Part shown: positions 1 through 64,000 of the stretch, one piece after another
Position numbering within the stretch: the stretch's first letter is position 1
How the letters are laid out: every line of letters begins with the position of its first letter
Source of the DNA: Psammoneis japonica
Taxonomy: Eukaryota
NCBI GenBank assembly: GCA_008632985.1
Contig: QPGO01000207.1
Coordinates: 1-64,000, forward strand
Length of the DNA: 64,000 bases
Direction: 5' to 3'
The notes under the pieces: model-generated
The model's database searches: none
Told to the model about the DNA's origin: nothing
What the model saw: only the letters and a program-made list of their open reading frames with translations
Translations under genes and position numbers: made by a program

Positions 1-297
1 CTACGGTACCTATGCATGCAATGTTTGTGCTCAGCTCTGGTTTTCCTATCGTAGATCGACGTGCGTGCTCTCGTCACAATCGATGATTCGTGACTGAAAT
101 GATCTGTTTTCCACGAGGGTCGTGACCGACGATGCAACTTGAAGCTGACGTCACGCATCTACATTGAGTACTGAGCATGAGAGCAACGTGGTGAAAATCT
201 GCTCATTTTTTGCTCGTGTTCCAAGCTGTCGCCACTGCGAAGAAGCGTTCTTGGCTTTGGCGAGGTTGGTTTCTAACTTCACTTCTTATTTTTTAAA

Positions 298-840
298 ATG
301 AAAGTCTCTGTAAAATATATTTTCTTGTTCGCCGTGGTTGGCGGCGAGTCCAATGGCTGGCTCCTTCGGGAACAAGACCAGTCGCGCAGGTCTGCGATTT
401 TCAAGACGTTGGCTGGTGCTGCCGGATTGTCGACCGCGTTCTCGTCTAAAGCAGCGCGTGCTGAATACGACGATGGGACCCGAGGTGGAGTGAAGGTCAC
501 ACCGTTCAATGGACTCATTTACAACTACCGTGGTGGTGAATACGGAGGACTTGATGCTTCAGAGCTGAACGAACCTTCCATTCCTTATAAGGAGTTTTTG
601 GAAAGAATGGACAAAGGAGAAGTATCTTTCGTTGAATTCCTCGCTCCAGATGGAGACGCGGCGTATGCAAGTTTTAAGCCTTCGGAGGACGGGAAAACTG
701 AAAGAATTAGGATTGGTGAGGGCTATCCGATCGAACAACACGATGGCTGGAGCAGTCCCGCATTTGTGGTCAAAAGTGTGAAAAAGATGGGCGTGCCTTA
801 CAAGTTTACTGTCCCTGGCCTGGCGGCGTACTCGAATTGA
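298..840 (+). CDS. Nuclear-encoded thylakoid-lumen protein with FtsH lumenal-domain-like region
   Basis: Intact 180-aa ORF. Signal peptide ending SNG|W, then twin-arginine segment RRSAIF...AARA. Mature part contains SIPYKEFLERMDKGEVSFVEF, resembling FtsH N-terminal/lumenal domains. Confidence 0.7.
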   Translation: MKVSVKYIFLFAVVGGESNGWLLREQDQSRRSAIFKTLAGAAGLSTAFSSKAARAEYDDGTRGGVKVTPFNGLIYNYRGGEYGGLDASELNEPSIPYKEFLERMDKGEVSFVEFLAPDGDAAYASFKPSEDGKTERIRIGEGYPIEQHDGWSSPAFVVKSVKKMGVPYKFTVPGLAAYSN

Positions 841-892
841 AATTTTGTAGCACATTATTCTTGTATTACAAGCATTTACGGAACCTTCCTCG

Positions 893-2569
893 TCATAGTC
901 CAGAGTCGTCAATCATTAGTGTTGAAAGCACTTTCAAGTCACTCATTATGTCACTCGATCTGAATGTGTGCGGTGCCCGAGAATCGCTTTGTGTTTCACT
1001 CGGTCCACGTATCAGCTCTTCTAGGCTAGTCATTTGGGACAAATCGTCTTCCTCGTCGTCCCTCATTTCGTCGGCCGTTGGACTTGGTACGACCTGACAA
1101 GGTAGATCAAGTCGGAGAATGCTGTATCCTTTGGTATCTGGCAATGTCACGGTAATTTCTACCTTACACCTGACATCAATTTTGAGTAGCTCTGTCTGGA
1201 CAGTGAATGGACAATCAAGCGGAAGACAGAGGCTTAACGTCGCTTTATCTGTGTATCCAGATTCGACAACCTCGTAAGTTCCGCCCAAGAAATACGATCT
1301 CGCTCTGTTTCTTGTCCCATCTTCGTTAACAACAAATTCTTCTCCTTCAAAGCAAGCGCTAACCTGGGCACACGGAAGAAACGACGAGTCGAGGCTATTG
1401 TCTTTGACCCCATCATCTCTGTGTCGAGGAAAATCAAACTGGAGAAGTATTCGACCACCTGGGTAGACAACGGAAGAGCCCATAGCGGTCAGGACACAGC
1501 ATAGTGTACCGTCTCCATCAGCTACTCGCATCGTTTGACAATCACGGGAGGCCGAGAGCAACCCAACGTGACGGTTCACAGTAATTTGGCCCGAAGGTTG
1601 ATTTAATTCCGTTGCTGAGACGTGACATGGTAGACCCATTGAATGCGCCATTGCAATGCATGTTCCCACTCGTAGTCTAACAGTTGGCGCCGGCGACGAC
1701 GTGTTTGCTTTGCCTCCAGCTAGCGGAGACATAACGATATATGGAGCCTGCACCACAAAGAGCTGCAAGTCAAGCGATGTGTCATTAGTCAGTATGAAAC
1801 ACAATAGACCAAAACTCAATGCGAAGGAAAGTATCTCACCTCTCCCTCTGAAGTTTTGGCACACACCACTGCTGAGTACATGTATCTACAGGAAGTTGCT
1901 GTTGTGGTTGGTGCAAGATCCAACGGTAGGTCAACTCGAAACGTAAAGGCAAGCTGTCGTTTGGCTAGTGGATCATCGTTTATGCTATTTGCACACCACT
2001 TTTCCTCGGATCCTTGTGTTCTTGCCTCTGACATGAGCTCATGTGGTGCCGACCCATTCTCCGCAAGGTGAGAAGCCCGAGAGCCAATATGAGAAGGTTT
2101 CTCCCAAGAGGATCCGCTCGTCCTCAGAGGTTGCGGCTTGACGTCTTCCCATCGCCCAGCCTGTCGTTCTTCTAGTTCTAAGAGATTTACTACATTTGTA
2201 GCCCAGAAACATACTGTGCTTCCATCCCTACCGGTCGATTCCTCGAGTGTCTGTGCAACGCGTTCCTCGACTCGCTTGTCCATTACAGAGTCTAACAGCG
2301 GGTGGGATCCGTACACTCTTTGTATCGTTTTGCATCGTGCCAACGTTTATCAACACGACATGACCTGCGACGTACACTTGAGCTGAGTTGTAAAATGATC
2401 GCGGGGAGGTAGTATTGCTACTCGCAACCAGACGAATTGTACCTACAACGGTACCTCCGAGACGATATGCAGGGCGTGAAAGTACAACTTCTACCTCGGG
2501 ACTTGAATTGGTATCGTTCAATTCTGCTCCATGTCTAGCAACATGTGGTTCCGATTGACCCCCGTTCAT
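893..2569 (-). CDS. RGP1: RGP1-like (Ric1-Rgp1 Rab6 GEF subunit); intron 1763-1839; two apparent 1-bp frameshifts near 2360 and 2320
   Basis: VEVVLSRPAYRLGGTVVG, reconstructable G-H-C-R-V-D-K-R-W, and AFTFRVDLPLDLAPTTTATSCRYMY motifs. GTGAG...CTAAT...CAG intron joins the ORFs. Confidence 0.6.
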
Positions 2570-3130
2570 TGTACTGCAAACGCATAATGGGCTCCATACA
2601 AAGTCGTCAAGCGGCGATCGCTGTCATCGTCAACTGCCGCCGGGCGCCGGGCATGCGAAATAAAAGAAAAATCGCTCGTCTCTCGCGGACTGGCGGACAG
2701 AACGTCCTTGCAGTCCTCACAACTGACAACGAATACAAACTCGCTCTCTCTCTCTCTACTCTAGCTACTAGCAGGACCTACTAGCTCATTCTCTACTAGA
2801 GAGAGGGTAGAGAGTCTCTACTCTACTCTAGTAACTCTACTGTAGCTACTAGCTAGAGTAGGTACCGGTAGGGCCTCTCTCTAGTTTTTTGATGTCGGTA
2901 GTGCTGGATGCCATCGTCTAGAGTCGTATCAATTTCTTCCTTCACTAACATGGACAAGAAAATCTAGAGTAGCGATAACTGCTGCTACTTCTATCCTGCA
3001 AAGGTTGCTGCAGCACGGCAAATTGCTAGCATTTCAAGCTCCTACTTTTTCTCCTTAGCGTACTCTAAGATGAAGATCACATGTTTGCGTTCCATGTGTC
3101 ATCTTGGCCTACCCTCTGAAATAGAGTACT

Positions 3131-5099
3131 TTACATCACACTAAACGCGTTCTCAAATTCTTGAACGTCGATGGTACCATTGCCATCTTTGTCAATTGCA
3201 CGGAAAAGCGCTTCAGGGTCGCCAAGCTTCATATCTTCGGGCAACCGCTTGTTCAAGAGTTCAATGCCCATTTTAAACTCACTAAGATCCAAAGTACCAT
3301 TGCCATCCACGTCCAAGAACTTGTACACAGTGACGAGCATCTCATGGTTAGCATGCAGGATTTCAAGGTTCACACTATCCACAGAGCAATCCTTGGTGTT
3401 GTCTGCGGGGGAAGAATACATCGAAAGGAAGTCCCGCCAGTTGATTCGGTCTGCCCCCGGTTTACATCCGCCAGGAGCCAAGGATGTACGCAAGACAGGC
3501 CACGGGGCATCTGGGAGTTCCAAAACCTCTGCCATGATGTGTTCCCACTGTGACGCTGTGACGTAATCTTTTTTCTTATCCTTTGCTGCTGCCCGAAAGC
3601 TCTGTTCCAACTTGTTTTTGTTCTTCGCAATAAGTGAGTGAAGAGCTTCGACAAAAGGGTCGTGATTCTCTTGTCCTTCGTGATGATGCGGCGCTTCACT
3701 TGAGAACTCCGTCGTTTCACAACCTCCATCCTTATCTAGTTGAACGATAGCACCCAGATTGGTACCTTTGCCGTTTGGGTAGGCCGCATGGGAAAACACC
3801 GTGATGACGGATCGTCCATCGCCACAGTCAAGGACACTGGTTCCATCCTCGACAACTTCATGAGCGCGAATAAGATACTTGAGATTATGCCGTTTCAAAA
3901 AATCGTTCGCAACATCAGGGCCAAACTGAACACCCACACTTCTGGTCGTGTTGTGGTGGATGCCCGTCTTAGTCGTTGGGTCACTCCACAAGATATTTCT
4001 CACCATTTCATCGACCTCGTCTTTTGTCTCGACGGTCGTTCTAATCTTGCATCTTCTGTCGCTATCAATGACCTCCAAATCACTTAGCTTGAAGTCCTTG
4101 GATGGGATCCCCCCGTGCAGAATGGCAGCAGTGTCTGATACGCACACACCGGGAGAGCAGAAAAGACGTGGCTAAACTTTTCCCAAATGATCACAGAGGC
4201 GTCTTTGCCATACTTCTTGAGGACTTCCTCCTGAAAACCGTAAGCAGCGGAGACAAGCACATCCTCATGGTTGCCCCTCAAAAGATACACATCATTGGGA
4301 TAAGCGAGTTTCAAAAGGAGTAGGATGCAAAGCACCTCGAGACTCTCAGCACCTCTGTCGACAAAATCTCCATCGAAGACTACTTTGTTTCCATGACGAC
4401 CTCCAATGCCTCCGATGTCGCCAAGCATCTCCAGAACATTAGAGAGTGAGTTGAGACTGCCATGCAAGTCCCCAACTACCGCAACTTTATTTGGTACTCC
4501 ACGCAGGTCAATAAGCGTTGGGTCTTTCTTTAGCATCGTTTCTGTGGCACTCAAAAGCTGTTGCAAGCTGTCACTTTCGAACCTTCCACCGTCGAGCAAC
4601 GCATCTATCAGCGTCTGAGCTTTCTGCGGAGTCAAATTTGAAAGCTTCACCTTCCTTAACGACATCAAACCGTCCGTAGCAACAGGAGGTTCTTTTCCGG
4701 CAAAAAGTGCTTTGCTAGAAGCATTTATCATCCATTTGACCGTGCTGCGTCGCTGAAGCCCCTGCCCTTGCTCTCTCGCAATCTCGTGTAGTTCGTGAAG
4801 TATCTGAGCCAGCCTTACTTTTTGTACCTCGTCTTTCATCTCCAAAGCAGCCATTACTTGGAAAGAAGTTGAATCGTCCGTTGTTATGCCTCCGACGCTG
4901 TCCACCTGACTTCCATAATACGCAAACAACGATGTTGCGACCAAGCTCGTTGCGAGCCCTGTCTTCAGCAACGTTGCATAATCGCTTGTACCTCCGGAGC
5001 CTGAAGCGGAACTAAGTTGCCTCGCTCGTATGGCTGCGATCTTTGTACCCGCGAAGACTCGACGAGCAAGAAAACTCTATGAAACACGGATTTCGACAT
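3131..5099 (-). CDS. PPP-family Ser/Thr phosphatase with C-terminal EF-hands (PPEF/rdgC-like); apparent 1-bp frameshifts near 5070 and 4142
   Basis: GDLHG, GDFVDRG, RGNHE, HGG, LWSDP, RAHE motifs. EF-hands DVDGNGTLDLSE and DKDGNGTIDVQE. Arg/Ser/Ala-rich N-terminus. Confidence 0.85.
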
Positions 5100-5595
5100 G
5101 TGAGAACAACTCGGTCACAATTTCGAAAGGACGACTTGGGCACGGTGACAAGGCAGCTTTTGAACTCACCATTCTTTTTCAATCACCTTCCAATGCTCGC
5201 GCGAGAATCAGAGTTTTCGATTTAGTCTTTGCTATAGAAATTATTGGAGCGACAAACGCTGCCTGAAATTGCAAGTGAGGCGATCAGGTCTATGGAACGC
5301 AACGCGGAATCCACATTGGCAGTGAATGAATGGAGTGGGCGGGAACAGCAGAAAAGAAGTGTGCGTGGCACGAGAAACAAGAGCGTCTCATGTTGAAGTT
5401 CATCAACGTGGTCATTCATGGTTCAATCCAAACCATCAGATCTGAGAAATTTTATATCATACTGTATGGTAGTACCGGTATGACGTATGCAAAAGGGGAC
5501 GTCCGCCCGCCCGCACGCCATCACGCGACAATGCGCGAAAATGGCTCGTATCCCCGCCCGCAGCTCACAGCAAACAGCGCTTTGACGCTTTGACA

Positions 5596-6124
5596 ATGAC
5601 GGTGAAAAACAGGTGAGATGAATTAAGATATCCTTTCAGCTTGCACAATGTTTGCTCTCGTTAATGTTGTGAGTGGTTCTCCAAATACCTCATACCCCCT
5701 TCCCGTCCGTGTTTTAGCGAGGATAAGGTGCAGCGCCTGGATAAGCGCTTGCCTCAAAAAGAAGAGCTCATGAAGGCTGAATTGATGGACCGTCTGCGTC
5801 ACTCTGGGGAAATAGATGAGTGAGTCTGAATTCGTGAACCGTCCATTTTCTTAACTATAATTTGTACCTTATGAGGTTCTCTTTTTTCCCGAATGTAGAC
5901 TGAAAAACCGTTTGGCAGCGAGACTAGTTCAATGTGGGTGGCGTGATGAAATGACAGACTTGGCGATAACTGTAGCGAGAGATCGAGGTATAATCGATGT
6001 TACTGTTGACGAAATGAGCGCTGAGCTTTTGGAGCAGGGACCATCTCTGGTACCGCAACACGTTCGCGATCAAACGTTAAAAGATCTGATAGCAATCATG
6101 ACGAAACGAGGGAAAACAAAATGA
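5596..6124 (+). CDS. ENY2: Transcription and mRNA export factor ENY2/Sus1; exons 5596-5612, 5718-5819, 5899-6124
   Basis: Spliced product ...RLRHSGEIDELKNRLAARLVQCGWRDEM...TVDEMSAELLEQGPSLVP. Canonical GTGAG/TAG introns keep the frame. Confidence 0.85.
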
Positions 6125-6183
6125 ATTGTTTGACATGTTATCGGGATTCTATGGTATGTATTGAATTGAAACTCAGTGTAATC

Positions 6184-8046
6184 CTAATCGGTTGGGTTCC
6201 GTACCTTCCGTGTCCAATTCACAACTCGGCCTTCTCGCTCATTTCCTGTCGGTCTCTTTTCCTCAATAAGTGGAGGTGTAATGGATCCAGAGCGATTGTC
6301 AAACGGGTGCTTCTTCTTCTTGGCGTTGTCAAAGCCCGGATTACTTTCCAGACGGAGCTTTCTCTTTCTAAGCCACGTGTCGAACTTTTCTTCCTTCATG
6401 GGAATCCCAATGGTGATTCCACTTGGATTACAGCCGGCTTCAAGCAACTGCTCCATTCGTGGCCGAATGCGTTTGTCGAGTGAATACCCCAACAGCGTTG
6501 GCAAAGTCAAAACTGCGTCTCGTAGCTCACTTAGATCGCCGTCAAACTTCTCCTTTAGATATTCAATTTTTGGATGCAGGTTGGAATCAATTCCACATAT
6601 AAGGAGGGTGGGCATGCCGGACAAAGTCCGTCGAAGCTCTTCGTCTGTCAAATCTAATGTATCACGCAAGAATTCGACCTTGCTCTTCAGATTGACGTCC
6701 GTATTGAGGCCGATGATTTGTGGTGCTTGGTAAAGGACTCTCTTGATTTGCTCTGGTTTCATTCCCAGTTCGTATCGTAGATATCCAACCACGTGTTTAA
6801 TCTTGTTGAGCGAGTGGGTCACCAGCCGTGGAAATTTAAGGAGAATATTGCGTACTTCAAGAGGACTGAACTCGACGAAGGAAACAAAGTATCGTGTGAT
6901 TGGAAGAATGTGGTTTTCGAGATTGTAGTCAATAATTTGAGGATATCTGACCAGCACCCGTTGAACGTGGTGCGGTTCCATGTGCAACGTCAAGATAAAA
7001 TAAAAAATGAGCTTGGGTCTCAAGTTCTCGTCCAAGCTGTAAAGCAGTATCCTTGGATTCTTTTGCACTATGATTCGAATCTTTTCCACAGGAATCTGCA
7101 TCTCTCTGAGAAGGAACTGGATACGTGGCATGAGGCCAGTAGAAACCCCCGCAGTAAGAAGCTTTGGTTCGTTCAGGACGAGCGTCCGCAACTCATCTGG
7201 CGTGAAAAGCAACAACTTTGTAAAGAAGTTCAGCTTATTCTTGAGGTTAGCCATGGAATAGGTGAGAACAGCTGGAAACTGCACAACAATTGTTCTCAAG
7301 TCCTCCTTGCTCATGTCCAGCGCACGCACAAAGAATAGAATCGTAGGAGCGATGTTCTTGTCGGCACTCAAATGAAGAATGGCGGGCAGCTTTTCAATTA
7401 TCGTGCGGATATCTTCATCCGTCAAGTCCATAGTCCTTCGCAGAAGCTCTACCTTATGTCTTAAGTTGGTTGCAGTCATTCCCAAAACAGATCCCGATTC
7501 AAAGGTAATCTTCCACATTGCAGTTTCCGACAACCCAATCTCGTTCTGGAGATAAAAATAAGCAATGTTGGAAGATTCGGTCAGCATTTCGATATTGTCC
7601 AGAGTGATGTTGTTTGCTGGTAGATCAGTGGGGTCATCTAGAGTCTCATTCATAGGTAGTAGCATCTTCATCACGTCTTGAGCAATTCGAGCCTCGTCCT
7701 CCTCTCCCCAGTAGCGTTCTTGTTCTTCCGGAGCATCGTCTTCTGTGTGCACGAACTTTGTCGATTCGCTTGGATGTAAACTATCACCATTCCCATCAAG
7801 AACTCTTGATAGTTGTGGCTGTCGACAACAACGTCTGAACTTGTGGTTCTTTTGAATCTGCGTTCTTGTTGCCACGACATCCCCGTTCATTGGAAGCACA
7901 AAAGCCGAGGCAGAGATGATTGGAGGGAAGGAACCAGCAGGCTCGAGCGATGGCCATATGCTACCGACAGGAGAAAAAAGAGGGCGCACAACCAACAGAG
8001 CCATCTTTATTTGTATTTTACTCCTTGCATTGTCGTTCTTTCTCAT
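6184..8046 (-). CDS. mTERF-family organellar protein
   Basis: 620-aa ORF with repeated mTERF motifs (PRILLYSLDENLRPK, PQIIDYNLENHILP, PTLLGYSLDKRIRPR). Exact start Met uncertain. Confidence 0.9.
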   Translation of the reverse strand: MRKNDNARSKIQIKMALLVVRPLFSPVGSIWPSLEPAGSFPPIISASAFVLPMNGDVVATRTQIQKNHKFRRCCRQPQLSRVLDGNGDSLHPSESTKFVHTEDDAPEEQERYWGEEDEARIAQDVMKMLLPMNETLDDPTDLPANNITLDNIEMLTESSNIAYFYLQNEIGLSETAMWKITFESGSVLGMTATNLRHKVELLRRTMDLTDEDIRTIIEKLPAILHLSADKNIAPTILFFVRALDMSKEDLRTIVVQFPAVLTYSMANLKNKLNFFTKLLLFTPDELRTLVLNEPKLLTAGVSTGLMPRIQFLLREMQIPVEKIRIIVQKNPRILLYSLDENLRPKLIFYFILTLHMEPHHVQRVLVRYPQIIDYNLENHILPITRYFVSFVEFSPLEVRNILLKFPRLVTHSLNKIKHVVGYLRYELGMKPEQIKRVLYQAPQIIGLNTDVNLKSKVEFLRDTLDLTDEELRRTLSGMPTLLICGIDSNLHPKIEYLKEKFDGDLSELRDAVLTLPTLLGYSLDKRIRPRMEQLLEAGCNPSGITIGIPMKEEKFDTWLRKRKLRLESNPGFDNAKKKKHPFDNRSGSITPPLIEEKRPTGNEREGRVVNWTRKVRNPTD

Positions 8047-10054
8047 GGTGCTGTCGTTTGGCTTCCTTGCAGACTACTCCCTCCAGGCAGCCTCAATAAG
8101 ACTCAAGACGACGACTCCTCACTCCTCGTCCTCGGGGCTCGCCGGGGGGCGGGCGGTGAATGGGACGGCTGTCTCTCGCTGTCCAAGTGGGCCGCTCCAC
8201 TTCCGAGACAAACCACCACCAACACTCAGGGTGAGATGCGCTCCCAGCTCCAGGAGACAAGACAACTCTTTGGGATTTGCAGAAGGACTTTAGAGTTCTG
8301 ATTGACAAGAGCCATCAACTCCCTTGCTTGGGTCAAAAATTTGAAAACTTCTGAAAAAAGAATCAGCGGAGGAGGAAAAACAGAGACATGAGCACTCGTC
8401 GCCACTTTTGAGGACGAACAAGAAGCACACACAAAGGGGGAGAGAACAAGCTGGAGTTTGACTTGCCCAGCTTTGCAACCCAAAACAGATCTGCTTCTTG
8501 GAGCAGTGCATGCAACACCCAGCTTTGAGTTTGGCCGCAGGAGCGCTGGCTGGCACAAGACATCAGAGGGGGAAACAAAATTTTGCCTGGGAGGGGGCAA
8601 TTGCCTTGAACAATGTTGGTTCATCTTTCATTTTGCACGCAGATCTTGGGTTCATCACATTTGGGGTTCCATTGCATTTGGTGGGGGGAGCCACACTGGC
8701 ATCCTTTGTTGAGACAATTTGGGTGCCCCACACTGACAATTCGGGTGCTTCGCTGAAAATGCAGGTCCCACTGCATGAACATTTCTGGTGCTGAGTTGCA
8801 TTTTTTGTGTGCCCTCCATCAACACATCCATGGTTTGTTCATTTCCTTTTCAATCCACCCAGTCTGCTGTTGATTCCACATTTTCATTTTTGTTCACCAA
8901 ACGTCAATTTAAATGGCTGCCTGTTGTTGTGTCTCCGGGAGCCACAAATCCATGGTTTTTGATCATGTCATCCTTGTCATTGTTGCCTGCTTGCAACTGT
9001 TTGCCATCATTTTCTTGGGACTTTTCTGTCCCATCCATGTGCTCCCAGAGCTCCTTTCACCAAACTTCATTGAACTTGTCAATGTCCTTGCTCAACCTCT
9101 GCTCAAGATCCGTTTCCCCAATTTTTGCACCTGTCTGGTCCTTTCTTGTTCCAACCCTGATTCCTTCTTTTTGCTTGATTGCCACTCCCATTGCTGCAAT
9201 TGGCCTCCAGAATGAGCCCCTCCTGTTTTGCCTCCTTCAACTCTTCCTTCGTTTTGCTGTGCACGCATGTCCACTTGCTCCAGTTGTTCTCCAAAACCAG
9301 CAGGCCGAATGCCTCATCACTCGCAGACACACAAACCTGTTCAAGCAACATCTTGATTTGAGCCAATGACAGTCTTTTCCCTGGGAGCAGCTGGAGTTGA
9401 CAGTTGGAGCTTCTGAGGTGGGTGTGCTGGAGAGCTTTTTTTGTTGTCTTCTTGTCAATGCCACCTGAACATTCTCTGACTGCAACAAAGTTGAGAGCAG
9501 CTGAGAGGATGCGCAGCTGCTGCAGATGTCTCCTGCACCATCTGGCACAGCCAAACAAGTTTTTTGATGTTGCTGCATTTGCCATGCTCAAGGAGCCAGT
9601 TTTCATCACTCATCAAGACAACTTTGAGAAGGGTTGTGGTGACACAAATCAAGAGATGGCAAGAAGAGAAGAAAACAGCAGTGACTCAGGCTTGCCTGGC
9701 TGCCTTGCTTGAGACAAATCACTTGTTGTCAGACAGCACAGTTGCTGAGTGCCCTTGTTCCTGTGGCAAACCACAATTTGTCAAGTCACCTGGCCAGGTT
9801 GCTCCACCATCTGAAAGCTGTGGTGGTCAAAGTCTCAAGCTGCTCACAATGTCATGACTCCAAAATCTGCAACTTTCAAGACCTGCAGTCAAAAATCAGA
9901 CCCTCCTTTGCCACCTCAAGTGCCCTTTTCTTGAAACCTCCACCTGGAACTTCTTGGACATGCACCCCACACTCTTCCTGGGCACACTTCCAACAACATG
10001 CTGTCAACAAGCAATGGCAAGCAAACAATCCAAGCTGCTGGGGCACAGCATTTG

Positions 10055-10486
10055 AGAGGTCTGAAGCTGTTCTGTCAACACCTCCCACTTGACAGTTGGA
10101 GTTGTGTGTCCTGCTCTTCTCAAGTGATCTTTTGACAAGAATGTCCTGTCAACAAATGATGGCTGGAGTGCAGGCAGTCTGGGTGCAGCATCTGACAGAG
10201 GTCTGAAGCTGTTCTGTCAATTCCTCCACTTGACAGTTGGAGTTGTGTGTCATGCTCTCTTCTCATGTGATCTTTGGACAAGAATGTCCTGTCATTGAAT
10301 GATGGCTGAAGTGCAAGCAGTCTGGGTGTGGCATCTGACAGAGGTCTTGAGCTGTTTTCTGTCAACACTTCCACTTGACAGTTGGAGTTGTGGTGTGTCC
10401 TGCTCTTCTCAAGTGATCTTTTGACAACAATGTCCTGTCAACAAATGATGGCTGGAGCACAAGCAATCTGGGTGTGGCATCTGACA
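10055..10486. repeat. Three tandem copies of a ~143-bp unit
   Basis: AGAGGTCT...GCTGTT...CCACTTGACAGTTGGAGTTGTG...CATCTGAC units start at 10055, 10197 and 10340. Confidence 0.9.
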
Positions 10487-10724
10487 CTTTTGAAACTGTG
10501 CCACCAGGCATGCTGGAAGGTGTGTGTGAAGAGTTTGGCAGCTTGCAAGCTTTCAAATTGCCAAGATGTGTGCAGCAAAGCTTCCTGCACAACATTTTGA
10601 CCTGCAAGGGCAAAGACCAGAGCTGAGGTTGTGTCCTCAGATCCAACCCTTGAACAAAATCCACCACAAGGGGCAGCTCCAGCTGCAGCAATTGCCACCT
10701 TGGAGCTTGTTTAATTGCAACAGC

Positions 10725-11425
10725 GCCCTGCAGCTTTTGTGCAAAACCTGCTCCCCACAGCTTTGCACACCCTGCAGCTGGCTTTGTGCACTCTGCAGCT
10801 TTTGTGCAAAAGAACCCGCACCCCATGGCTTTTTGCACTGTGCAGCTTTTGTGCAAAACCTGCACCCCACAGCTTTGTGTGCCCTGCATCTTTTGAGCAA
10901 AACCTGCAACCCTGCACCATGCAACCTTCCTGCAGCTTTTGTGCAAAACTGGTGCCCTGTAGCTTTGCAAACCCTGCAGCTTTCTTTGTAAAACCTGCAC
11001 ACTGCAGCTTTCTGCATCCTGCAGCTTTTGTGCAAAACCTGCACCCGGCAGCTTTGCACACCCCACTGCTTTCTTTGTGGGGCCTGTGCACCACAGCTTT
11101 CTGCACCCTGCAGCTTTTGTGCAAAACCTGTGCACCACAGCTTTCTGCACCCTGCACCCAGCTTGTGAGCAAAACCTGCACCTTGCAACTTTGTGCACCC
11201 CACAGCTTTTGTGCATGTGCAAGACCTGCTGTGACCCACAGCTTGCTGCACCCCCACAGAAGCTGCAGCTTTTGAGCCACACCTGTGCTGTGCAGCTTTC
11301 TGCACCCCATGGCATTTTTTGTGAAAGCTGCAGCTTTGCTCCCACACCCCAAAGCTTCTGTGCACAGCTTTCTTTGCAAAGCCTGCACCCCACAGCTTTC
11401 TGCACCACCCTCCAGCTTTTGTGAC
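10725..11425. repeat. Degenerate minisatellite (CTGCAGCTTTTGTGCAAAACCTGCACCCCACAGCTTT-like units)
   Basis: Many imperfect copies of GCAGCTTT / GCAAAACCTGCAC. Confidence 0.9.
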
Positions 11426-11724
11426 CAGCCCCTCTGATTTCCATCTTATTTTTTCCTCTGCCCTGGGCAGATTCCACAAGAAAATGCAGCAGTGCTGTCT
11501 TGGGGACAGAGCTGTGAGTTCGCTTTGGAGCCAAGTGGCTCAAGCCCCTCCCCAAGTTGCCAAGCAGCCCCCAAAGTTGACCATCCTTTTGCAGAGCAAA
11601 TTGCCAAAGACTTCATGTGGAAATGGGAGGAGCTGGTCATGACCTGAAGCTTCCTTGTTTGTGCAATGGCAAGAAGCAAGTGTGTCTGGCTTCATCTGGC
11701 AAGGATGAGTCCTCCACTGAACTC

Positions 11725-12252
11725 ATTTTTGGGAGTTTTCTTCTCTTCTTTGGTGCCTTTAGAAGTGGCCTGCCAAAGCTTCTGTCTTTGACCTCCTCTT
11801 CTGACACTTTTGCTGGCTTGATGTTGTCTGTTGACTCACAAACCTCTGATGTCATTGCAAAGAAGTGCACCTTGTTGGCTTGCCAAACTGTTTCTTTTGC
11901 AATGGCCTCTTGGAGACTGCAGCTCACATTTGATGGCCTGCCCTGGCACCCTGGCTGCTCCTCATCTGCTTGTGCTGGCTTCATCTGCTGACTGCAATGA
12001 GCTCCTGCATTCAACTTTTTTTGGAGTTTTTTTCTCCTTTGGTGCCCTCAGAAGTGCACAAGCTTCTGTCTTTGATGTCCTCTTCTGACACTTCTGCTGG
12101 CTTGATGTCGTCTGTGGACTCACAAACTTCAGATGTCCTTGTAAAATGAATCTTGCTCTCTTGCCAACAAGTTTCTTTTGCAATGCTCCCATGGAAACTG
12201 CAGGTCACATTTTGATGGCTTGCCCTGATGCCCTCATCATCTGCTTGCACTC
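11725..12252. repeat. Diverged direct duplication, period ~290 bp
   Basis: TTTGGTGCC...AAGCTTCTGTCTTTGA...TCTTCTGACAC...GACTCACAAAC...GTTTCTTTTGCAATG...CATCTGCTTG occurs twice. Confidence 0.8.
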
Positions 12253-15200
12253 AGGTCTCTTTCTCAACTGACACACGCTAAAAATTCATGACTGTGACAA
12301 CATTGCTGCCAAAAAAACATTGACATCTTTAGATCCATCACACCTGACATTTTTGCATGCATCCCCCAAGTGGTGAACAATGGGCTGAAGCTGACCTTGC
12401 TGAAGCATGGCTTGTTGCTCCAAGCAAAAAGAAAAAAAATCTCAATTAAAAACAAAGCCATTGAAGTGGAAAGCTTTCCCAGCTGCTCACCTTCCCTTGA
12501 CTCCCAGCACACACAAAATTTCATCAAAACTGACAAACTCACAGCAGCAGTGCAGCCAGCACATCTCCCTCTCAAAACAACAAAGATCACGCATGACAAA
12601 GTCTCAGTGATGCTACACTCCATCACCCTGTGTGACTCTCAAGTGGCAAGGAATCAAATGGTTGGCATCAACAAATGTCTGGCAGATTGTCCATGAGTTT
12701 TTTCTGTGCCAAGGTGATCTGCACAAGTGTCTGGCTTGTGACAGGGACAAAGCCACACAAGAGCTCCAGGTTGCTTTGTGAAGCAACTGAGTTGCTTGGC
12801 ACTGGCAGAGTTCTTCCTGAAGAAAAAAGTGTCACAGTGTGAGATGCCTGCCTTGTCATTGTGGCCACCACCACCACAGCCCTTGCATTGGCAATGAACA
12901 GTTTGTGTCAAGAAAGAACTTTCCAGATCCTGGAGTCATTTCTCTTCTTGTCAAGGTGGCAAGTTGTGAACACCTTCTTGATCTGCTCCAAGCATTGCAC
13001 AAAGTGCTCATTTCCCAGCCTGGTGTGACACTCTCTGTTCCCACCAGTGTTGCACAAAACAAAGCAGCTGCTGGCTGGCTGCTGCCAATGTGGCACCACA
13101 GCAAATAAAGCAGCAGCTGGTGGCTGACATGGCACAGCGTTCCTGTCTACACTGGCACTGGCAAAGCACAAAATGAGTGAAGCAGCACCCCAGATGCTGG
13201 CTGACGACACAGCATCTCAACCCCAATGGAAGGTTTCACCATCCCTTGAGGAGGACAAAACATCACAACATGAATCCTGTGTGCAGCTTTGCGAAGTGAC
13301 TCCAAACTGTGGGCTGTGTGTGCGTTCCCTCCCTTCCCTGAAAAGTTGGTTTTTGCCACTTTTGGTGCACTTTTTGTGGTGTGCTCACTGTCCTCTTTGG
13401 CCAATGCCACACCTGCTCCAATCAGTTGTGCCAAACTTTGTCCTTCCTTTCTAGAGTTGCCAAGCACTCAAACAACACCACATTGCTGGGCTGCTGAAAA
13501 GTGAGTGTTTCCTGCTGTTTTTTGGGGCAGGTGCAACAGCAGCAGATCCACCTGGCGCTGGTCTGCTTGGGCACCCAGGGCTGCTTTTGGGCCAAACAAA
13601 AGGATTTTTTGAAAGTGTGCTTTGTGCAAAGGAGTGTTCTCCACCTGTCGTCCATGTGCCACCAACCTGCCTGCATGAGGCTTTTTGGTCTCCTTGGTTG
13701 GGCACACTGGATTGTCCAGAAGCTCCCCCAGGCCAACTTCCCATGCCTGCTCATGAGGCTGGGTGGCATGTCTCATCTGGTGGCAACAGCTCCTCCATCC
13801 CGCACCTCCATGGTGCAAAGATGCTCCTCCTTCTCAAACATCTCCTGAAGAGATGTTTGCTGGTGTGAGTTGGAAAAAGCCAAAGGCAGAGCAGAAATGG
13901 CAAAAGCAAGCAGAGAAGAAAAGGAAGAGTTGTGTCCAGGTTCTGTGCTGAATGGGGCTGACAATCCTCCCTGTGGATGAAGTCCTGGAACAGCTTGACT
14001 CATGCTGCTTCATCTGTCTCCTTGGCTTTGACAGAGCTGGCTCTGTCTCTCTCCTTCAGAAATCAGTTTTGACCTTCACTCAGCATCTCCCAGGGGAACA
14101 CTGGTGTCTTGAGCTTCTTCCCTCCTTGCTTGGTCATCAGATGCTGCTCTCATCATCTCCCTGACATTTGCAGTCAGCTTGGCCACATGAGTGTCCACCA
14201 CTTTTTTTGGATCTGGAGAGGTCACATGCCAAGAGCAAAATGTGGTGTTTTGCAGGGGCAGGAGCAGTGCTGGCTGCCAGTTTGTGAAATGATTGCAAGC
14301 ACTGAGACAATGAGGGTGGCATGGGATGACAAGTCACAGCAGAACATCAAAAAGCTTGGAAGGCCACAGAGCCCACAAAGGCTTGAGCACTGGTGCCTGC
14401 TGCACCCAATTGCAAAGCACAGGTGCAGATTTGGAAGTGACTTGGCCTGTGTTGCCTCTTTCTTGAAGCCAACAATGTGCTGGTCCATGCACAACTGCTG
14501 GCACAGCTCTTGTTACAAGAAAAATGAAAAACTTGCTGAAAGCACTGGGAGATGGTGCCCAACATGGCACACCACATTCTTTTGCCAGCAGTGTTGGTGC
14601 AGTGTCTTTGAGCACACTTCTGACCTTGCTCCTGCAAGGAACTCCATCAGTGTGGCTCCAGGGTTCAAACTGGTCATGTCACTGATGTGTCCAGGAACTC
14701 ATTCAATGCTTTGGGGCTGCTGAGAGGAGGAGGCACCAGAGCCATGTTTTGGGAGACACTGGTGTGTCATCATCATCACTTTGGTGAATGAGCCACAAGA
14801 GGCTGCAAATGGGTGTGACAGCGGCATGTTGTCATGGGTTGTGAAACTGCCATGTGAAGACACACTTGACACAGGGTGTTTGGATGGGGACCTTCTGTGC
14901 AGCAACTTGACTTTGTGTGACTGCAGCTCCAAAGATGTTGCCCAAAGTTCACACAGCTTTTGCAGAAGTGTGCTGAAGAGATTGGCAGTGGGTTTTGTGT
15001 TTGGTTGTCTGGACAGGGACATGAGTGTGGCACACCCATGAAAAAATGACAAAGTTTCTGCAAAAGGCATTGAAAATAGACAGAGTTCCTCAATCTTGGG
15101 CAAGGCATCATTTTGGCTGCAATTTTCTGGAGACACATCATTTTGAAATCTGGCATGCAGCCAACAACAAGAGCATCTGAGGCACTGTTCTCTGTTTGAG

Positions 15201-16599
15201 CAGAGAGCTTGTGCTGCCAATCTTGTGGGAGCTGAGTGCCAGCATGTCAAGGCATGTTTTTGTGCCTTTCTGCTGGGTGTCCAACAACAGCTGCAAAACC
15301 AAACATTGAGATGATGGGATCATTTGCAAGCCACAGGTGCCCATCTTAGGGCACTCCAGCATGGAAAGTGAGTTTCATCACAGCACCATTGCTTTTGTGC
15401 TCTCTTTGTTTCTTTTTACAAAGGAAACTCCTCAATCTTTGGTCATGGACCTTTTGGGTTTGTGTTTTACAAGAAGTGCTTCAAAATGCTTTGCAAGTTC
15501 CCCCCTCTTTGATGTCTCCCTTGCTGAGTTTCATCTTGTCTTGTTTCTTGTCTTTTCTCCCGTGTTGCTTGTCTTCAGGATTGTGCACTTTTTTTCAAAG
15601 GAGCTTGCACTTGACTGCTGGTGCTGTTGGGCACACCTCTCAACCTGGCTGCTCTCTCCAGCAATGCTGCAGAATGCACGGCAACCTTTTCAATGTCATT
15701 TTCAAGTTCATTGCCAAGCCTTGTCACCAAGGCTTTTTAGTTTCCTTTGTTTGTGCAATGCACGGCATTTACTTTTTCCTTTCTCAAGGTTTTTTGCAGC
15801 TGGCTTTTGCTGGCATGCCACTTGGCACATGCAGAGTGGAGAGCACAAAATTAAATTTCACATGCAAGTTTGTCACTTGTGAGTGCAAAGTTTTCACCTT
15901 CTTGTCACTTGCCTTTTTCCTCTGGCTGCAACCAAGGCCCAAAAGAAGCTGCTCAACTGAACTTTCAAATGTTGGCTCTTTGTTCTTTGAATTGTCACCA
16001 TGGCAATCAGCTGCACTTGACATGAGCTCTTTGGACAGGGTTGTCTGTCTGGACATGCTTCATTTTGTGCTCTTCTTTTTTCTTTTTCTGAGCTCAAGTT
16101 TGGCTGGCTGGGCTTTGTCACAAAGCTTTTTTGCCTCCCTGGACATCAAAACAAGATCCTTCAGACTGGCTCTTGAAAACTTCAATTCTTTCATTTTCTG
16201 AACTGTCAAGTGTTTCTGCATGGTTGCAGGCAGCAACCCTCCATCTGCCATTTGATCACATGTGAGCACTCTGCATGCCTTTCCACAGTGGTGTGAGTTC
16301 ATCATTTGCCATTTCAATCTCAATCTCCAGAGCTTCCAATTGCCTCCTGCAGGCTCTCACCTCTTTTCTGTCAAGTCTTTTGCACATCAGTTTGTCCATT
16401 GTGTGCAAATGCTTGAGCACATCTCATGTTGATGCAATCCCAGATCAGATTTTCTGCAGCTCCTTTTGCTTTTGCACACCAGAAAGCCCATTTAAAAGAA
16501 ACAAGGGCTTTTGCACCATGAGAGCAAGACATGGGACTCCAGCTGAGCCACTGCCCTGCAGATGTGTGTTCACAAATTTCAGTGTGGAGGTCACTCCTG

Positions 16600-18045
16600 C
16601 AACACACGGAGTTAGATTCTCTGTCAGGCCCTGAGCATCCTGTGACAATCTTGGCCATTGCACAGAGTTGCCTGCTGAACCTCTGATGACATCAATGAAC
16701 CTTGTTCATGCAAGCATTTCAGCACCCCTCCTCAGCATTTTTAATGCAGTTGAGGGCCCCCCATTGACTGCAACCATCACAAAATCATTGCATGCCTCAC
16801 AAAATTCATTTTGTTTTGTGCCAAAGCTTTGCATGTGTGGGGCATGGCACTGTTTCCACCTGCACAAAAGACACAGCACTGGCAAAACCTCCATCATCAC
16901 TGCACTGTGCACAGCTGCAGATGTCTTGCATTGTGTGCGTTTTGATGCTGCACACTTCTTGAGCATTGCCATTGTGAACAAGTGAGCACTCTGTCAACTG
17001 CAATGGTGACAAAGCCACCACTGCAATGACTGACATGTTTTTTTCACTCAGCCCTTGTTCATCACAAAGTGGTGCCTGGCACTGGCTCTGCATCATGCAC
17101 CCTCAGCAGCACATGCACCAGCAGAATTTCTAGCTGCAGTTGTCACTCTGCATTGAACCAACCATTTTTGTGTGGATTGGAGATCCATCCTCCCCTGGCA
17201 GGTCCCCTGACTGATTTCTTGTTGGACCAGGTCCAAACATGCAGTGTCACAGAATGCAAAATGCACACATCAAACAAAATTGTGGGCAGCAGTGCTGAGC
17301 ACATCAAACGAAGACAGAGGCTCTTCTTTGTGAAGCCACTTGCCTTCCTTTGAGAGCAGTGCTTGCCTGAGCACCTGCCTTTTTGGGATGCATGGGCTCA
17401 GCTGTGGCATTGTGAGCTTGAGCTTTTCAAGGTGTGGAAGTTGTTTCTCCATGCTGGATGTTGCCACAACCCCTTTCCAGAGTTTTTGATGGATTGTGCA
17501 AAACTTGAAGCCACGCACCGTGTCACATCCTGTGCCACATGTCCGCCAGAGAGAGTGCAGATGTCATGCACATGCCACCATCAGTTGGTTTGGGCAATCA
17601 AGCCTCCCACTTTTTCCACAACTGGCAACAGTCAAGGAAAGTGAGGCTCACATCCAAACCCTCCTCCCAGCAAGTTCAAGATGATTTTCCATTGGGTCCA
17701 TTTTCCCAGGTGACAGCATGAGCCTGTCAGCTTTTCAACAACACTTTGAGCCAGCCACACTTGTCTGATGCAGCCACAAGTCTTTTCCAAGGTTGACCTG
17801 ATGTAATTTCGAGTGGGGAGGGTTCATGCTGGATGATTCAACTCAAGCCATCATTTGAAGACCAAACAGTGGGGAGAGCGACGAGCCCGGTGCGTGAATG
17901 CATGTCTTACATCCACGCTACGAGTGAATGACCAACAAGCAAAAAACGACTCTGCTTTATGACATTGCTCATTTGTCAACTCGAATCCGCATTCAGCAAC
18001 GGTTTCTGGAAAGCATTTGGTGATAAGATCAGGTGGTATCTTCAT
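16600..18045 (-). pseudogene. Possible hAT-like transposase remnant
   Basis: AESFFACWSF...FK*WLELNHPA*TLPTRNYI resembles the F..P.Y.LP.R N-terminal hAT region. An SDN-like motif lies near 17140. Heavily decayed. Confidence 0.35.
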
Positions 18046-18243
18046 TGGAATGGGCCGTTTTCCTACCGTACGTCATTGAACTTCACTTTTAAAATGACTC
18101 GATGGGATTCTTGACCTCTAAAATTCCTGCTTTTGTGTAAGAAACTACAAGAGCCAGTCTCCGCAACTGTCAACTAATTTTAAAAGACTCGACTACTGCA
18201 GTTTCTTCGGACAGTTTCTGCCAATGCTGCAACGACATAAGCG

Positions 18244-20000
18244 CTAAATCAAAGCTCCAGGGATCGGCTTGTTGTGAAACATGGGCCTCGCTAGTAAGTC
18301 CTTGCGAATCGTCTCGATCATATCAGCCTTGACTCCCGCATAACCTGGGTCATTCCACAGGTTCTTCAACTCGCCAGGATCCTCGTTCAAATCATACAAT
18401 TCTCCTTCGGTTCCGTCGTAGGTTTTACTACGCTCGTACACGACACACTTGATGTTGTCTGCAAACATGCTATTCATAACAATACTTGCATCCGGTGTGT
18501 GACTCTCGTACTGAGTAAATGAATATTCTCGGTTTTGGTCCTTGGCTTCCGTGTCTGAAGTTGGCAACGGCTCGCCGTCCATCCACTCGGGCACGTCAAT
18601 GCCAGCAATACTGCACCACGTGGGTGCCAAGTCAATCGAATTCACTGGCTTTGTCACAACTGAAGCAGGAGTGTTGGTGCTGCTGGATGGTTTCCAGATC
18701 AATGGCAATTTACAAATGTGATCCGTCATGCTGGGACCAATCAATAGACAACCAAAGGCACCGTCCATGCCGCCGTGATCAGGTACAAAGAAGATGTCGG
18801 TATCTTCCAAGACACCATTTTTCTCGAGGTGGTCAATAATCTTGCCAACGCCATCGTCGATGAGCTTGTTTGAAGTGTAAATCTTTTGATGAATTTCCCG
18901 AATGTGATCACTGGTGAGTTTGTCCCTGTAGGAGAATCCTCGCATGCTTCAAAGGACACAAACTTCTCGCCAGTCCACCAAGGTTCCCAGTGCCAGGGTT
19001 TTTCCTTGAGCCACGCAAGCCGCTCTTCTTCTGACTTGCCAAAAGCCTTGTAGGGTTCAATATCTTTCCAGGAAATGTAATCTTCAGAAGAGGGTGGATC
19101 GTAAGCGTGATGCGGATCTCCGTAAGAGGCCCAGACAAACCAGTCTTCTTCATCATCTAACGAGTCAATGTACCGAATGGTGTTGTCGGTAGTCCAGTCA
19201 GTTTGGTAGACTTCTCGGGGCATCTTGTTGTCCTTGACGAACACAGCACCTGTCTCTCCCCCTCCCTTGACATTCATTTCTGAATGATCACCAGCTAGAT
19301 TGAGTAGCTGGTAGTACTCACCGACATATTCCGGGTAGTTCTCACGCAACCAAATGCTGTAGTGTGAGTTGAAAGGAACGGACCCATGAGCATGTAGCTT
19401 CGCAAAGTCAAACCCCCGAATCGGACCATAGCGGTTCAGGTTTCCCAATTCTGATTCTAGAGATGTCGGTGCTGAGAAGGGCTCCCAGTGTGCTTTACCA
19501 ATAATCGCCGTGCGATACTTGGCGTTATCGTGGAGTACATGGGCAATTGTCTCGGTATCATGAGGAAGAGGGATCCCGTTGTTCCAGCTTCCGTGCGTTC
19601 TCGTGTACTGTCCGGTAATCATGCTGTTCCGACAGGGCATACACAGCGGATTCGGATTACGGGCATTGTCGTAGCGAATACCTTCGGCAGCAAGCTTGTC
19701 AATGTTGGGAGTCTTCGCGTAAGGATCTCCATAGTAGCCAAGTGAATCCCATCTCATCATATCAGTGGTGATGAAGAGAATTTTTCGGCCCTTCTTCTTT
19801 TTCTCAGCAGCCTTTTGCTCGGCATGCCGGCGAGTTGAAGACGTCTTCGTTGGGGAAGCCAAGCCCCAGGCGTTTCGATCATCGTAATGCACTCGCTGAC
19901 GGGGGCCCGCTCCGAAAGATTTCGGGACAGCAAACCCCCAAGCATGGACAAGGCAAATCGAGCAGAGAGCTGCTAACAGGAGCATCGTAGAGTCAGCCAT
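18244..20000 (-). CDS. S1 (formylglycine-dependent) sulfatase; apparent 1-bp frameshift near 18945
   Basis: ILFITTDMMRWD, CMPCRNSMITG (CxPxR), GKAH, DPHH, DHG, ELYDLNEDPGE motifs. N-terminal signal peptide. Confidence 0.9.
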
Positions 20001-20369
20001 CACAAGAAATGGCTTCTTGTATGCTTGTGTCTGACAACAAGAACATAACAGTCGGTCAAAAGATCTTTGATATTTTTTTCTGTGATGATGTTTGAAGCTC
20101 ATGACCTTTCTTGTCGTGATTATTTTCTTTCAAAAAAGCGCGAAGAAATGTAGGAAAATAAGTATCGCTTTCGAGGTTTTTCATATGCTAAACATATCGC
20201 ATTTTTCGCGCGATTGGAAAAAAGATCCGCAAGCGACGCGACGACGACTCGATCTTCGCACACTCGCAATGAACGAGCGCACAATGGCGTCGTCGCTCAA
20301 CATCGCAATTGTATTCAATTCATTTCTTTCACCCCCCAACATCGTAGTGATTAAGGATCCTACCCAATT

Positions 20370-22253
20370 TCTCAGCGACGAAATGGCGAAAACATGGCAA
20401 TGGCGCATCAACACGGATCCTGAATTAGCTGCGAGTTTCGGATTGCTAGGGCCCTATCTGTAGACGAAGTGTACATGCCTTGGACCCGAGATCAACGGTG
20501 CTCTTGAGAGAGTTCAAACGGGCCTCTCACAAGAAGATTTGGAAAAGTTGTCGACTGTTGACCGCTTGTCGTACACTTTGTATGTAAATTGAACTTCGGG
20601 ATTATTTGAGCTACACTCGAAATCACCGAGCATTTCTGTGTCGCATAAATCGGCTTGAAGGTCCCCAAACAGATATAGGGCCCTAGCGCTGTATGCACGG
20701 TATTTGTCTCTTGTCACTCGAGCCGATCGAGAATTCCATCGGGCTTTCTTGTTAGCGATTCCAGTACAAATCAAGGAGGTTCAGGAGTTATTGGCGAAAG
20801 GATTGGTCGAAAAGCGGACCCCACCACTGATTAGCCTCGACGGCGTCGTGCCGCAGATTCGAGGTGGCGTCGAGGGAGAATTGTCATCTTTAGAGATCCA
20901 ATCAATGACTGTTTTCAATTGCGTGACGAGCAAGCTTTGAAAGGACAGAGTGAGGAGTTGCTTGACGGGCCAGTTTCCCTCGCATTCAGAACCCTCGCAG
21001 AGTTTCTCGAGAACGACTACATTCCGTTTTTGAGGCGGATATCAGCGCAGTCACTGGATATCCGAATGGGGATTCCTAATATCAATATTGCCATACATTC
21101 CACACAACGACGTCCATGAGTCCTCAGAAGATTCATCAGCTTGGACTAGACGAGGTGGAGCGGATAAGGACGGAGATGTTGGACGTGGCCGCTCAAGATG
21201 GTACGAAGGACGTCTCGAAGACAACACTGAACACCTAAGAACATCCAAAGATTAAGAACCCGAGTCCGGTCAAGCCTTATGTGCACACTACCATGACATT
21301 ACATGCCAGAAATGCTCAAGCTCTTTCACCTCACGACGCTCCCCCGTTCACCCTTTTCGATTGCGGAGACTCCAGCTGCCCACGCTTCCATGGCACCTGC
21401 TGCATACTACTCCGGAGTAGACTTGGCTAGCTCTGCAGATCCTTCGGCACCCAGGCCTGGCACACTTTACGTAAATCACGTCGAAAATTGCTACGCGCCG
21501 AACATATGAGTGTGAGGCTCTGGCTCTTCACGAGGCGGTACCTCGACACCACACGCAAGGATCAGTCCAAGGCGAAATGGAAGCACTCCCTGACTTCCGC
21601 CGTTAACCAAGAAGACAGACGGTACTTTGAGGCACCCTGTAGAATTCCATTTTACACTGGCTATATTGAAGGTTGGGGTTTGCACTGCGAGACGTTGGGC
21701 GAGGAACTCGGTTCCGTCGACAAAATGGGACAACTTTCCATGGAGGCACTACGTTCCTGTCGCCTAGTAGTAGTTGTCGATACTGGCATGCATGCCATGC
21801 GATGGTCCATCGTGCGAAAATGCAGTCGTGAAGCTTGAGGATCCCATCAGGGTTTTTGACCAGTGACCGTCGACAAAATGGGACAACTTTCCATGGAGGC
21901 ACTACGTTCCCGTCGCCTAGTTAGTAGTAGTTGTCGATACTGGCATGCATGCCATGCGATGGTCGAACGAAAAGGCTCTGCGATACATGCCCGAAAACAC
22001 AGCAACTTGTGAACATGACGCCAGAACAGAAGTGAGCCGGTGCTTGACCTGGCCTGGGCAAGCGACCGCGCAAAAAGGTGGCGAGCGGTTCATTCGAAAG
22101 CTTCGAACAAAAACTGAGACCATGTTGGGAGACAAGTTTGACCCGAGAGATCGGTATCATGTCATTCTCAGCTGTGGTCCGGTCCCTTCAAATTTTCTCG
22201 AAGGTCTCGTCAACGACTCTAGATTGGCAAACAACTCCCACGTTGCAACTTGA
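20370..22253 (+). pseudogene. DUF885-family pseudogene
   Basis: Fragments [48 protein letters not shown] in different frames with stops and deletions. Segment 21714-21807 is duplicated at 21867-21964. Confidence 0.8.
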
Positions 22254-22347
22254 TCTCTGACGTCGGTCATATGAACGACAAAACAGAGCCTCAATCGTTA
22301 CTAGTGGTCTCTTTCTACCTCGCAAAGATCTCACAATGAGTTTCTTA

Positions 22348-25300
22348 CTAGTCTATCCCACTTAACTCCTGGGTGATAATGCAATGAAATAGCCAACTGG
22401 TAGTCACCTGTCTCGCTCCCTTTCGTAACGCCCTTGCAACTTCCCGAGTCGAAACTTGTTTCTTGGGTGCTGGGTCGCTCGTAATTATCAAGACACGCGA
22501 GAGGTCGACATTTGCAACTGCCTGTGAAGATACCGAATCCAGCCAAACTCCGTCTGCCGCAGACACAATGAGTCGCAATTCACTTTCTGGAGGGGCTTTG
22601 TTACCCGCGACACCTTTGCAGATGTAAACATACCAGGAAGACAGTAAAAACACATCTCGCCTCCTCAGAGCATCCCCATTCTTTAGCGTTTCTCGCATGG
22701 AAAAATTGTACTCCTCGTGAGCAACTTTGTCATCGAGAAGAAGAAAGTCCCCGCCATCTAAGACACGACGGGCCTTCGCTGACTTAATCAACCAGTCCAT
22801 GTGTACAATGTTGGAAGTCCGACAAAGGCCAATCATGAGTTTTGGGGTGCGACGTAGAGGCGTGCTATTATCCCCTGCAATGACATGCGTAGCCTGAATG
22901 GAATCTTCTACCTCATCTAGTAGGGTGCCGCCAAGTTTTTCAATCATCTGTCACCACAAGAGGAAACAAGAGGGTAAGATACATACCACACTCACTAAAA
23001 GAGAAGATTGAAAGACAAGTTTAATTACCAGTTTGTGGCGTTGTGTCGCCTTGACTCCCGTCGTAATAACTTTCAGCGATGCCTCGGCTTCAGTCTTCGT
23101 TCGTTTTGAAGGCCGTGTTGGGGTAAGAGAAGCCCTTGTGCGCTTACGCGGAGCTGCTGTCGAAGAGTTTGAAGTGGTATGTTTTCGAGCACTCTGCTCT
23201 TTCTTCCCCTTCACTTCCGTTCTCGCTGTGCCCGGCGATGCATAAGATGTTTGACCTGTGTCTGGAAGTTCTGCTGCGGTCTGATCCCGGGATCCGTTTT
23301 CATTTGAATCTGGACCTACATCTCCACTGTCAGTCCTCAGTGCAGTGGATGGAGTGGCACCGCTTTCTTGCGTTTCTATAGGATTCTGTGATGACGCGAG
23401 ATCAGTCGACACGCTCGGCTTTCCTTTGGCGTTGTCGATTGTGCCTTTCGTTGGCGTCGAAGAGGAAGGGATCGGGCCCGAGTCGGCATTTGTTTCATTG
23501 CCAACTTTCGGTGTCTCTTCTATCGACGTTTGTTCTACTTTAGCCGATTCTCCCCTGAGTTCATCCAAGTCATGGGCTGCGTTTCCTTGCCCTTTTCTGG
23601 CACATTTTTCGACTTCGGATTGATCCAAAATTCTGTTTTCATGCGTATCCGTGCCTGAATCTCCAATTTCAGTCTTCGGTGTGGCGGTTGGAGTCACACC
23701 GATTTCATGCGTTTCTAGGTTCGGTGATGATGCGAGATCAGTCGATACGACTGGCTGTCTTTGGTATCGTCGATAACGCTCTTCGTTGGCATCGAAGAGG
23801 AAGGGATCGAGCCCAAACCTGGCGTTTTTTCTTCGGACTCGGCACTGATCAAGGCGCTAGCGCTTGTTTCAATATCCACTTTTGGCGACTCATCCAACGA
23901 CTTCTGCTTTCCTTCAGCCGACGACACCCTAAGTTCTTCCGAACCGTGGTCTACGTTTCCTTGTGATGCTTGTTTGTCACATGTTTCGCCAACAATATGC
24001 GCGGAAGAAGGCGAACGAAATTCAGAGGCCACACCTACATCAACGGTCGGCTTGACGCTGTCTTCATTTGAGGCTTCAATACATGCTTCAGGGCTACCCT
24101 CCAACGCAGTAGCTACTTGACCATTCTCTTTAGACTTCGATACTGGATCATCGACAAACTCGCTAGCAGAACCAGTTACAGCTTCCTTCTCGACCTTCCC
24201 TGGTCTCGCCTGTTCAGAACTCTTTGCACAACCTGCTGCTGTTTTTTTCAGATAATTTGGTAATATGTTGGTGTCTGGAGCAAATGACTAATCCGATGAG
24301 CACTACCAACCGGACCGGTCATCATGGCGCCGCCCGATACCTTGTGTACATCATTACCATATTCTTCCGTTTCTGCAGTGTCAATGTTGCTATGTGACTG
24401 TTCGCTCTGATTTCTGATACCGTCGTCTTCAACGTCAATGCCGTAGTCGAACATTGGTTGAGTAGGCCCGTCCTCATCATCTAGAGACGCATTGTTGATT
24501 TCTTCGCGCTCATCATTAAGAAGACTGCAGGTCGTCTCAGAGTCACTATCATTGTTGCGGTCCTTGTCGTTCATTCGACTGTCCCTAGCGCGTTGCTCAT
24601 AATTCGACGCCGGCCTCTGAGATCCATTAGTTTTGCCATGATCCATTTCATCCACAGGATTGTTGTTTGCCATTTGACAATCCGTGGATTGGGAGAGTGG
24701 TTGAGTTGGTTGGTCATAAAGGTCGGAAGCATCTTCAACTGGGTGGTCTAATGATCTCTTGGAAGGTGAAACGGGACGTTCACTCATTGTCGTTTCGTCG
24801 TCGGAGTCTTTTCCTTCTTCCTGAGTACTTTGCTGTGTTGACAACCCAAGGTTATTCATCGGAAAGACTTGAGTTGCTTCCCCCTCTTCTTCCTCTGAAC
24901 TGCTGCCTTCAGCAGATAACTCTCCGTCTCGCATACGTGTGTCATTTCCTTCGTAACATTGAATCGCATTCGCGAGTCCTGAATTTACAGCGTCAGCCTT
25001 TGACTGCGCAGTGCCACCTAGGGTGTCTTCCTCCTTTCGAACACCATGCTCCGAAGCACCATCAGTGTCCGCCACATCGATCCCTTTCTCGTCGGTCTTG
25101 GTCAAATTAGGTCGGGGGGACGCTTTTCCATCCTGGTTTTGACTGAAATGGTCATATACTACACCGGGGTTTGGATCCTCATCTCCGGTAATGGCTGAGA
25201 CATAACCCTGATCGGCAACTAGTATCTCTCCCGTGAGATATGATTCCTGATCCATATCATCACTAGATGATCCTTTTCTGTTTCCAGTTTCATTCTTGCT

Positions 25301-26161
25301 TGAAGGTTTCTCCACCAGGTCCTTGGACTGAAGTATCACGGCTTTGCTTGTACTCGCACTCGTAGAATCAGACAGGTGTTTGGTCGCAGGTTTCGAAATT
25401 TTTGTGACCTTTCCGGTAATGCTATTTGTAGGTCTCGTTGACATTGCGGGGTCTGCTACATTTTTCTCCTCTTCCATTGACTGTGCTGTGTGATCCTTAT
25501 TCCCTCTGTTCTCTGTGCATGGGCGAGTCTGGTATTCCAAAATAAGACCCGCGGTGGCTGAGTGTCTTGAAGCGTGCTCCAGAAAGATGCGATCGCCCTT
25601 TCGTAGAAGCCTTAGCTGACGTCTCGGCAGTGTCTGCAACGATCGTTTGGTCTCCACCTTCTCATCAGAAAAGTATGCTTTCTTTCTTTGGTTGCTATTA
25701 GTATCCACTTTATCGGAGCCAGCTTGGTGAGAATTTGCAGTTCTCCGATAGAGCGATACCTGCATCGCTTCATCGTCGGGTATTTCAGTTGGAAGTCCTT
25801 CCTCTTTTCTCGGTCTTGTGTCTTTGATTGCAGCAACTTGTCCGTCAACATCCACGCATATAAAAGACTTTTCAGATGGTACAGACCTAATGGACGCAAT
25901 GACAACCTTGTTCTTTTCAAGCGCGATCACGAGCCAGTTCTCGCCTTCCTGCAGTGCTTGTCTTTCAGGTGAAACCCCTTCCCCTGATGTACAACCCACA
26001 TCATCGAGGCTTGCAACTCTTATGAGTTCATGGAAGCACTCGGTATGACCATGTTGGCGAGGGCTCGCATCTTCGTTTTCGCTCGTGTGCACCATATGAT
26101 CCATGTGGAAAAAAAAGAAAACTCCCTCCGACACTGACACTGCAGCAGTTCCAAGCTCCAA
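22348..26161 (-). CDS. Large DNA-damage-response-type protein with C-terminal tandem BRCT domains (MDC1/PTIP-like); intron ~22948-23028; apparent frameshifts near 24270 and 23757
   Basis: LGG...ATHVIAGD...LRRTPKLMIGL...IVHMDWL and VTTSWLFHCI. Long acidic S/TQ-containing middle. Possible FHA-like N-terminus (LLRKGDRIFL). Start uncertain. Confidence 0.7.
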
Positions 26162-26646
26162 ATTGATTGAAGATATCTTTGCACCGACAAGTTCAAAATA
26201 TTGACAGGACTAATACAAGACAAGATGCTGTTCAACAAGGGGAGACAGCTGACGCAGAGACAACAACACCATTGATGCAGCAGCGCACCTTGATGAACAG
26301 CAAGAAGGTCGAACAGTCAACAGTCAACAGATCAGAGCGAGACAATCAAGAACGCGCGACAGCGACGCGACCGCATGTGGCTCAGAACCTGGTTTTCGCG
26401 AATTTTCGCGCGAGTTAATCACTCCCCATCGTTCCTAAAACAATTGATACGCCTTGTACCCAGGTGTGCCAAAAACTTCAAAGCAAAACGATGGAGAGTA
26501 AAATCCCTTGGGCCGGACCGTCTTTTGTCTCTTTTGTGTTTTGTTGGTTTCAGGTTGTTGTCATCGCTCATCGCGTCGACTTGTGGTGTTGTGAAGGTTT
26601 GATACGGTAGCTGTAGAAACCAGAAGCGCTGTGATTTTGAATAAAG

Positions 26647-27072
26647 ATGGATTTCTTTGGAAAGAGTGAAGAGAAACCGCAGGGGCCAGATCCGGTCTTT
26701 GCAGGTGAGAAAAAATACCGCCGATTCCGCGAGCGTCGTACGTACAGTACTCCCTTTCAGCGTGTTCTGTGGTCCTCATCGTCTCTATTCGCGCTTTTTA
26801 CCCTTTGGATGCCCACAGCGAAGACAGAGATGGAAATGTACACAGACCTTTTCAACAAGATTGCCGCGACTTGTCACACTAAATGCGCATCGCGTAAACA
26901 CAAGGAGCCTGATTTGAGCCTTGGTGAAATGAGTTGCACGGACCGATGCGTCTCCAAGTATCTGGAAGCTCAAGAAAAAGTGGGCGCCATTCTGCAAAAA
27001 GCAAACGAAGAACAGGCTGCCCAACAGCAAAGCATGATGGAAATGCAATCGGCTATGGGACAAGGACGATAG
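26647..27072 (+). CDS. TIM10: Mitochondrial small Tim chaperone Tim10; in-frame intron 26705-26818
   Basis: EMEMYTDLFNKIAATCHTKC...DLSLGEMSCTDRCVSKY twin CX3C motif. GTGAG...CAG intron. Confidence 0.88.
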   Translation: MDFFGKSEEKPQGPDPVFAGEKKYRRFRERRTYSTPFQRVLWSSSSLFALFTLWMPTAKTEMEMYTDLFNKIAATCHTKCASRKHKEPDLSLGEMSCTDRCVSKYLEAQEKVGAILQKANEEQAAQQQSMMEMQSAMGQGR

Positions 27073-27152
27073 ATACCGTTGTAGTTCAAGAATGTGTCTT
27101 TCGCGCACTGGTGAGTTCTAGGCACGAAGAAGCCCGAGAGAACATATTATGG

Positions 27153-27571
27153 CTCTCAATCCAGAGATGGTATGAGAAGGGGAATGAAAAAGCTTAGCAA
27201 TAGTGTTCTTCTACAACTAGCCCTAGTCGGTCTTAATATCTCGGCGAACTTTTTCCAAAGTTGTACAGTACAAAGTAGACTCCTCCTGAGTTTTCGAGAC
27301 GAGTAAGTACGATCGGAGACATATTGCCGCATATCAATGCAAGTCTATTGCAACAAATGTCTCTCAATCCAGAGTTGATATGAGAAGGGGAATGACAAAA
27401 CTTGTCGATAGTTTTCGTCTACTACTAGGCCCCAGTTGGTATAAATGTCTCGACGAACTTTTCGAAATTGCTACAAAGCACAAACCAGCTCAATAAGTAG
27501 ACTACTGACTTTTCAAAAAGAACGATTATAATCGAAGACATATTGCAGAAGCAATGCAAGTCTATTGCAAC
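27153..27571. repeat. Diverged tandem duplication, period 208 bp, between convergent genes
   Basis: CTCTCAATCCAGAG...TATGAGAAGGGGAATGA...CAATGCAAGTCTATTGCAAC at 27153 and 27361. Confidence 0.9.
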
Positions 27572-27607
27572 GTGCTAGTCCCTAAAAACGGGAAGTAGCT
27601 ACCACTA

Positions 27608-30475
27608 CTAGATCTCGACACGGCTTACGCTGCCCTGTCTGGCGCTTTTCCGTGCAGTGCGCTCCACCTCCTTTCTTCGAGAGGATGACACTCCACTGCT
27701 GTCGAATATCCTTGAGGAGTTCACCCTATCATGCACTTTCTTGCGTTCAGCAGTCAAGTCCCGGACACTAGCTCTAAGCTTCTCATTCTCGGCCTTCATC
27801 TCATCCAAGCTGCGGACATGATTCATACGCGCCCGAGTACTCATGCGCTCTCGCTCCTCGGTATCTTTCACCTTTTGCTTCCAATATTCAATCTCCTGAG
27901 CTCGATTGTCGCCCTTGAGCTGTGACTTCAATTCATTGATTTGGTCTAACAACACAGCATTCTCGGCTTTCTTTTCCTTTAATTGTGCCTTGATCACACT
28001 CAATTCGTTGTTTTGAGCGGACGACAAACCATCAATGTTGCTACAAAGCTCCGCTCTTTCCATCTCGAGCCTCGATATTTCTTCAGTTTGCCAATTCAGC
28101 TTCTTCTGGAGCGAATCAATTTCATCCTCACGAGATTTTAGCTCGTTTTCCATTTCTTTCTCCATCACTTCGATACTGTCCTCGAGGCTCTTTACTTTAT
28201 TCATATAATCTCTTTCCATATCAGCCCTCGCAATTTGAGAGCTCGCCAAGTTATCCTTGAGCGTAGTGATTTCAGCATCGCGTCTCCTGTCCTTTCTCGA
28301 TGGAGTCCATGGGTGCGTCTTTCTACTTGGCCCGACACGCTCGGCACTTGAATTTGAGGAAATTGATCCGTCGGACCGGACGTCTGCAAGGTCCGCCTTG
28401 AGTCGTTTAACGAGCGTCCGTTCAGTATCTAACTCCTCCTGAAGCATCTCTAATTGGGTTGTAAGTTCTTCAATTTTTTGCTGATCCTCTTTGCTCCGCT
28501 TTTCAAACTCCCTCCACGACTCTCCTGGAGATGATGAGGAATTCGTAGCTGTCAGTGCAGCGATTTCAGCTCTCAGTTCTCCAACAAGCACTGAATCATG
28601 TTGGACTTTCTCTTCCAGTACTCGTACACGCTCCTGTTCATTTTCCAGTTTTGCTTCCAAATCTTGATAGTCTAGCGTAACCTCTTCGGAAGCAACGAAG
28701 GACGAGTTGCTCAGTCCTGAACAGAAGCTGCTGTTCTTGATAGCTTCCCTCTCAAAATATGCCGCAACTTGTTTTACAGGTGTTCGCGCAGGTGATTGAA
28801 TCGGCTGCGGAGAATCGTAACCGGATGTTGATCGGGTTAACCTCCGAACTTTCGGTGTCGACGGAGGGGACTGCTCTGAGCGAAACAAAGACCTCGCAGT
28901 CGAGGTCTTGGGAGGGTTGGCACCGCGCAGAGTCGATAACTCAAGTGCCATTTTTGCAGCAGCATCGGACTCGCTTTCCAACTTTTTGTTCAGGTCCTGG
29001 ATCTTTTCGTAGAGCGCGCTGTTCTGTGCACGAAGGGAGTCGACCTCTGCGATTTGCTCCATTATGTTCTGAGAGGTTTTCTTCTCGTAAGCTTCTCGCT
29101 GGGTTGCAACGTTGACAAGCTGCGCGTCTTTTTCTCCTGACAATTCAAGCTCCTTGTTAAGCTTCTTCTTTAGATCCTGCACCTCGTTAGTGAGTTTCTC
29201 TGCGATTTCTTGTTCGCATTCGAGACATCTATTGAGACGATCGATTTCGCTTTGTTTCGTTTCTATGATGCTCCTTAACTCAGAAGCAATTGAATCAGTT
29301 TTCCCAGACTCATCATTCAGAGCTTCTTGCGCATTTTCCAGCTCGGTCTGTTTCGTTTCAATTTGCAGCCTGTACTCAGTGGCCATATCTTCAGCTCTCC
29401 GAAGTCCTTCCTTAGCTTCTTCATTAGCGTGACGAAGCTCTTCTTGAGTATCTTCAAGCTCTTTTTCGCACTCATCGAGGGCATCCTCTAAACGGGAGAC
29501 CTGTAATTCTAAAGAATCGCGTACCTCGGCCAATTCGGACTCTAGTCTCTCTGCTTTCGCTTCCGATGATTTTGCCCATTCCTCCATCGCGTCCTTCTCG
29601 ACTCTTTGGTTCTCCCCCAGACATACCTTTGCATTCAAGTCGTCGATCGTGGACTGCAAGTCTAAGGATTTTTTCGATTCCCTTTCGACCTGTTTTTTCA
29701 GGCGCACAATCTCGTCAAGAAGCGAAGCCTTTTGTCCTTCCATTTCAATCATTGAGTCGTTCAACTCTCCCATTTCGTGCTGCTGGCGTTCAATGGTTTC
29801 ATCCTTCGATGAGCTTTCTGCTTTCAATTGCTCCAGTTGAAGTTCATGCTTTCCACTTATTACTTGTAGGTCAGACTTGGCTGTTGTGGCAACCTCTCCC
29901 GCGTCCGCGAGCTGAACTCTAACTTCGGATACTTCCTCGAGCAACGATACCTTCTCGTTCTCAAGATCGGAAAGTTTCACTTGCATTTCCTTCATGCGAC
30001 CATGAAAATCTTCTTTCACTTTTTTCATTTCAGATATGTGAACATTTCTAAACTCCTGTAACTGCTTGTCAAGCGTAACACAGTTCGCCTTCAAGGCGTC
30101 GGCTGATTCCGCTTTTTCTCTGAGCTCTGCAGCTTGCTTTTCACTCGTTTCAAGTTGCTGTCTGAGCTCATCAGTGACTCCATGGTTTTCCTTGGCAATC
30201 GATGATAACTGGTTCATAAAGTCGAGCTCGAGCTTTGCCTTTTCGTCCGTGACCTGTGCCAGTTGTTTCTTTTCCTGTGCCAGTTGCTTCTTGAGTTGGT
30301 GAAGTTCGTCTTTATCTGACTCGTCTTCCGAAGGAGTACGACTGCTGCTCACTGTCTCTGCTTCCCCTTCCTCTAACTCTTTCACGCGCTTCCGGAGCTG
30401 TGACACCATTTCTCGGAGACTGTCGACATTGTCGCCTTTCCCCGAATCGTTGTTGTTTGTCGTGAAACGAAGCAT
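27608..30475 (-). CDS. Long coiled-coil protein, function unknown
   Basis: 955-aa E/K/L-rich heptad ORF with S/P-rich linkers. Confidence 0.85.
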   Translation of the reverse strand: MLRFTTNNNDSGKGDNVDSLREMVSQLRKRVKELEEGEAETVSSSRTPSEDESDKDELHQLKKQLAQEKKQLAQVTDEKAKLELDFMNQLSSIAKENHGVTDELRQQLETSEKQAAELREKAESADALKANCVTLDKQLQEFRNVHISEMKKVKEDFHGRMKEMQVKLSDLENEKVSLLEEVSEVRVQLADAGEVATTAKSDLQVISGKHELQLEQLKAESSSKDETIERQQHEMGELNDSMIEMEGQKASLLDEIVRLKKQVERESKKSLDLQSTIDDLNAKVCLGENQRVEKDAMEEWAKSSEAKAERLESELAEVRDSLELQVSRLEDALDECEKELEDTQEELRHANEEAKEGLRRAEDMATEYRLQIETKQTELENAQEALNDESGKTDSIASELRSIIETKQSEIDRLNRCLECEQEIAEKLTNEVQDLKKKLNKELELSGEKDAQLVNVATQREAYEKKTSQNIMEQIAEVDSLRAQNSALYEKIQDLNKKLESESDAAAKMALELSTLRGANPPKTSTARSLFRSEQSPPSTPKVRRLTRSTSGYDSPQPIQSPARTPVKQVAAYFEREAIKNSSFCSGLSNSSFVASEEVTLDYQDLEAKLENEQERVRVLEEKVQHDSVLVGELRAEIAALTATNSSSSPGESWREFEKRSKEDQQKIEELTTQLEMLQEELDTERTLVKRLKADLADVRSDGSISSNSSAERVGPSRKTHPWTPSRKDRRRDAEITTLKDNLASSQIARADMERDYMNKVKSLEDSIEVMEKEMENELKSREDEIDSLQKKLNWQTEEISRLEMERAELCSNIDGLSSAQNNELSVIKAQLKEKKAENAVLLDQINELKSQLKGDNRAQEIEYWKQKVKDTEERERMSTRARMNHVRSLDEMKAENEKLRASVRDLTAERKKVHDRVNSSRIFDSSGVSSSRRKEVERTARKSARQGSVSRVEI

Positions 30476-31189
30476 GATGTTTCAGACCCGGGCTCAGATT
30501 CTTGCAATCAATACGGATCGAGCAGCTCTTTTATTCTTTTCAATACAACGTCCCTAGCGGTACGTAAGTCCTTAAGTTTCTTTACAATTAGATTAGTATG
30601 TGCAAATGCCGCCTTGCTTCATTGACACTCTGCACTTCCAATGCTGTTCGTGGTTTATGATGCCCCCAACACTCCTTTGGCGAAGAGGAGGCCACGACTT
30701 GAGCGATGCGACAAGCGAAAAGACGCGAAGTGTGTCGCGGTTTTGAAATCATGCATGATCGCGATGTTGTCGTTGCAAACCAGTGTAAACACGGAGCAGC
30801 AGTCGTGCTGGAACATGTTCGAGCATGAATATTTTTCAAAAACACTAATCACTATTCATTCCTGAAGGATTTTTTTTTAGTAAGAATCAACTAACGACTA
30901 AGAATTTTCATGTCTTTTGTTCGGAGTATGATAGAATTTGATTCTAATAAGCATTGTATATTTGTTCATTCTCGCAGAAAAAGAGCGCGGGCGCCTTTTA
31001 TCTTTTATCGCTCTTGCGTCGTTCAGAATTCTCTCGCGTCTCGCGTCCGAAGAAGATCTGGAGATCTTGGACCTTCGCTTGGACCTTGAGCGCATTGAGC
31101 ATCTTGTGACAAAGCGATTGGCGACAGCCAGGGAAACAATAAACAACACCTACCGTAATTCGATCTTCCATCATCGTGATACTCAGACC

Positions 31190-31738
31190 ATGGGTCGCTA
31201 CTGCTGTGATTGTGAAAGCTACCTGTACCGGTCGGATTTCAGCAGCAATCAGTGGCGGAAAGGAGAAGGACTTTCTCGCTGCAAAAATTGCGTTGCGGGA
31301 TATCAAGGCGGAGAGTCCTACGACTACCCGAGTTATCAGTGTCGCGAGTGTAATCGATACTTCGGCAATCAGAATGAGCTGAAGATGCACATGCAAGTGC
31401 ACCGTCCAAGGGAAGTGTCGTGTCCTGTCTGCGGAGAAACCAGGTTCCGTTCTGGCGCAAACGCTGTTCAGCATGTGGAGAGCGGCTACTGCAGCGGATG
31501 CCGTGGTAAAGACAACGCACGCCAACAAATCTATCGATTTGCCTCGTCAAAGTCATCAATGAAACCTTTCTTATCAGGAACACCCATGATCACATATGAT
31601 GGGACCCACAGTTCTGGAGCTGTTCCGGAATATCCGTACCACTGTCCGGAATGCTCCAAAGCTTTCAGGCAGCTAAGTCAGCTCCTGCAGCATCAAGACG
31701 CCAAACACAATAACACGCGAATGCTTGGTTACTATTAA
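31190..31738 (+). CDS. Zinc-finger protein (Stc1-like Cys domain plus C2H2 fingers)
   Basis: CCDC...FSSNQW...CKNC, CRECNRYF...LKMHMQVH, CPECSKAFRQLSQLLQHQDAKH. Confidence 0.8.
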   Translation: MGRYCCDCESYLYRSDFSSNQWRKGEGLSRCKNCVAGYQGGESYDYPSYQCRECNRYFGNQNELKMHMQVHRPREVSCPVCGETRFRSGANAVQHVESGYCSGCRGKDNARQQIYRFASSKSSMKPFLSGTPMITYDGTHSSGAVPEYPYHCPECSKAFRQLSQLLQHQDAKHNNTRMLGYY

Positions 31739-31920
31739 TGGAATACCGAAAAGGACACACTCAAGTTGACATTTCAAAACCTTTAGACTCAATGAATTCA
31801 ATCGATCTACCTAGAAAGAGCAATCTCAGTTTTCGATATAGAGAATAACGTAACATTATAATATGTGTATAACGATTTTTGGAACAGGTTATCAATCGAT
31901 TCGATGGCCTGAATTACGGA

Positions 31921-33362
31921 TTAGGTCGATGATATCCGGTCCATGAAGATTGCAATGTGCCGAGCTAGAATTCTTGCGGTCCGTTCATCGTCATCTGTGA
32001 AGCTCGTATCCACAAGCTTTGAACCGCGTTTCGCGTGTTTGTTGTGAAAGTCAAGGACGGCAACAACCTGCCCGTCTTCTGAAATTACTGGTGCGCAGAG
32101 TTGTGATTTACTCACTCCAAATCCGCCGTCACTACAATGATTGTCCACAACAACCTTTTGACATTTCTCACAATGCTTCACCAATGAGTGACCTTCAACG
32201 TCCTGCAGCAACTTTAACTCGGGCTTTTGAGCATTCTCATCGTACGTATACCCGATTGGGATGTTTGTTGGTGACTTGAGATATACAACACACCCTTCGC
32301 AACCCATCGATGCTTCACCATGCTCATGCTCAGACAAAATGGACGATAGCATTCCCTCCAGATCTTTCGCATGTTTTTGTCGGTCGTGCGCTTCCAAATC
32401 GACAAACATCAGTGAAGTCGCTCCAAGTAAGCAACCAAAAATAACTCCCATCACCCCTCCAGCCATGGCTATGTTTCGAGAAATTGGCAATTGTCGCTGA
32501 GCAGCTGACAGGTTTGAAGCCTTCATCAGCTTCATCCTTTCCAGGAATCGCTCGAGTGTTCCACCAAACACGACGCCACTGTCAACAAGAAAAACTCTTG
32601 TGAATAAAAAGGCGTAACAAAGTTTTAAGACTGCAGAAAACAACGAGACAAATCCTCACCTGACATCAGAAACAACCTGACCCATGGCTGCTGCCGTAAG
32701 CGTTGCAAGTCCGAACTGAACCCCAAGAGTGGCATCAATATAACCGCCTGCTTGAATCATGATAAAATTGTCCATAAACCCAAATCCTTTCCGATAACGA
32801 AATTCAAAAAAGTCCAAGAATCACACGACGGAAGCGAAATGCAACAAAACGGAAGCAAGCAATGAGAGTTAGTAACCTACTAGTGTATGTACTTCATATT
32901 GATTTGGAGTCCACGTCTCCACCTACCAACCATCTGTTACAATTAAAAACGTGAAATCGAGAGTTAGTGACTTGATAATGCGCAGAAAAATACCACGTGA
33001 GTGCATCTTCTTCAACGTACCGGTATCGCAGATGACACAAACAAAGTCTTGAGTTGACTTGTCGTTGGTAATGGCACAGAGGGTGTGACAGGCTCAGCAC
33101 CCCCAATGATATGTGCTGCAGCTGCACCAGCGGCGTGTGGATCTACCGCGGATGAATGTATTCCATGGTTGCTCGATGTCGCTGAAGCAGCCTTGGATGA
33201 TGATGACGACGCTGCGGCATGAACAACTCTCCTTTCAAGAACTGCGGGTCTAAATCTCGAACACATCGCAATTCCGATGTTCCCGAACGGATTATGACTA
33301 CCTCTAGCAATAGTTAGTGCCCTCTTGCGAGATTCCGAAATAATTCTGCTTGGAAAGCTCAT
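31921..33362 (-). CDS. TMEM65: TMEM65-family protein with C-terminal GAF-like domain; exons 33362-33021, 32933-32927, 32786-32660, 32578-31921
   Basis: Spliced AIP|MVG|FGFMDNFIMIQAGGYID...AAAMGQVVSDVSG. C-terminus SQLCAPV...VVAVLDFHNK...FTDDDE. Confidence 0.8.
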
Positions 33363-33934
33363 GGTATGTCGCAATTCTCGTTCCTTCAGGGCCTTCCTTC
33401 GTCCTTCGTGATGTGTGATCATGATGCTCGTTCTCGTTGCTCGAGACTCGAAGAGCAAGCGATGTCGGTGATGATAGATGCGCCTGCCACGTAGCCTACG
33501 GCTTTTTGACGTATGTAGGATTTGTATGGAATTGTATGCTGTGAACACTTACTACGGTCTGTACTGTACTGTACGTACAGTACGTGGTTTCCCGCCATAA
33601 GATCCATCCGGCGCCGCGCCGGCCGTGTCCTTCATTCAGAAAAAGTCCGACTGCCGTTAAATAAAATAATAGTTGACGTCATATCTTAAACTTTTCCTAG
33701 AGGTTTGATACATTGAATGATCCCCAAATTGCCGATCGGCGATGCGCGGGCTTTTTTGTTTTCGTTGTTCGACTGTTCGAGACAGAAAAAAATGACCGTC
33801 ACAAAAGCTACCGTAAAGGTAAAGGTTACCGGTAGAAGAGTGAGAGTCGATCAAAGTTGACTCATCACTAGGCCCTATCCATACTTTTCCGCATTTGCGA
33901 CTATTATTATAGCATAAGATTCTTGACAGCCACG

Positions 33935-35478
33935 ATGGATGTTGAAAAACAAGAACAAGAAGAAGAAGAAGAGAAGAAATTCGACGAGGAGGATGAAACT
34001 GAAATGCGGCATGTCTTCAGGCTGGCGACCCCGCCGGTTCTTTGGGATCCCACGGCTTTTGGAAAGATAACAAAGTTGAACCTGGCGGATAGTGGTCTGA
34101 GTTCGCTCCCATCCTCCCTACCAGAAATCGTTCCAAACCTGAGCATCCTTTTCTGCCCTAGAAATCTGTTTCGTGAGCTTCCCGCCGTTGTTGGATCGTG
34201 CCCCAAGTTGCAGGTATGGTAGAAACAGAGTTGCCAAATCTAGATATCGTTACTCATGAACCAGAAGGACAGTGAGCTCAAATTACATTGCTTTTTCACG
34301 TTGCAGATGATCTCCTTCAAAACAAATGGGATGAAAACCATTCATCCTGAGGCATTGCAAGCACAATTGAGATGGTTGATTTTGACTGACAATTCTCTGG
34401 ATTCTGTTCCGCCTACAATTGGTCGATGCCGTAGGCTTCAAAAGCTTATGTTGAGTGGAAATAGTCTCGAAGATCTACCGGAAGAGATCTCCAGTTGCAC
34501 CAGGCTAGAACTTGTTCGTCTCGCATCCAACAATCTGGCAGAGGTGAGGAACGAAGCGGACGGCTAGCAGTTATGTTCTTGCACTCTCTCTCTTTAAACT
34601 TACAATTCTTCTCTCGTTGCTATTATGTTTTGTAGCCTCCCATGCCATTGCTCGGCTTGCCAAACTTGTCGTGGGTAGGACTCTCTGGTAATCCTTTTCT
34701 CTCCATGGGCTCCGACGCCGTAACCCATCCCGACTTGGAAGTCTTTGATGACGCCCATCTTGACGACCCAGGCTGCGGTGAGATTCTTGGCACTGGAGCC
34801 AGCGGTATTACGAAACGAACCACGTTGAACAATAAACTAGTTGCTGTAAAGAATTACTGCAACACTGCCATCACGTCGGATGGCGATCCGGCCGAAGAAC
34901 GTCGCTTGTCACTTGCAGCCTCGTCCTTGAAATGCGAATGCCTGATCCAAGTCTTGGGAAAGACACCAAAAGGATCGCTAGTAATGGAACTTCTTCCTAA
35001 CTACACGGCTTTGGCCGGTCCTCCTAGCTTTGAATCCTGTTCTCGTGACGTCTACAGCAGTGACGCGACCATGAGTGTTTCACAGGCGGTGGCAATGGTT
35101 TCGGGACTCTTGACGGCAATGACCAGGCTGCACGAGAATGGGATTAGCCATGGAGACTTTTACGGTCACAATATTTTAGTATCTCAGGACGACCCGACCA
35201 AGGTGAAGCTTTCTGATTTCGGTGCTGCATTTTTCTACAGTCACGCAACTGACTACGGAGCTCTGGTTGAACGAATCGAAATGAGGGCGTTTGGTCACTT
35301 GATCTCTGAAGTAAAGGATTTAGTTTCGAGGAATAACGAAGAAGATGCAATTGCAAGTCTATGCTGTGTTTTGGATGACTTGGCGATGGCGTGTCATGAT
35401 CAAGACAACACTTTTGCTTTTCTCGAAGAGAAGTGGCGCAAAGACATCGATCAGAAGATAACCCCGTTGAACGTGTAA
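33935..35478 (+). CDS. LRR plus protein-kinase-like protein; exons 33935-34213, 34307-34543, 34636-35478
   Basis: LRRs (LRWLILTDN, LQKLMLSGN), then LGTGASG, VAVK, ITSDG.P.EE, HGDFYGHN, DFG. Confidence 0.88.
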
Positions 35479-35641
35479 AATAGAAGAGCCAGTACAAAAT
35501 GTATAGTACTACCCAAACATACCTCAACGCGACAGATCGCATTATTTTCAATTTTTGTCTCTCTCAGAGTCTAGTCTTTGAGTTCGGATCGGATTGTTCG
35601 GAAATGTGAAAGCGCTTCCTGTCGCGCCGCGCGACACGTGC

Positions 35642-35655
35642 TTTGGCGCGCCAAA
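35642..35655. promoter_or_regulatory. Palindromic E2F-like site upstream of SLD5
   Basis: TTTGGCGCGCCAAA matches TTTSSCGC on both strands, ~115 bp before the ATG. Confidence 0.5.
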
Positions 35656-35768
35656 AAGCTGAGCAGTGGCAGGAAGCGTCGACTGCCTCATCTTCTCTGA
35701 CAACATACAACAAGACAGCATCATACCGTAAGCAGCTGCTGTACTTACTTCTCACTTCAATCGAAAAC

Positions 35769-36751
35769 ATGGCTGATCTACATAACTTGCTTGGAGAGCT
35801 AGAAGAAGACGATGCGTCGGTGTTTGATGATGTGTCGGCGCAAGAGCCGCAAGAGCCTTTTGTGGAGACGGATAACCGGCGTGAGCCCGAGGTACCAGCG
35901 GTACTTGCACAAGCCGAACGTGAACAGTTCCGTCCCGTTCCTGAAGACGATGATTTAAGCGACGTCGAAAAGGATATGAGTGGGCAAGATGAAGATATGC
36001 TTCTGGACAAGACGGAAGACGTCGACTATGCTCAGCTGAAAAGGTTCTGGACTCAAGAATTGAACTGCCCCGAGCTTATGCATTACAACGCTGAAACCGT
36101 AGGGCTTCACATGGAATTGTTAGAGGGTCAGGAAGAGTCCATCGACAAGCTTTTGGACCAAGCCTCCTCATCCGGGCTCAATCGAAGCAACAGGTCGGAC
36201 CAAAACTTGACGTCGCTTGTTGCAAGCATTTACAAAATGGATTCTGACCGAGTTCGATTTATGCTGACAGATGTAGCGCGTACCCGCTTAAACAAAATCG
36301 AACAACACGCTCTCCACATGAGGGATATGATCGACCGTATGAGCGAAGAAGAGGTACGGCTTTTATCTAGTGCTTCTTTACTACATTTTGCGAGGCCTGA
36401 CGTCGCTTATTTCTTTCCTGAACCTTTGCGTTACAGATGTCGTATTTAAAGCAGTACGGGGAATTGCTTGAGCGTCATCTCCGACGCTCAGTTCTAGACC
36501 ATTTTCCCAAGGACGTGTGGAAGAAATTGGACGATCCAGAAATGATCGATTCTCCGGATTTGGACGAGTTTGTCTTTTGCAAGGTACTCGAGACGGTGGA
36601 AATCGACAACAGCGACAAAAAGGCTGAACAGGATGATAAGGACGAACTGATTGACAACATCCAAGAGCATAAAGAGGGAGCGTGCTTGATTGCACGATAC
36701 AGTGCCATTCAAGATTTAGTTTTAGAAGGAAAGATTGAATTGCTGATGTGA
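35769..36751 (+). CDS. SLD5: GINS complex subunit Sld5; intron 36354-36436
   Basis: WTQELNCPELM, MDSDRVRFML...RTRLNKIE, MSEEE, PDLDEFVFCKV, ARYSAIQDLVLEGKIELL. Confidence 0.9.
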
Positions 36752-38505
36752 ACGAAGCGGGACGATGGGTGGTCCTTCGGTCAAGCTCAAGCGAGACGTC
36801 GAATTCTGCGTCATTCTCTCTAGACTATCATCATGATTTGATCAAAAATGTACTGTTATATTAGGAACTTAGCAACATACTGTACAGTTTCATTGACTCT
36901 CGCTGTTGTTAGGCTTTAGTTCAGATGCTCCTCATCATAGTTATCGCGCTCCGCCGCCCGAAAGATCGCACGCAGCTGTGAGACCCAGGCCTTAAGTAAA
37001 TCCAAACTGGCGAGGCAGGCGCGCTCCGGATGAGCGCACAGACCATCACCGTGGTGACAACACGGAGAATTTGTCAAAAACCCGCCGGAGCCGACGATGA
37101 CATTGACGCGGCAGACAAGGTGTCTAAACATTCGTCGTTTTTTGGACCATTGCAACAGAAGCTCCATTAGACCCTCATAGATGCACGGTTGTGATCATCC
37201 ATTCGGAGACGTCCATTTTGGTGAGAAACATTGAAGCGTGCCGTTTCGCTTTGTTGTGACGCGATGACACGTGCCGATTCTTCACACGCCCGCCACCAAC
37301 CGGATTTCCAGCACCAGCTGTGTTGAACTCCGACTTTATAAAAAGGCAAGTAAATAAAAAATCAAAATGGTGTTATCAATGTGTCCAAGGCTCACCAGTT
37401 GTTGTCTCACTCAACTCTCTTGCCTCCGCAGCCAATTCTTGTTGTCTTTCTAGAGCATGAGCACATCGACGAATCCAACATCGTCGTCACATCGTCAAAC
37501 CCATTTGAGCAATGGTATTGACTAGACGAATATTTTTAAGACGTTGGTAAAGCAACTGTAATGCATTCAGCCAAGTGTTCTTAAATGGGAGAGAGTCGGG
37601 CGGATGGGAGTTAAAATGCAGAATGAAGTTGGCGTGCGGTTCAAGAAAGAAGCATTCAAACAACGTTGACAATATTATTCTGATGCTGCTATTCTATAGA
37701 ATGATAAATAGTAGTGAGTATTGCTCCTCCCTGGCTCGTATCTACTCTAGATTCATCGCAAAGAGACAAATGTCAAATCTCAAAATAGAAAAGTGTGGCT
37801 TGTAAATGAGTATTCATGGATTGCTTCGCCAATTTATAGCATTAAAGAGGTCAAATATAGTAGTCAGGAAGCCAGCCATGGATTAGAGAATAGAATATAG
37901 CCATGAAATAGGTCTTGTGTTGATGTTATCATCTAATCTCGGTGTCGAGAAAGGGTCAATTTCCAAATTTCCCTTCATCGTACAGTGAGTCACGTGTCTT
38001 GAACCCCGTATGACCCGCTCGACTCAAAGTTTTGGAAATTTTAGCTAGACTTTGACCCCCGAGAGAGCCACAAAATACTCAAGATATGAGCATTATCGGT
38101 CTCATACTCTTTAAACCGATGTCTTACGAGAATGTTATAGGTATGTATTGTTAATGGTATCTGGTATTTGAAAATAGAACTAACTTTTCGTGGAGCACCT
38201 TTATTACACGGGAAAGTGCGAGAGTCCATTTTCAGTGATTGGGTAGTAACTAACGTTCACCCCCATTCTAGGCCCCCAAAAGTGTCGTGAACTTCGTATC
38301 TGTATACTGTTAGTCGATCGAAGTGGGTATTTGGTTAAAAACGGGGGGTTAATTTTTACACGTGGCATCATGGAGCTGGGACGGAAAGCAGCACGTACGA
38401 AAGATTTTCAATTTTGGATTTTCATTTTTCATTCATCGTTCACAGTTCACAGTGTCTCCGTTCACTCTCCTTGTGCTCGCTTCTCTCGTTGTCCAAGAAC
38501 CCACC

Positions 38506-39330
38506 ATGAGGCTGATCCGAGTGGCTTCCAACGCTAATATCTCCTCACAGTGTGGGACACGTTTTCAGGGATCATGGCAGTTTTCCTCTCGATGTCGCAC
38601 TACTTCACGCTTGTGTTCTTCGGGTTCTTCGTTGGAACCAGTGGTAGCGACGGAAGCATCACCTCTTGGTAATATTGTTCGACACGGATCCGGAGATGGA
38701 GTAATTGTTCTCAATGTGGGAGGGAAGGAATTCAAAACGCTGAGGTCAACTGTCGCAAGCAACTCGGTTCTTGCGCAACATGTAGCAAGGGCCGAGGCCA
38801 ACAAGGAATTTACTTCGGGAGGGAGTGCGGTTTTCATTGATCGGGAACCGACACATTTTGGTATCATTCTTCAGTATTTGCGGAACAGATTGGATAACGT
38901 CACTATCGCTTCTCCTTATAAGGAAAGAGTCGTTGTGGTTGCCGTGAACAAGCTCAAAAAGCACGAAAACACAAAAATATATGCCGAGAGATATGTGCAG
39001 CTACCAAAGGACGTCAACGTGCTCAAAGCCCTGTTCGGAGAGGCTTGTCATTACGATATTGTTGAACTTCAAGAAGCTCTATGTCGACAGAATTTCATTG
39101 TGAATATTGTTAGTGGCTTTGGCGGAAATCCTTTCGATACATTGAATACCATCACAACGAGTGCAAGACGAGGTCTTCTCATGCTTGGAGGAATTGGCAC
39201 GATGATCTTTGGGACACAAGCTGGCAAAGACAGCAAGAATGAAAACGAGAAAGATAAGGAAAAGTCGTGGACAGTCGAAGAGCTGGCTGAAACAGCCAAG
39301 AACCTTGTCAACGACGTTGGTAAGGCGTGA
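38506..39330 (+). CDS. KCTD-type BTB/POZ-domain protein
   Basis: VIVLNVGGKEFKTLRST, FIDREPTHFGIILQYLR, EACHY. N-terminus resembles a mitochondrial presequence. Confidence 0.85.
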   Translation: MRLIRVASNANISSQCGTRFQGSWQFSSRCRTTSRLCSSGSSLEPVVATEASPLGNIVRHGSGDGVIVLNVGGKEFKTLRSTVASNSVLAQHVARAEANKEFTSGGSAVFIDREPTHFGIILQYLRNRLDNVTIASPYKERVVVVAVNKLKKHENTKIYAERYVQLPKDVNVLKALFGEACHYDIVELQEALCRQNFIVNIVSGFGGNPFDTLNTITTSARRGLLMLGGIGTMIFGTQAGKDSKNENEKDKEKSWTVEELAETAKNLVNDVGKA

Positions 39331-39483
39331 CAAGTCGACATGGGGTATCTAGAGGGCCTAATGATACAGAAAAAACAGAGTTCTGGTACCTGGTACATTA
39401 CAAAATCGTCAATTTGCAACCCACTAAGTTGAAAGGGATCTGCAAATCTCATAACAGAAATGCAGCACCACCCAATTCATCTA

Positions 39484-40389
39484 TCATAATCCACTTGTAC
39501 GTTCATTCAAGACGTTTTGAACAGCAGCGAAGAGTTTGGTTCCCTTGTAGGCTTTGATGAGATTTTCCGCGCCAAACTTTACCAGCTCTTTGGCGACATC
39601 AATATCGGCATCTTCATAGTCCTTCTTTCCTTTGCTAGAAGCTTCTTCTATGTACGCGCTAGCCACCGACACGAGACCAAAGAGGGCTCTTCGGTTGGAT
39701 TCGTCCAACTCCAAACTCTGTGCCATGTGTTTTCTTGCAAGCCTGAGGTTATCAAGCCCACCCATAGTTGCATATGCCTCTGCCAATCGACAGTGAATGT
39801 CAGAGTCGAGTGGGCTCCCCAGCACGACCTCTTCGTAGGCGTAAGCCGCACCTTTATAGTCTCCGATCTCCAAGCGGAATCGTGCCATTTCATTCCACCC
39901 CGAAGTGTCAGACATGTTTTGTTCCAGAAACTTGTTTAGAGCTTGGCCTGCCTCCACTTCCTTTCCAGGTTGAGCCTTCAGGAGACAATACTTACGCTTC
40001 AAGGCGTACGTGTTGGCTGGATTTTCTTTCAGCAGGTCGTCGTAAATCTTTTCAGCTCCAACGGCATCCCCTGAGCTCTCAAGGCATCGCGCCAGTAGAC
40101 GGCGGAATCTAATGGCATCTTTGGGAATTACTTTACTGATTTCTGAAAGGCATTGTTCAGCCAGATCATGGTTCTGTTCGTCAAGTGCAGCAAGACAAAC
40201 CTGCTCCAAGGCTGCCAAACGGACTGATTCGCCTCCAGCCACAGACTTTTTCACATTCGGTCCCAGTAAGGCTGTACCGTGCCTTACCACTAATGAAGGT
40301 TCACGCAGCTCATGTATACGAACGTAGCGGAGAACTCCAAGATGATCGTTACGCTTGATAAGAGTGGGCAAGTCGTCATCCGCTCCCAT
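39484..40389 (-). CDS. EMC2: ER membrane protein complex subunit 2 (TPR)
   Basis: EQVCLAALD, YDDLLKENPAN...KRK, D..GWNEMA...YKGAAYAYEEVVL, RLAEAYATMGG, RALFGL. Confidence 0.88.
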   Translation of the reverse strand: MGADDDLPTLIKRNDHLGVLRYVRIHELREPSLVVRHGTALLGPNVKKSVAGGESVRLAALEQVCLAALDEQNHDLAEQCLSEISKVIPKDAIRFRRLLARCLESSGDAVGAEKIYDDLLKENPANTYALKRKYCLLKAQPGKEVEAGQALNKFLEQNMSDTSGWNEMARFRLEIGDYKGAAYAYEEVVLGSPLDSDIHCRLAEAYATMGGLDNLRLARKHMAQSLELDESNRRALFGLVSVASAYIEEASSKGKKDYEDADIDVAKELVKFGAENLIKAYKGTKLFAAVQNVLNERTSGL

Positions 40390-41225
40390 GGTTTCAGTGT
40401 AGGTAGTTGCTGCAATAATGTTGTTGATCGATTTATTAATTTTTGACCGGTCGTCGGTCGGTCGGTCAGTCGGTCGCGTCGCGTCGCAATGGTGCCTTCC
40501 GGTCTGTCAACCAGTCCGTCCATCATACAGTAGCCCTATCATTGGGCGAATGTTGATGAAAGGAAAGATGTTTGGGCACTGCGTGCATTCCTACCGTGCA
40601 CTTGAGTATTTATGATGAGTTGAAATTTTGTACGCACAGTTACCCCACATGCGATACATCGATGGAAAGCTGAGAGTCTGCTCATTCCGTGGGGGGGGAA
40701 TGGGGGGGTAAGCTCTGGCGTTTTTTTCGGAAGATGAGGTATGAGTTTTGGGTGTGATCATTGAAATATATTGAATTATTAAAATAATTAATGTTGAGCC
40801 TCATTTCTTTGATTGGCGAGCAACCGAAATTGTGGAACACTTTTGATATGCTAAACACGACCTGATTTGGACCGTTGGTATTTTAATGCATTCTACAGAC
40901 ATGTGGGCGTGCATTAAAATAGGTCCGGGGGTCAAAAACTCCAATGCGCGACCCTCAAGTGTTCCACAGTTTCAAAGTCATCGAAAATATCCAAAAACAC
41001 GGTACCCACAGGCAGTAACGAGGCAGTCCTTGTCGGTGGGAACTTTCTAGTCTTGAGTGCCATACCTCTAGTAGAGAGAACGCAGAGATTGCTGAGCCTG
41101 ACGACGGACACAGTCAACAGCGGAGCATCCTAGTTGGCGAGATTCAGAAACGAGTCAATCTCTATCTCTCTTAGCAGGACGGAAATCTCATCTCCTCCAT
41201 CTCCGGATATTCTTTAGAAGACCTT

Positions 41226-42062
41226 ATGAAGGATCTGAGCAATCCCTCGGTTACCAGCTACAACACCTTAACCCGTATCCTTTCCACGGACCGATTCATT
41301 CCGCACGACGTATTGAACACAAAGGGCCTGACCCTGCTACGAGCCGTACTAGCAGAACGAATGACGTTGGCACGAAGGAGGCATCTTGGACTTGATCGCC
41401 ATGCTGACACTGCAGCTTGGGAAAGAGACGGAGTGCTACTGAAGGACTTTGACTACTACACCAACGAGGATAACTTGGAAGAGTTCGAGGAACTCTTGAA
41501 AATGGTTGCGGCAGCGAAATCTGTATCTGTCTCGAAATTCACGTGGGTCGAACGAAATGTGACAAGCGTGGCTGATGACCCACAACTAGAACCGCACATT
41601 GACACCTTTTACAGTGTCGTCAAGATTTGGGTTTATGAGAAGGGCGTCGTCACGGCTGACAAGGGACCATTGCACTACATGCGCGGTTCCAATCGAAACA
41701 CCAAGGGCAAACTCCAATGGATGTACAATGTGTCACTGCCTCCTGCTACCGAGGCAATCCGAGAACCATCCCTACGCTTCCATGGAGACGTCAGAGCATT
41801 TTCGCGAGAAAGTATCATGACGGATATCCTTCGACCAGTGTTGCCTCTGGACAGCTTCAACCGCACAATGATTATTGCTGATACGAGCGGAATTCATCAT
41901 CGCGGAAGCGCGGTGCCAGGAACGGTGCGAAAGACAATACGAGTATCAAATGGTAATGACGGCGGTCTTCCCAGAGTAGATCCCTACTTTTGGGATGGCT
42001 GGGAACGGCCTGAAGCGACCCACGATGAGGCCGCAGAATGTTTGGTGGAACCCGTCTCGTAG
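41226..42062 (+). CDS. PhyH-like 2OG-Fe(II) dioxygenase (5' end may be incomplete)
   Basis: HxD (PHIDTF), GPLHYMRGS, ADTSGIHHRG. Confidence 0.7.
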   Translation: MKDLSNPSVTSYNTLTRILSTDRFIPHDVLNTKGLTLLRAVLAERMTLARRRHLGLDRHADTAAWERDGVLLKDFDYYTNEDNLEEFEELLKMVAAAKSVSVSKFTWVERNVTSVADDPQLEPHIDTFYSVVKIWVYEKGVVTADKGPLHYMRGSNRNTKGKLQWMYNVSLPPATEAIREPSLRFHGDVRAFSRESIMTDILRPVLPLDSFNRTMIIADTSGIHHRGSAVPGTVRKTIRVSNGNDGGLPRVDPYFWDGWERPEATHDEAAECLVEPVS

Positions 42063-42426
42063 CTTGCTTGAAAAGACGAAATAACCCTACTTTATGTGAA
42101 AAGTTAAAATAATGAAATGAACAGTGACTTTATTCTTGGGGTGTTGAAATACTGTAGGTCCACTAACGGGCAAGCTAGTCTTATCCGATGACGTCGCGGT
42201 CCTGTTTGATTTGTGCCGTCCATGGGCAAGGTCACGACAAATGTCACGGAGGCAAAGGCGTCATTATCCGGAATAGTGTTATTAGTTGCCACGGCTAGGA
42301 GTGAAAAAGCCCGTCCTGATTGGAGAGTATACACGTGAGAGCATACCATAGCCAGATCATCTGGTGGCAGACACGGCCGTGTGTGATTTCGTGCGCCTGT
42401 AATGAGTGCTTCAAACTGATGTTCAC

Positions 42427-42660
42427 AGTCACGACTCAACGTCATTCTGGTCGCATCTCACGACTACAACCCAGACTCAGATTTTCTCTTCGAAATAATC
42501 AGCTCATCACAAAATTGATTCAAACAGAAGCAACGACATTCGTCATAATTTTTAGACAACGACTTTGAACAAGCGTCTGTTTACCTCTGTTGCTGTTCAT
42601 GTTGCTGCCAACCTCCGAGGTCTTGTCCATCCCACCCAGCTGTAGGACTGCATCTCGACT
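42427..42660 (+). repeat. 5' LTR (234 bp)
   Basis: Direct repeat of 48568-48802. Ends AGTC...GACT. Confidence 0.95.
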
Positions 42661-42822
42661 GGTCACAGAGACCAATTTGCGCATTGACGAGAGCTCCTGA
42701 CCGAGTCATCATCACGGACGCTTTCGGTTTTTGATTTTGAAGCAAACCCGGGAAATGGCTGAGTCTCTCTCGCTTCTCTCGTCTTCACTCCAACAAGAGC
42801 CTCTCACACTGCACTCTCTGTC

Positions 42823-45800
42823 ATGGCTGCCATCGATCCGGCTGTTCTGGCGAAGGCGTTTGCCGACGCAATGGCCGCCAACGCCACGGCGACCGCTCCT
42901 ACGGCTCCAACCAAGCCGTCACGTGGTGGAATTCACCCAACCCACGGGGTTTACATTGGTGGTTCCAAACTCAACAACGTGAAGGACGGGGAGTGGCCTG
43001 CATTGGTTGCCAAGCCACCCGAGAGCAATCTTTCGACTGCGGATGACCCTGGGAAGACGAAGCACTGTTGTGGTTGCGGTCTCGAGGGGTGCGCCAAGAA
43101 GACATGCCCGAAGTGCAATGCCAAACCGCTGCGCGACGATCCTCCTCCCAATCCGCCGCCTGCAGACGACCCTTCCAAGAAGAAGAGGCGACCCATCGCT
43201 GCCTGGCGTGCTAAATTTGACGGAGAAACGAAGAAGGACAAGAATGGCAAGGAATGGAAGTGGTGTGCCACGTGCACGGCGAAGGGTGCCGACAAACCTG
43301 GAATCTGCCAGAAGCACTCTACCGCGGACCATGCCGACGACCACAGGCGCCCTCCCAAGGAGACCCCAGCCGGGAATTTGTCTTCCGTTGCTGATCCGGA
43401 TGGTGGCGTGCCCATGGGTCCGCCCGCTCAGACTGCCAAGGAACCAGAGGGAGACGAATCCGACCCCAACGAGTTGGTTTTCACGGGAATGTGGTGCGCG
43501 GCTGCGGATGCCGTCACCGACCCGGATTTCTGTTCCGCCCCTGTTGCTGCTGCAATTGTTGTTGCTCCGGCTTCTTCGGCCGAGAGGGAGAGCGATGCAG
43601 TCGTCAGTGCTGAGGTGGTTTGCAACGAAACGAGCCCACCTCTGCTCACCTCAGTCGTGGATCCAGTCGTGTCTCCCATCGTGGTTGAGACTGTCACTCC
43701 CGAAGACGCCGATGACTTCTGCGAATGCTCCGACGCTTTCTCCACCTTTGAAAACGAACCACCGGCTGTTGAGTTGTTTCCAGCCTCGAAGCTGTGCTCT
43801 GTCAAGCATCCAGATGAGTTCTTTGACGCTCCCGCACATTTGACGGACATGCTGTCAGATGACACAAAGTTGGATCTCATCCTTGAACACGACGTACACT
43901 TTGAAGACGCATGCCACGACTTGCCTCCGTGTGCCACGTATCGTGGCTTCGATTTCTGCGATCCAGAGGTCCTGGACACGGATGATTGTCACGAGGACGT
44001 CGAAGACGAGCCCACTTCGCGTCGCTCACTCTTGGGACGAGTCAAGCTGTTCACATTCTGGCTCGCCGCCATGTTTTGGGAAACGGTGCTGCATCTTTGC
44101 TTTGCTCCGATCCCATGCATCCCTCGAGCTCTACGCCGCCAGCGCAACCTCCCAACTTTGCACGGGTTTCCAGCCTCCTGGATGGTCCCATCCGTTGCAG
44201 TGATGGTGTGGTCAGCAGTTTACGCCGGTCAACAGCCCGAGCATCCATTCTCAAACGTGCCAAGTCGTTTTTCGACCGCTGGCTCTCAAGTCTACCACAT
44301 TGTGGAAGAGCTAGATGACCGGATGGTGTTGGATGCGGGGTCACTGTTCGAACATCACAGGATCAAAGGCACGCAAGTGCTCACCGAGTTTGTCGCGCGC
44401 CATCCGTCACACGCACTGAGCACTCGTCTCAAGGCCCACTGGGAGAGCTTGGAAGTCGCTGAACGGTCTGATGCGATGGACGAATCAGCCTTCTTTGACA
44501 CCCATGAGGAACTAGAACCTCTCGACGACCAGAAATATTTCTTCGACGCTCTTGAGGACTTCAGCCCGGATTTCTTCCGGTTTGACGAGCTCTGTCTGCC
44601 GAATCATGTCGTGGACACTGCCCATTTTCAAGATCCTGTGGAACTGTTGGAGGAAGCAAGTGTTAGACCAGTCGTCTACAATGCCTCCACCATCCAACTG
44701 CTCACCGGACAATCTCAAGCCGACCTCCTTGCATCCGATCCGCAGGCACTCATCGGTCTGTCGGACGAGGCTCTCACGGTCGTCATGGACACTGGTGCCA
44801 CGTTAGCCATCACCCCCGACAAAGATGATTTTACGGGGCCCATGACTGTTCCCAAGAAACCCTTACAGATCAATGGGATTGCCAACGGTCTTACCATCCA
44901 GGGTGCCGGTCCGGTTGCATGGGTGTTCACAACGCCAAGTGGCGCTGCCATCCAACTGAACACCATGGCATGCTACGTTCCTGGAGCCCGTCAGCGCCTG
45001 CTGTCGCCTCAACGCCTCTTCAACGAAGAGAAGGGGGTGCGTGGGAAGTGTGAGGGCGATGAAACCACTTTCCGTTTACATGTTGACGGGACAGGCAAGT
45101 TGGTCGTGCCATGTCATCCATCAAGCCACTTGCCTGTTGCGTCGATGACCAAGGGCGCATCTGCCGCTCCTCAAGTGAATCTACAGATCCTCAACGAGGA
45201 GAATCAAAACCTCACGGCAGGCCAAAAGCTTCTTCTCGAAATGCACGCCCGTTTTGGCCATTTGAACTTTGGTCGCATCCAAGCACTTCTCCGCGCAGTT
45301 CCGTTCCTGTCGAACCGTTTCAAGTCCGCAGCGAAGTGTGACCACCCAAGATGCGAGGCATGCGAATGTGCCAAAGGTCATGGACGCTCCCTTGGATCTA
45401 CTCACAAGTCGACAGTCCCTGAACGCGACGGGGCCCTTCGTGCTGACCATCTTCAACTGGGTCAGGCTGTCAGCGTTGATCATTTTGAGTCCCGCCTTTT
45501 AGGCCGCACCTTCAACTCATGTGGCAAAGCCACGTCCAAGCAATTCAAGGGCAGTTGCATCTTTGTCGACCACGCCTCTGGCCATGTCCAGGTCAAGCAC
45601 CAACTAGGTTTCTCCGCTGTTGAGACGATGCGAGCGAAGCAAGCGTTTGAGAAACATGCTTTGGACCACGGCGTCATCGTCCAAGAATTTCTTGCCGACA
45701 GTGGCGCTTTCAAGGCCAACGCTTTTGCACAACACATGCGAGAACATGAACAACGTCTCCGTTTTTGTGGAACCAACACCCATCATCAGAACGGCGTCAC

Positions 45801-48660
45801 AGAGCGGGGCATCCGCAGCATCTCCAACATGGCGAGAGCGATGTTGCTTCATGCATCAATCCACTGGAAGGGGGGAATTGACAGCTCCCCATGGCCCATG
45901 GCAGTTTCTCATGCCACGCATGTCTACAATGTCACCCCAAATTCCAAGGGACATTGCCCAGCGGACATTTTCACTGGTTCGACAGTGCCAAGACATCGGT
46001 TGCGCGACATTCACACATGGGGATGTCCGGCGTACGTGCTTGATCCGACCCTCGCTTCCGGCAAGAAACTCCCGCGTTGGGAGCCTCGCACTCGTCGCGC
46101 TTTGTTCGTGGGACTCAGTGCCATCCATTCCAGTGAGGTTCCTTTGGTCCTCAATCTTCAAACTGGAAGTGTCACTCCTCAGCATCATGTGGTCTTTGAC
46201 GATCTCTTCACTGCCGCACCATCAATCGAGAGGGAGACGGATCCACCCGATCACTGGGAACACTTGTGCCTCAACCAATCGACATGCATCCCTCTGGAGA
46301 AGGATCAAGCAGTTCGTTTGCACGATGAGTGGCTTGCCCCTCCAGAGCATCAACGTAAAGAGCGAGAACTGGCCAGAGCAACACGTGTTCGCGGCCATTT
46401 TGAGCCCACTCCATCAATTGCTGTGCCGGATTCACCCACTTCTCGCGACGACGTTGCCGATCGAGTCGCACCTGCGACTCAGCATCCAACGCCACCAGTC
46501 CCACCTGCGACTCAAACTCCCACAGACTCTATGGACTCTGCGCCAATTCAGCCACCTGAACCTCAAGACAGCAACGAACTTCCGCCACCCGAAGCGCCGA
46601 CGGAACCAACAGCTCCTCCCCCAGTCGAGACACCTCCTGTGACGAATCCAGAGGGAGTGCCAGGGCTGCGACGGTCTTCACGGTCAACCAAGGGACAGCT
46701 CAACTCTGCCAAGTTTGTGGATGAGGTCCACTTCAGCTCCGTCGAGGAAATGCCACTGCCGATCGGACACGAGGCTCAGCCAGCGCATCTGGCAACTCTC
46801 GAGACGGATTTGGACAGTGGTGCCATCAATGTCGGCAATCCACGAGCCTGCGCAGCTAGTGAGAAAACCAAGGACCCTGATGTGCCTTCGTCACACAATG
46901 CTCTGAAAGGTCCGGACGCCGACGAATGGATTGAGGCAATGAAAATTGAAGTCAACGCACTCACACATCGTCGAGCCTGGAAAGCAGTCGAGCGTCAGCC
47001 GCACGTGAGTGCACTTCCAGGTGCATGGGCACTGAAACTCAAGAGACTCCCAGATGGAACCCCTCTCAAGCACAAGGCCCGACACTGCGTCCGCGGTGAT
47101 TTGCAGAAAGAAGGAGTCGACCACTTCGAAACCTGCGCGCCGGTTGTGCAATGGTCCAGCATCCGACTCATGCTCACTGCGGTGTTAAAGGAGGGATGGA
47201 CTGCACGTCAGGTGGACCACACCACAGCCTTTTGCCAAGCTGATGTTGCCGAGGAAGTTCACACAACACCGCCGAAGGGATTTGCGCCAAGGTCGGGACT
47301 CAACATGGTTCTCAAACTTTTGAAAGGACTGCACGGCCTAAAACAGTCTCCCAAAGGCTTCTGTGAGAAGTTACGAGCTGGTTTAACCGAGCATGGATGG
47401 GTGCCTTCAGCCTCAAATCCCTGTTTGCACTTCAAAGAGGGCATGATGTGTGTGGTGCACGTCGACGACACCGTTTTTGCTGGAGCTTCAGCTGAAGCTC
47501 TAGAAGCCGAAATTCGCAAGTTAGGAGTCTCCGACGACGAACATCGCCACGCATTTGAACTTAGAGATGAAGGAGAAGTCGGCAACTTTCTCGACATCAA
47601 GATCGAAAAGCTCTCTGAGGGTCGATTTCTGCTCACTCAACCCGGTCTAATTGACAAGGTCCTGCACACCGCACAGATGCAGGACTGCAATGGAGCATCT
47701 GCTCCAGCTCTGCCTGCGGCTGTTGGTGCCGACACGGACGGCCCACCTTTTGATGAACCCTGCGATTGTCGCTCAGTTGTTGGAATGTTGATGCACTTGG
47801 CAGCGAACAGCCGGCCAGACATTGCATGTGCCACACACCAAGCAGCTCAATTCTCGTTTGCACCCCGAGCGTCCCACGCTGCTGCAGTGAAGCGGATGCT
47901 CCGACACCTCAAAGCAACTGCTGCTGAAGGTCTCATTCTCAAGCCTGCGCAAGATCATCGAGTTGATTGTCACGTCGATTCTGACTTCGCGGGGTCATTT
48001 GGTGTGGAAGATGGTCAAGACCCAGTTTCTGTCAAGTCCAGGACTGGACACCTCATCTGCTGCGCCGGCTGCCCGCTTGTCTGGGTGTCCAAGCTGCAGA
48101 CTCTTGTGGCATTGTCGACTGTGGAAGCGGAATGTGTCGCACTTTCTCAAGCCATGCGCGATCTCATCCCCATTCGTGAAGTTCTCAAGGAGCTCAACCA
48201 CCACGCACTCGGAAAGTCTGACCGCCAAAACCCTGCCACGACTCACTCCAAGGCTTTTGAGCTCGTAACCCAAGGCACCGATGACTCGCCTGCAGCACAG
48301 AATGTCCTGCCTGTGTCCGTTGTGCACAAAGATGACTCTGCGTGCCTCAAGTTCGCACGCATGCCCAAGTTGTCTCCGCGAACCAAACACATCGGTGTCC
48401 CGTGCCACTGGTTTAGGACCAAAGTCAAACAATTGGAGATCGACATCCAACCTGTCAGTGCTCTAGAGCAACTGGCCGATCAGTTCACGAAGGGACTGCG
48501 GACCGATGCGTTCCGTGCGGCTGGAAAGGCTCTTGTGGGCTGGTCAGCTCTCTCGGTTGAGAGGGAGAGTCACGACTCAACGTCATTCTGGTCGCATCTC
48601 ACGACTGCAACCCAGACTCAGATTTTCTCTTCGAAAATGATTGGCTCATCACAAAATTGA
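42823..48660 (+). pseudogene. Copia gag-pol: frame open but conserved residues mutated
   Basis: Zn knuckles, protease MDTGA, HARFGH...CEAC, integrase SVD/ADSG/HQNGVTER, RT HVDD (for YVDD) and LHGLKQSP (for LYGLKQ), RNase H HVDSDFAG and EAEC. Confidence 0.92.
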
Positions 48661-48802
48661 TTCAAACAGAAGCAACGACATTCATCATGATTTTTAGACA
48701 ACGACTTTGAACAAGCGTCTGTTTGCCTCTGTTGCTGTTCACATTGCTGCCAACCTCCGAGGTCTCATCCATCCCACCCAGCTGCAGGACTGTGTCTCGA
48801 CT
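48568..48802 (+). repeat. 3' LTR (235 bp)
   Basis: Follows the polypurine tract and is followed by TSD TTCAC. Confidence 0.95.
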
Positions 48803-51584
48803 TTCACAACCCAGGCAAACATTCTTTTCCGGTGCTGATAAATAAACTGAGGGTCTCATTCGCTGACTCTGTCTAGCACATGTGCTAGAAAGGAAACGAG
48901 CACTTACATTTCAGTGAATGTTTTCTCTTGCTGGCTGAGGAGAGATGCGCAGACAAGTCGTTCGACTCACCTCACTCTGGGCAATGTATCCAACCGGTGT
49001 AAACACTGGCACTTTGAATCAACCAGGGTGCAGCAGCGCTGGATATGCCGCCGTAGAATTGCTTCTCACGTTCGTCGTCGAGAAAGGTCGAGATCTGATG
49101 TAACAACACGTTCGTCAGCCATGCGTGGTCGACTCACGACGTGGTGTACTACGTCAAATTCAGAAAGAAAAGGAGCAGCGCTGCTGCATAGACTTTGGTT
49201 TCGCTCGAACCGACATCTTTGTGAGAGCTGAATCTGACATTTCAATGGCACGAGTAGCAGTTACGATAGATCTATGGGGGGGGGGGGGGGGGAATATAAA
49301 CGGAGTGAATCGCATTCGTTGGTGCATAAAATCAAACAGGCTGAGCAGGAAGGTAACTGTACGTGGTCTCAACATGCAGCGCATTCTGTGGCAGTGGCAA
49401 TGCGCTGATTCAGCATTGGCCTGGCAACCGATCGCACGCCGCCAACACCCTTGTTACTTGTTACGGTACGCACCTTGAGATTGTACTACGTTTCGAGCTA
49501 CCATAGCCCGCCATCGTTGGATGCATAAGCAAGTAGAGCAGAACACTGTTGAACGTTGGCAACGAATGAATGAATCTCAACACGAACGAGCCAGAGACTT
49601 GTCCGAAACGCAGGAACGATTCCCAGGTAATCAAATCTTCCATTCGAAAGAAGAAGCGCTTTCAGCATGTCCCTATATCCACCGTCTGGAGTTTGAGAGT
49701 CAGCAGATAAGCCAAGAAGACATGCTCCTTTTGATTGTCTCATTATACTCTTTCCGTTGCACTTGTGTTCAACATCGTGTAGCATTTGCATCCTCTGGTA
49801 AGTGCTTGTTTCATTAATGTGTCACAATGTCGATTGGTTCGGGGTTTTTGTTTGGAAATTGTCACTCTGGTTTGCAATGGGGCAAACTCATTGAGACCCC
49901 TATAAGCAGCCGTGCAGTCTTGGGAGAAGTGATTCGCATATTTCAGCTAACATGGCAATGCCCCGTTTTCTACATCTGTGGCTGCCGTCCGTAAATGTCT
50001 CTTCATCACCAATCCTTATCTTTCACATATCGTGATAAAATAATAATCTAAGCTTCGACTTCATACCACTTGCTGGTCTCATGTACAACAACACAGAGGC
50101 CGTCACCATTCCTCGAAGCAAAACCTCGTCCTTGCATGCCCGCGTTTGATAGTAAACGATAGCTCCAAGGAAGGTTATCCTCGATTTCGCCAATCGAACC
50201 AGTATTTTTGGATCTACTACGCTCTATTGATAACAGCAAATCGACATTGCATCAAGTCAAGCGCATCACGTGATAGTCTCCATTTCCAACTAGTCAAGCC
50301 TCCAAACATGTCTGCTCCATAGTCAGCCACAAGCATGCGGACAACTCGCAGGGATGCCTTTTCTCCTTCGGTTCTTAAGGGAAGCACAGGGGGAGTGAAT
50401 AGCAATTAGTTCTCTGTCCTTGAACCCCAGATTGTTCTACACTACACATGTCATTCACCTGCATGCCTTCAGCTTTCTTTCAAAACATGTTCGCTCCACC
50501 TATGGACAGGATGCGAAGGTGAAATGGAGCCCCTAGCGGTTGTTCTGATGGTAATTTTGAAATTGTAGCAAAGTCTTGACAGTGCTACAGGTGTTCTGTA
50601 AACTAGATAGTCCCAATGCACCATCCAGAGACCACACTAGTTAAGTATTTGAAAGAAGCTCAAGCGTCGCACAAGGTCCAAACGGCAACGTGCTGATCAG
50701 TCGGTAAGGACGTCGTTTCGAGCACCAGAATATTTTTCTTTAAACCTTGAAAGCAGCTGCTAGCGAGAATTGGGTCACGCTTAGCACCCAAAACGTTGAA
50801 CCTCTAGGATGTTTGATGTATCCTTCAGGGCTTGGCTTCCATGCGTTTGCCTTGAGTTCCGTCTTCTCGTCAGTCGTGGTGGTGAACATCCCAATATCGA
50901 TCGGATATGAATCATCAGCTGCACCAAAGGCATACCGTAGGAGTGTTAGTTGCGAACTGGATGTCGGTTGGTTAGGCCATTGTCAGTTGGTGGTGGTTGG
51001 GTTCCTGCAGTTGATGACAGGGGACATTGTTAGGAAACTTTTGTGGAGGGAGAATTTGCGATACAAGTTATGTAGACTTCTACGCGTTTTGAAAATTTGC
51101 CTGCGATGATGGGCGGACTGCAATTTTTGACGCTCCGTTCGTTCGACACATCATACATCATCGGCGCACAATGCTTCTCAATAGTTGCGAGTTGGGAGAT
51201 AGAGTCTGTCGCCATGGCACTCTTGTCAATAGAAAAGATTCTTTTGTGTCTACACGATCATGTTTTGGTAACCATCAAGTCTGCAACAGAGTTTTCTGTC
51301 ACTTCTGGTGAATGAAACTGAAGCGAAATTCGTGCTCGCTGCCTTTGCCATTTGCGTGTTGACATTTATTTTGTACGGCCATCAGCAGGCCGCCCATCAA
51401 GTCATCACCAGAATGAGACGAAAAACCGAGAATTGCATTGTTCGGATTATGGTGTGCACAGCTTTCCCGTTGTGCTTTTTCGATATTCCTTTCTTGTCTC
51501 CAGCGCTCTCGATGAAGCGCAAAACGGAATTACGCTCGTGGTTTCACTCAGAGAATGTGATCGACATGCTTTTGTCAATCCATT

Positions 51585-53211
51585 TTTATACCCATCAAAC
51601 TGCCAATCTCAATGAAACGGTAAAGTTTGACAGTAGACTTCCGGAAATGCTTGTGATTGATACACCAGTCCACGAGGATCTCGCGGATCTTCCCTTTGTG
51701 ACCTTGCTATTCTCGCTGTCGATCTTCTGCATGGTTTGTAGCAGCAGACAATCGAAAGTCTCACCATGTAGAGTAAGCGATACTGTCCTTTTGTTGTAGG
51801 ATTGAACCAGATGCTACGTGTTCTGTAGAATTTCTACGGAAGCGAAGGTTCAGCTGCAGGAACAGGGCGGCAACTCAAACTTGTGCTGAGAAATGGGAGA
51901 CGAGGATTGGACCAATTCTGACTTTGTCCCGCTCGCCGTGACGTGGACTACAGAGGGAGTTCAAGGTGACTCGATGCTACTTTGTGGAATGGCTCAACGC
52001 AAGCTATCGAAGAAAATCATGGAAGAAAAATCATGTGGTGCGGCAACTTGCAGCGTACGGATTTGGAAGTGTGGGCATGACTGTAGATGCTCTGGTGCTG
52101 AATGGTCACCCTCCTACGAGTACGGGAGGTGATTTGTACCCTGGATGGTCCAATTGTTACTGAAATGCGAGGCTTGCCGTTGCCACCACCACGCCGAGAA
52201 ATGAGGATCAAGTCTGATTACATGCATCATAAAGATATGGTACGCTGGCGATAGTCCTGTGCATTGGACTCGTCGGTTGTGGTCTACTATCTTGGCTACA
52301 TTCGATTCTTCGACTGTTGGAGAAAATGGCGAAGAGGAAGATATCAAGGCGGAGGTCACGTCTGATTTGATTGAGCTCGATGACAAGTTGAGTACAGACG
52401 AAAAAGGAGTAATGGTCCAGGCGTCAACCTTGGGTGCACTCAAAGTGCTCCTTCGGTTCTCAAGCAAAGGAACAAACCCGATGATAGCCGTCAGTTTTAT
52501 CGGAGTTGGAGTGGTACACAAGCGTGACGTGACGATAGTCTCCGTTATGAACGGAAAAGGCTGTCCCGAGTACGCCACGTTTGATGTGACGATGAGCGAG
52601 AGGCCCGAGAATGTGCCAAAGAGATGAGCATCCAAATCTTCGTGACGAACATTATCTACTAGGGCCCCACCTTGTTGATCAGTTCACCGGGTTCATGGAC
52701 GAACTAGCGGAGAGGCAGCAGCGTAAGTCGCATCCGCGTGCTTTGCTGCGTACGAGTAGTTGCAGGTCTGTACTTGATTAACTCACACTTAATTTGTCTT
52801 TTTAGCTAATAGTGCCGCTGTGTTTCTCAGCATTATCTAGATTTGCTTCTACACATTTTAAGCAAAAAGGATCCAATCATTGTTGGTGTTGAAGTTGCGG
52901 AAGGTATTCTCAAAGTTGGTGCTACATTGTGTATCCGAGGCTTGGGAGGACTACACATTGGAAAAGTGACCTCCATTGAGAGCAACAGCAAGGAGCGACC
53001 GCTCGCAAGGGTTCGTCCGTGGCCATCATGATTGTCAATGAAGAATTCCCAATATTCAATACTGTCGTCCATTTGATTCGTCTCACAGCCTCGACTCGAC
53101 CCCGACACGTGCATCAGTCAATGCGCTCAAGGCCAACTTCAAAAACAAGCTCGAGAACATTGATTGGAGACTTGTTGTCCAGCTGAGAAAGGTATTGAAT
53201 AATATCTATAA
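51585..53211 (+). pseudogene. eIF5B: 5'-truncated, frameshifted eIF5B copy retaining an intron (52723-52805)
   Basis: LVIDTP.HE, SRGSSLCDLAIL, DGPIVTE, GVMVQASTLG, VHKRDV, KKDPIIVGVEVAEGILKVG, DWRLVVQL, with many stops and indels. Confidence 0.88.
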
Positions 53212-54020
53212 CATCCAGTGGAGGATGTGGTACCGTCACATCAATAAACTCACAAATTTCGAATCTTTTTCGTTCGTCTCTGGGGAGTATTCTAGCTAGC
53301 TACTTCAGAATCGAAATTCTTCTGTTGCTCCGCCAGTTCGGCAGAACACTTGTAACTCCCTAACACGACGAATCCATAAAAAACGTGCAGGCGATATCAG
53401 CGCCAACATATCATCTCGGGGCATACCGTACCGGTAACGAATACCCCATCGTGAACCCATCTGAAAAAGAGAGCGGTATGGTACAAAAAATAGAAATGAC
53501 AACATCAAAGTACGCAACAACAACGCAAGCGCTACGACCGTCATCGTAGTCCATTGACGTACGTACGGAATAACTTACACGCAACTAAAGATCGCTATAT
53601 TGTACTATTAGTCTTTCTACTTCTATTGGAAAAGTTTCAAAATGTGTTTCAAAAATTTGAAACACACAAATGTCAAAAGTTGATATAGAAATCGGTCGCG
53701 TAGGGTAGTGATGCCTCAAGAGCAACATCAAAAGATGGCGCTCAAGCTTTTTCGTATCTTTAAAGTGAAATATCACCCAAAAAAAGAAAAAGGGGGGACG
53801 TAATACGGAGACAACAAGAAAACTTGCAAGTCAACCGCTTGCTAAGCCATTCACTCCCTACGAGTGAAGGCTTACCGTGCTACCGTGTCACCGGTACGGC
53901 GAAACCCCGATTCAGCGTTCCATCAACGGTATGATCTGCTCGGCAAGCTCTTGCTGCTTTGCAGACGAACACTTGCTGTCTGTTTCAACAGCCGTGGTCT
54001 TGACTGACCAAGTGAACGGA

Positions 54021-54615
54021 CAACTTCCTACGCTCAAAGACACGAGAGTGACATGGACTCAAGGCCGGAGAGACGCATTCGATTTGCCCCGACCTCCGGA
54101 CTTAACTGGCAACACCTACGCTACCGATTGGAGACAACACGCCATCAAGCAAAATGAGTTGTGGAGCACCAAACAAGAGCGAGTGCTCAATCCAGAGGAA
54201 GGGCGAGCCATCCTTGGCGATTACGGCATTCAAGCTTGGCGAACAACAACACATCGTGCGAGACGACGAGTTGAAAAGAGAGACAACACTTCGCGCAAGC
54301 AAAACATGCTGTGGAACACCAAACAAGAGAAAGCAATTAGAACCAGAGGAAGGGCGAGCCAGGCAACTTCCTACGGTCAAAGACACAGGAGTAACATGGA
54401 CTCAAGGCCGGAGACACGCATTCGATTTGCCCCGACCTCCGGACTTAACTGGCAACACCTACGCCACCTAGAGACAACACGCCATCAAGCAAAATGAGTT
54501 GTGGAATGCCAAACAAATGCAAGGTCTCAATCCAGAGGAAGGGCGAGCCATCCTTTGGCGATTGCGGCATCCGGCTTGGCAAACAACAAACACATCGTGC
54601 CGCAAACGACAGTTG
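54021..54615. repeat. Direct repeat, period 343 bp, with a sub-unit present three times
   Basis: CAACTTCCTACG...CGCATTCGATTTGCCCCGACCTCCGGACTTAACTGGCAACACCTACG at 54021 and 54364. CCAGAGGAAGGGCGAGCCA occurs three times. Confidence 0.92.
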
Positions 54616-57600
54616 TGATCGAAAAACATGGATTCTCTGAGATTTTGTTTGTGTCGTGACCGTTGCTAAATTTCTCAATCACTATCATTTTTGTGTAGCT
54701 TGGTAGAATTAATACCATGTGTTCGTGTGTAGAACATTCGTGGGACTTGGTACTTTCAAAATTATTACTAATTCCTACGTACACTTTACGGCAACCGCAG
54801 ACGCGTGCAAAAAGAAAAACACTGCCAAGAGGTGTGGCGCCTCTCTCAGGGAGGCGCCATGCATGATGCATGTTCACAAACTGGCCAGCCAACGAATCTC
54901 CCCCATGGGCGGCAGCCCATCGGGCTCTCACAGCAAAGAGGCTCTTGGTGCCAGACAAAAATCAGCAGGCATCAAAGGAGGAGGCATTTGTGCGATGCAT
55001 GTGCTCTGGGAAAGGGAGCAGCACAAGTTCAAAGACGACTGCACTTTTCTGTTTTCCCATCAATGCACCCAATGGATTCAATGATGAGATGAGTGGCAGG
55101 AGGGCCTTGACGTTGCTCACGACATGAGACATGCTTGGCCATTTTTTACTGCTTTCAATTGTTGCAATCATTGGGCCATTCCAGTTGTCCCCAGCCACTT
55201 TGGCGCAAGGTGGCCTTCTTGCTCAGTCAGCAACAGGGAAGGTGTTGATGCCCAAGTTGATCCGCTGGGGTTGGCTGCATGACACTGCAGCAGCCACATG
55301 GACTGGGGTTTCTTCTGCAACCAGCTCAAGACATGAGTGCTCATTTCCCCAAAATGCCCACTCACCTCCTTGGTGCGCTGATGACTCAGCAGCAGCGCGG
55401 GAAAATTTCAAGCAAGCAGCTCAGAAGTTCTTTCTTGCTCTGCACAACATCAGACCCAAGCAAAGTTGTCATCCTGTTGACAACTCCAAGAACATTCCAG
55501 TTGTTCCAGAGCACAATCTGGGGCAAAAAGCCAGGTGTGGTGGTTGATGTTGGTGCTCCAGAAGTGGGGCGCAACATCACATCAACCCAAGATGCCAGAA
55601 CAGGTTCTGGCGGATCATGAGCAAAAGAGATGCAAGCATCTCAAGCCTTGTCTTCACCAATGATGTCACTTCACACCATTTGTCACATCATGTGATTGGC
55701 TGCTTGGCAAGGAAGCCAAGGCAATGCTCTGCATGATTGCTGTGCAAAGCTTGTGGACAACTTGCAAAAGCCTCGCTCAGAAGTTTGTGACTTCATGAAT
55801 TGTGCAAGAACAAGCATCACTGTGCAGCTGGATTTGGTCATCAATGCCCCAGGGGGGCATGCACGCCATCTTCACAAATTGGCTCCAGACATCCTCAGTG
55901 GGAAAGATGGCACTGGTTTGTTCCTTTGCAGCAGCACCAAGAAACACCGAGCAATCTTCAGTGCCACATGCCAAGACAATGTGCTGACCCCCCATTTCAC
56001 AAGATGCTGCCAAAACCACTCTTCAAGATGACCATCTTGCTGACCAAAAATGGCATGACCAACACTGCTGCACTGGATGCCACTGAGTGACACGTCCAAG
56101 AAATGTTGTTCATGCAAACTGGTGCATGACACTGGAACTCCCTTCTGTTGCAAGCATGCCCTGTGGGATTGTCAGAAAGGATGTTTGACTGCAGATCACA
56201 ACTTGAAGCATTGCCTGCATGCAGGCCAGTCATGCTGGATTTTGAAGCAGCAGTGCCAGACACACAGAAAAAAAAGAGCAACATCTGAAGGCTTGGAATC
56301 AAAAATCAGTTTTTGTTTCTTGCCCACAGTGTGACAGCAAGACAAACTTCATGATGCTCACCTGGTTGCCACATTGCTGTTTAAGATGCTGCTGAGCTTC
56401 ATGTGCTGACCTCAAGCTTCTGTGCACAAGCACCTTGCCAATGTGCATGTTCATGACTGCTGTGAGCACTCCACAGCAGACTGGTGGCATCTTTTGCAGC
56501 ACCTCCAAATTGACTCTGGCTGGGCCAACTCCAGTTCTTGCACAAGACACTTTCTCTTCCATTGCAGGTGCAACAATGGCAAGAGCACATCATCATCTGA
56601 TGGCCACAATGAAGACCTTGCTGAAGGTGCAAAAGCACACACATGCCAGCTGATGGAAAGCTGCACATGCGCCAAGCACAAAATTTTTGGCATGTTTGTG
56701 CTTTGCCCCCCTCAGCAGACTGCAGCAACATGCTCAAAGGACTCGTGTGTGCACCAACATTGTTGCTGAGAGAATCTGATGTTTTGTCATCTGTCATGCA
56801 CCAAGGTGCACATTGCAAGAGCAGCAATTGAGGCAGCAGCACATCAGTGCTCACACAACACACAAGCCTGCATGGTGTGCCAGCTGATGAAAAAATGACA
56901 AATGCCAAACACACGAAACATGTGGTGCACTTGTGCTTTGCCCTCTGCTGGCAAACTGCAGCAATGTGCTGAATGGACTCCTCATGTGTGCTGTGTGCAC
57001 ACCTGCATTGCAGATGAGAGAATCTGATGTTCAAGGTGTGGCAGCAGCATTTCAGTGCTCTGATGCATTTGATGCCATGGCAGCAGTGGATTCAGGGGCC
57101 CCTGTTTCAGAATTTTGATGAGGGCATGGCTGCCAACTTTGATGAATTTGTGCAATTTTTGACCAACACCTTAGAGCCAGTGTCCTTTGCCAGGGCAGTC
57201 TTGACACTGCTGCTGCTGCCAGAATCACCTGTGCTGCAAGCTTGTCATTGCCCAGTGTTGTCTGGGGACTGGTCAGATGACATTGAGGAACTTGGGGAAA
57301 TTGAGGCTGTTTGCCTGCTCTCCTGGCAACACATTGGATGACACTCAAGAAGCGGAGCTCAAGCACCCATGGGGGGGGGGGGGGGCACTGTCTGGTCCAT
57401 TGAGTGGAAACAGAGATGGCAGTTGGCCTCCACACAACATCACTGCATGCTTGGCAGAGCAAACTCAATGCTGCTGGCAATGATGGCAAACAAAGAAGCA
57501 GAGTGCAGTGGGCCCAACACCTTGCCTTGATGCTGTCAAACCTCCCCACCAGTGACTGTGAAAGAGGCTTGCTGCTGATCATCAAGGTGGCTGTTGCCTC

Positions 57601-58322
57601 TCAGCTCTTGACCCTTGGCCTGTTCAGTGCAGGGTGAGGGCTGTTTTGTGTGTGTGCCACAAACAAAGTCTGCCCAGCCATGTTTGGTGTGGCAGGGAGT
57701 GGCAACATTTTGGAACAAGGCCACAACACAGGAAATGAAAAGCACAAAGGCAGCATGAGAATGCATGGCAGCACAGCATCTTGTTTTGGAAGCTGGGGGC
57801 AAGTTTGCAAGAGCTTTCAATTAAAAACAAACTGCAAAAGCTGCCAAGGTTTGAGCAGATGGTCTGTGCAAAAAATGCCAATGCACCCAATGGTGTGCAG
57901 CAATGTGCCCTGGACACTCTGTCTGTTGCTGCCATCACAATTTTGTTGGCATTTGACAGAACAGCAGCCACACTGCTGAGAACTGCCAGAGACACAGGGG
58001 AGCGTGAGGAGTTGTGCTGTTGACATGCTGAGTTGTTGCAAAAAGCAGCAACAAAGGGCTCCTTCAAAGGCAATGTGTTGGACTTTGGGCATGGCATTTT
58101 GTCACGAATGGCACATTGACTCAACTCCAGCACTCACTTCTCAATCTGTGCCATGTCATTTTTCCTGTTCTTGGTGCTGCTTGCATTTTGCAAGCTGGGG
58201 TAAAAACATCATCTCCTCCCTTCAATTTTGCTGCTGCTGCTGCTGCTGCTGCTGAGAGAGATGCCAAAGCTGCTCTGCTGCAGCTCAGGCTTCTTTTGCA
58301 TTTGTGCCACAAGAAGTTGTTG

Positions 58323-58992
58323 TCATCTGGCAGGGGATCTTCCCAAGCTTCTGAGACCCTCTGATCTCTGCTCTTGGCAAAAGAGCAGTGCCCCATTTGC
58401 AGGCCTCTTTTTGCAAGAGCTCAAAAGAAGCTGTGCACCACACCAAAAACCCTCTCCCTAATGTGTGGAGCCAGCAGCCTCATTGACAAAAATGGCCCTC
58501 CCCAAAAACAGACACAGCAGCAAAATGCTGGCACACAAGTGGGCTGTCTTGTTCCTCTTTTGCCAAGCCACTGTTGTTCCTGTCAAGATGCACCTCTCCT
58601 CTTGACCATGATGCAATCTGTTGATTCTGAGTTGGTCCACACTTTATTTTGGTTGTGACTTTGGCCATGATCATCTGGCAGAGGATGATCTTCTTGAGCT
58701 TCTAAAACCCTCTGATCTGCTCTTGGCAAAAGAGCAGTGCCCCATTTGCAGCTTTTTTTTGCAAGAGCTCAAAAGAAGCTGTGCACCACACCAAAAGCCC
58801 TCTCCTTCATGCATGGAGCCAACAGCCAGCAGCATCACTGTTGAAAATGACCCTTCCCAATGACAGACAGTGGCAAAATGCTGGCACACAAGTGAGCTGT
58901 CTTGCCCCTTTTTTGCCAAAGAGCTGGTGTTGTTCTCTCATCAAGATGTGCCTCTCTTGACCATGATGCACTCTGTTGATTCTAAGTTGATT
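58323..58992. repeat. Tandem duplication, period ~348 bp
   Basis: TCATCTGGCAG...CTCTTGGCAAAAGAGCAGTGCCCCATTTGCAG...GAGCTCAAAAGAAGCTGTGCACCACACCAAAA at 58323 and 58671. Confidence 0.9.
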
Positions 58993-59684
58993 TGCATCAT
59001 TTTGTTTGCAACTTTGCAAAGATGATGATTTTGAGCTCAAGTGCTCATGCTGGTTTGCAAGGCACCAACTGGTCCATGATTGAGAGGGTGGAAAAACCAC
59101 AATGCAGTCCAAACAGCAGAGACAGCAGTCCACACAACATTGCTGTGTGCTGCTTGGCAGAGAGAATTTGATGCTCGCGATGATGGCAAACAAAGAAAAC
59201 TGCAGCAGCGCTCCACCCAACACCTTTTGTTGATGCTGTCTCAAATCTCCCACAAGTGGGCACAAAAGAGGCTTGCTGCCAACCAAGGTTGCTGCTCTGC
59301 TGCTCAGCTCTTGACTGCTGGCCTGCTCAGTGTGTGTGCTGCTGCACAAACAAAGTCTTCCTGCTCATCATGTTTGGCAAGGCAGCGCAGGTCAGAGTGT
59401 GGCAACACTTGGGCAAGGCTGTGACACAGAAAGAGAAAAGTGCAGCTGGCATGAGGAGAACATGTGCAGCAGTGCAGCATGTTGCTTTGATTGAAAGCTG
59501 CCGGAAGTCAGTGTGCAGTGGCTGCTTGAACAAGAGCTGCAAAAAGCCATGCGCCAAGGCTGTTTGAGAAGATGGCTGTTGCAAAAAATGCTGGCATGCC
59601 CAATGCTGCACAGCAATGTGTGCTGGACACTCCATCTTTTGCTGTCATCATTTTCTTGGCATTTGCAAGAGCAAGGGGCCCACA

Positions 59685-61200
59685 CCAAACATTGTCAATT
59701 GAAGGAAGAGTTTTCGATGCAATCATGGTTGACAATGTGCTTTTCAGAAAACACATTGTGCGCATCTCTCTGACTCTTCCAGCAAGCAAGATGCCACCAC
59801 CACCCACGCTCACTTGGAAAAGTTTGTCATCTGGTTAAAATCCCACAACCTGTGTCAGGCGTGGCTTGTGATTTGGGATCACACCAATGGTTGTGCCAAA
59901 CAGTGCTGATGTGCTTTGGCGCTGCACTTGTTGTCTGTGTTTGCGCACAAATGCAAAACATTGTGTTTGACCATGCCATTGGAGCACCTGGACATGGCAA
60001 AGGAGAGGTTGATGGCATTGGAGCCTGCATTAAATCACTCATGCATTGAGAAATGCAGTCCACAACTGTTGCAGGAGTCAATGACAAGGATGGGAAAATT
60101 GGACCTGAAGCTTTGGTCATGGATGACAATGGCATTGCAGTCACACACAGTCATGCCAAGGAATGTTGCAAATTGCTCATAAAGAAAAAGAGTGCTCTTG
60201 GTGCAGTTGGCAACAGGCGAGGAAACATGCCAAGAGGGAATCCCTTCAAAAGTCAACAGAAAGGGTGCATTGTCTGCAGGAAGCTGATGGAGTTCTTGGC
60301 TCTTTAATCAAAGTCAAGTTGACTGGATTGGTGCAAGTGCACACGCGCCATTGTGGCATCAGAGCCTTGCACCATTTCCGATTTGAACCTCTTTTCCCCA
60401 TTGGTTGGGTTGCCATGCAAAGAATTCCTTGTGCTTGTGAAGCCTGCCTGGATGAGCTCAAATGGCCTTGGGTGAAAAATGTCAAGCCAACAGAGCAGCC
60501 AGAACATGCAGGTGGCAACCGAGCTTGCAAACTGTGGCCCATCTTTGAGGGGCTGAACAATTGGCAAGTGTGTCAGGTGATTCAAACAGATGAGAGTGAC
60601 GCCAACGAGGTGCAGCTGGTTGACAAATCTGTGTTGGACTTCCTGACTGAGGAAATGGCCAAGGAAATTGTTCTAAACAGCCATGCTGCATTGTCTTGTG
60701 AATCTGAGGAGGGCTTTTGCATGCTGCAATGGGATGAACTCCCCCACAAAGCACAGGAGGATGAGGTGTGGACAGAGTTTGACCCACCCACAACTGTTGA
60801 GGCCGGTGAATGGGTTTGCAAGGGGGAACATGTCTCAACCCTGTTCCAAGGGCCAGAGGAATGTGAGACAAGAGTGTTGCTCAAGCAAGTTGCAATTGCC
60901 AACATTGAGCTCAATGAACCCTCAGCCACTCTGGAACTGCCAAGTGCATGCAACAGGAATGAGGCTTCACTTCTTGATCCACGTCATTTGAGTGATGACG
61001 AGCATGAAGGAATTCTGGATGCCATCTGACAGCGGGAGGCAATGGATTGTTTTGAGGACTGTTTGGACGAGGAGGAGGAACACAACAGCAGCAAAACTGA
61101 TGAGTGGGAGGGAGAGAATGACAACAAGGAGGACACTGCAGAGGATGATGAGAGTGCGGCAGGGGACAGTGACAGTGATGAGTCGGATGAACAAAATGGC
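59685..61200 (+). pseudogene. DDD-type transposase remnant (Sola2-like motifs)
   Basis: LSIEG, HLSDSSSKQDATTTHAH, WDHTNGCAKQC*C (for TDGCAKQYRC), GAPGHGKGEVDGIG, RIPCAC..C, acidic tail. Superfamily assigned from remembered motifs only. Confidence 0.7.
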
Positions 61201-61369
61201 AATGGGAAAATGAATGAACACTGTGATTGTCACTTTGCATGGTGTGACCAGATTAACTGCCCAACACAAAAGCTTTCCTTTTTCCATGCAACTGCTGCTG
61301 CACCACCCCTGGAAGTTCAAACTGGTGCAACATGAACACTTGTTGCAGATGCTTTTTTGCCACATGTTG

Positions 61370-63450
61370 CACCTCATGTTCCTTGTTCCCAATTCACCAA
61401 TTCAAGCACTTGACGTCCTTTGCTGGCAATGCAAAAGGGTGGTTGGAATCAAAGATCCAACCATGGTGCAAGGCAATGCAGTGGTTGTTCACAAGATGGC
61501 ACAAAGTTATGAAGCCATCATTGCAGGTCATCACATCAAATTCACCACCCGCTTCCAAGGAAATTGTTTGATCCACACTGCCGCAAAACCCAATGTTTGA
61601 GTTTGCAGGTGGGAATTTTCCCTTCAAATGACCACCCAACATGTGCTTTGCAAACAACATGCACTTGTTGTCAGTGTTGGCACAGTTGGCAGATGTTTGA
61701 ATGTGAGAATCAATGCAGTCTCTCATTTCCATGTCGCCAGCACAATCAAGAACACTGGCCAGGGACAGACAAAAAAATGCAAGTGTCGTTTTGTCCTTGC
61801 AGGAATTTCACAGGTGGGCCGCTCGTCGGCAAGTTGCTGTTCAATGGCATCAATGCATTTCCTTCCGGCAAGGAGCAAAAACCATCCAATGGCTTCAGTG
61901 CTTTTAAATCATTCCACACATCTGGAAACCGAAACTTGAAATTGCACTCAGCCCAATCTGGGGTTGCACACATGGGACAGTTCCCCTCCAAGCTGCAGCC
62001 AATGAAATCAGCACCCCACCCAACAGGTGGAAGTTTTTGAATCTCCGCTTCAGTCAATCTCTTCAGTTTGGCAATCTGTGGTGGGTTGCAAATTGATTGC
62101 ACCTTGTTCTTAATCTTGTTCCTGCATTTTCGATTGAGTTGCATGGGAACGTTTGGTTTGTGTTTGGCACGTGCGATGAGGGCCACACACACATGTCCAT
62201 GGGATGGCCGTTCATTTCATTGTGTTGCACATCAAACCATTTTTCCCACAACATGACACCCTTGTTTTTTTCTTGAAAGCAACCAAACAAGTGAGGAACA
62301 ACTCCTTTGGAATCACCAGGATGCTGATGCCTGCTGTTCCATGAACTTGGATCAACCCAAGTGAGTTTTTTAACCCGCAACATCACTTGAGCGTCTTTGC
62401 ACTCACAATCAAGTTGATCCCTTTCTTCTTGGTGTTGCTGCTCTTTGCTCAACCAACACCATGAAGTGGCTCCTTTTGCCTTTGGTTTTGGCCCAGAGCT
62501 GTGAAGGCCAATGAGATCCTCATCCTTGCTCACTCCAGTTGTGTCTTTCTTCATGAGCTTCACATCATGTCTGTGACATGCATCTCCCACTCTCTCCCTC
62601 TTCTCTGCCTTTGTGTCTCCAAGTGCTGAGTCTTCTGCACCCTTGGCTTTGTCAACTTCTTCCTGGTCACCATCTTCCTCCTCGTCCTCAGTTGATTCAG
62701 CCATGGCCCCACCTTGACCTTGCTCCTCCTGGATTTTGTCTCACACACCATCATCTTCCTCCTTTTCCTCAGTTGATTCATCCATGGCCCCACCTTGATC
62801 TTGCTCCTCCTGGTTTTGTCTCACAGTTGCAACCTTGCAGTGGCAGCCTCGGCCTTTTGCAGGTCATCCATCACTTCAGTGCCCTCCTTCCCCTCTTCCT
62901 TTTCCTCCCCCAACTCTGCCTTCATCCTTGCATCACAGACACTGGCATGATCCATGCAACGATGGCAATGAATCCTTCTGCAAAACTTGTGCCATGCAAG
63001 TCCTGGAGCTGCCTTGCACCAGTCAGCAAGGTGAGCAAGCAGCTCTTTGCAGCAGCCCTTCCTGCTTGGTCTGGCGGGGAAGTGAACTTCAAAGATGTGT
63101 TTGTCTTCGGTGACGGCCTCCACTGACTCAGAGCATTGTTGCAGCTTGAAGTCTTTGTCTTCACTGCCAGAGGGAATCCGCAACATGTGGTTGCACCACC
63201 AACCTGCAACAATGTCAAACAATGCCTCTGATGGCAGTGTCTCACCAGGGTTGCATGGTCCAAATGAGAAAACCTTCCGGCAGCCAATCATGCAACTTGT
63301 GGGCACTTTGCATTTTACGTCGGTGGGAAGTTTGGCAATGCAGGGATCTTCCTCCATGTCATCGTCCAACTGTTCAAGCTTCTCCTTTTTGCAATGCTTG
63401 TTGTGAAAAACACAATCATCACTGTTGTCCACGTTGCCCTTCTTCAACTT
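61370..63450 (-). pseudogene. Decayed transposon accessory gene with a putative papain-fold peptidase C-terminus
   Basis: FLQGQNDTCIFLS ... NHCIAL...WIFDSN give Q/C/H/D in papain-fold order. Upstream acidic/basic region contains an 81-bp in-frame repeat. Confidence 0.45.
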
Positions 63451-64000
63451 CTCACAGCTGATTTGCTCTTGACGGAAAAGCTGCCCCCTTGTGAAACCTT
63501 TTCTTTTTGCAAAAGCTCAAAAGAAGTGACACAGCACACATGCCAGAGCCCTCCAACTCCATTGCACGTGTGTGGTGTGAGCCTGCAGCCCCTCATTTTG
63601 GCAAAAACAGCCTCTCAACCACAGGCAGTGGCAAAACCACCAGTGCACAAGTGGAGCAAGTGCCTTGTTTTTTTCGGTTGCCAAAACCACTCTTTTCACA
63701 TCAAGAAAATGCATCTCTCAACCAACAAAGTTTCAATGCGGTTTTGATTCCGAGTGGATCTGCGTCATTTTGGTCGTGCACTTTGCGAAGATGACGGGTG
63801 AAGTTCCGAATGGCATTTGGGAAGTTGAAGGTTAGACAGAAAGTTGTCGTGTCGTCAGTGTGTTTGCTGACATGTCAGAAAGGCCCATCACCTAATTCTT
63901 GATGACGTGTCTCAATTTTTTGAGACACTCGATCAACGTCAGAACGGTTGACGAATCTGCAGTGCGCATTTTTTGATGACTGGCTGGCGGAAAGCGAGTT

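What the first reader, a model, noticed from the sequence alone, without database searches (positions are those of the whole stretch)
8100..17900. End-state block: both TpA and CpG erased, with TpA loss extending beyond CpG loss
About 10 kb nearly devoid of both TA and CG, converging on TG/CA. At the left edge TpA disappears from ~8100 while CpG persists to ~8240-8420. In the second block TpA is lost from ~54790 while CpG persists to ~55400 and returns near 63735 with TpA still scarce. The copia lost TpA but kept CpG. Together this suggests two separable processes, with TpA loss faster or broader. The block starts only ~55 bp upstream of the intact mTERF ORF, so the boundary is sharp.
Basis: partly seen in the sequence, partly recalled or inferred. 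Interest (0 to 1): 0.7.

Follow-up and report, generated by a model that had tools for sequence, protein, structure and literature searches.

The report
Diatom-like DNA stripped of TA and CG
A 10-kb gene-free stretch has had almost every TA and CG letter pair rewritten to TG or CA; the TA rewriting is much faster and sharper-edged than the CG loss, and such TA-targeted mutation has so far been described only once, in an unrelated alga.

Summary
Block 1 (8098-17905) keeps 28 TA and 59 CG among 2259 pyrimidine-purine (YR) steps; the background shares predict about 377 and 540. YR-step density is unchanged, so TA and CG were converted to TG/CA by transitions.

The two losses are separable:
- The copia element (42427-48802) has lost TA but keeps all its CG.
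- Its two LTRs differ at 14 sites, all in YR steps. TA sites were hit 13 of 20 times, CG sites 1 of 22, other sites 0 of 124.
- CG loss without TA loss is essentially absent in the window (2 borderline windows of 1006).
- TA loss is a step at every edge. CG loss lags by about 320 bp and 135 bp at two edges and then declines over 0.5-1.5 kb. At the third edge the two boundaries coincide.

My reading is a fast, persistent TpA-to-TpG/CpA DNA hypermutation plus slower CpG decay. The CpG decay is probably driven by methylation, which I could not test.

The origin of block 1 is unknown: no transposon domain was found. The copia's open frame is a by-product of the mutation, and the copy is dead.

The scan had already noted this signature on other DNA of the same genome. 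The only description in print that I found is a 2026 preprint on Bigelowiella natans, which does not mention CpG.

The parts
8098..17905 (.). Block 1: domain in which TA (28 of 2259 YR steps) and CG (59) have been converted to TG/CA
8098..8418 (.). Left margin: TA lost (1 of 59 YR steps), CG at the background level (17 of 59). It lies directly upstream of the mTERF start
8419..9599 (.). CG gradient zone: CG 13 of 265 YR steps against 21 of 1818 in the core. It includes a multi-copy part, about 8650-9370, on which up to 13 contigs of run X1 lie
9600..17400 (.). Core end-state: TA 25 and CG 21 of 1818 YR steps
10046..10486 (.). 143-bp tandem repeat, 3 copies, 85-89% alike
10711..11423 (.). 44/89-bp satellite-like array whose units differ largely by TG/CA swaps
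11681..12247 (.). Tandem duplication of about 284 bp, 77% alike
6184..8073 (-). mTERF-family frame (stop to stop; first ATG at 8046-8044) with normal TA and CG. A contig of run X2 covers 6270-8080
18244..20129 (-). Sulfatase gene (two overlapping frames) bordering the right edge. An X2 contig covers 18172-19785
42427..48802 (+). Copia-type LTR retrotransposon: TA lost, CG kept. LTRs at 42427-42660 and 48568-48802; TTCAC target-site duplication at 42422-42426 and 48803-48807; open frame 42763-48660
54788..64000 (.). Block 2, which runs off the window. Margin 54788-54925 is TA-lost and CG-kept; core 55400-59000 has CG 12 of 890 YR steps; 59000-63700 is intermediate with CG 59 of 1120; 63730-64000 has normal CG and TA 2 of 65

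Best explanation
Block 1 is non-genic DNA of unidentified origin, partly repeated, that is subject to two independent DNA-level mutation processes. I found no evidence that it is expressed, but expression could not be tested.

(1) A fast, persistent, region-restricted hypermutation turns TpA into TpG or CpA. It is an A:T-to-G:C transition on either strand and is about 3-fold more efficient when a purine precedes the T. It saturates before any ordinary substitution accumulates, and its domain ends as a step.

(2) A slower CpG-to-TpG/CpA decay acts inside the same domains and fades over 0.3-1.5 kb towards two of the three edges.

Together they drive all self-complementary YR steps to TG/CA and keep them there.

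Shown: the direction of change, the DNA level, the involvement of both strands, timing after integration, the rate order, the shapes of the edges, and persistence.

Inferred: process 1 is enzymatic adenine deamination on DNA by a TadA/ADAT-like enzyme, as proposed for B. natans. Process 2 is deamination of methylated cytosine. Targeting follows silenced or foreign DNA.
For: Conversion by transitions. YR-step density is the same everywhere (0.230-0.247 per bp), while the TA and CG shares collapse. Converting every TA and CG of the window's own background at random gives TG/CA o/e of 1.88-1.93, against 1.81-1.88 observed.

Copia LTR pair.
- 14 mismatches, all transitions in YR steps (110 such sites); 0 at the 124 other sites (p = 1.6e-5).
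- State pairs: TA/TG 4, TA/CA 1, CA/TG 4, CG/CA 1, CG/CG 10.
- That makes TA hits 13 of 20 against CG hits 1 of 22, p = 3.9e-5.

Copia coding region. At 26 columns where at least 80% of 30 relatives have Tyr, the window has His 10, Cys 8 and Tyr 2. Other conserved residues are kept at 54-97%.

Not a lineage trait. 0 of 79 related copia loci have a TA share below 0.098, against 0.03 here.

Nested order. Of 1006 windows, TA-low/CG-low 263, TA-low/CG-high 96, TA-high/CG-low 2.

Step against gradient. In block 1 the CG share runs 0.288, 0.049, 0.012 going inwards. In block 2 it runs 0.257, 0.079, 0.013. Each zone differs from the core at Fisher p <= 2e-4. TA is flat at about 0.01.

Persistence. 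From the divergence of internal duplicates at non-YR sites, about 26.5 regenerated TA and 26.5 regenerated CG are expected. At most 6 and 4 are seen (p = 2e-6 and 8e-8).

Context of surviving TA. YTAR 49, RTAR/YTAY 38, RTAY 4, against 300/767/437 in background (p = 6e-15).

Specificity. 10 of 10 ORF-poor stretches elsewhere in the window have normal TA and CG.

Precedent. TpA-only A:T-to-G:C hypermutation was measured directly in B. natans, including in a single-copy, silent region (preprint 10.64898/2026.01.13.699255; Results read).
Against: - No methylome, chromatin or expression data are at hand, so methylation as the cause of CG loss is inferred only.
- The ancestral sequence of block 1 is unknown. 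The blocks' GpC excess (o/e 1.33-1.36) and ApT deficit (0.68-0.84) are not reproduced by the two-process simulation (1.05 and 0.91). Either the ancestral make-up differed or something else also acts.
- Only three edges could be examined, and one shows no offset.
- The margins and the CG gradient could reflect a mosaic of insertions of different ages rather than different spatial reach.
- The CG rate from the LTRs rests on one change.
- No enzyme could be sought, because no genome is held for this window.
Confidence: 0.75

Rival explanations
1. One targeting system with one dual-specificity deaminase, acting on A at TpA quickly and on C at CpG slowly, produces both losses. Margins and young elements are places of low cumulative exposure.
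For: CG loss is strictly nested within TA loss: TA-high/CG-low in 2 of 1006 windows. Both losses are persistent in the same domains. The preprint cites ADAT2 enzymes of amphioxus and Trypanosoma as acting on both A and C in DNA (passages seen).
Against: The copia shows no CG deficit at all (0.276 of YR steps against 0.24) despite about 85% TA loss. CG loss without TA loss occurs in 10 of 79 related elements in other organisms, so ordinary CpG decay suffices. The two target contexts (the base after T, the base before G) are not equivalent for one active site, which is an inference. The context bias of surviving CG is weak (p = 0.0016).
Confidence: 0.12
2. RNA-level A-to-I editing (ADAR-like) of retroelement transcripts before reverse transcription made the TA-poor copies.
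For: The change is A-to-G with a 5' T, which resembles the neighbour preference of ADARs (recalled, not tested). The copia is a retroelement.
Against: The two LTRs of one insertion differ at 14 sites, so the changes came after integration. Both strands are hit equally: TG/(TG+CA) is 0.46-0.52. Blocks 1 and 2 show no retroelement domain.
Confidence: 0.04
3. The blocks are foreign or low-complexity DNA that always had this composition, through native dinucleotide bias or selection against TA and CG, and not through mutation in place.
For: The origin of block 1 is unknown, and the GpC/ApT make-up differs from the simulated end-state.
Against: YR-step density is unchanged. Internal duplicates carry CA/TG double differences: 28 across 5 pairs. 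New TA and CG fail to accumulate despite 5-11% divergence at other sites. The copia shows the same TA loss happening in place. All 79 relatives of that copia have normal TA.
Confidence: 0.04
4. Assembly or sequencing artefact.
For: None specific. One single-base difference from public contigs lies in the sulfatase gene.
Against: Contigs of a public run match block 1 without any difference over pieces of 361-567 bases: records 2, 4, 5 and 6. That run may be the assembly's own data. The pattern respects element ends and codon logic.
Confidence: 0.01

Closest known systems
TpA-restricted hypermutation of integrated giant-virus and virophage DNA in Bigelowiella natans (Mettrop et al., bioRxiv 10.64898/2026.01.13.699255; abstract, Results and found passages read)
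   Same: Almost only A:T-to-G:C transitions, only at TpA, giving TpG or CpA depending on the strand. Confined to particular regions, with a rate far above the rest of the genome. Acts on single-copy, silent DNA. TE-type domains are enriched among TpA-poor genes.
   Different: There it was measured live in mutation-accumulation lines; here it is inferred from footprints. There TpA is only about halved (Rho 0.45); here it is nearly erased (o/e 0.0-0.1). The host is a rhizarian, whereas this genome is diatom-like. The targets here are an LTR retrotransposon and unidentified DNA, with no viral domain found. The text has no occurrence of 'CpG' or 'diatom', so combined TA and CG erasure, step against gradient edges, and the purine preference before the T are not described there.
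Repeat-induced point mutation (RIP) of Neurospora and other fungi (recalled; search listings only)
   Same: Region-restricted transition hypermutation of mobile or duplicated DNA after integration, on both strands. It leaves dead elements and a strong dinucleotide skew.
   Different: The chemistry is opposite: RIP turns CpA into TpA and enriches TpA, whereas here TpA is destroyed and G+C rises (copia G+C 0.55). Dependence on duplication is not shown here.
CpG decay by deamination of 5-methylcytosine in methylated repeats (general knowledge; diatom methylation papers appeared only in search listings)
   Same: CG becomes TG/CA in silent repeat DNA. It is slow relative to the TA process, and 10 of 79 related copia loci elsewhere show it on its own.
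   Different: The depletion here is extreme (CG share of YR steps 0.012-0.013 in the cores). The methylation state is untested.

Membership tests
TpA-targeted DNA hypermutation (B. natans type) | Changes are almost only A:T-to-G:C transitions | tested here: met
   13 of the 14 LTR differences are at inferred TA sites and 1 is CG/CA. No transversion and no change at 124 non-YR sites.
TpA-targeted DNA hypermutation (B. natans type) | Restricted to TpA, giving TpG or CpA according to strand | tested here: met
   LTR state pairs TA/TG 4, TA/CA 1, CA/TG 4. Conserved Tyr replaced by His 10 and Cys 8 of 26. TG/(TG+CA) 0.46-0.52.
TpA-targeted DNA hypermutation (B. natans type) | Confined to particular regions, with a large rate contrast to the rest | tested here: met
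   Step change points with dLL 27-68. Flanks of the copia keep 16 and 10 TA per 300 bp. 10 of 10 other ORF-poor stretches are normal.
TpA-targeted DNA hypermutation (B. natans type) | Target is integrated viral DNA | tested here: not met
   One target is a copia retrotransposon. Blocks 1 and 2 gave no Pfam family above cut-off in 150 ORFs.
TpA-targeted DNA hypermutation (B. natans type) | De novo mutations observed in real time, in some lines only | not testable with these tools
   Only contigs of one sample were available.
Fungal RIP | C-to-T at CpA, so that TpA rises | tested here: not met
   TpA falls to o/e 0.0-0.13, and G+C of the copia rises to 0.55.
Fungal RIP | Needs duplicated sequence | tested here: inconclusive
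   Blocks 1 and 2 and the copia share no similarity inside the window. Part of block 1 is multi-copy in run X1. No genome is held.
Methylation-driven CpG decay | CG becomes TG/CA, with other cytosine contexts spared | tested here: met
   YR-step density is conserved and TG/CA rise as simulated. There is one CG/CA LTR difference. GpC is not depleted, at o/e 1.33-1.36.
Methylation-driven CpG decay | The region is CpG-methylated | not testable with these tools
   No bisulfite or long-read methylation data are at hand.
ADAR-type editing of retroelement RNA | Editing before integration, so the LTRs are identical at insertion and one strand is affected | tested here: not met
   The LTRs differ at 14 YR sites, and both products occur.

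The most novel reading that the evidence does not exclude
This diatom-like genome runs a genome-defence system that marks inserted or silenced DNA to the base pair and rewrites it with a DNA adenine deaminase (TadA/ADAT-like). It prefers purine-T-A and acts continuously, not once. CpG loss is either a slow second activity of the same machinery or a methylation clock nested in the same domains. In either case the residual CG level would date each silenced domain, while TA marks its exact extent.
Probability: 0.2. Interest if true: 0.85.

Novelty: new variant of a known kind. Interest (0 to 1): 0.68.

Why it matters
If TpA-erasing hypermutation acts in diatoms as well as in a chlorarachniophyte, it is a widespread eukaryotic way of disabling invading DNA, with chemistry opposite to RIP. 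It would point to a natural DNA adenine editor.

This window adds several things:
- The process is separable from CpG decay and much faster.
- It has base-pair-sharp limits where CpG loss is graded.
- It keeps acting on old DNA.
- It has a measurable sequence preference.

There is also a practical warning. TA loss removes TAA and TAG stops and cannot create new ones, so dead elements keep long open frames and will be mis-annotated as intact.

Tried and rejected
Origin of block 1.
- 150 of 151 ORFs of 75 aa or more from both blocks were scanned against Pfam; one was dropped for the 150-protein limit. Nothing scored above cut-off. Six chance-level matches had E 0.003-0.05.
- The 168-aa frame in the multi-copy part gave one weak unnamed hit.
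- No inverted repeats or LTR-like pairs, no Rfam family, no tRNA.
- No look-alike in the scan's earlier notes.

Strand-coordinated clusters (a processive deaminase). The order of TG and CA is random in the copia and both blocks: runs z from -0.33 to +0.66, lag-1 autocorrelation from -0.02 to +0.01. Only about 20-40% of TG/CA derive from TA or CG, so weak coordination could be missed.

Product-side test of the purine preference. (RTG+CAY) share is 0.48 in the copia against 0.453 in background, p = 0.12, not significant.

Taxon from a host gene. The sulfatase search returned no named eukaryote. 'Diatom-like' rests on two copia relatives named Fragilaria crotonensis and on earlier notes.

Reads.
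- No RNA holder was listed.
- Only contigs of one sample were served. X2 has no cover over 8335-18141 and X3 laid nothing. This says nothing about expression.
- The variant table was cut (512 rows not shown), so I did not count variants by class. The 40 rows shown include three adjacent CA/TG double differences and single TA/CA and CG/CA differences. Alleles and paralogues cannot be told apart.

Whole-genome search for deaminases or methyltransferases was not possible.

Literature. Four searches found no paper on TpA loss in diatom repeats. The preprint's supplements were not seen.
Full report
**What is there.** In 1-kb bins the window's background has TA o/e mostly 0.4-0.7 and CG about 0.8-1.3. 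Two blocks (about 8.1-17.9 kb, and 54.8 kb to the window's end) have 0-7 TA and 1-14 CG per kb, with TG/CA o/e of 1.7-2.2. A third region (43-49 kb) lacks only TA and has raised G+C of 0.52-0.58.

A better yardstick is the pyrimidine-purine (YR) step, because transitions interconvert TA, CG, TG and CA without changing the number of such steps. YR-step density is 0.230-0.247 per bp in every region. The TA share falls from 0.167 to 0.012 in block 1, 0.010 in block 2 and 0.031 in the copia. The CG share falls from 0.24 to 0.026 in block 1 and 0.047 in block 2, but is 0.276 in the copia. TG and CA are equally common.

Converting every TA and CG of the window's own background at random reproduces the TG/CA excess: 1.88-1.93 simulated against 1.81-1.88 observed. 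The depletion is therefore conversion by transitions, on both strands.

**Direct evidence that it happened in place.** The 43-49 kb region is a copia-type LTR retrotransposon with RVT_2 and integrase-related Pfam domains. Its LTRs are 234 and 235 bp long, and it has a TTCAC target-site duplication.

LTRs are identical at insertion. Here they differ at 14 sites, all transitions within YR steps, with none at the 124 other aligned sites (p = 1.6e-5). The state pairs are TA/TG 4, TA/CA 1, CA/TG 4, TA/TA 1, CG/CG 10 and CG/CA 1.

The four CA-against-TG double differences are what independent hits on one ancestral TA give. Counted this way, TA sites were hit 13 of 20 times: 4 of 10 in the 5' LTR and 9 of 10 in the 3' LTR. 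CG sites were hit 1 of 22 times (p = 3.9e-5).

**The copia is dead.** Inside the element, at 26 alignment columns where at least 80% of 30 relatives have tyrosine, the window has His 10, Cys 8 and Tyr 2. Other conserved residues are kept at 54-97%. Its tyrosine content of 0.46% is below that of all 120 relatives, whose median is 3.0%.

TA-to-TG/CA changes cannot create a stop codon and they destroy TAA and TAG. That follows from the code. The 1965-codon open frame is therefore a by-product of the mutation, and the copy is dead.

The low TA is not a family trait. In 79 related copia loci fetched from metagenomes the TA share of YR steps is 0.098-0.325, with none near 0.03.

**Are TA and CG loss separable?** Yes.
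- The copia shows TA loss without CG loss.
- In sliding windows of 60 YR steps, 263 of 1006 are low in both, 96 are TA-low with normal CG, and only 2 borderline windows are CG-low with normal TA.
- Among the 79 metagenome relatives, 10 have CG shares below 0.06 with normal TA. CpG decay therefore occurs on its own in other organisms, and the TA process is the lineage-specific addition.

**Edges.** Change-point fits on YR-step labels give these boundaries:

| Edge | TA boundary (2-logL support) | CG boundary (2-logL support) | Offset |
|---|---|---|---|
| Block 1 left | 8097/8104 (8097-8161) | 8415/8419 (8400-8556) | about 320 bp |
| Block 2 left | 54787/54789 (54787-54826) | 54921/54929 (54910-55132) | about 135 bp |
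| Block 1 right | 17903/17908 | 17870/17879 | none; the supports overlap |

The three TA-lost, CG-kept margins are beyond chance:
- 8098-8418 has 1 TA in 59 YR steps. None of 8822 background windows is as low.
- 54788-54925 has 0 of 35 (P = 0.006).
- 63730-64000 has 2 of 65 (P = 0.0003).

Beyond the margins CG declines gradually. In block 1 the CG share is 0.288, then 0.049 (8419-9599), then 0.012 in the core. In block 2 it is 0.257, 0.079 and 0.013. The stretch 59000-63700 sits at 0.053. Each zone differs from the core at Fisher p <= 2e-4, and TA is flat at about 0.01 throughout. TA loss is therefore a step and CG loss a gradient.

At the copia the TA tract ends within 37 bp of the element's 3' end. 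The flanking 300 bp on each side keep 16 and 10 TA, so at this dated element TA loss does not leak into host DNA. This makes me read the margins as parts of the silenced DNA that keep their CG, not as host DNA invaded by TA editing. The window alone cannot settle that.

**Persistence.** Internal duplicates in the blocks differ by many transversions and non-YR transitions (5-11% transitions at non-YR sites), so the blocks are old, unlike the copia. From that divergence about 26.5 new TA and 26.5 new CG should have arisen from TG/CA in these duplicates. At most 6 and 4 are present (p = 2e-6 and 8e-8). Both processes have therefore kept acting, and this is not a one-off event at insertion.

**Sequence preference.** Surviving TA (n = 91) are YTAR 49, RTAR/YTAY 38 and RTAY 4, against 300, 767 and 437 in background (p = 6e-15). 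I assumed the ancestral share and class mix matched the background. A hand calculation from these counts then gives log survival of about -1.4, -2.6 and -4.3. That is close to additive over the two strands, with a purine before the T giving roughly a 3-fold higher rate. Surviving CG are mildly enriched for RCGY (p = 0.0016).

The order of TG and CA along the sequence is random, so I see no strand-coordinated clusters.

**What block 1 is.** It fills nearly the whole space between an mTERF-family gene and a sulfatase gene. The mTERF frame is 6184-8073 on the minus strand, with its first ATG 51 bp from the last TA. Contigs of run X2, which include a spliced joint and so look RNA-derived, cover 6270-8080 and 18172-19785.

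The block holds tandem arrays of 143 bp x 3, a 44/89-bp array and about 284 bp x 2. One part, about 8650-9370, has up to 13 contigs of run X1 lying on it and so is multi-copy in that sample.

No transposon, viral or other protein family, RNA family or tRNA was found. Its origin stays unknown, and 'TE' is an assumption. Depletion is not a property of all gene-poor DNA: 10 of 10 other ORF-poor stretches in the window have normal TA and CG.

**Mechanism.** Five things are shown: post-integration DNA-level transitions at TA on both strands, far faster than CG loss and background substitution, with step edges, persistence and a purine-T-A preference.

The rest is inferred. The TA process is probably enzymatic adenine deamination, as proposed for Bigelowiella natans. 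There, mutation-accumulation lines showed about 1000-fold raised, TpA-only A:T-to-G:C mutation in two integrated viral regions, one of them single-copy and transcriptionally silent (preprint 10.64898/2026.01.13.699255; Results read). CG loss is most simply deamination of methylated CpG, and it would be graded if methylation fades towards neighbouring genes. That needs a methylome.

A single enzyme doing both is the main rival. The nesting fits it, but the untouched CG of the copia and the stand-alone CpG decay elsewhere argue for two processes.

**Open point.** GpC is enriched (o/e 1.33-1.36) and ApT depleted (0.68-0.84) in both blocks beyond the simulation (1.05 and 0.91). The copia does not show this.

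**Novelty.** Four literature searches found only the B. natans preprint. Its text has no occurrence of 'CpG' or 'diatom', and I did not see its supplements. Earlier notes of this scan had already reported the TA-erasing signature on other pieces of the same genome. I tested the claims I reuse on this window's own data. I rate this a new variant of a known kind: the same chemistry in another lineage, carried to a TA/CG-free end-state, with the relation to CpG loss quantified.

Noticed in passing
window 8420-17870 and 54930-63700: GpC is enriched (o/e 1.33 and 1.36) and ApT depleted (0.68 and 0.84) in both blocks. Simulated TA+CG conversion of the background gives 1.05 and 0.91, and the copia shows no such shift. 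This may reflect the ancestral make-up or a third bias.
   Followed up: partly
window 42427-42660 vs 48568-48802: The 5' LTR of the copia kept 6 of 10 inferred TA sites and the 3' LTR only 1 of 10 (p = 0.057). The TA change point lies inside or at the end of the 5' LTR. The promoter-bearing LTR may be partly protected.
   Followed up: partly
window 18937 (sulfatase gene, minus strand): All contigs of X1 and X2 that cover this place carry one extra C relative to the window. The sulfatase is split there into two overlapping frames, 18244-18948 and 18741-20129. The window probably has a one-base assembly error or a frameshifted allele.
   Followed up: partly
window 6152-6270: A contig of run X2 skips 117 bases with GT..AG ends, and X2 contigs lie only on gene regions. 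Run X2, listed as 'DNA?', therefore looks RNA-derived.
   Followed up: no
proteins P0116, P0120 (relatives of the copia): Two of the 120 relatives have unusually low tyrosine, 0.72% and 1.06% against a median of 3.0%. They could be partly TA-mutated copies in other data sets.
   Followed up: no
window 10711-11423: Units of a 44/89-bp satellite-like array differ from one another largely by TG/CA swaps at the same positions, as expected if TA or CG sites were converted independently in each unit.
   Followed up: partly
loci L014, L025, L033, L037, L040, L042, L065, L070, L072, L075: Ten of 79 related copia loci from metagenomes have a CG share of YR steps below 0.06 with normal TA. This is ordinary CpG decay without the TA process in other organisms.
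   Followed up: partly

Follow-up and report, generated by a model that had tools for sequence, protein, structure and literature searches.

Integrated NCLDV and virophage DNA in the chlorarachniophyte alga Bigelowiella natans (Rhizaria) is the target of mutation at TpA dinucleotides (Mettrop et al., bioRxiv 10.64898/2026.01.13.699255). The preprint describes mutation-accumulation lines whose two integrated viral regions acquired 231 de novo mutations; 230 of these were A>G/T>C changes, each at a TpA, with a mutation rate about 1000 times baseline. It also reports that the process was seen de novo in cultured lines, was active in only some of them, and that TpA-poor CDS were enriched in reverse-transcriptase and DDE domains (10.64898/2026.01.13.699255). 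We analyzed 64,000 nucleotides of a contig from the diatom Psammoneis japonica (hereafter, the window), and consider it likely that a single Ty1/copia insertion within it has undergone post-integration, locally targeted hypermutation at TpA. Like the B. natans process, this one produces almost only A>G/T>C changes at TpA, the strand deciding between TpG and CpA, hits integrated DNA, is confined to particular foreign regions, and leaves TpA-poor, CpA- and TpG-rich sequence. The two differ in host, here a diatom (Stramenopila), in target, here a multi-copy copia retrotransposon rather than a single-copy giant-virus insert, and in evidence, which here is historical (an LTR pair and polarization against homologues) rather than de novo. 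The available text of the preprint contains 0 mentions of CpG, LTR, retrotransposon or copia, whereas two blocks in our window have also lost CpG. Because the signature matches that of B. natans, we regard the locus as adding a host lineage and a class of target to a known phenomenon rather than as a new kind, and we infer that the process is the one measured de novo in that alga. Our literature searches found no report of a TpA-loss signature in diatoms, and the accessible parts of PMC2806351, 10.1101/2025.10.24.684338 and PMC6604790 hold no TpA result.

Other known systems share single features with this locus. Fungal RIP, in the part of its description consulted (PMC2621366), likewise makes transitions only, is dinucleotide-specific and aimed at repeats, has sharp borders and ruins coding sequence. 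However, RIP converts C:G to T:A, mainly CpA to TpA, raising TpA and lowering GC, whereas this element has lost TpA and is richer in GC than its surroundings (54–55% versus 46–48%). The element's TA observed/expected ratio of 0.15 and the TA to TG/CA polarity speak against RIP. Deamination of 5-methylcytosine at CpG also turns a self-complementary YpR step into TpG or CpA on either strand of silenced repeats, but it hits the other base pair, and CpG in the element is almost intact (0.88, versus 0.15 for TA). APOBEC3 and ADAR act before integration on one strand and therefore leave strand-biased, clustered changes common to both LTRs. They too cause deaminase-type transition hypermutation of retroelements, and the 5' U favored by ADAR corresponds to the TA context; the changes here, in contrast, are discordant between LTRs, fall on both strands and are unclustered. 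Very-short-patch repair in E. coli depletes CTAG by a net T-to-C change within the TA step, giving CCAG or CTGG. It resembles our case in that net change, but it is bacterial, genome-wide and tied to a longer methylase site, rather than local to foreign DNA.

The element has the following parts, all on the forward strand:

42422..42426, + strand: left target-site duplication TTCAC, identical to 48803–48807
42427..42660, + strand: 5' LTR, 234 nt, with AGTC...GACT ends and 6 TA left
42660..42674, + strand: primer-binding-site-like stretch (by sequence), starting with TGG, directly 3' of the LTR
42823..48660, + strand: open gag-pol frame P0001, 1945 aa, with domain order gag_pre-integrase, integrase SH3, RVT_2
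48559..48567, + strand: polypurine tract GAGAGGGAG (by sequence), abutting the 3' LTR
48568..48802, + strand: 3' LTR, 235 nt, with 1 TA left
48803..48807, + strand: right target-site duplication TTCAC, matching the left copy

This region is one Ty1/copia-type (CoDi-like) LTR retrotransposon insertion. Pfam places RVT_2 at residues 1385–1630 of the frame (E 4e-31), with gag_pre-integrs (807–851) and SH3_retrovirus (1060–1127) both below cut-off; integrase upstream of RVT_2 is the copia order. Of the 321 homologues, those with names belong to the diatom Fragilaria crotonensis (55% identity), which agrees with a diatom host. The TGG-initiated stretch had no matched tRNA, there being no tRNA gene within the window, and elsewhere in the 64 kb we found no second element or LTR copy, no other LTR-like pair in plain or purine/pyrimidine coding, and no copia remnant (a tblastn search with 120 copia homologues placed none of its 166 HSPs outside the element). 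The family itself is abundant: summed depth of its contigs in the X1 short-read assembly is 3000–7000, against 60–120 in the flanks, and of the 2455 X1 family contigs 638 show a similarity of 99% or more, while 255 fall below 90%. We put the family at roughly 50 copies.

Aligning the LTRs (42427–42660 with 48568–48802) gave 235 columns, 220 of them identical, with 14 substitutions and 1 indel (93.6% alike); the 1-bp indel sits in an A run. All 14 substitutions in this one LTR pair, on which the spectrum rests, are transitions, and they fall at 10 dinucleotide sites: four TA/TG, one TA/CA, four TG/CA with both bases changed, and one CG/CA. The alignment reproduces the one 1-bp indel and 10 changed dinucleotides of the initial annotation and upholds its further statements that five sites have TA in the 5' LTR against TG or CA in the 3' LTR, that one is CG versus CA, and that no substitution lies outside these contexts (14 of 14 are in TA, TG, CA or CG steps). 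That TA is kept in the 5' LTR at all five one-sided sites (5 versus 0, p=0.06) is unexpected under a symmetric process. Coded as purine and pyrimidine, the LTRs are 99.6% alike, the indel being the sole difference, and just one of the 11 LTR CpGs has changed, in one LTR only. In 200,000 trials that dropped 14 random transitions on the 5' LTR, the fraction with every transition in a YpR step was 2.5e-5, the fraction with at least four adjacent pairs was 0.004, and 0 of 200,000 combined the two. Because there are zero substitutions outside TA/CG steps, the raw LTR divergence of 6% overstates the age of the element, as the annotation had argued. If the process is genome-wide, LTR-divergence dates would be badly inflated, as the 6% against 0 here illustrates.

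The shared 5-bp TTCAC duplication and the polypurine tract imply a single insertion, and the two LTRs are therefore sisters. The LTRs of one element are identical at insertion, reverse transcription copying both from one template, and the primer-binding site is re-copied from the tRNA primer in each cycle. Changes made before integration would be common to both LTRs because of that single template, and the LTR changes here are not, which places the mutation after integration, in DNA, as first proposed. Editing before integration, whether ADAR-like on RNA or through deaminase or reverse-transcriptase error on cDNA, had already been disfavored in the annotation, and we find it very unlikely: APOBEC and ADAR are known to target retroelements, and ADAR-type enzymes favor a 5' U (cited in the available text of 10.64898/2026.01.13.699255), but the changes are LTR-discordant, the strands are hit about equally (32:22) with no strand runs, and the primer-binding site, though renewed from the tRNA primer, differs among copies by CA/TG doublets (among the differences listed, CA-CA in the window copy versus TG-TG in two other contigs).

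A further possibility is that ectopic gene conversion imported the LTR differences, which would then record divergence between copies rather than local mutation. The family is abundant and its copies mutually divergent (2455 contigs), yet we consider this explanation improbable, since none of the LTR differences lies outside YpR steps and they are scattered over the whole LTR with no tract. Comparison of the window with the family contigs gave 312 differences, 253 transitions and 59 transversions (19%), against 0 transversions of 14 in the LTR pair, and donor copies would themselves still require TpA-specific mutation of DNA.

We then consider polarity. The four TG/CA sites had been attributed to opposite-strand hits on an ancestral TA or CG. 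The first ancestry fits, with expected values of 0.9/5.2/3.9 against 1/5/4 observed at a fitted decay probability of 0.75 per TA per LTR, and is favored over CG ancestry by a log-likelihood difference of 10.9; the second is rejected (exact p=0.0004), as it would require 10 CpGs to be intact, 1 to be changed on one side only and 4 to be hit twice. Under TA ancestry, loss of TA accounts for 13 of the 14 LTR substitutions. At the TA/TG site 42496–7/48638–9, a family contig of depth 513 reads C at 48638, which we took as CA, CG also being possible. This was the one site of the ten to appear among the 40 differences listed out of 324 between window and contigs, a listing that leaves out those within 30 letters of a contig end.

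Coding sequence gives the same direction. We compared the gag-pol frame with its homologues at BLASTP-anchored columns, counting as conserved those with one residue in >70% of at least 40 homologues. Of 23 conserved tyrosine columns the element retains 3, while 10 now carry His (CAY) and 7 carry Cys (TGY); for the other conserved columns together, retention is 444 of 520 (Fisher p=1.7e-13). Conserved His survives at 18 of 20 columns, Cys at all 13 and Arg at 35 of 39. The element has changed at 96 conserved columns. Single TA steps account for 41 of these (24 TA>TG and 17 TA>CA), and the rest comprise 10 CpG-type changes, 19 transversions, 19 multi-step changes and 7 transitions of other kinds, although hits inferred in this way are biased toward what protein comparison can detect. 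A>G coding changes had a 5' T in 24 cases and lacked it in 4, and tyrosine content is 0.46%, against 3.06% in homologues. Set beside B. natans, the element thus has 41 TA-type versus 7 other transitions in coding sequence and has lost about 75% of its LTR TA steps. Judged from these sequence comparisons, the polarity is TA to TG/CA and not the reverse.

These results also bear on cytosine deamination, by CpG decay, RIP-like CpA-to-TpA change or both, under which the TG/CA sites began as CG and TA in the 5' LTR is the derived state. Diatom transposons are CpG-methylated (in the part of PMC2806351 available), the LTRs contain one plain CG/CA site, and the old blocks described below also lack CG. 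Nevertheless, we find this reading hard to credit, given that TA is depleted in the element (0.15) while CG stands at 0.88, that conserved tyrosines were lost to His and Cys rather than gained while Arg was kept at 35 of 39 columns, and that CG ancestry of the four doublets is rejected at p=0.0004. TA loss has left the frame decayed although open: 17 conserved tyrosines are now His or Cys, including the one before VDD at residue 1546. Because TA>TG/CA cannot make a stop codon, all 1945 codons read through while the protein is ruined. If the process is genome-wide, an open frame would be no proof of an intact transposon, since such changes make no stops and remove TAA and TAG.

Both strands were hit, as originally claimed, with 32 TG and 22 CA outcomes (p=0.22). 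A test for strand coordination between neighboring hits found none: TG/CA states of neighbors agree in 0.44–0.53 of pairs at 2–10 bp spacing (0.50 expected), and a hand count over the 41 polarized coding sites gave 18 runs, where about 21 are expected. Hits that are strand-random and uncoupled between neighbors may point to machinery that recognizes a symmetric dinucleotide in double-stranded DNA, rather than a processive single-strand deaminase; heritable TpA modification or a duplex-acting adenine deaminase would be examples. Under the TpA hypermutation that we favor, the double-stranded DNA of the element would be targeted locally after integration and A:T pairs of TpA would become G:C, the outcome, TG or CA, being set by which strand's adenine is hit, with sites struck singly and the strand chosen at random. 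About three quarters of LTR TA steps and about 85% of conserved tyrosine codons have already been lost, CpG decay has barely begun, the LTRs have gathered no other type of substitution, and the process ends at the element's borders. The data show the spectrum and its polarity, that the changes came after integration and on both strands, and that they are confined to the element. The process is presumably enzymatic, with adenine deamination in DNA as the leading candidate and a mutagenic symmetric base modification at TpA as the alternative.

TA depletion halts at the LTR ends. TA observed/expected is 0.24 in the first and 0.10 in the last 500 bp of the element, and rises to 0.80 and 0.59 in the 500 bp just outside. 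Over the whole element TA (0.15) is the most depleted dinucleotide, with CG at 0.88, compared to background values of 0.57 and 0.99. Each of 150 background 250-bp windows has at least 2 TA (median 9), whereas counts in the 25 windows of the element range from 0 to 6. A genome-wide neutral bias against TpA, with no targeting and with genes keeping TA by selection only, would agree with the low background TA (0.57). We nonetheless think such a bias a highly improbable explanation, in view of these window counts, of the abrupt change within 250–500 bp at the LTR ends and block borders, and of the youth of the element: with no background substitution in its LTRs, it cannot out-deplete old neutral DNA under a uniform process.

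The window also contains two blocks of about 9 kb each, with border change within 250–500 bp:

8250..17750, no strand assigned: block nearly without TA (27) and CG (41), with 1098 TG and 1027 CA and sharp borders
55000..63750, no strand assigned: second block nearly without TA (20) and CG (80), with 1017 TG and 999 CA

The first block carries the same TA signature taken to completion, plus loss of CpG. CG loss in these two old blocks is probably due to deamination of 5-methylcytosine at CpG. Pfam found no family in eight long block frames, and of 103 further block frames of at least 90 aa all but one were without a family, the exception being a Conotoxin match that was below threshold and driven by Cys; purine/pyrimidine coding revealed no similarity between the two blocks. 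No homologue was found for the host ORF at 24248–26209. Diatoms may share with chlorarachniophytes a TpA-directed DNA-editing defense, here turned against LTR retrotransposons, as the first of two phases of erasure (TpA, later CpG); we offer this only tentatively, and think it somewhat less probable than its negation. The endpoint of two-phase erasure would be blocks with neither self-complementary YpR step. If true, a shared defense would either go far back within the SAR supergroup or have arisen more than once. A genome-wide process would mean that a major phytoplankton group has a mutational genome defense of polarity opposite to that of RIP, would broaden a phenomenon so far described in a single preprint on one unrelated alga, and would make TA/CG-free blocks a simple marker of old foreign DNA beyond the reach of similarity searches. 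LTR pairs offer a natural experiment in which the process can be measured without laboratory lines.

Lastly, assembly or base-calling error at modified TpA or mis-polishing of repeats could in principle mimic such a signature. Repeats are prone to chimeric consensus, and only 56% of sampled 31-mers of 41900–49300 were found in X1 contigs. X1 was the single sequencing run listed for this sequence, with no RNA run beside it. We regard artefact as extremely unlikely: family contigs likewise show transition-rich variation (253 of 312), the two blocks of about 9 kb show the completed signature, and the X1 contigs match the window with zero differences across both flank/LTR junctions, although this agreement carries no independent weight because X1 may be the sample behind the window assembly. 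As a control for the TpA reading, the flanks have 31 listed allelic differences, of which 13 are transversions, 7 non-YpR transitions, 5 CpG-type and 6 TA-type, with no doublet.

Global alignment of the two LTRs of the retrotransposon gave 235 columns, comprising 220 identities, 14 substitutions and 1 indel column within an A run, an exact match to the ten dinucleotide sites and one 1-bp indel that the initial annotation had listed.

Features discussed (forward-strand coordinates)
42427-48802: LTR retrotransposon
42427-42660: its 5′ LTR
48568-48802: its 3′ LTR
~8250-17750: block 1, TA 27, CG 41, sharp borders
~55000-63750: second block, TA 20, CG 80, sharp borders

All 14 substitutions were transitions confined to the ten dinucleotides, and in purine/pyrimidine coding the indel was the sole difference between the LTRs. 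When 14 random transitions were thrown onto the LTR in 200,000 trials, the proportion of trials with all 14 inside YpR steps was 2.5e-5, that with at least four adjacent pairs was 0.004, and 0/200,000 had both.

Differences between the LTRs
TA (5′ LTR) versus TG (3′ LTR): 4 sites
TA (5′ LTR) versus CA (3′ LTR): 1 site
TG versus CA, both bases changed: 4 sites
CG versus CA: 1 site

At one-sided sites, TA was retained in the 5′ LTR at all five (5 versus 0, p=0.06), and 6 TAs are left in the 5′ LTR versus 1 in the 3′ LTR; this excess may reflect chance or partial protection of the 5′ LTR.

The pentamer TTCAC lies on the outer side of both LTRs, the polypurine tract GAGAGGGAG adjoins the 3′ LTR and the 5′ LTR is directly followed by a stretch beginning with TGG, so the element represents one insertion and its LTRs are sisters. 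Because reverse transcription generates both LTRs from a single template, their differences arose in integrated DNA unless gene conversion imported them, which is unlikely given that transversions make up 59/312 (19%) of differences between the window and contigs from other element copies, yet the LTR pair has zero.

We then fitted the TG/CA sites with a decay model in which each LTR changes independently and pairs that decayed to one shared state are invisible. TA ancestry, with a fitted p of 0.75 per TA per LTR, predicts 0.9 intact, 5.2 one-sided and 3.9 discordant sites, compared to 1, 5 and 4 observed, and was favored over CG ancestry by 10.9 log-likelihood units. CG ancestry would imply that 10 CpGs stayed intact, 1 changed in one LTR and 4 changed in both, and was rejected (p=0.0004). 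Other copies lend fragmentary support to TA ancestry: among the matches listed, the site that is TA at 42496-7 and TG at 48638-9 reads CA in another copy, although a contig with a depth of 513 has C at 48638 with the following base not listed, so that CG is possible there. Also among the matches listed, 42660-42674, which follows the 5′ LTR, has CA-CA where two other family contigs have TG-TG. Every transposition renews this stretch from the tRNA primer, so these differences should be post-insertion too.

The two products of TpA change, which differ by the strand whose adenine was altered, numbered 32 TG and 22 CA (p=0.22), and at no spacing did neighboring TG/CA states depend on each other, whether in the element or in the two blocks. 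In contrast, APOBEC, ADAR and RIP leave strand runs, which the element's TG/CA states lack. Together, the LTR pair, the TA-ancestry fit and the 32:22 outcomes support the initial proposal of a post-integration DNA change at TpA on both strands.

To polarize coding changes, we used 120 homologous polyproteins as outgroups, calling a column conserved if it was covered by 40 or more homologues and 70% or more of them agreed. The element retains the consensus at 447/543 conserved columns and at only 3/23 conserved Tyr columns (Fisher test against all other conserved columns, p=1.7e-13), compared to 18/20 for His, 13/13 for Cys and 35/39 for Arg. The lost tyrosines are now His (CAY, 10), Cys (TGY, 7), Phe (2) and Trp (1), leaving a Tyr content of 0.46% versus 3.06% in homologues.

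Steps at changed conserved columns (n=96)
Single TA>TG steps: 24
Single TA>CA steps: 17
CpG-type steps: 10
Other transitions: 7
Transversions: 19
Multi-step changes: 19

Of the A>G changes in the coding part, 24 follow T and 4 follow another base. Residue 1546, directly before VDD, is His in the element and Tyr in 107/116 homologues; we take this Tyr-VDD to be the YxDD polymerase box. The Tyr loss and the polarized steps thus give the direction as TA to TG/CA, on both strands, with the protein ruined. The 75% TA loss in the LTRs, post-integration by definition, agrees with the loss of 17/20 Tyr codons (three Phe/Trp columns set aside), so coding decay need not be older than the insertion.

The 1945-codon frame between the LTRs is nevertheless open although 17 conserved tyrosines were lost to His or Cys, because no sense codon becomes TAA, TAG or TGA through A>G following T or T>C preceding A. 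By the genetic code these changes also eliminate TAA and TAG, and the element has 25 stop triplets per kb per strand versus 38 in background. Where TA-to-TG/CA change acts, open frames are therefore no sign of transposon intactness. The element also has many long off-frame and antisense open frames.

TA observed/expected
Whole element: 0.15
Element's first 500 bp: 0.24
Element's last 500 bp: 0.10
Left flank, adjoining 500 bp: 0.80
Right flank, adjoining 500 bp: 0.59
Background, 38 kb: 0.57

With CG at 0.88 in the element versus 0.99 in background, these values show that depletion is TA-specific and ends at the LTR ends. As a control we used the flank at 41000-42100, which is heterozygous or strain-variable in both sequencing runs (X1 and X2), with a single 1.6-kb contig of X2 showing 28 differences and 5 gaps, and whose spectrum is mixed and ordinary. 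The 31 unique-flank allelic differences listed comprise 13 transversions, 7 non-YpR transitions, 5 CpG-type and 6 TA-type changes. Surviving TAs in the element have a 5′ A (ATA, or TAT on the opposite strand) in 6/94 orientations versus 26% in background, with 5′ C and T over-represented (CTA and TTA persist), and those of the blocks are for the most part TTA, suggesting that recognition may extend beyond two bases.

The same signature is reported in one preprint, on mutation-accumulation lines of Bigelowiella natans, a chlorarachniophyte (Mettrop et al., 2026, 10.64898/2026.01.13.699255). In its accessible text, the mutation rate of two integrated viral regions is ~6e-7 per site per generation, or 1000 times baseline, with 230/231 mutations being A>G/T>C and all at TpA; hypermutation is limited to some lines, TpA-poor CDS are enriched for reverse-transcriptase and DDE domains, and an ADAT2-like adenine deaminase is the proposed enzyme. 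That text makes no mention of CpG, LTR, retrotransposon or copia, and is silent on CpG loss, whereas the blocks here are also nearly free of CG. We found no report of such a signature in diatoms in the literature searched, and the accessible text on Phaeodactylum mutation accumulation gives CG, CC and TG as mutable contexts and reports no TpA effect (PMC6604790). The element, a diatom retrotransposon rather than a viral region in a chlorarachniophyte, thus extends a known kind of process to both a new host lineage and a new class of target.

The data show the spectrum and polarity of a process that acts after integration on both strands, at independent sites and within the element's borders. 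Such a process would probably depend on an enzyme and target DNA that is silenced or foreign. The leading candidate would be an adenine deaminase acting on DNA, as the B. natans preprint proposes. Alternatively, TpA may carry a mutagenic symmetric modification, which would account equally well for strand-random hits and for erasure of CpG, the other self-complementary YpR step, in the older blocks. As a rough illustration using another organism's rates, a few tens of thousands of generations at the B. natans rate would be enough for 75% TA loss, and dating by the raw 6% LTR divergence, with a baseline of 3.5e-10, would put the figure in the tens of millions.

The element's frame encodes, in order, a gag-pre-integrase signal, an integrase SH3 domain and a copia-type RVT_2 domain. 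Its polyprotein has 321 homologues (best 58% identical), those named being from the diatom Fragilaria crotonensis, and the best named matches of the host mTERF gene (6184-8073) are likewise from diatoms: Asterionellopsis (65%), Attheya, Cyclostephanos and Amphora. These matches make the host a diatom. The accessible text of PMC2806351 describes a diatom group of copia elements, CoDi, which the element resembles. Short-read contigs from X1 reach a summed depth of 3000-7000 over the element versus 60-120 over the flanks, indicating a family of ~50 copies. Junction contigs from X1 agree with the window at zero differences; X1 is possibly the assembly's own sample, and hence not independent support for the sequence. 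The junction contigs (42110-42452 and 48771-49151) have depths of 69 and 56 versus 105-120 in neighboring unique flank, so possibly a single haplotype of the two carries the insertion, as would be expected of a recent event; among the matches listed, no contig represented the empty site.

Both blocks, ~9 kb each, contain 0-3 each of TA and CG per 250 bp and ~1000 each of TG and CA (1.6-2.2 times expectation). Differences among their internal repeats consist of TG/CA doublets plus ordinary substitutions. No Pfam family or copia remnant was found in either block, nor any similarity between the two. The blocks look like the end state of the element's TpA process plus CpG decay. Block 1 includes a degenerate tandem array with a unit of ~90 bp (10720-11420), whose pairs are 61-68% alike and 87% alike in purine/pyrimidine coding, and further tandem pairs lie at 9960-10486, 11681-12247 and 58315-59016.

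Follow-up and report, generated by a model that had tools for sequence, protein, structure and literature searches.

Loss of TpA from a diatom copia retrotransposon suggests a genome defence wider than the one alga in which the pattern is reported

The copia element and its gag-pol frame

The window (the whole 64-kb stretch of DNA analysed here) carries host genes whose nearest relatives are those of raphid pennate diatoms, together with a copia element and two further blocks of unusual composition. The features are listed below, with dinucleotide frequencies given as observed/expected ratios (O/E).

42422..42426, + strand: 5' target-site duplication TTCAC (read where the LTR edges align; repeated directly after the 3' LTR)
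42427..42661, + strand: 5' LTR, 235 bp (blastn self-match of 93.6% over 235 bp, alignment); 6 TpA left, O/E 0.34
42823..48660, + strand: gag-pol frame, 1945 codons, without stop (ORF list, Pfam)
48568..48802, + strand: 3' LTR (blastn self-match, alignment); 1 TpA left, O/E 0.06
48803..48807, + strand: 3' target-site duplication TTCAC (alignment of LTR edges)
8150..17650, no strand assigned: block 1; TpA O/E about 0.03, CpG about 0.05, CpA/TpG 1.6-2.2, sharp edges
54830..64000, no strand assigned: block 2; the same double depletion of TpA and CpG, continuing past the window end

The LTR pair, the 5-bp target duplication and an integrase placed before an RVT_2 reverse transcriptase are those of Ty1/copia elements, and judged by its sequence the element belongs to the CoDi-like copia LTR retrotransposons of diatoms. 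Pfam matches in the gag-pol frame are to RVT_2 (4e-31, about 46975-47712), SH3_retrovirus and gag_pre-integrs, and the final ~90 nt of the frame overlap the 3' LTR. The protein has 454 matches, of which the named ones are from Fragilaria crotonensis (54-55% identity). Summed contig depth on the element in run X1 is about 30-50x that of the flanks, a depth that does not equal copy number, and no RNA run is listed as carrying the element.

A preliminary description of this DNA had remarked on the scarcity of tyrosine in the frame, with none in the last ~870 codons, and the count bears this out: tyrosine occupies 9 of the 1945 codons of 42823-48657 (0.46%), the last at 46033, after which 874 codons follow without one. 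All of the 120 listed homologs (of the 454 matches) contain at least 2.17% tyrosine, with a mean of 3.09%. Using an alignment with 30 of these 120 (diatom relatives) and counting a column as conserved if Tyr is present in at least 70%, the element retains Tyr in 3 of 29 columns; the others read His (12, as CAY), Cys (8, as TGY), Phe (3), Ala (2) and Trp (1), in agreement with the replacement by His and Cys described earlier. Conserved columns of other residues are retained at 53-94%, and three intact relatives analysed in the same way keep 27-29 of 31-35 Tyr columns. The reported changes at T|A sites that straddle codons are likewise evident in this alignment (Ile>Val 10, Thr>Ala 7, Met>Val 2). 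The polymerase motif YVDD reads HVDD (47458-47469), and the gag-pol product would almost certainly be dead as an enzyme. TAA and TAG together occur at 9.7/kb in the element and 32-39/kb in host DNA; since stop codons never arise from TA>TG/CA changes, an open frame in the element is expected anyway.

TpA is lost after LTR formation, on both strands and within the element borders

Inside the element the TpA O/E is 0.14 and the CpG O/E 0.88, as against TpA values of 0.79 in the 5' flank (200 bp) and 0.49-0.59 in the 3' flank. The depletion is thus confined to the mobile DNA with the adjoining host DNA spared, and two earlier observations stand: that CpG remains abundant, which argues against 5mC decay, and that TpA is normal beyond both target-site duplications. 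TpA is under-represented everywhere in this genome (O/E about 0.55), and 66 related metagenome elements have a TpA O/E of 0.64 +/- 0.13 with a minimum of 0.34; the signature is present in none of the 120 listed homologs and none of the 66 metagenome loci. The GC content of the element is raised to 0.55, with TpA lost and CpA and TpG gained, and TpC is not depleted (TC O/E 1.21).

Between the two LTRs there are 10 substituted sites, amounting to 14 bases, and one indel. Nine of the 10 sites are of TpA type (TA|TG 4, TA|CA 1, TG|CA 4) and one is CG|CA; four sites changed independently in both LTRs, with opposite outcomes. All 14 mismatched bases are transitions, 13 of them of A:T>G:C type, and 13 of the 14 lie at inferred ancestral TpA (P(>=13/14) = 2.7e-8, even counting transitions only). 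Recoded as purines and pyrimidines, the LTRs are 99.6% identical. Mutations are found at 13 of 20 TpA site-copies and at 1 of about 430 other base-copies, a background of one substitution. The inferred TpA content of the LTRs at insertion is at least 10, an O/E of about 0.56 or more, compared with 0.64 in the relatives. From this divergence at TpA sites it follows that the TpA content of the element was normal at insertion and that TpA was then lost in place, on both strands; the proposal that an integrated element was mutated is upheld by the LTR pair and the flanks, the changes being post-integration, on both strands and ending at the element borders.

The spectrum in the gag-pol frame was taken from 143 conserved columns where the element differs from the consensus. 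Changes of A:T>G:C type (54) exceed those of G:C>A:T type (17), and 48 of the 54 are at TpA, with 6 elsewhere; 13 changes are of CpG type. In three intact relatives the columns that differ number 85, 77 and 94, of which 2, 2 and 3 are TpA-type changes. The TpA outcomes are TG (33) and CA (22), and a runs test reveals no strand-coordinated clusters (26 runs versus 27.4 expected, p=0.40). Pol-eta, put forward earlier on account of its WA hotspots, fits poorly with so few A:T>G:C changes away from TpA, and was set aside as a cause because ApA is unaffected.

The TpA steps that survive in the element are preceded by A once (10.9 expected) and followed by T three times (13.1 expected), and those in blocks 1 and 2 are mostly TTAA, TTAG, TTAC and CTAA. 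This preference is new here: surviving TpA avoid ATA/TAT and accumulate at TTAA. Neither the natural contexts of ADAT/TadA enzymes nor the 3' G preference of ADAR is known to fit such a flank rule, in which a 3' T is best and a 3' A worst, and the rule (ATA/TAT sensitive, TTAA resistant) provides a fingerprint for testing candidate enzymes.

Two further depleted blocks

Blocks 1 and 2, which are more depleted than the element, were absent from the preliminary description. Block 1 contains 143-bp and 44-bp tandem repeats whose units differ by TG-versus-CA pairs; in block 2, two repeat pairs carry 8 and 21 such pairs, and at its edges CpG declines more gradually than TpA. Among 167 ORFs of at least 70 aa, no Pfam family is above cut-off in the 85 of block 1, where no coding remnant is recognisable, or in the 82 of block 2; a single sub-threshold Conotoxin match was taken as noise. 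Searching the window by tblastn with five copia homologs gave matches in the copia element only and none in the blocks, and blastn with purine/pyrimidine coding gave no credible likeness of the blocks to each other, to the element or to the 66 related loci, just short matches typical of a two-letter alphabet. A further stretch at 53.3-54.9 kb has high summed X1 contig depth (again not a copy number) and a TpA O/E of 0.40-0.85.

Candidate mechanisms and known systems

We consider it very likely that a DNA-level, element-confined TpA>TpG/CpA process acted after insertion of a copia element with ordinary TpA content. A host process would act on integrated double-stranded DNA and replace a T:A pair within a TpA step by C:G, affecting either strand with equal chance and ending within about 200 bp of the element borders; conversion would be at least about 100x faster than other substitutions, on an LTR background of one event. 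The frame would stay open while catalytic and structural tyrosines are destroyed, and a slower loss of methylated CpG, added with time, would leave blocks without both self-complementary YR steps. What the data show is the signature itself, its timing relative to LTR formation, the symmetry of the strands, the restriction to the element and the preference for certain flanks; the enzyme, its targeting and a defence function are what we infer beyond this. The likeliest chemistry would be base modification by an enzyme directed to the silenced chromatin of transposons, and the first-choice enzyme would be a TadA/ADAT2-type deaminase converting adenine to inosine, favoured because U/T before the target A is the context that such enzymes naturally recognise. 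Within the 64-kb window there is no gene for a deaminase, for TET/JBP or for any other candidate.

As TpA reads the same on both strands, an A>G change is indistinguishable from a T>C change on the opposite strand, and the term 'adenine-directed' in the preliminary description is not supported: a thymine-directed modification fits equally well. A TET/JBP-type dioxygenase might modify T in repeat TpA to 5hmU and further oxidised forms, with T>C following as the modified T mispairs with G or is misrepaired. Oxidised thymines are a cause of T>C, the palindrome makes all of the data here equally compatible with this route, and the survivor rule would then read 'ATA best, TTA worst' for a T-directed enzyme. 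In dinoflagellates, according to the parts of PMC11572971 used here, 5hmU takes the place of T preferentially in TA and TC, is made by TET/JBP homologs, is repeat-enriched and silences transposons. It is a base modification that prefers TA and is placed on the transposons of a second lineage within the same supergroup, although it is an epigenetic mark for which those parts report no mutational footprint. TpC, the other dinoflagellate context, is undiminished in the element, and on balance we regard the thymine-directed route as unlikely.

A very unlikely origin is editing before integration, with transposon RNA or cDNA deaminated by an ADAR-like or APOBEC-like enzyme and the copy arriving mutated. 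Replication of the element does pass through RNA and single-stranded cDNA, animals are known to harbour edited retroelements, and some states (X1 site 43209-43210) are seemingly shared, but editing of RNA or of the minus strand gives one kind of change on one strand, whereas the two outcomes here are about equal and four sites of the LTR pair acquired opposite ones independently. Furthermore, the inferred TpA content at insertion was normal, the same loss is seen in two blocks with no RT remnant, and the change in Bigelowiella natans occurs, according to the preprint cited below, in integrated DNA. It is highly unlikely that, through an assembly or base-calling artefact, TA in heavily modified transposon DNA was miscalled as TG or CA. 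Just half of the element's sampled 31-mers are present in run X1, but this is explained by contigs losing rare variants of a multi-copy family, and identical contexts read TG or CA depending on the LTR, where a systematic miscall would be uniform. At both insertion junctions X1 contigs show 0 differences, 3' LTR site 48790-48791 included (one such contig, 48771-49151, crosses the 3' LTR junction), and of 2771 X1 contigs placed over 41001-57000 (16 kb), 761 are at least 99% alike; X1 may be the sample behind the window assembly, so its reads count as weak independent support. The CpG loss in the blocks is in any case an ordinary evolutionary signature. An inherited composition, in which the family was selected for TpA avoidance (UpA-targeting nucleases, codon usage) and is still functional, would be in keeping with the intact 1945-codon frame and with the low TpA throughout this genome, but an open frame would be expected in any case given that TA>TG/CA makes no stops. 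Invariant tyrosines are gone, that of the polymerase YVDD included, no listed homolog or related locus is depleted, and the LTR divergence at TpA postdates insertion, which leaves this explanation extremely unlikely.

Two better-known processes also bear on the post-insertion process that we favour. In fungal RIP, C:G becomes T:A, for the most part at CpA, and new TpA and stop codons arise. It has in common with the present case a rapid transition hypermutation that is transposon-confined and inactivating and leaves a strong dinucleotide footprint; the direction here is however opposite, with a rise in GC content and no new stops. The earlier label 'RIP-like' therefore survives for the outcome but not for the chemistry; a dependence on repeats or on a sexual stage would be hypothetical, the element being of high summed contig depth and the 53.3-54.9 kb stretch, of high depth too, not depleted. 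Decay of 5mC at CpG also yields TpG and CpA. Blocks 1 and 2 show it, and the copia element its beginnings (the 13 CpG-type changes), but it is incapable of removing TpA, which stands at 0.14 in the element while CpG is at 0.88.

The closest counterpart is described by Mettrop et al. (bioRxiv 10.64898/2026.01.13.699255), who report hypermutation at TpA in the giant-virus and virophage DNA integrated in Bigelowiella natans. In mutation-accumulation lines, and in some of the lines only, two integrated viral regions accounted for 231 of 302 de novo mutations; with one exception these were A>G or T>C, all at TpA, and TpA-poor coding sequences were enriched for reverse transcriptase and DDE domains (bioRxiv 10.64898/2026.01.13.699255). 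Both systems show almost exclusively A>G/T>C changes that are limited to TpA, yield TpG and CpA and affect foreign DNA; here the changes are A:T>G:C transitions restricted to TpA in 48/54 ORF changes and 9/10 LTR sites. The hosts differ, a chlorarachniophyte (rhizarian) there and a diatom (stramenopile) here, and the target here is an LTR retrotransposon in which the LTR pair places the change after insertion. Depletion here is near saturation (O/E 0.03-0.14, versus 0.45 in their viral region). The rate there, orders of magnitude over background (about 1000x), was measured directly in lines, whereas here at least two orders are inferred from the LTRs with one background event; the flank hierarchy is seen here. 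The older blocks here are also CpG-depleted, and CpG is nowhere mentioned in the preprint. The signature, which the preliminary description could not confirm to be undescribed, had thus been reported for Bigelowiella natans; for diatoms our literature searches turned up no TpA-erasing signature. With the pattern so far reported in one 2026 preprint, on an unrelated alga, the diatom case suggests a wider genome defence.

It is possible, though doubtful, that diatoms and chlorarachniophytes have one dedicated DNA-editing defence in common, an ancient, SAR-wide counterpart of RIP in which small RNAs or silent chromatin would presumably guide an enzyme to newly inserted DNA of mobile or viral origin. 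Such a defence would rewrite TpA inside the element borders, fastest at ATA/TAT and slowest at TTAA, with a chemistry opposite to that of RIP; it would kill proteins via tyrosine removal, never a stop, and with CpG methylation decay would erase both YR steps. If one process does act on the TpA of invading DNA in both a rhizarian alga and a diatom, a widespread and overlooked genome defence is likely, and the reading of transposon age, open reading frames and GC content in diatom genomes would change; copies that have been hypermutated retain long open frames and pass as intact in gene calling. Base-editing biology would have a direct interest in the enzyme, be it a chromosomal-DNA adenine deaminase or a thymine modifier, and the LTR-pair approach makes the kinetics of the process measurable from any assembly.

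Other copies of the element appear in the X1 contigs, and among the sequences analysed none is an unmutated source copy. Among the 40 of 287 read differences listed, X1 contigs have TGTG directly after the LTR where the window copy has CACA, and at site 43209-43210 CA is present in 9/9 X1 contigs versus TG in the window copy; some site states, including that at 43209-43210, may have been inherited by many copies and not singly acquired.

Host sequence and the copia element

The window is eukaryotic, with a G+C content of ~48%, and its host genes, which are long and intron-poor, include those for mTERF, sulfatase, EMC2, BTB, kinase and BRCT proteins. The closest named relatives of the EMC2-like protein are those of Seminavis robusta (61%) and of Nitzschia and Cylindrotheca (~58%), with a best match overall of 77%. 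The polyprotein of the transposable element has 454 homologs, of which the named ones are from Fragilaria crotonensis (54–55% identity) and the best overall matches at 58%. Judged from these relatives of the two proteins in diatoms, the host is a diatom most similar to raphid pennates, and not Bigelowiella.

Comparison of the window with itself using blastn identified a direct repeat (42427–42660 and 48568–48802; 93.6% over 235 bp), and alignment with the flanks defined two LTRs, both bordered by the 5-bp duplication TTCAC. These features are listed here together with two blocks depleted in both TpA and CpG; O/E denotes the observed/expected dinucleotide ratio.

~8.15–17.65 kb: block 1, TpA O/E ~0.03, CpG O/E ~0.05
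42427–42661: 5′ LTR
42823–48660: polyprotein frame, 1945 codons, a single frame between the LTRs
48568–48802: 3′ LTR
54.83–64 kb, to the end of the window: block 2, TpA O/E ~0.03, CpG O/E ~0.05

The 1945-codon frame contains gag-pre-integrase, SH3-like and RVT_2 (4e-31) domains, and the element is a Ty1/copia retrotransposon, a type common in diatoms. The stop codon of the frame is within the 3′ LTR, ~90 nt in (48568–48660).

The O/E values for the element are 0.14 for TpA, 0.88 for CpG, 1.31 for CpA and 1.38 for TpG; for host DNA of the window they are ~0.55 for TpA and ~1.0 for CpG. TpA O/E is 0.79 in the 200 bp ahead of the 5′ LTR, 0.34 in that LTR, 0.14 in the interior and 0.06 in the 3′ LTR, then 0.49–0.59 beyond, and the fall matches the ends of the element. 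The preliminary description had remarked that CpG stays abundant while TpA is lost, and that TpA recovers on both sides; these values bear out both observations. All 66 related elements from metagenomes have TpA O/E between 0.34 and 0.93 (mean 0.64, SD 0.13).

Timing and spectrum of the TpA changes

The two LTRs of an element are identical at insertion. Those of this element are set apart by one indel and by substitutions at 10 sites (14 bases), the sites being TA versus TG (four), TA versus CA (one), TG versus CA (four) and CG versus CA (one). For the four TG/CA sites the best reading is an ancestral TA struck twice, once in either LTR, with the two hits independent and on opposite strands. 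All of the substitutions (14/14) are transitions, identity is 99.6% in purine/pyrimidine coding, and the probability of 13 or more of 14 transitions at TpA-type LTR sites is 2.7e-8. As reconstructed from the alignment, the LTR at insertion had at least 10 TpA (O/E ~0.56), similar to its relatives; 13 of 20 TpA site-copies have changed since, compared with 1 of ~430 other base-copies. The rate of TpA change exceeds that of other changes by at least two orders of magnitude, the background being a single event. The LTR differences thus place the loss of TpA after insertion, the element having arrived with a normal content. Mutation is uneven between the LTRs, with 4/10 ancestral TpA changed in the 5′ LTR and 9/10 in the 3′ LTR.

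The polyprotein frame has only 9 Tyr in 1945 codons (0.46%) and none past 46033, as had been noted from the sequence; the Tyr share is 2.17–3.90% in all 120 homologs among the matches listed. An alignment of 30 of these 120, selected as near full-length, contains 29 conserved-Tyr columns, of which the element retains Tyr in 3. The earlier reading of canonical tyrosines as His or Cys holds for 12 and 8 columns, with the polymerase motif YVDD changed to HVDD, and that of T/A sites changed across codons is matched by Ile>Val (10) and Thr>Ala (7). Further replacements are Val>Ala and Leu>Pro (4 each) and Ile>Met (3), and all five kinds are the outcome expected of TA>TG/CA within or across codons.

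An identical codon-level test was applied to three intact relatives, those with the longest open frames among the 66 loci. In these controls A:T>G:C at TpA accounts for 2/85, 2/77 and 3/94 differing conserved columns, and conserved Tyr is retained in 29/35, 27/31 and 28/33. In the element, 48 of 143 such columns are A:T>G:C at TpA, the rest being A:T>G:C elsewhere (6), CpG-type (13), other G:C>A:T (4), transversions (33) and those needing two or more changes (39). By this comparison the element is an ordinary family member that carries ~46 TpA-type replacements more than its relatives, along with a lesser excess of the CpG type.

Events called at 60% consensus, for which third-position synonymous T>C is invisible, are balanced between TG (33) and CA (22) outcomes, and a runs test gives no clustering by strand (p=0.40). 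Forty TpA survive in the frame, and their contexts are non-random: with reference contexts taken from those 26 of the 66 relatives that matched over longer stretches, a 5′ A is found beside 1 survivor versus 10.9 expected (p ~4e-4), and a 3′ T beside 3 versus 13.1 expected (p ~5e-4). Survivors in the two blocks (27 and 20) are mainly TTAA, TTAG, TTAC and CTAA. One rule applies on either strand, ATA/TAT-flanked TpA being lost first and TTA/TAA last. Eight surviving TpA are clustered at 44513–44892 in the element.

The change TA>TG/CA never makes TAA, TAG or TGA, and it removes TAA and TAG in every one of the six frames. These two triplets occur at 9.7 per kb in the element, 4.0–4.5 in the blocks and 32–39 in host DNA, and the blocks are correspondingly denser in ORFs of 70 aa or more. 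The open frame in the element is no sign of life.

Relation to known TpA hypermutation

The core proposal of the preliminary description, TpA-specific hypermutation after integration and confined to transposons, is upheld. The pattern, which that description could not confirm as undescribed, is already reported for Bigelowiella natans in a 2026 preprint (bioRxiv 10.64898/2026.01.13.699255). There, 231 of 302 de novo mutations are in two integrated viral regions, where all but one are A>G/T>C, these all at TpA, at a rate ~1000 times background; RT and DDE domains are enriched among TpA-poor coding sequences, and an ADAT2-like deaminase is proposed. A search of the literature on TpA depletion and on hypermutation of retrotransposons yielded no diatom report. 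Relative to B. natans, the present case adds a second, distant lineage, a retrotransposon target, near saturation, CpG loss alongside and the flank rule, which does not appear in the accessible portions of the preprint.

We infer the attacked base, the enzyme, its targeting and a role in defence. Thymine-directed modification instead of adenine deamination is a serious rival because dinoflagellate 5hmU, a mark of repeats that has a silencing effect on transposons, favours TA and TC (PMC11572971).

Doubly depleted blocks and copies in run X1

Both blocks have CpA and TpG at 1.6–2.5, host-like G+C and sharp borders, at which CpG declines more slowly than TpA. Pairs of repeat units inside the blocks have 4, 3, 8 and 21 TG-versus-CA differences, compared with 0–1 in each of four repeat pairs outside. 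No protein family (Pfam), copia remnant (tblastn) or similarity of the blocks to each other (blastn, purine/pyrimidine coding) was found. The blocks would be old repeats that underwent a fast TpA process and then slower CpG decay, and the copia element would represent the first stage, TpA loss, with the onset of the second.

Block 1 includes tandem arrays (10055–10486 and 10781–11215) of 143-bp units (3 copies) and 44/89-bp units (~10 copies), and block 2 has dispersed internal repeats (57429–57989 / 59129–59698; 58315–58663 / 58663–59016). The mTERF gene (6184–8073, minus strand) starts within ~100–200 bp of the edge of block 1, the depletion of which adjoins the upstream region of the gene and spares its coding part.

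Half of the sampled words of the element are present in sequencing run X1, possibly the very sample from which the assembly was made, and contigs of this run span both insertion junctions with 0 differences (42110–42452; 48771–49151). Summed contig depth, a measure that is not a copy number, is ~3100–5400 in the element and 60–140 in the flanks, a contrast that points to a multi-copy family. Differences from the window copy are mainly transitions (A>G 54, T>C 46, C>T 45, G>A 38; each other kind 3–14), and 40 of 287 were examined individually. Directly past the LTR, other copies have TGTG and the window copy CACA; at 43209–43210, CA is present in 9/9 contigs and TG in the window copy. Since this state is common to nine contigs, some states may be common to many copies, which is counter-evidence to change in place.

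A non-coding segment beside block 2 (53283–54884) has a summed X1 depth of ~1800–3900 versus ~100 nearby, near-normal TpA (O/E 0.40–0.85) and CpG likewise, and a ~340-bp tandem duplication (54021–54259 / 54364–54600). If it is a multi-copy repeat, some repeats escape the TpA process. In the host flank at 41153–41372, about half of the X1 depth is of a second haplotype with mixed types of substitution, among them A>C, T>G and C>T, a spectrum unlike that of the element, which looks like ordinary heterozygosity.
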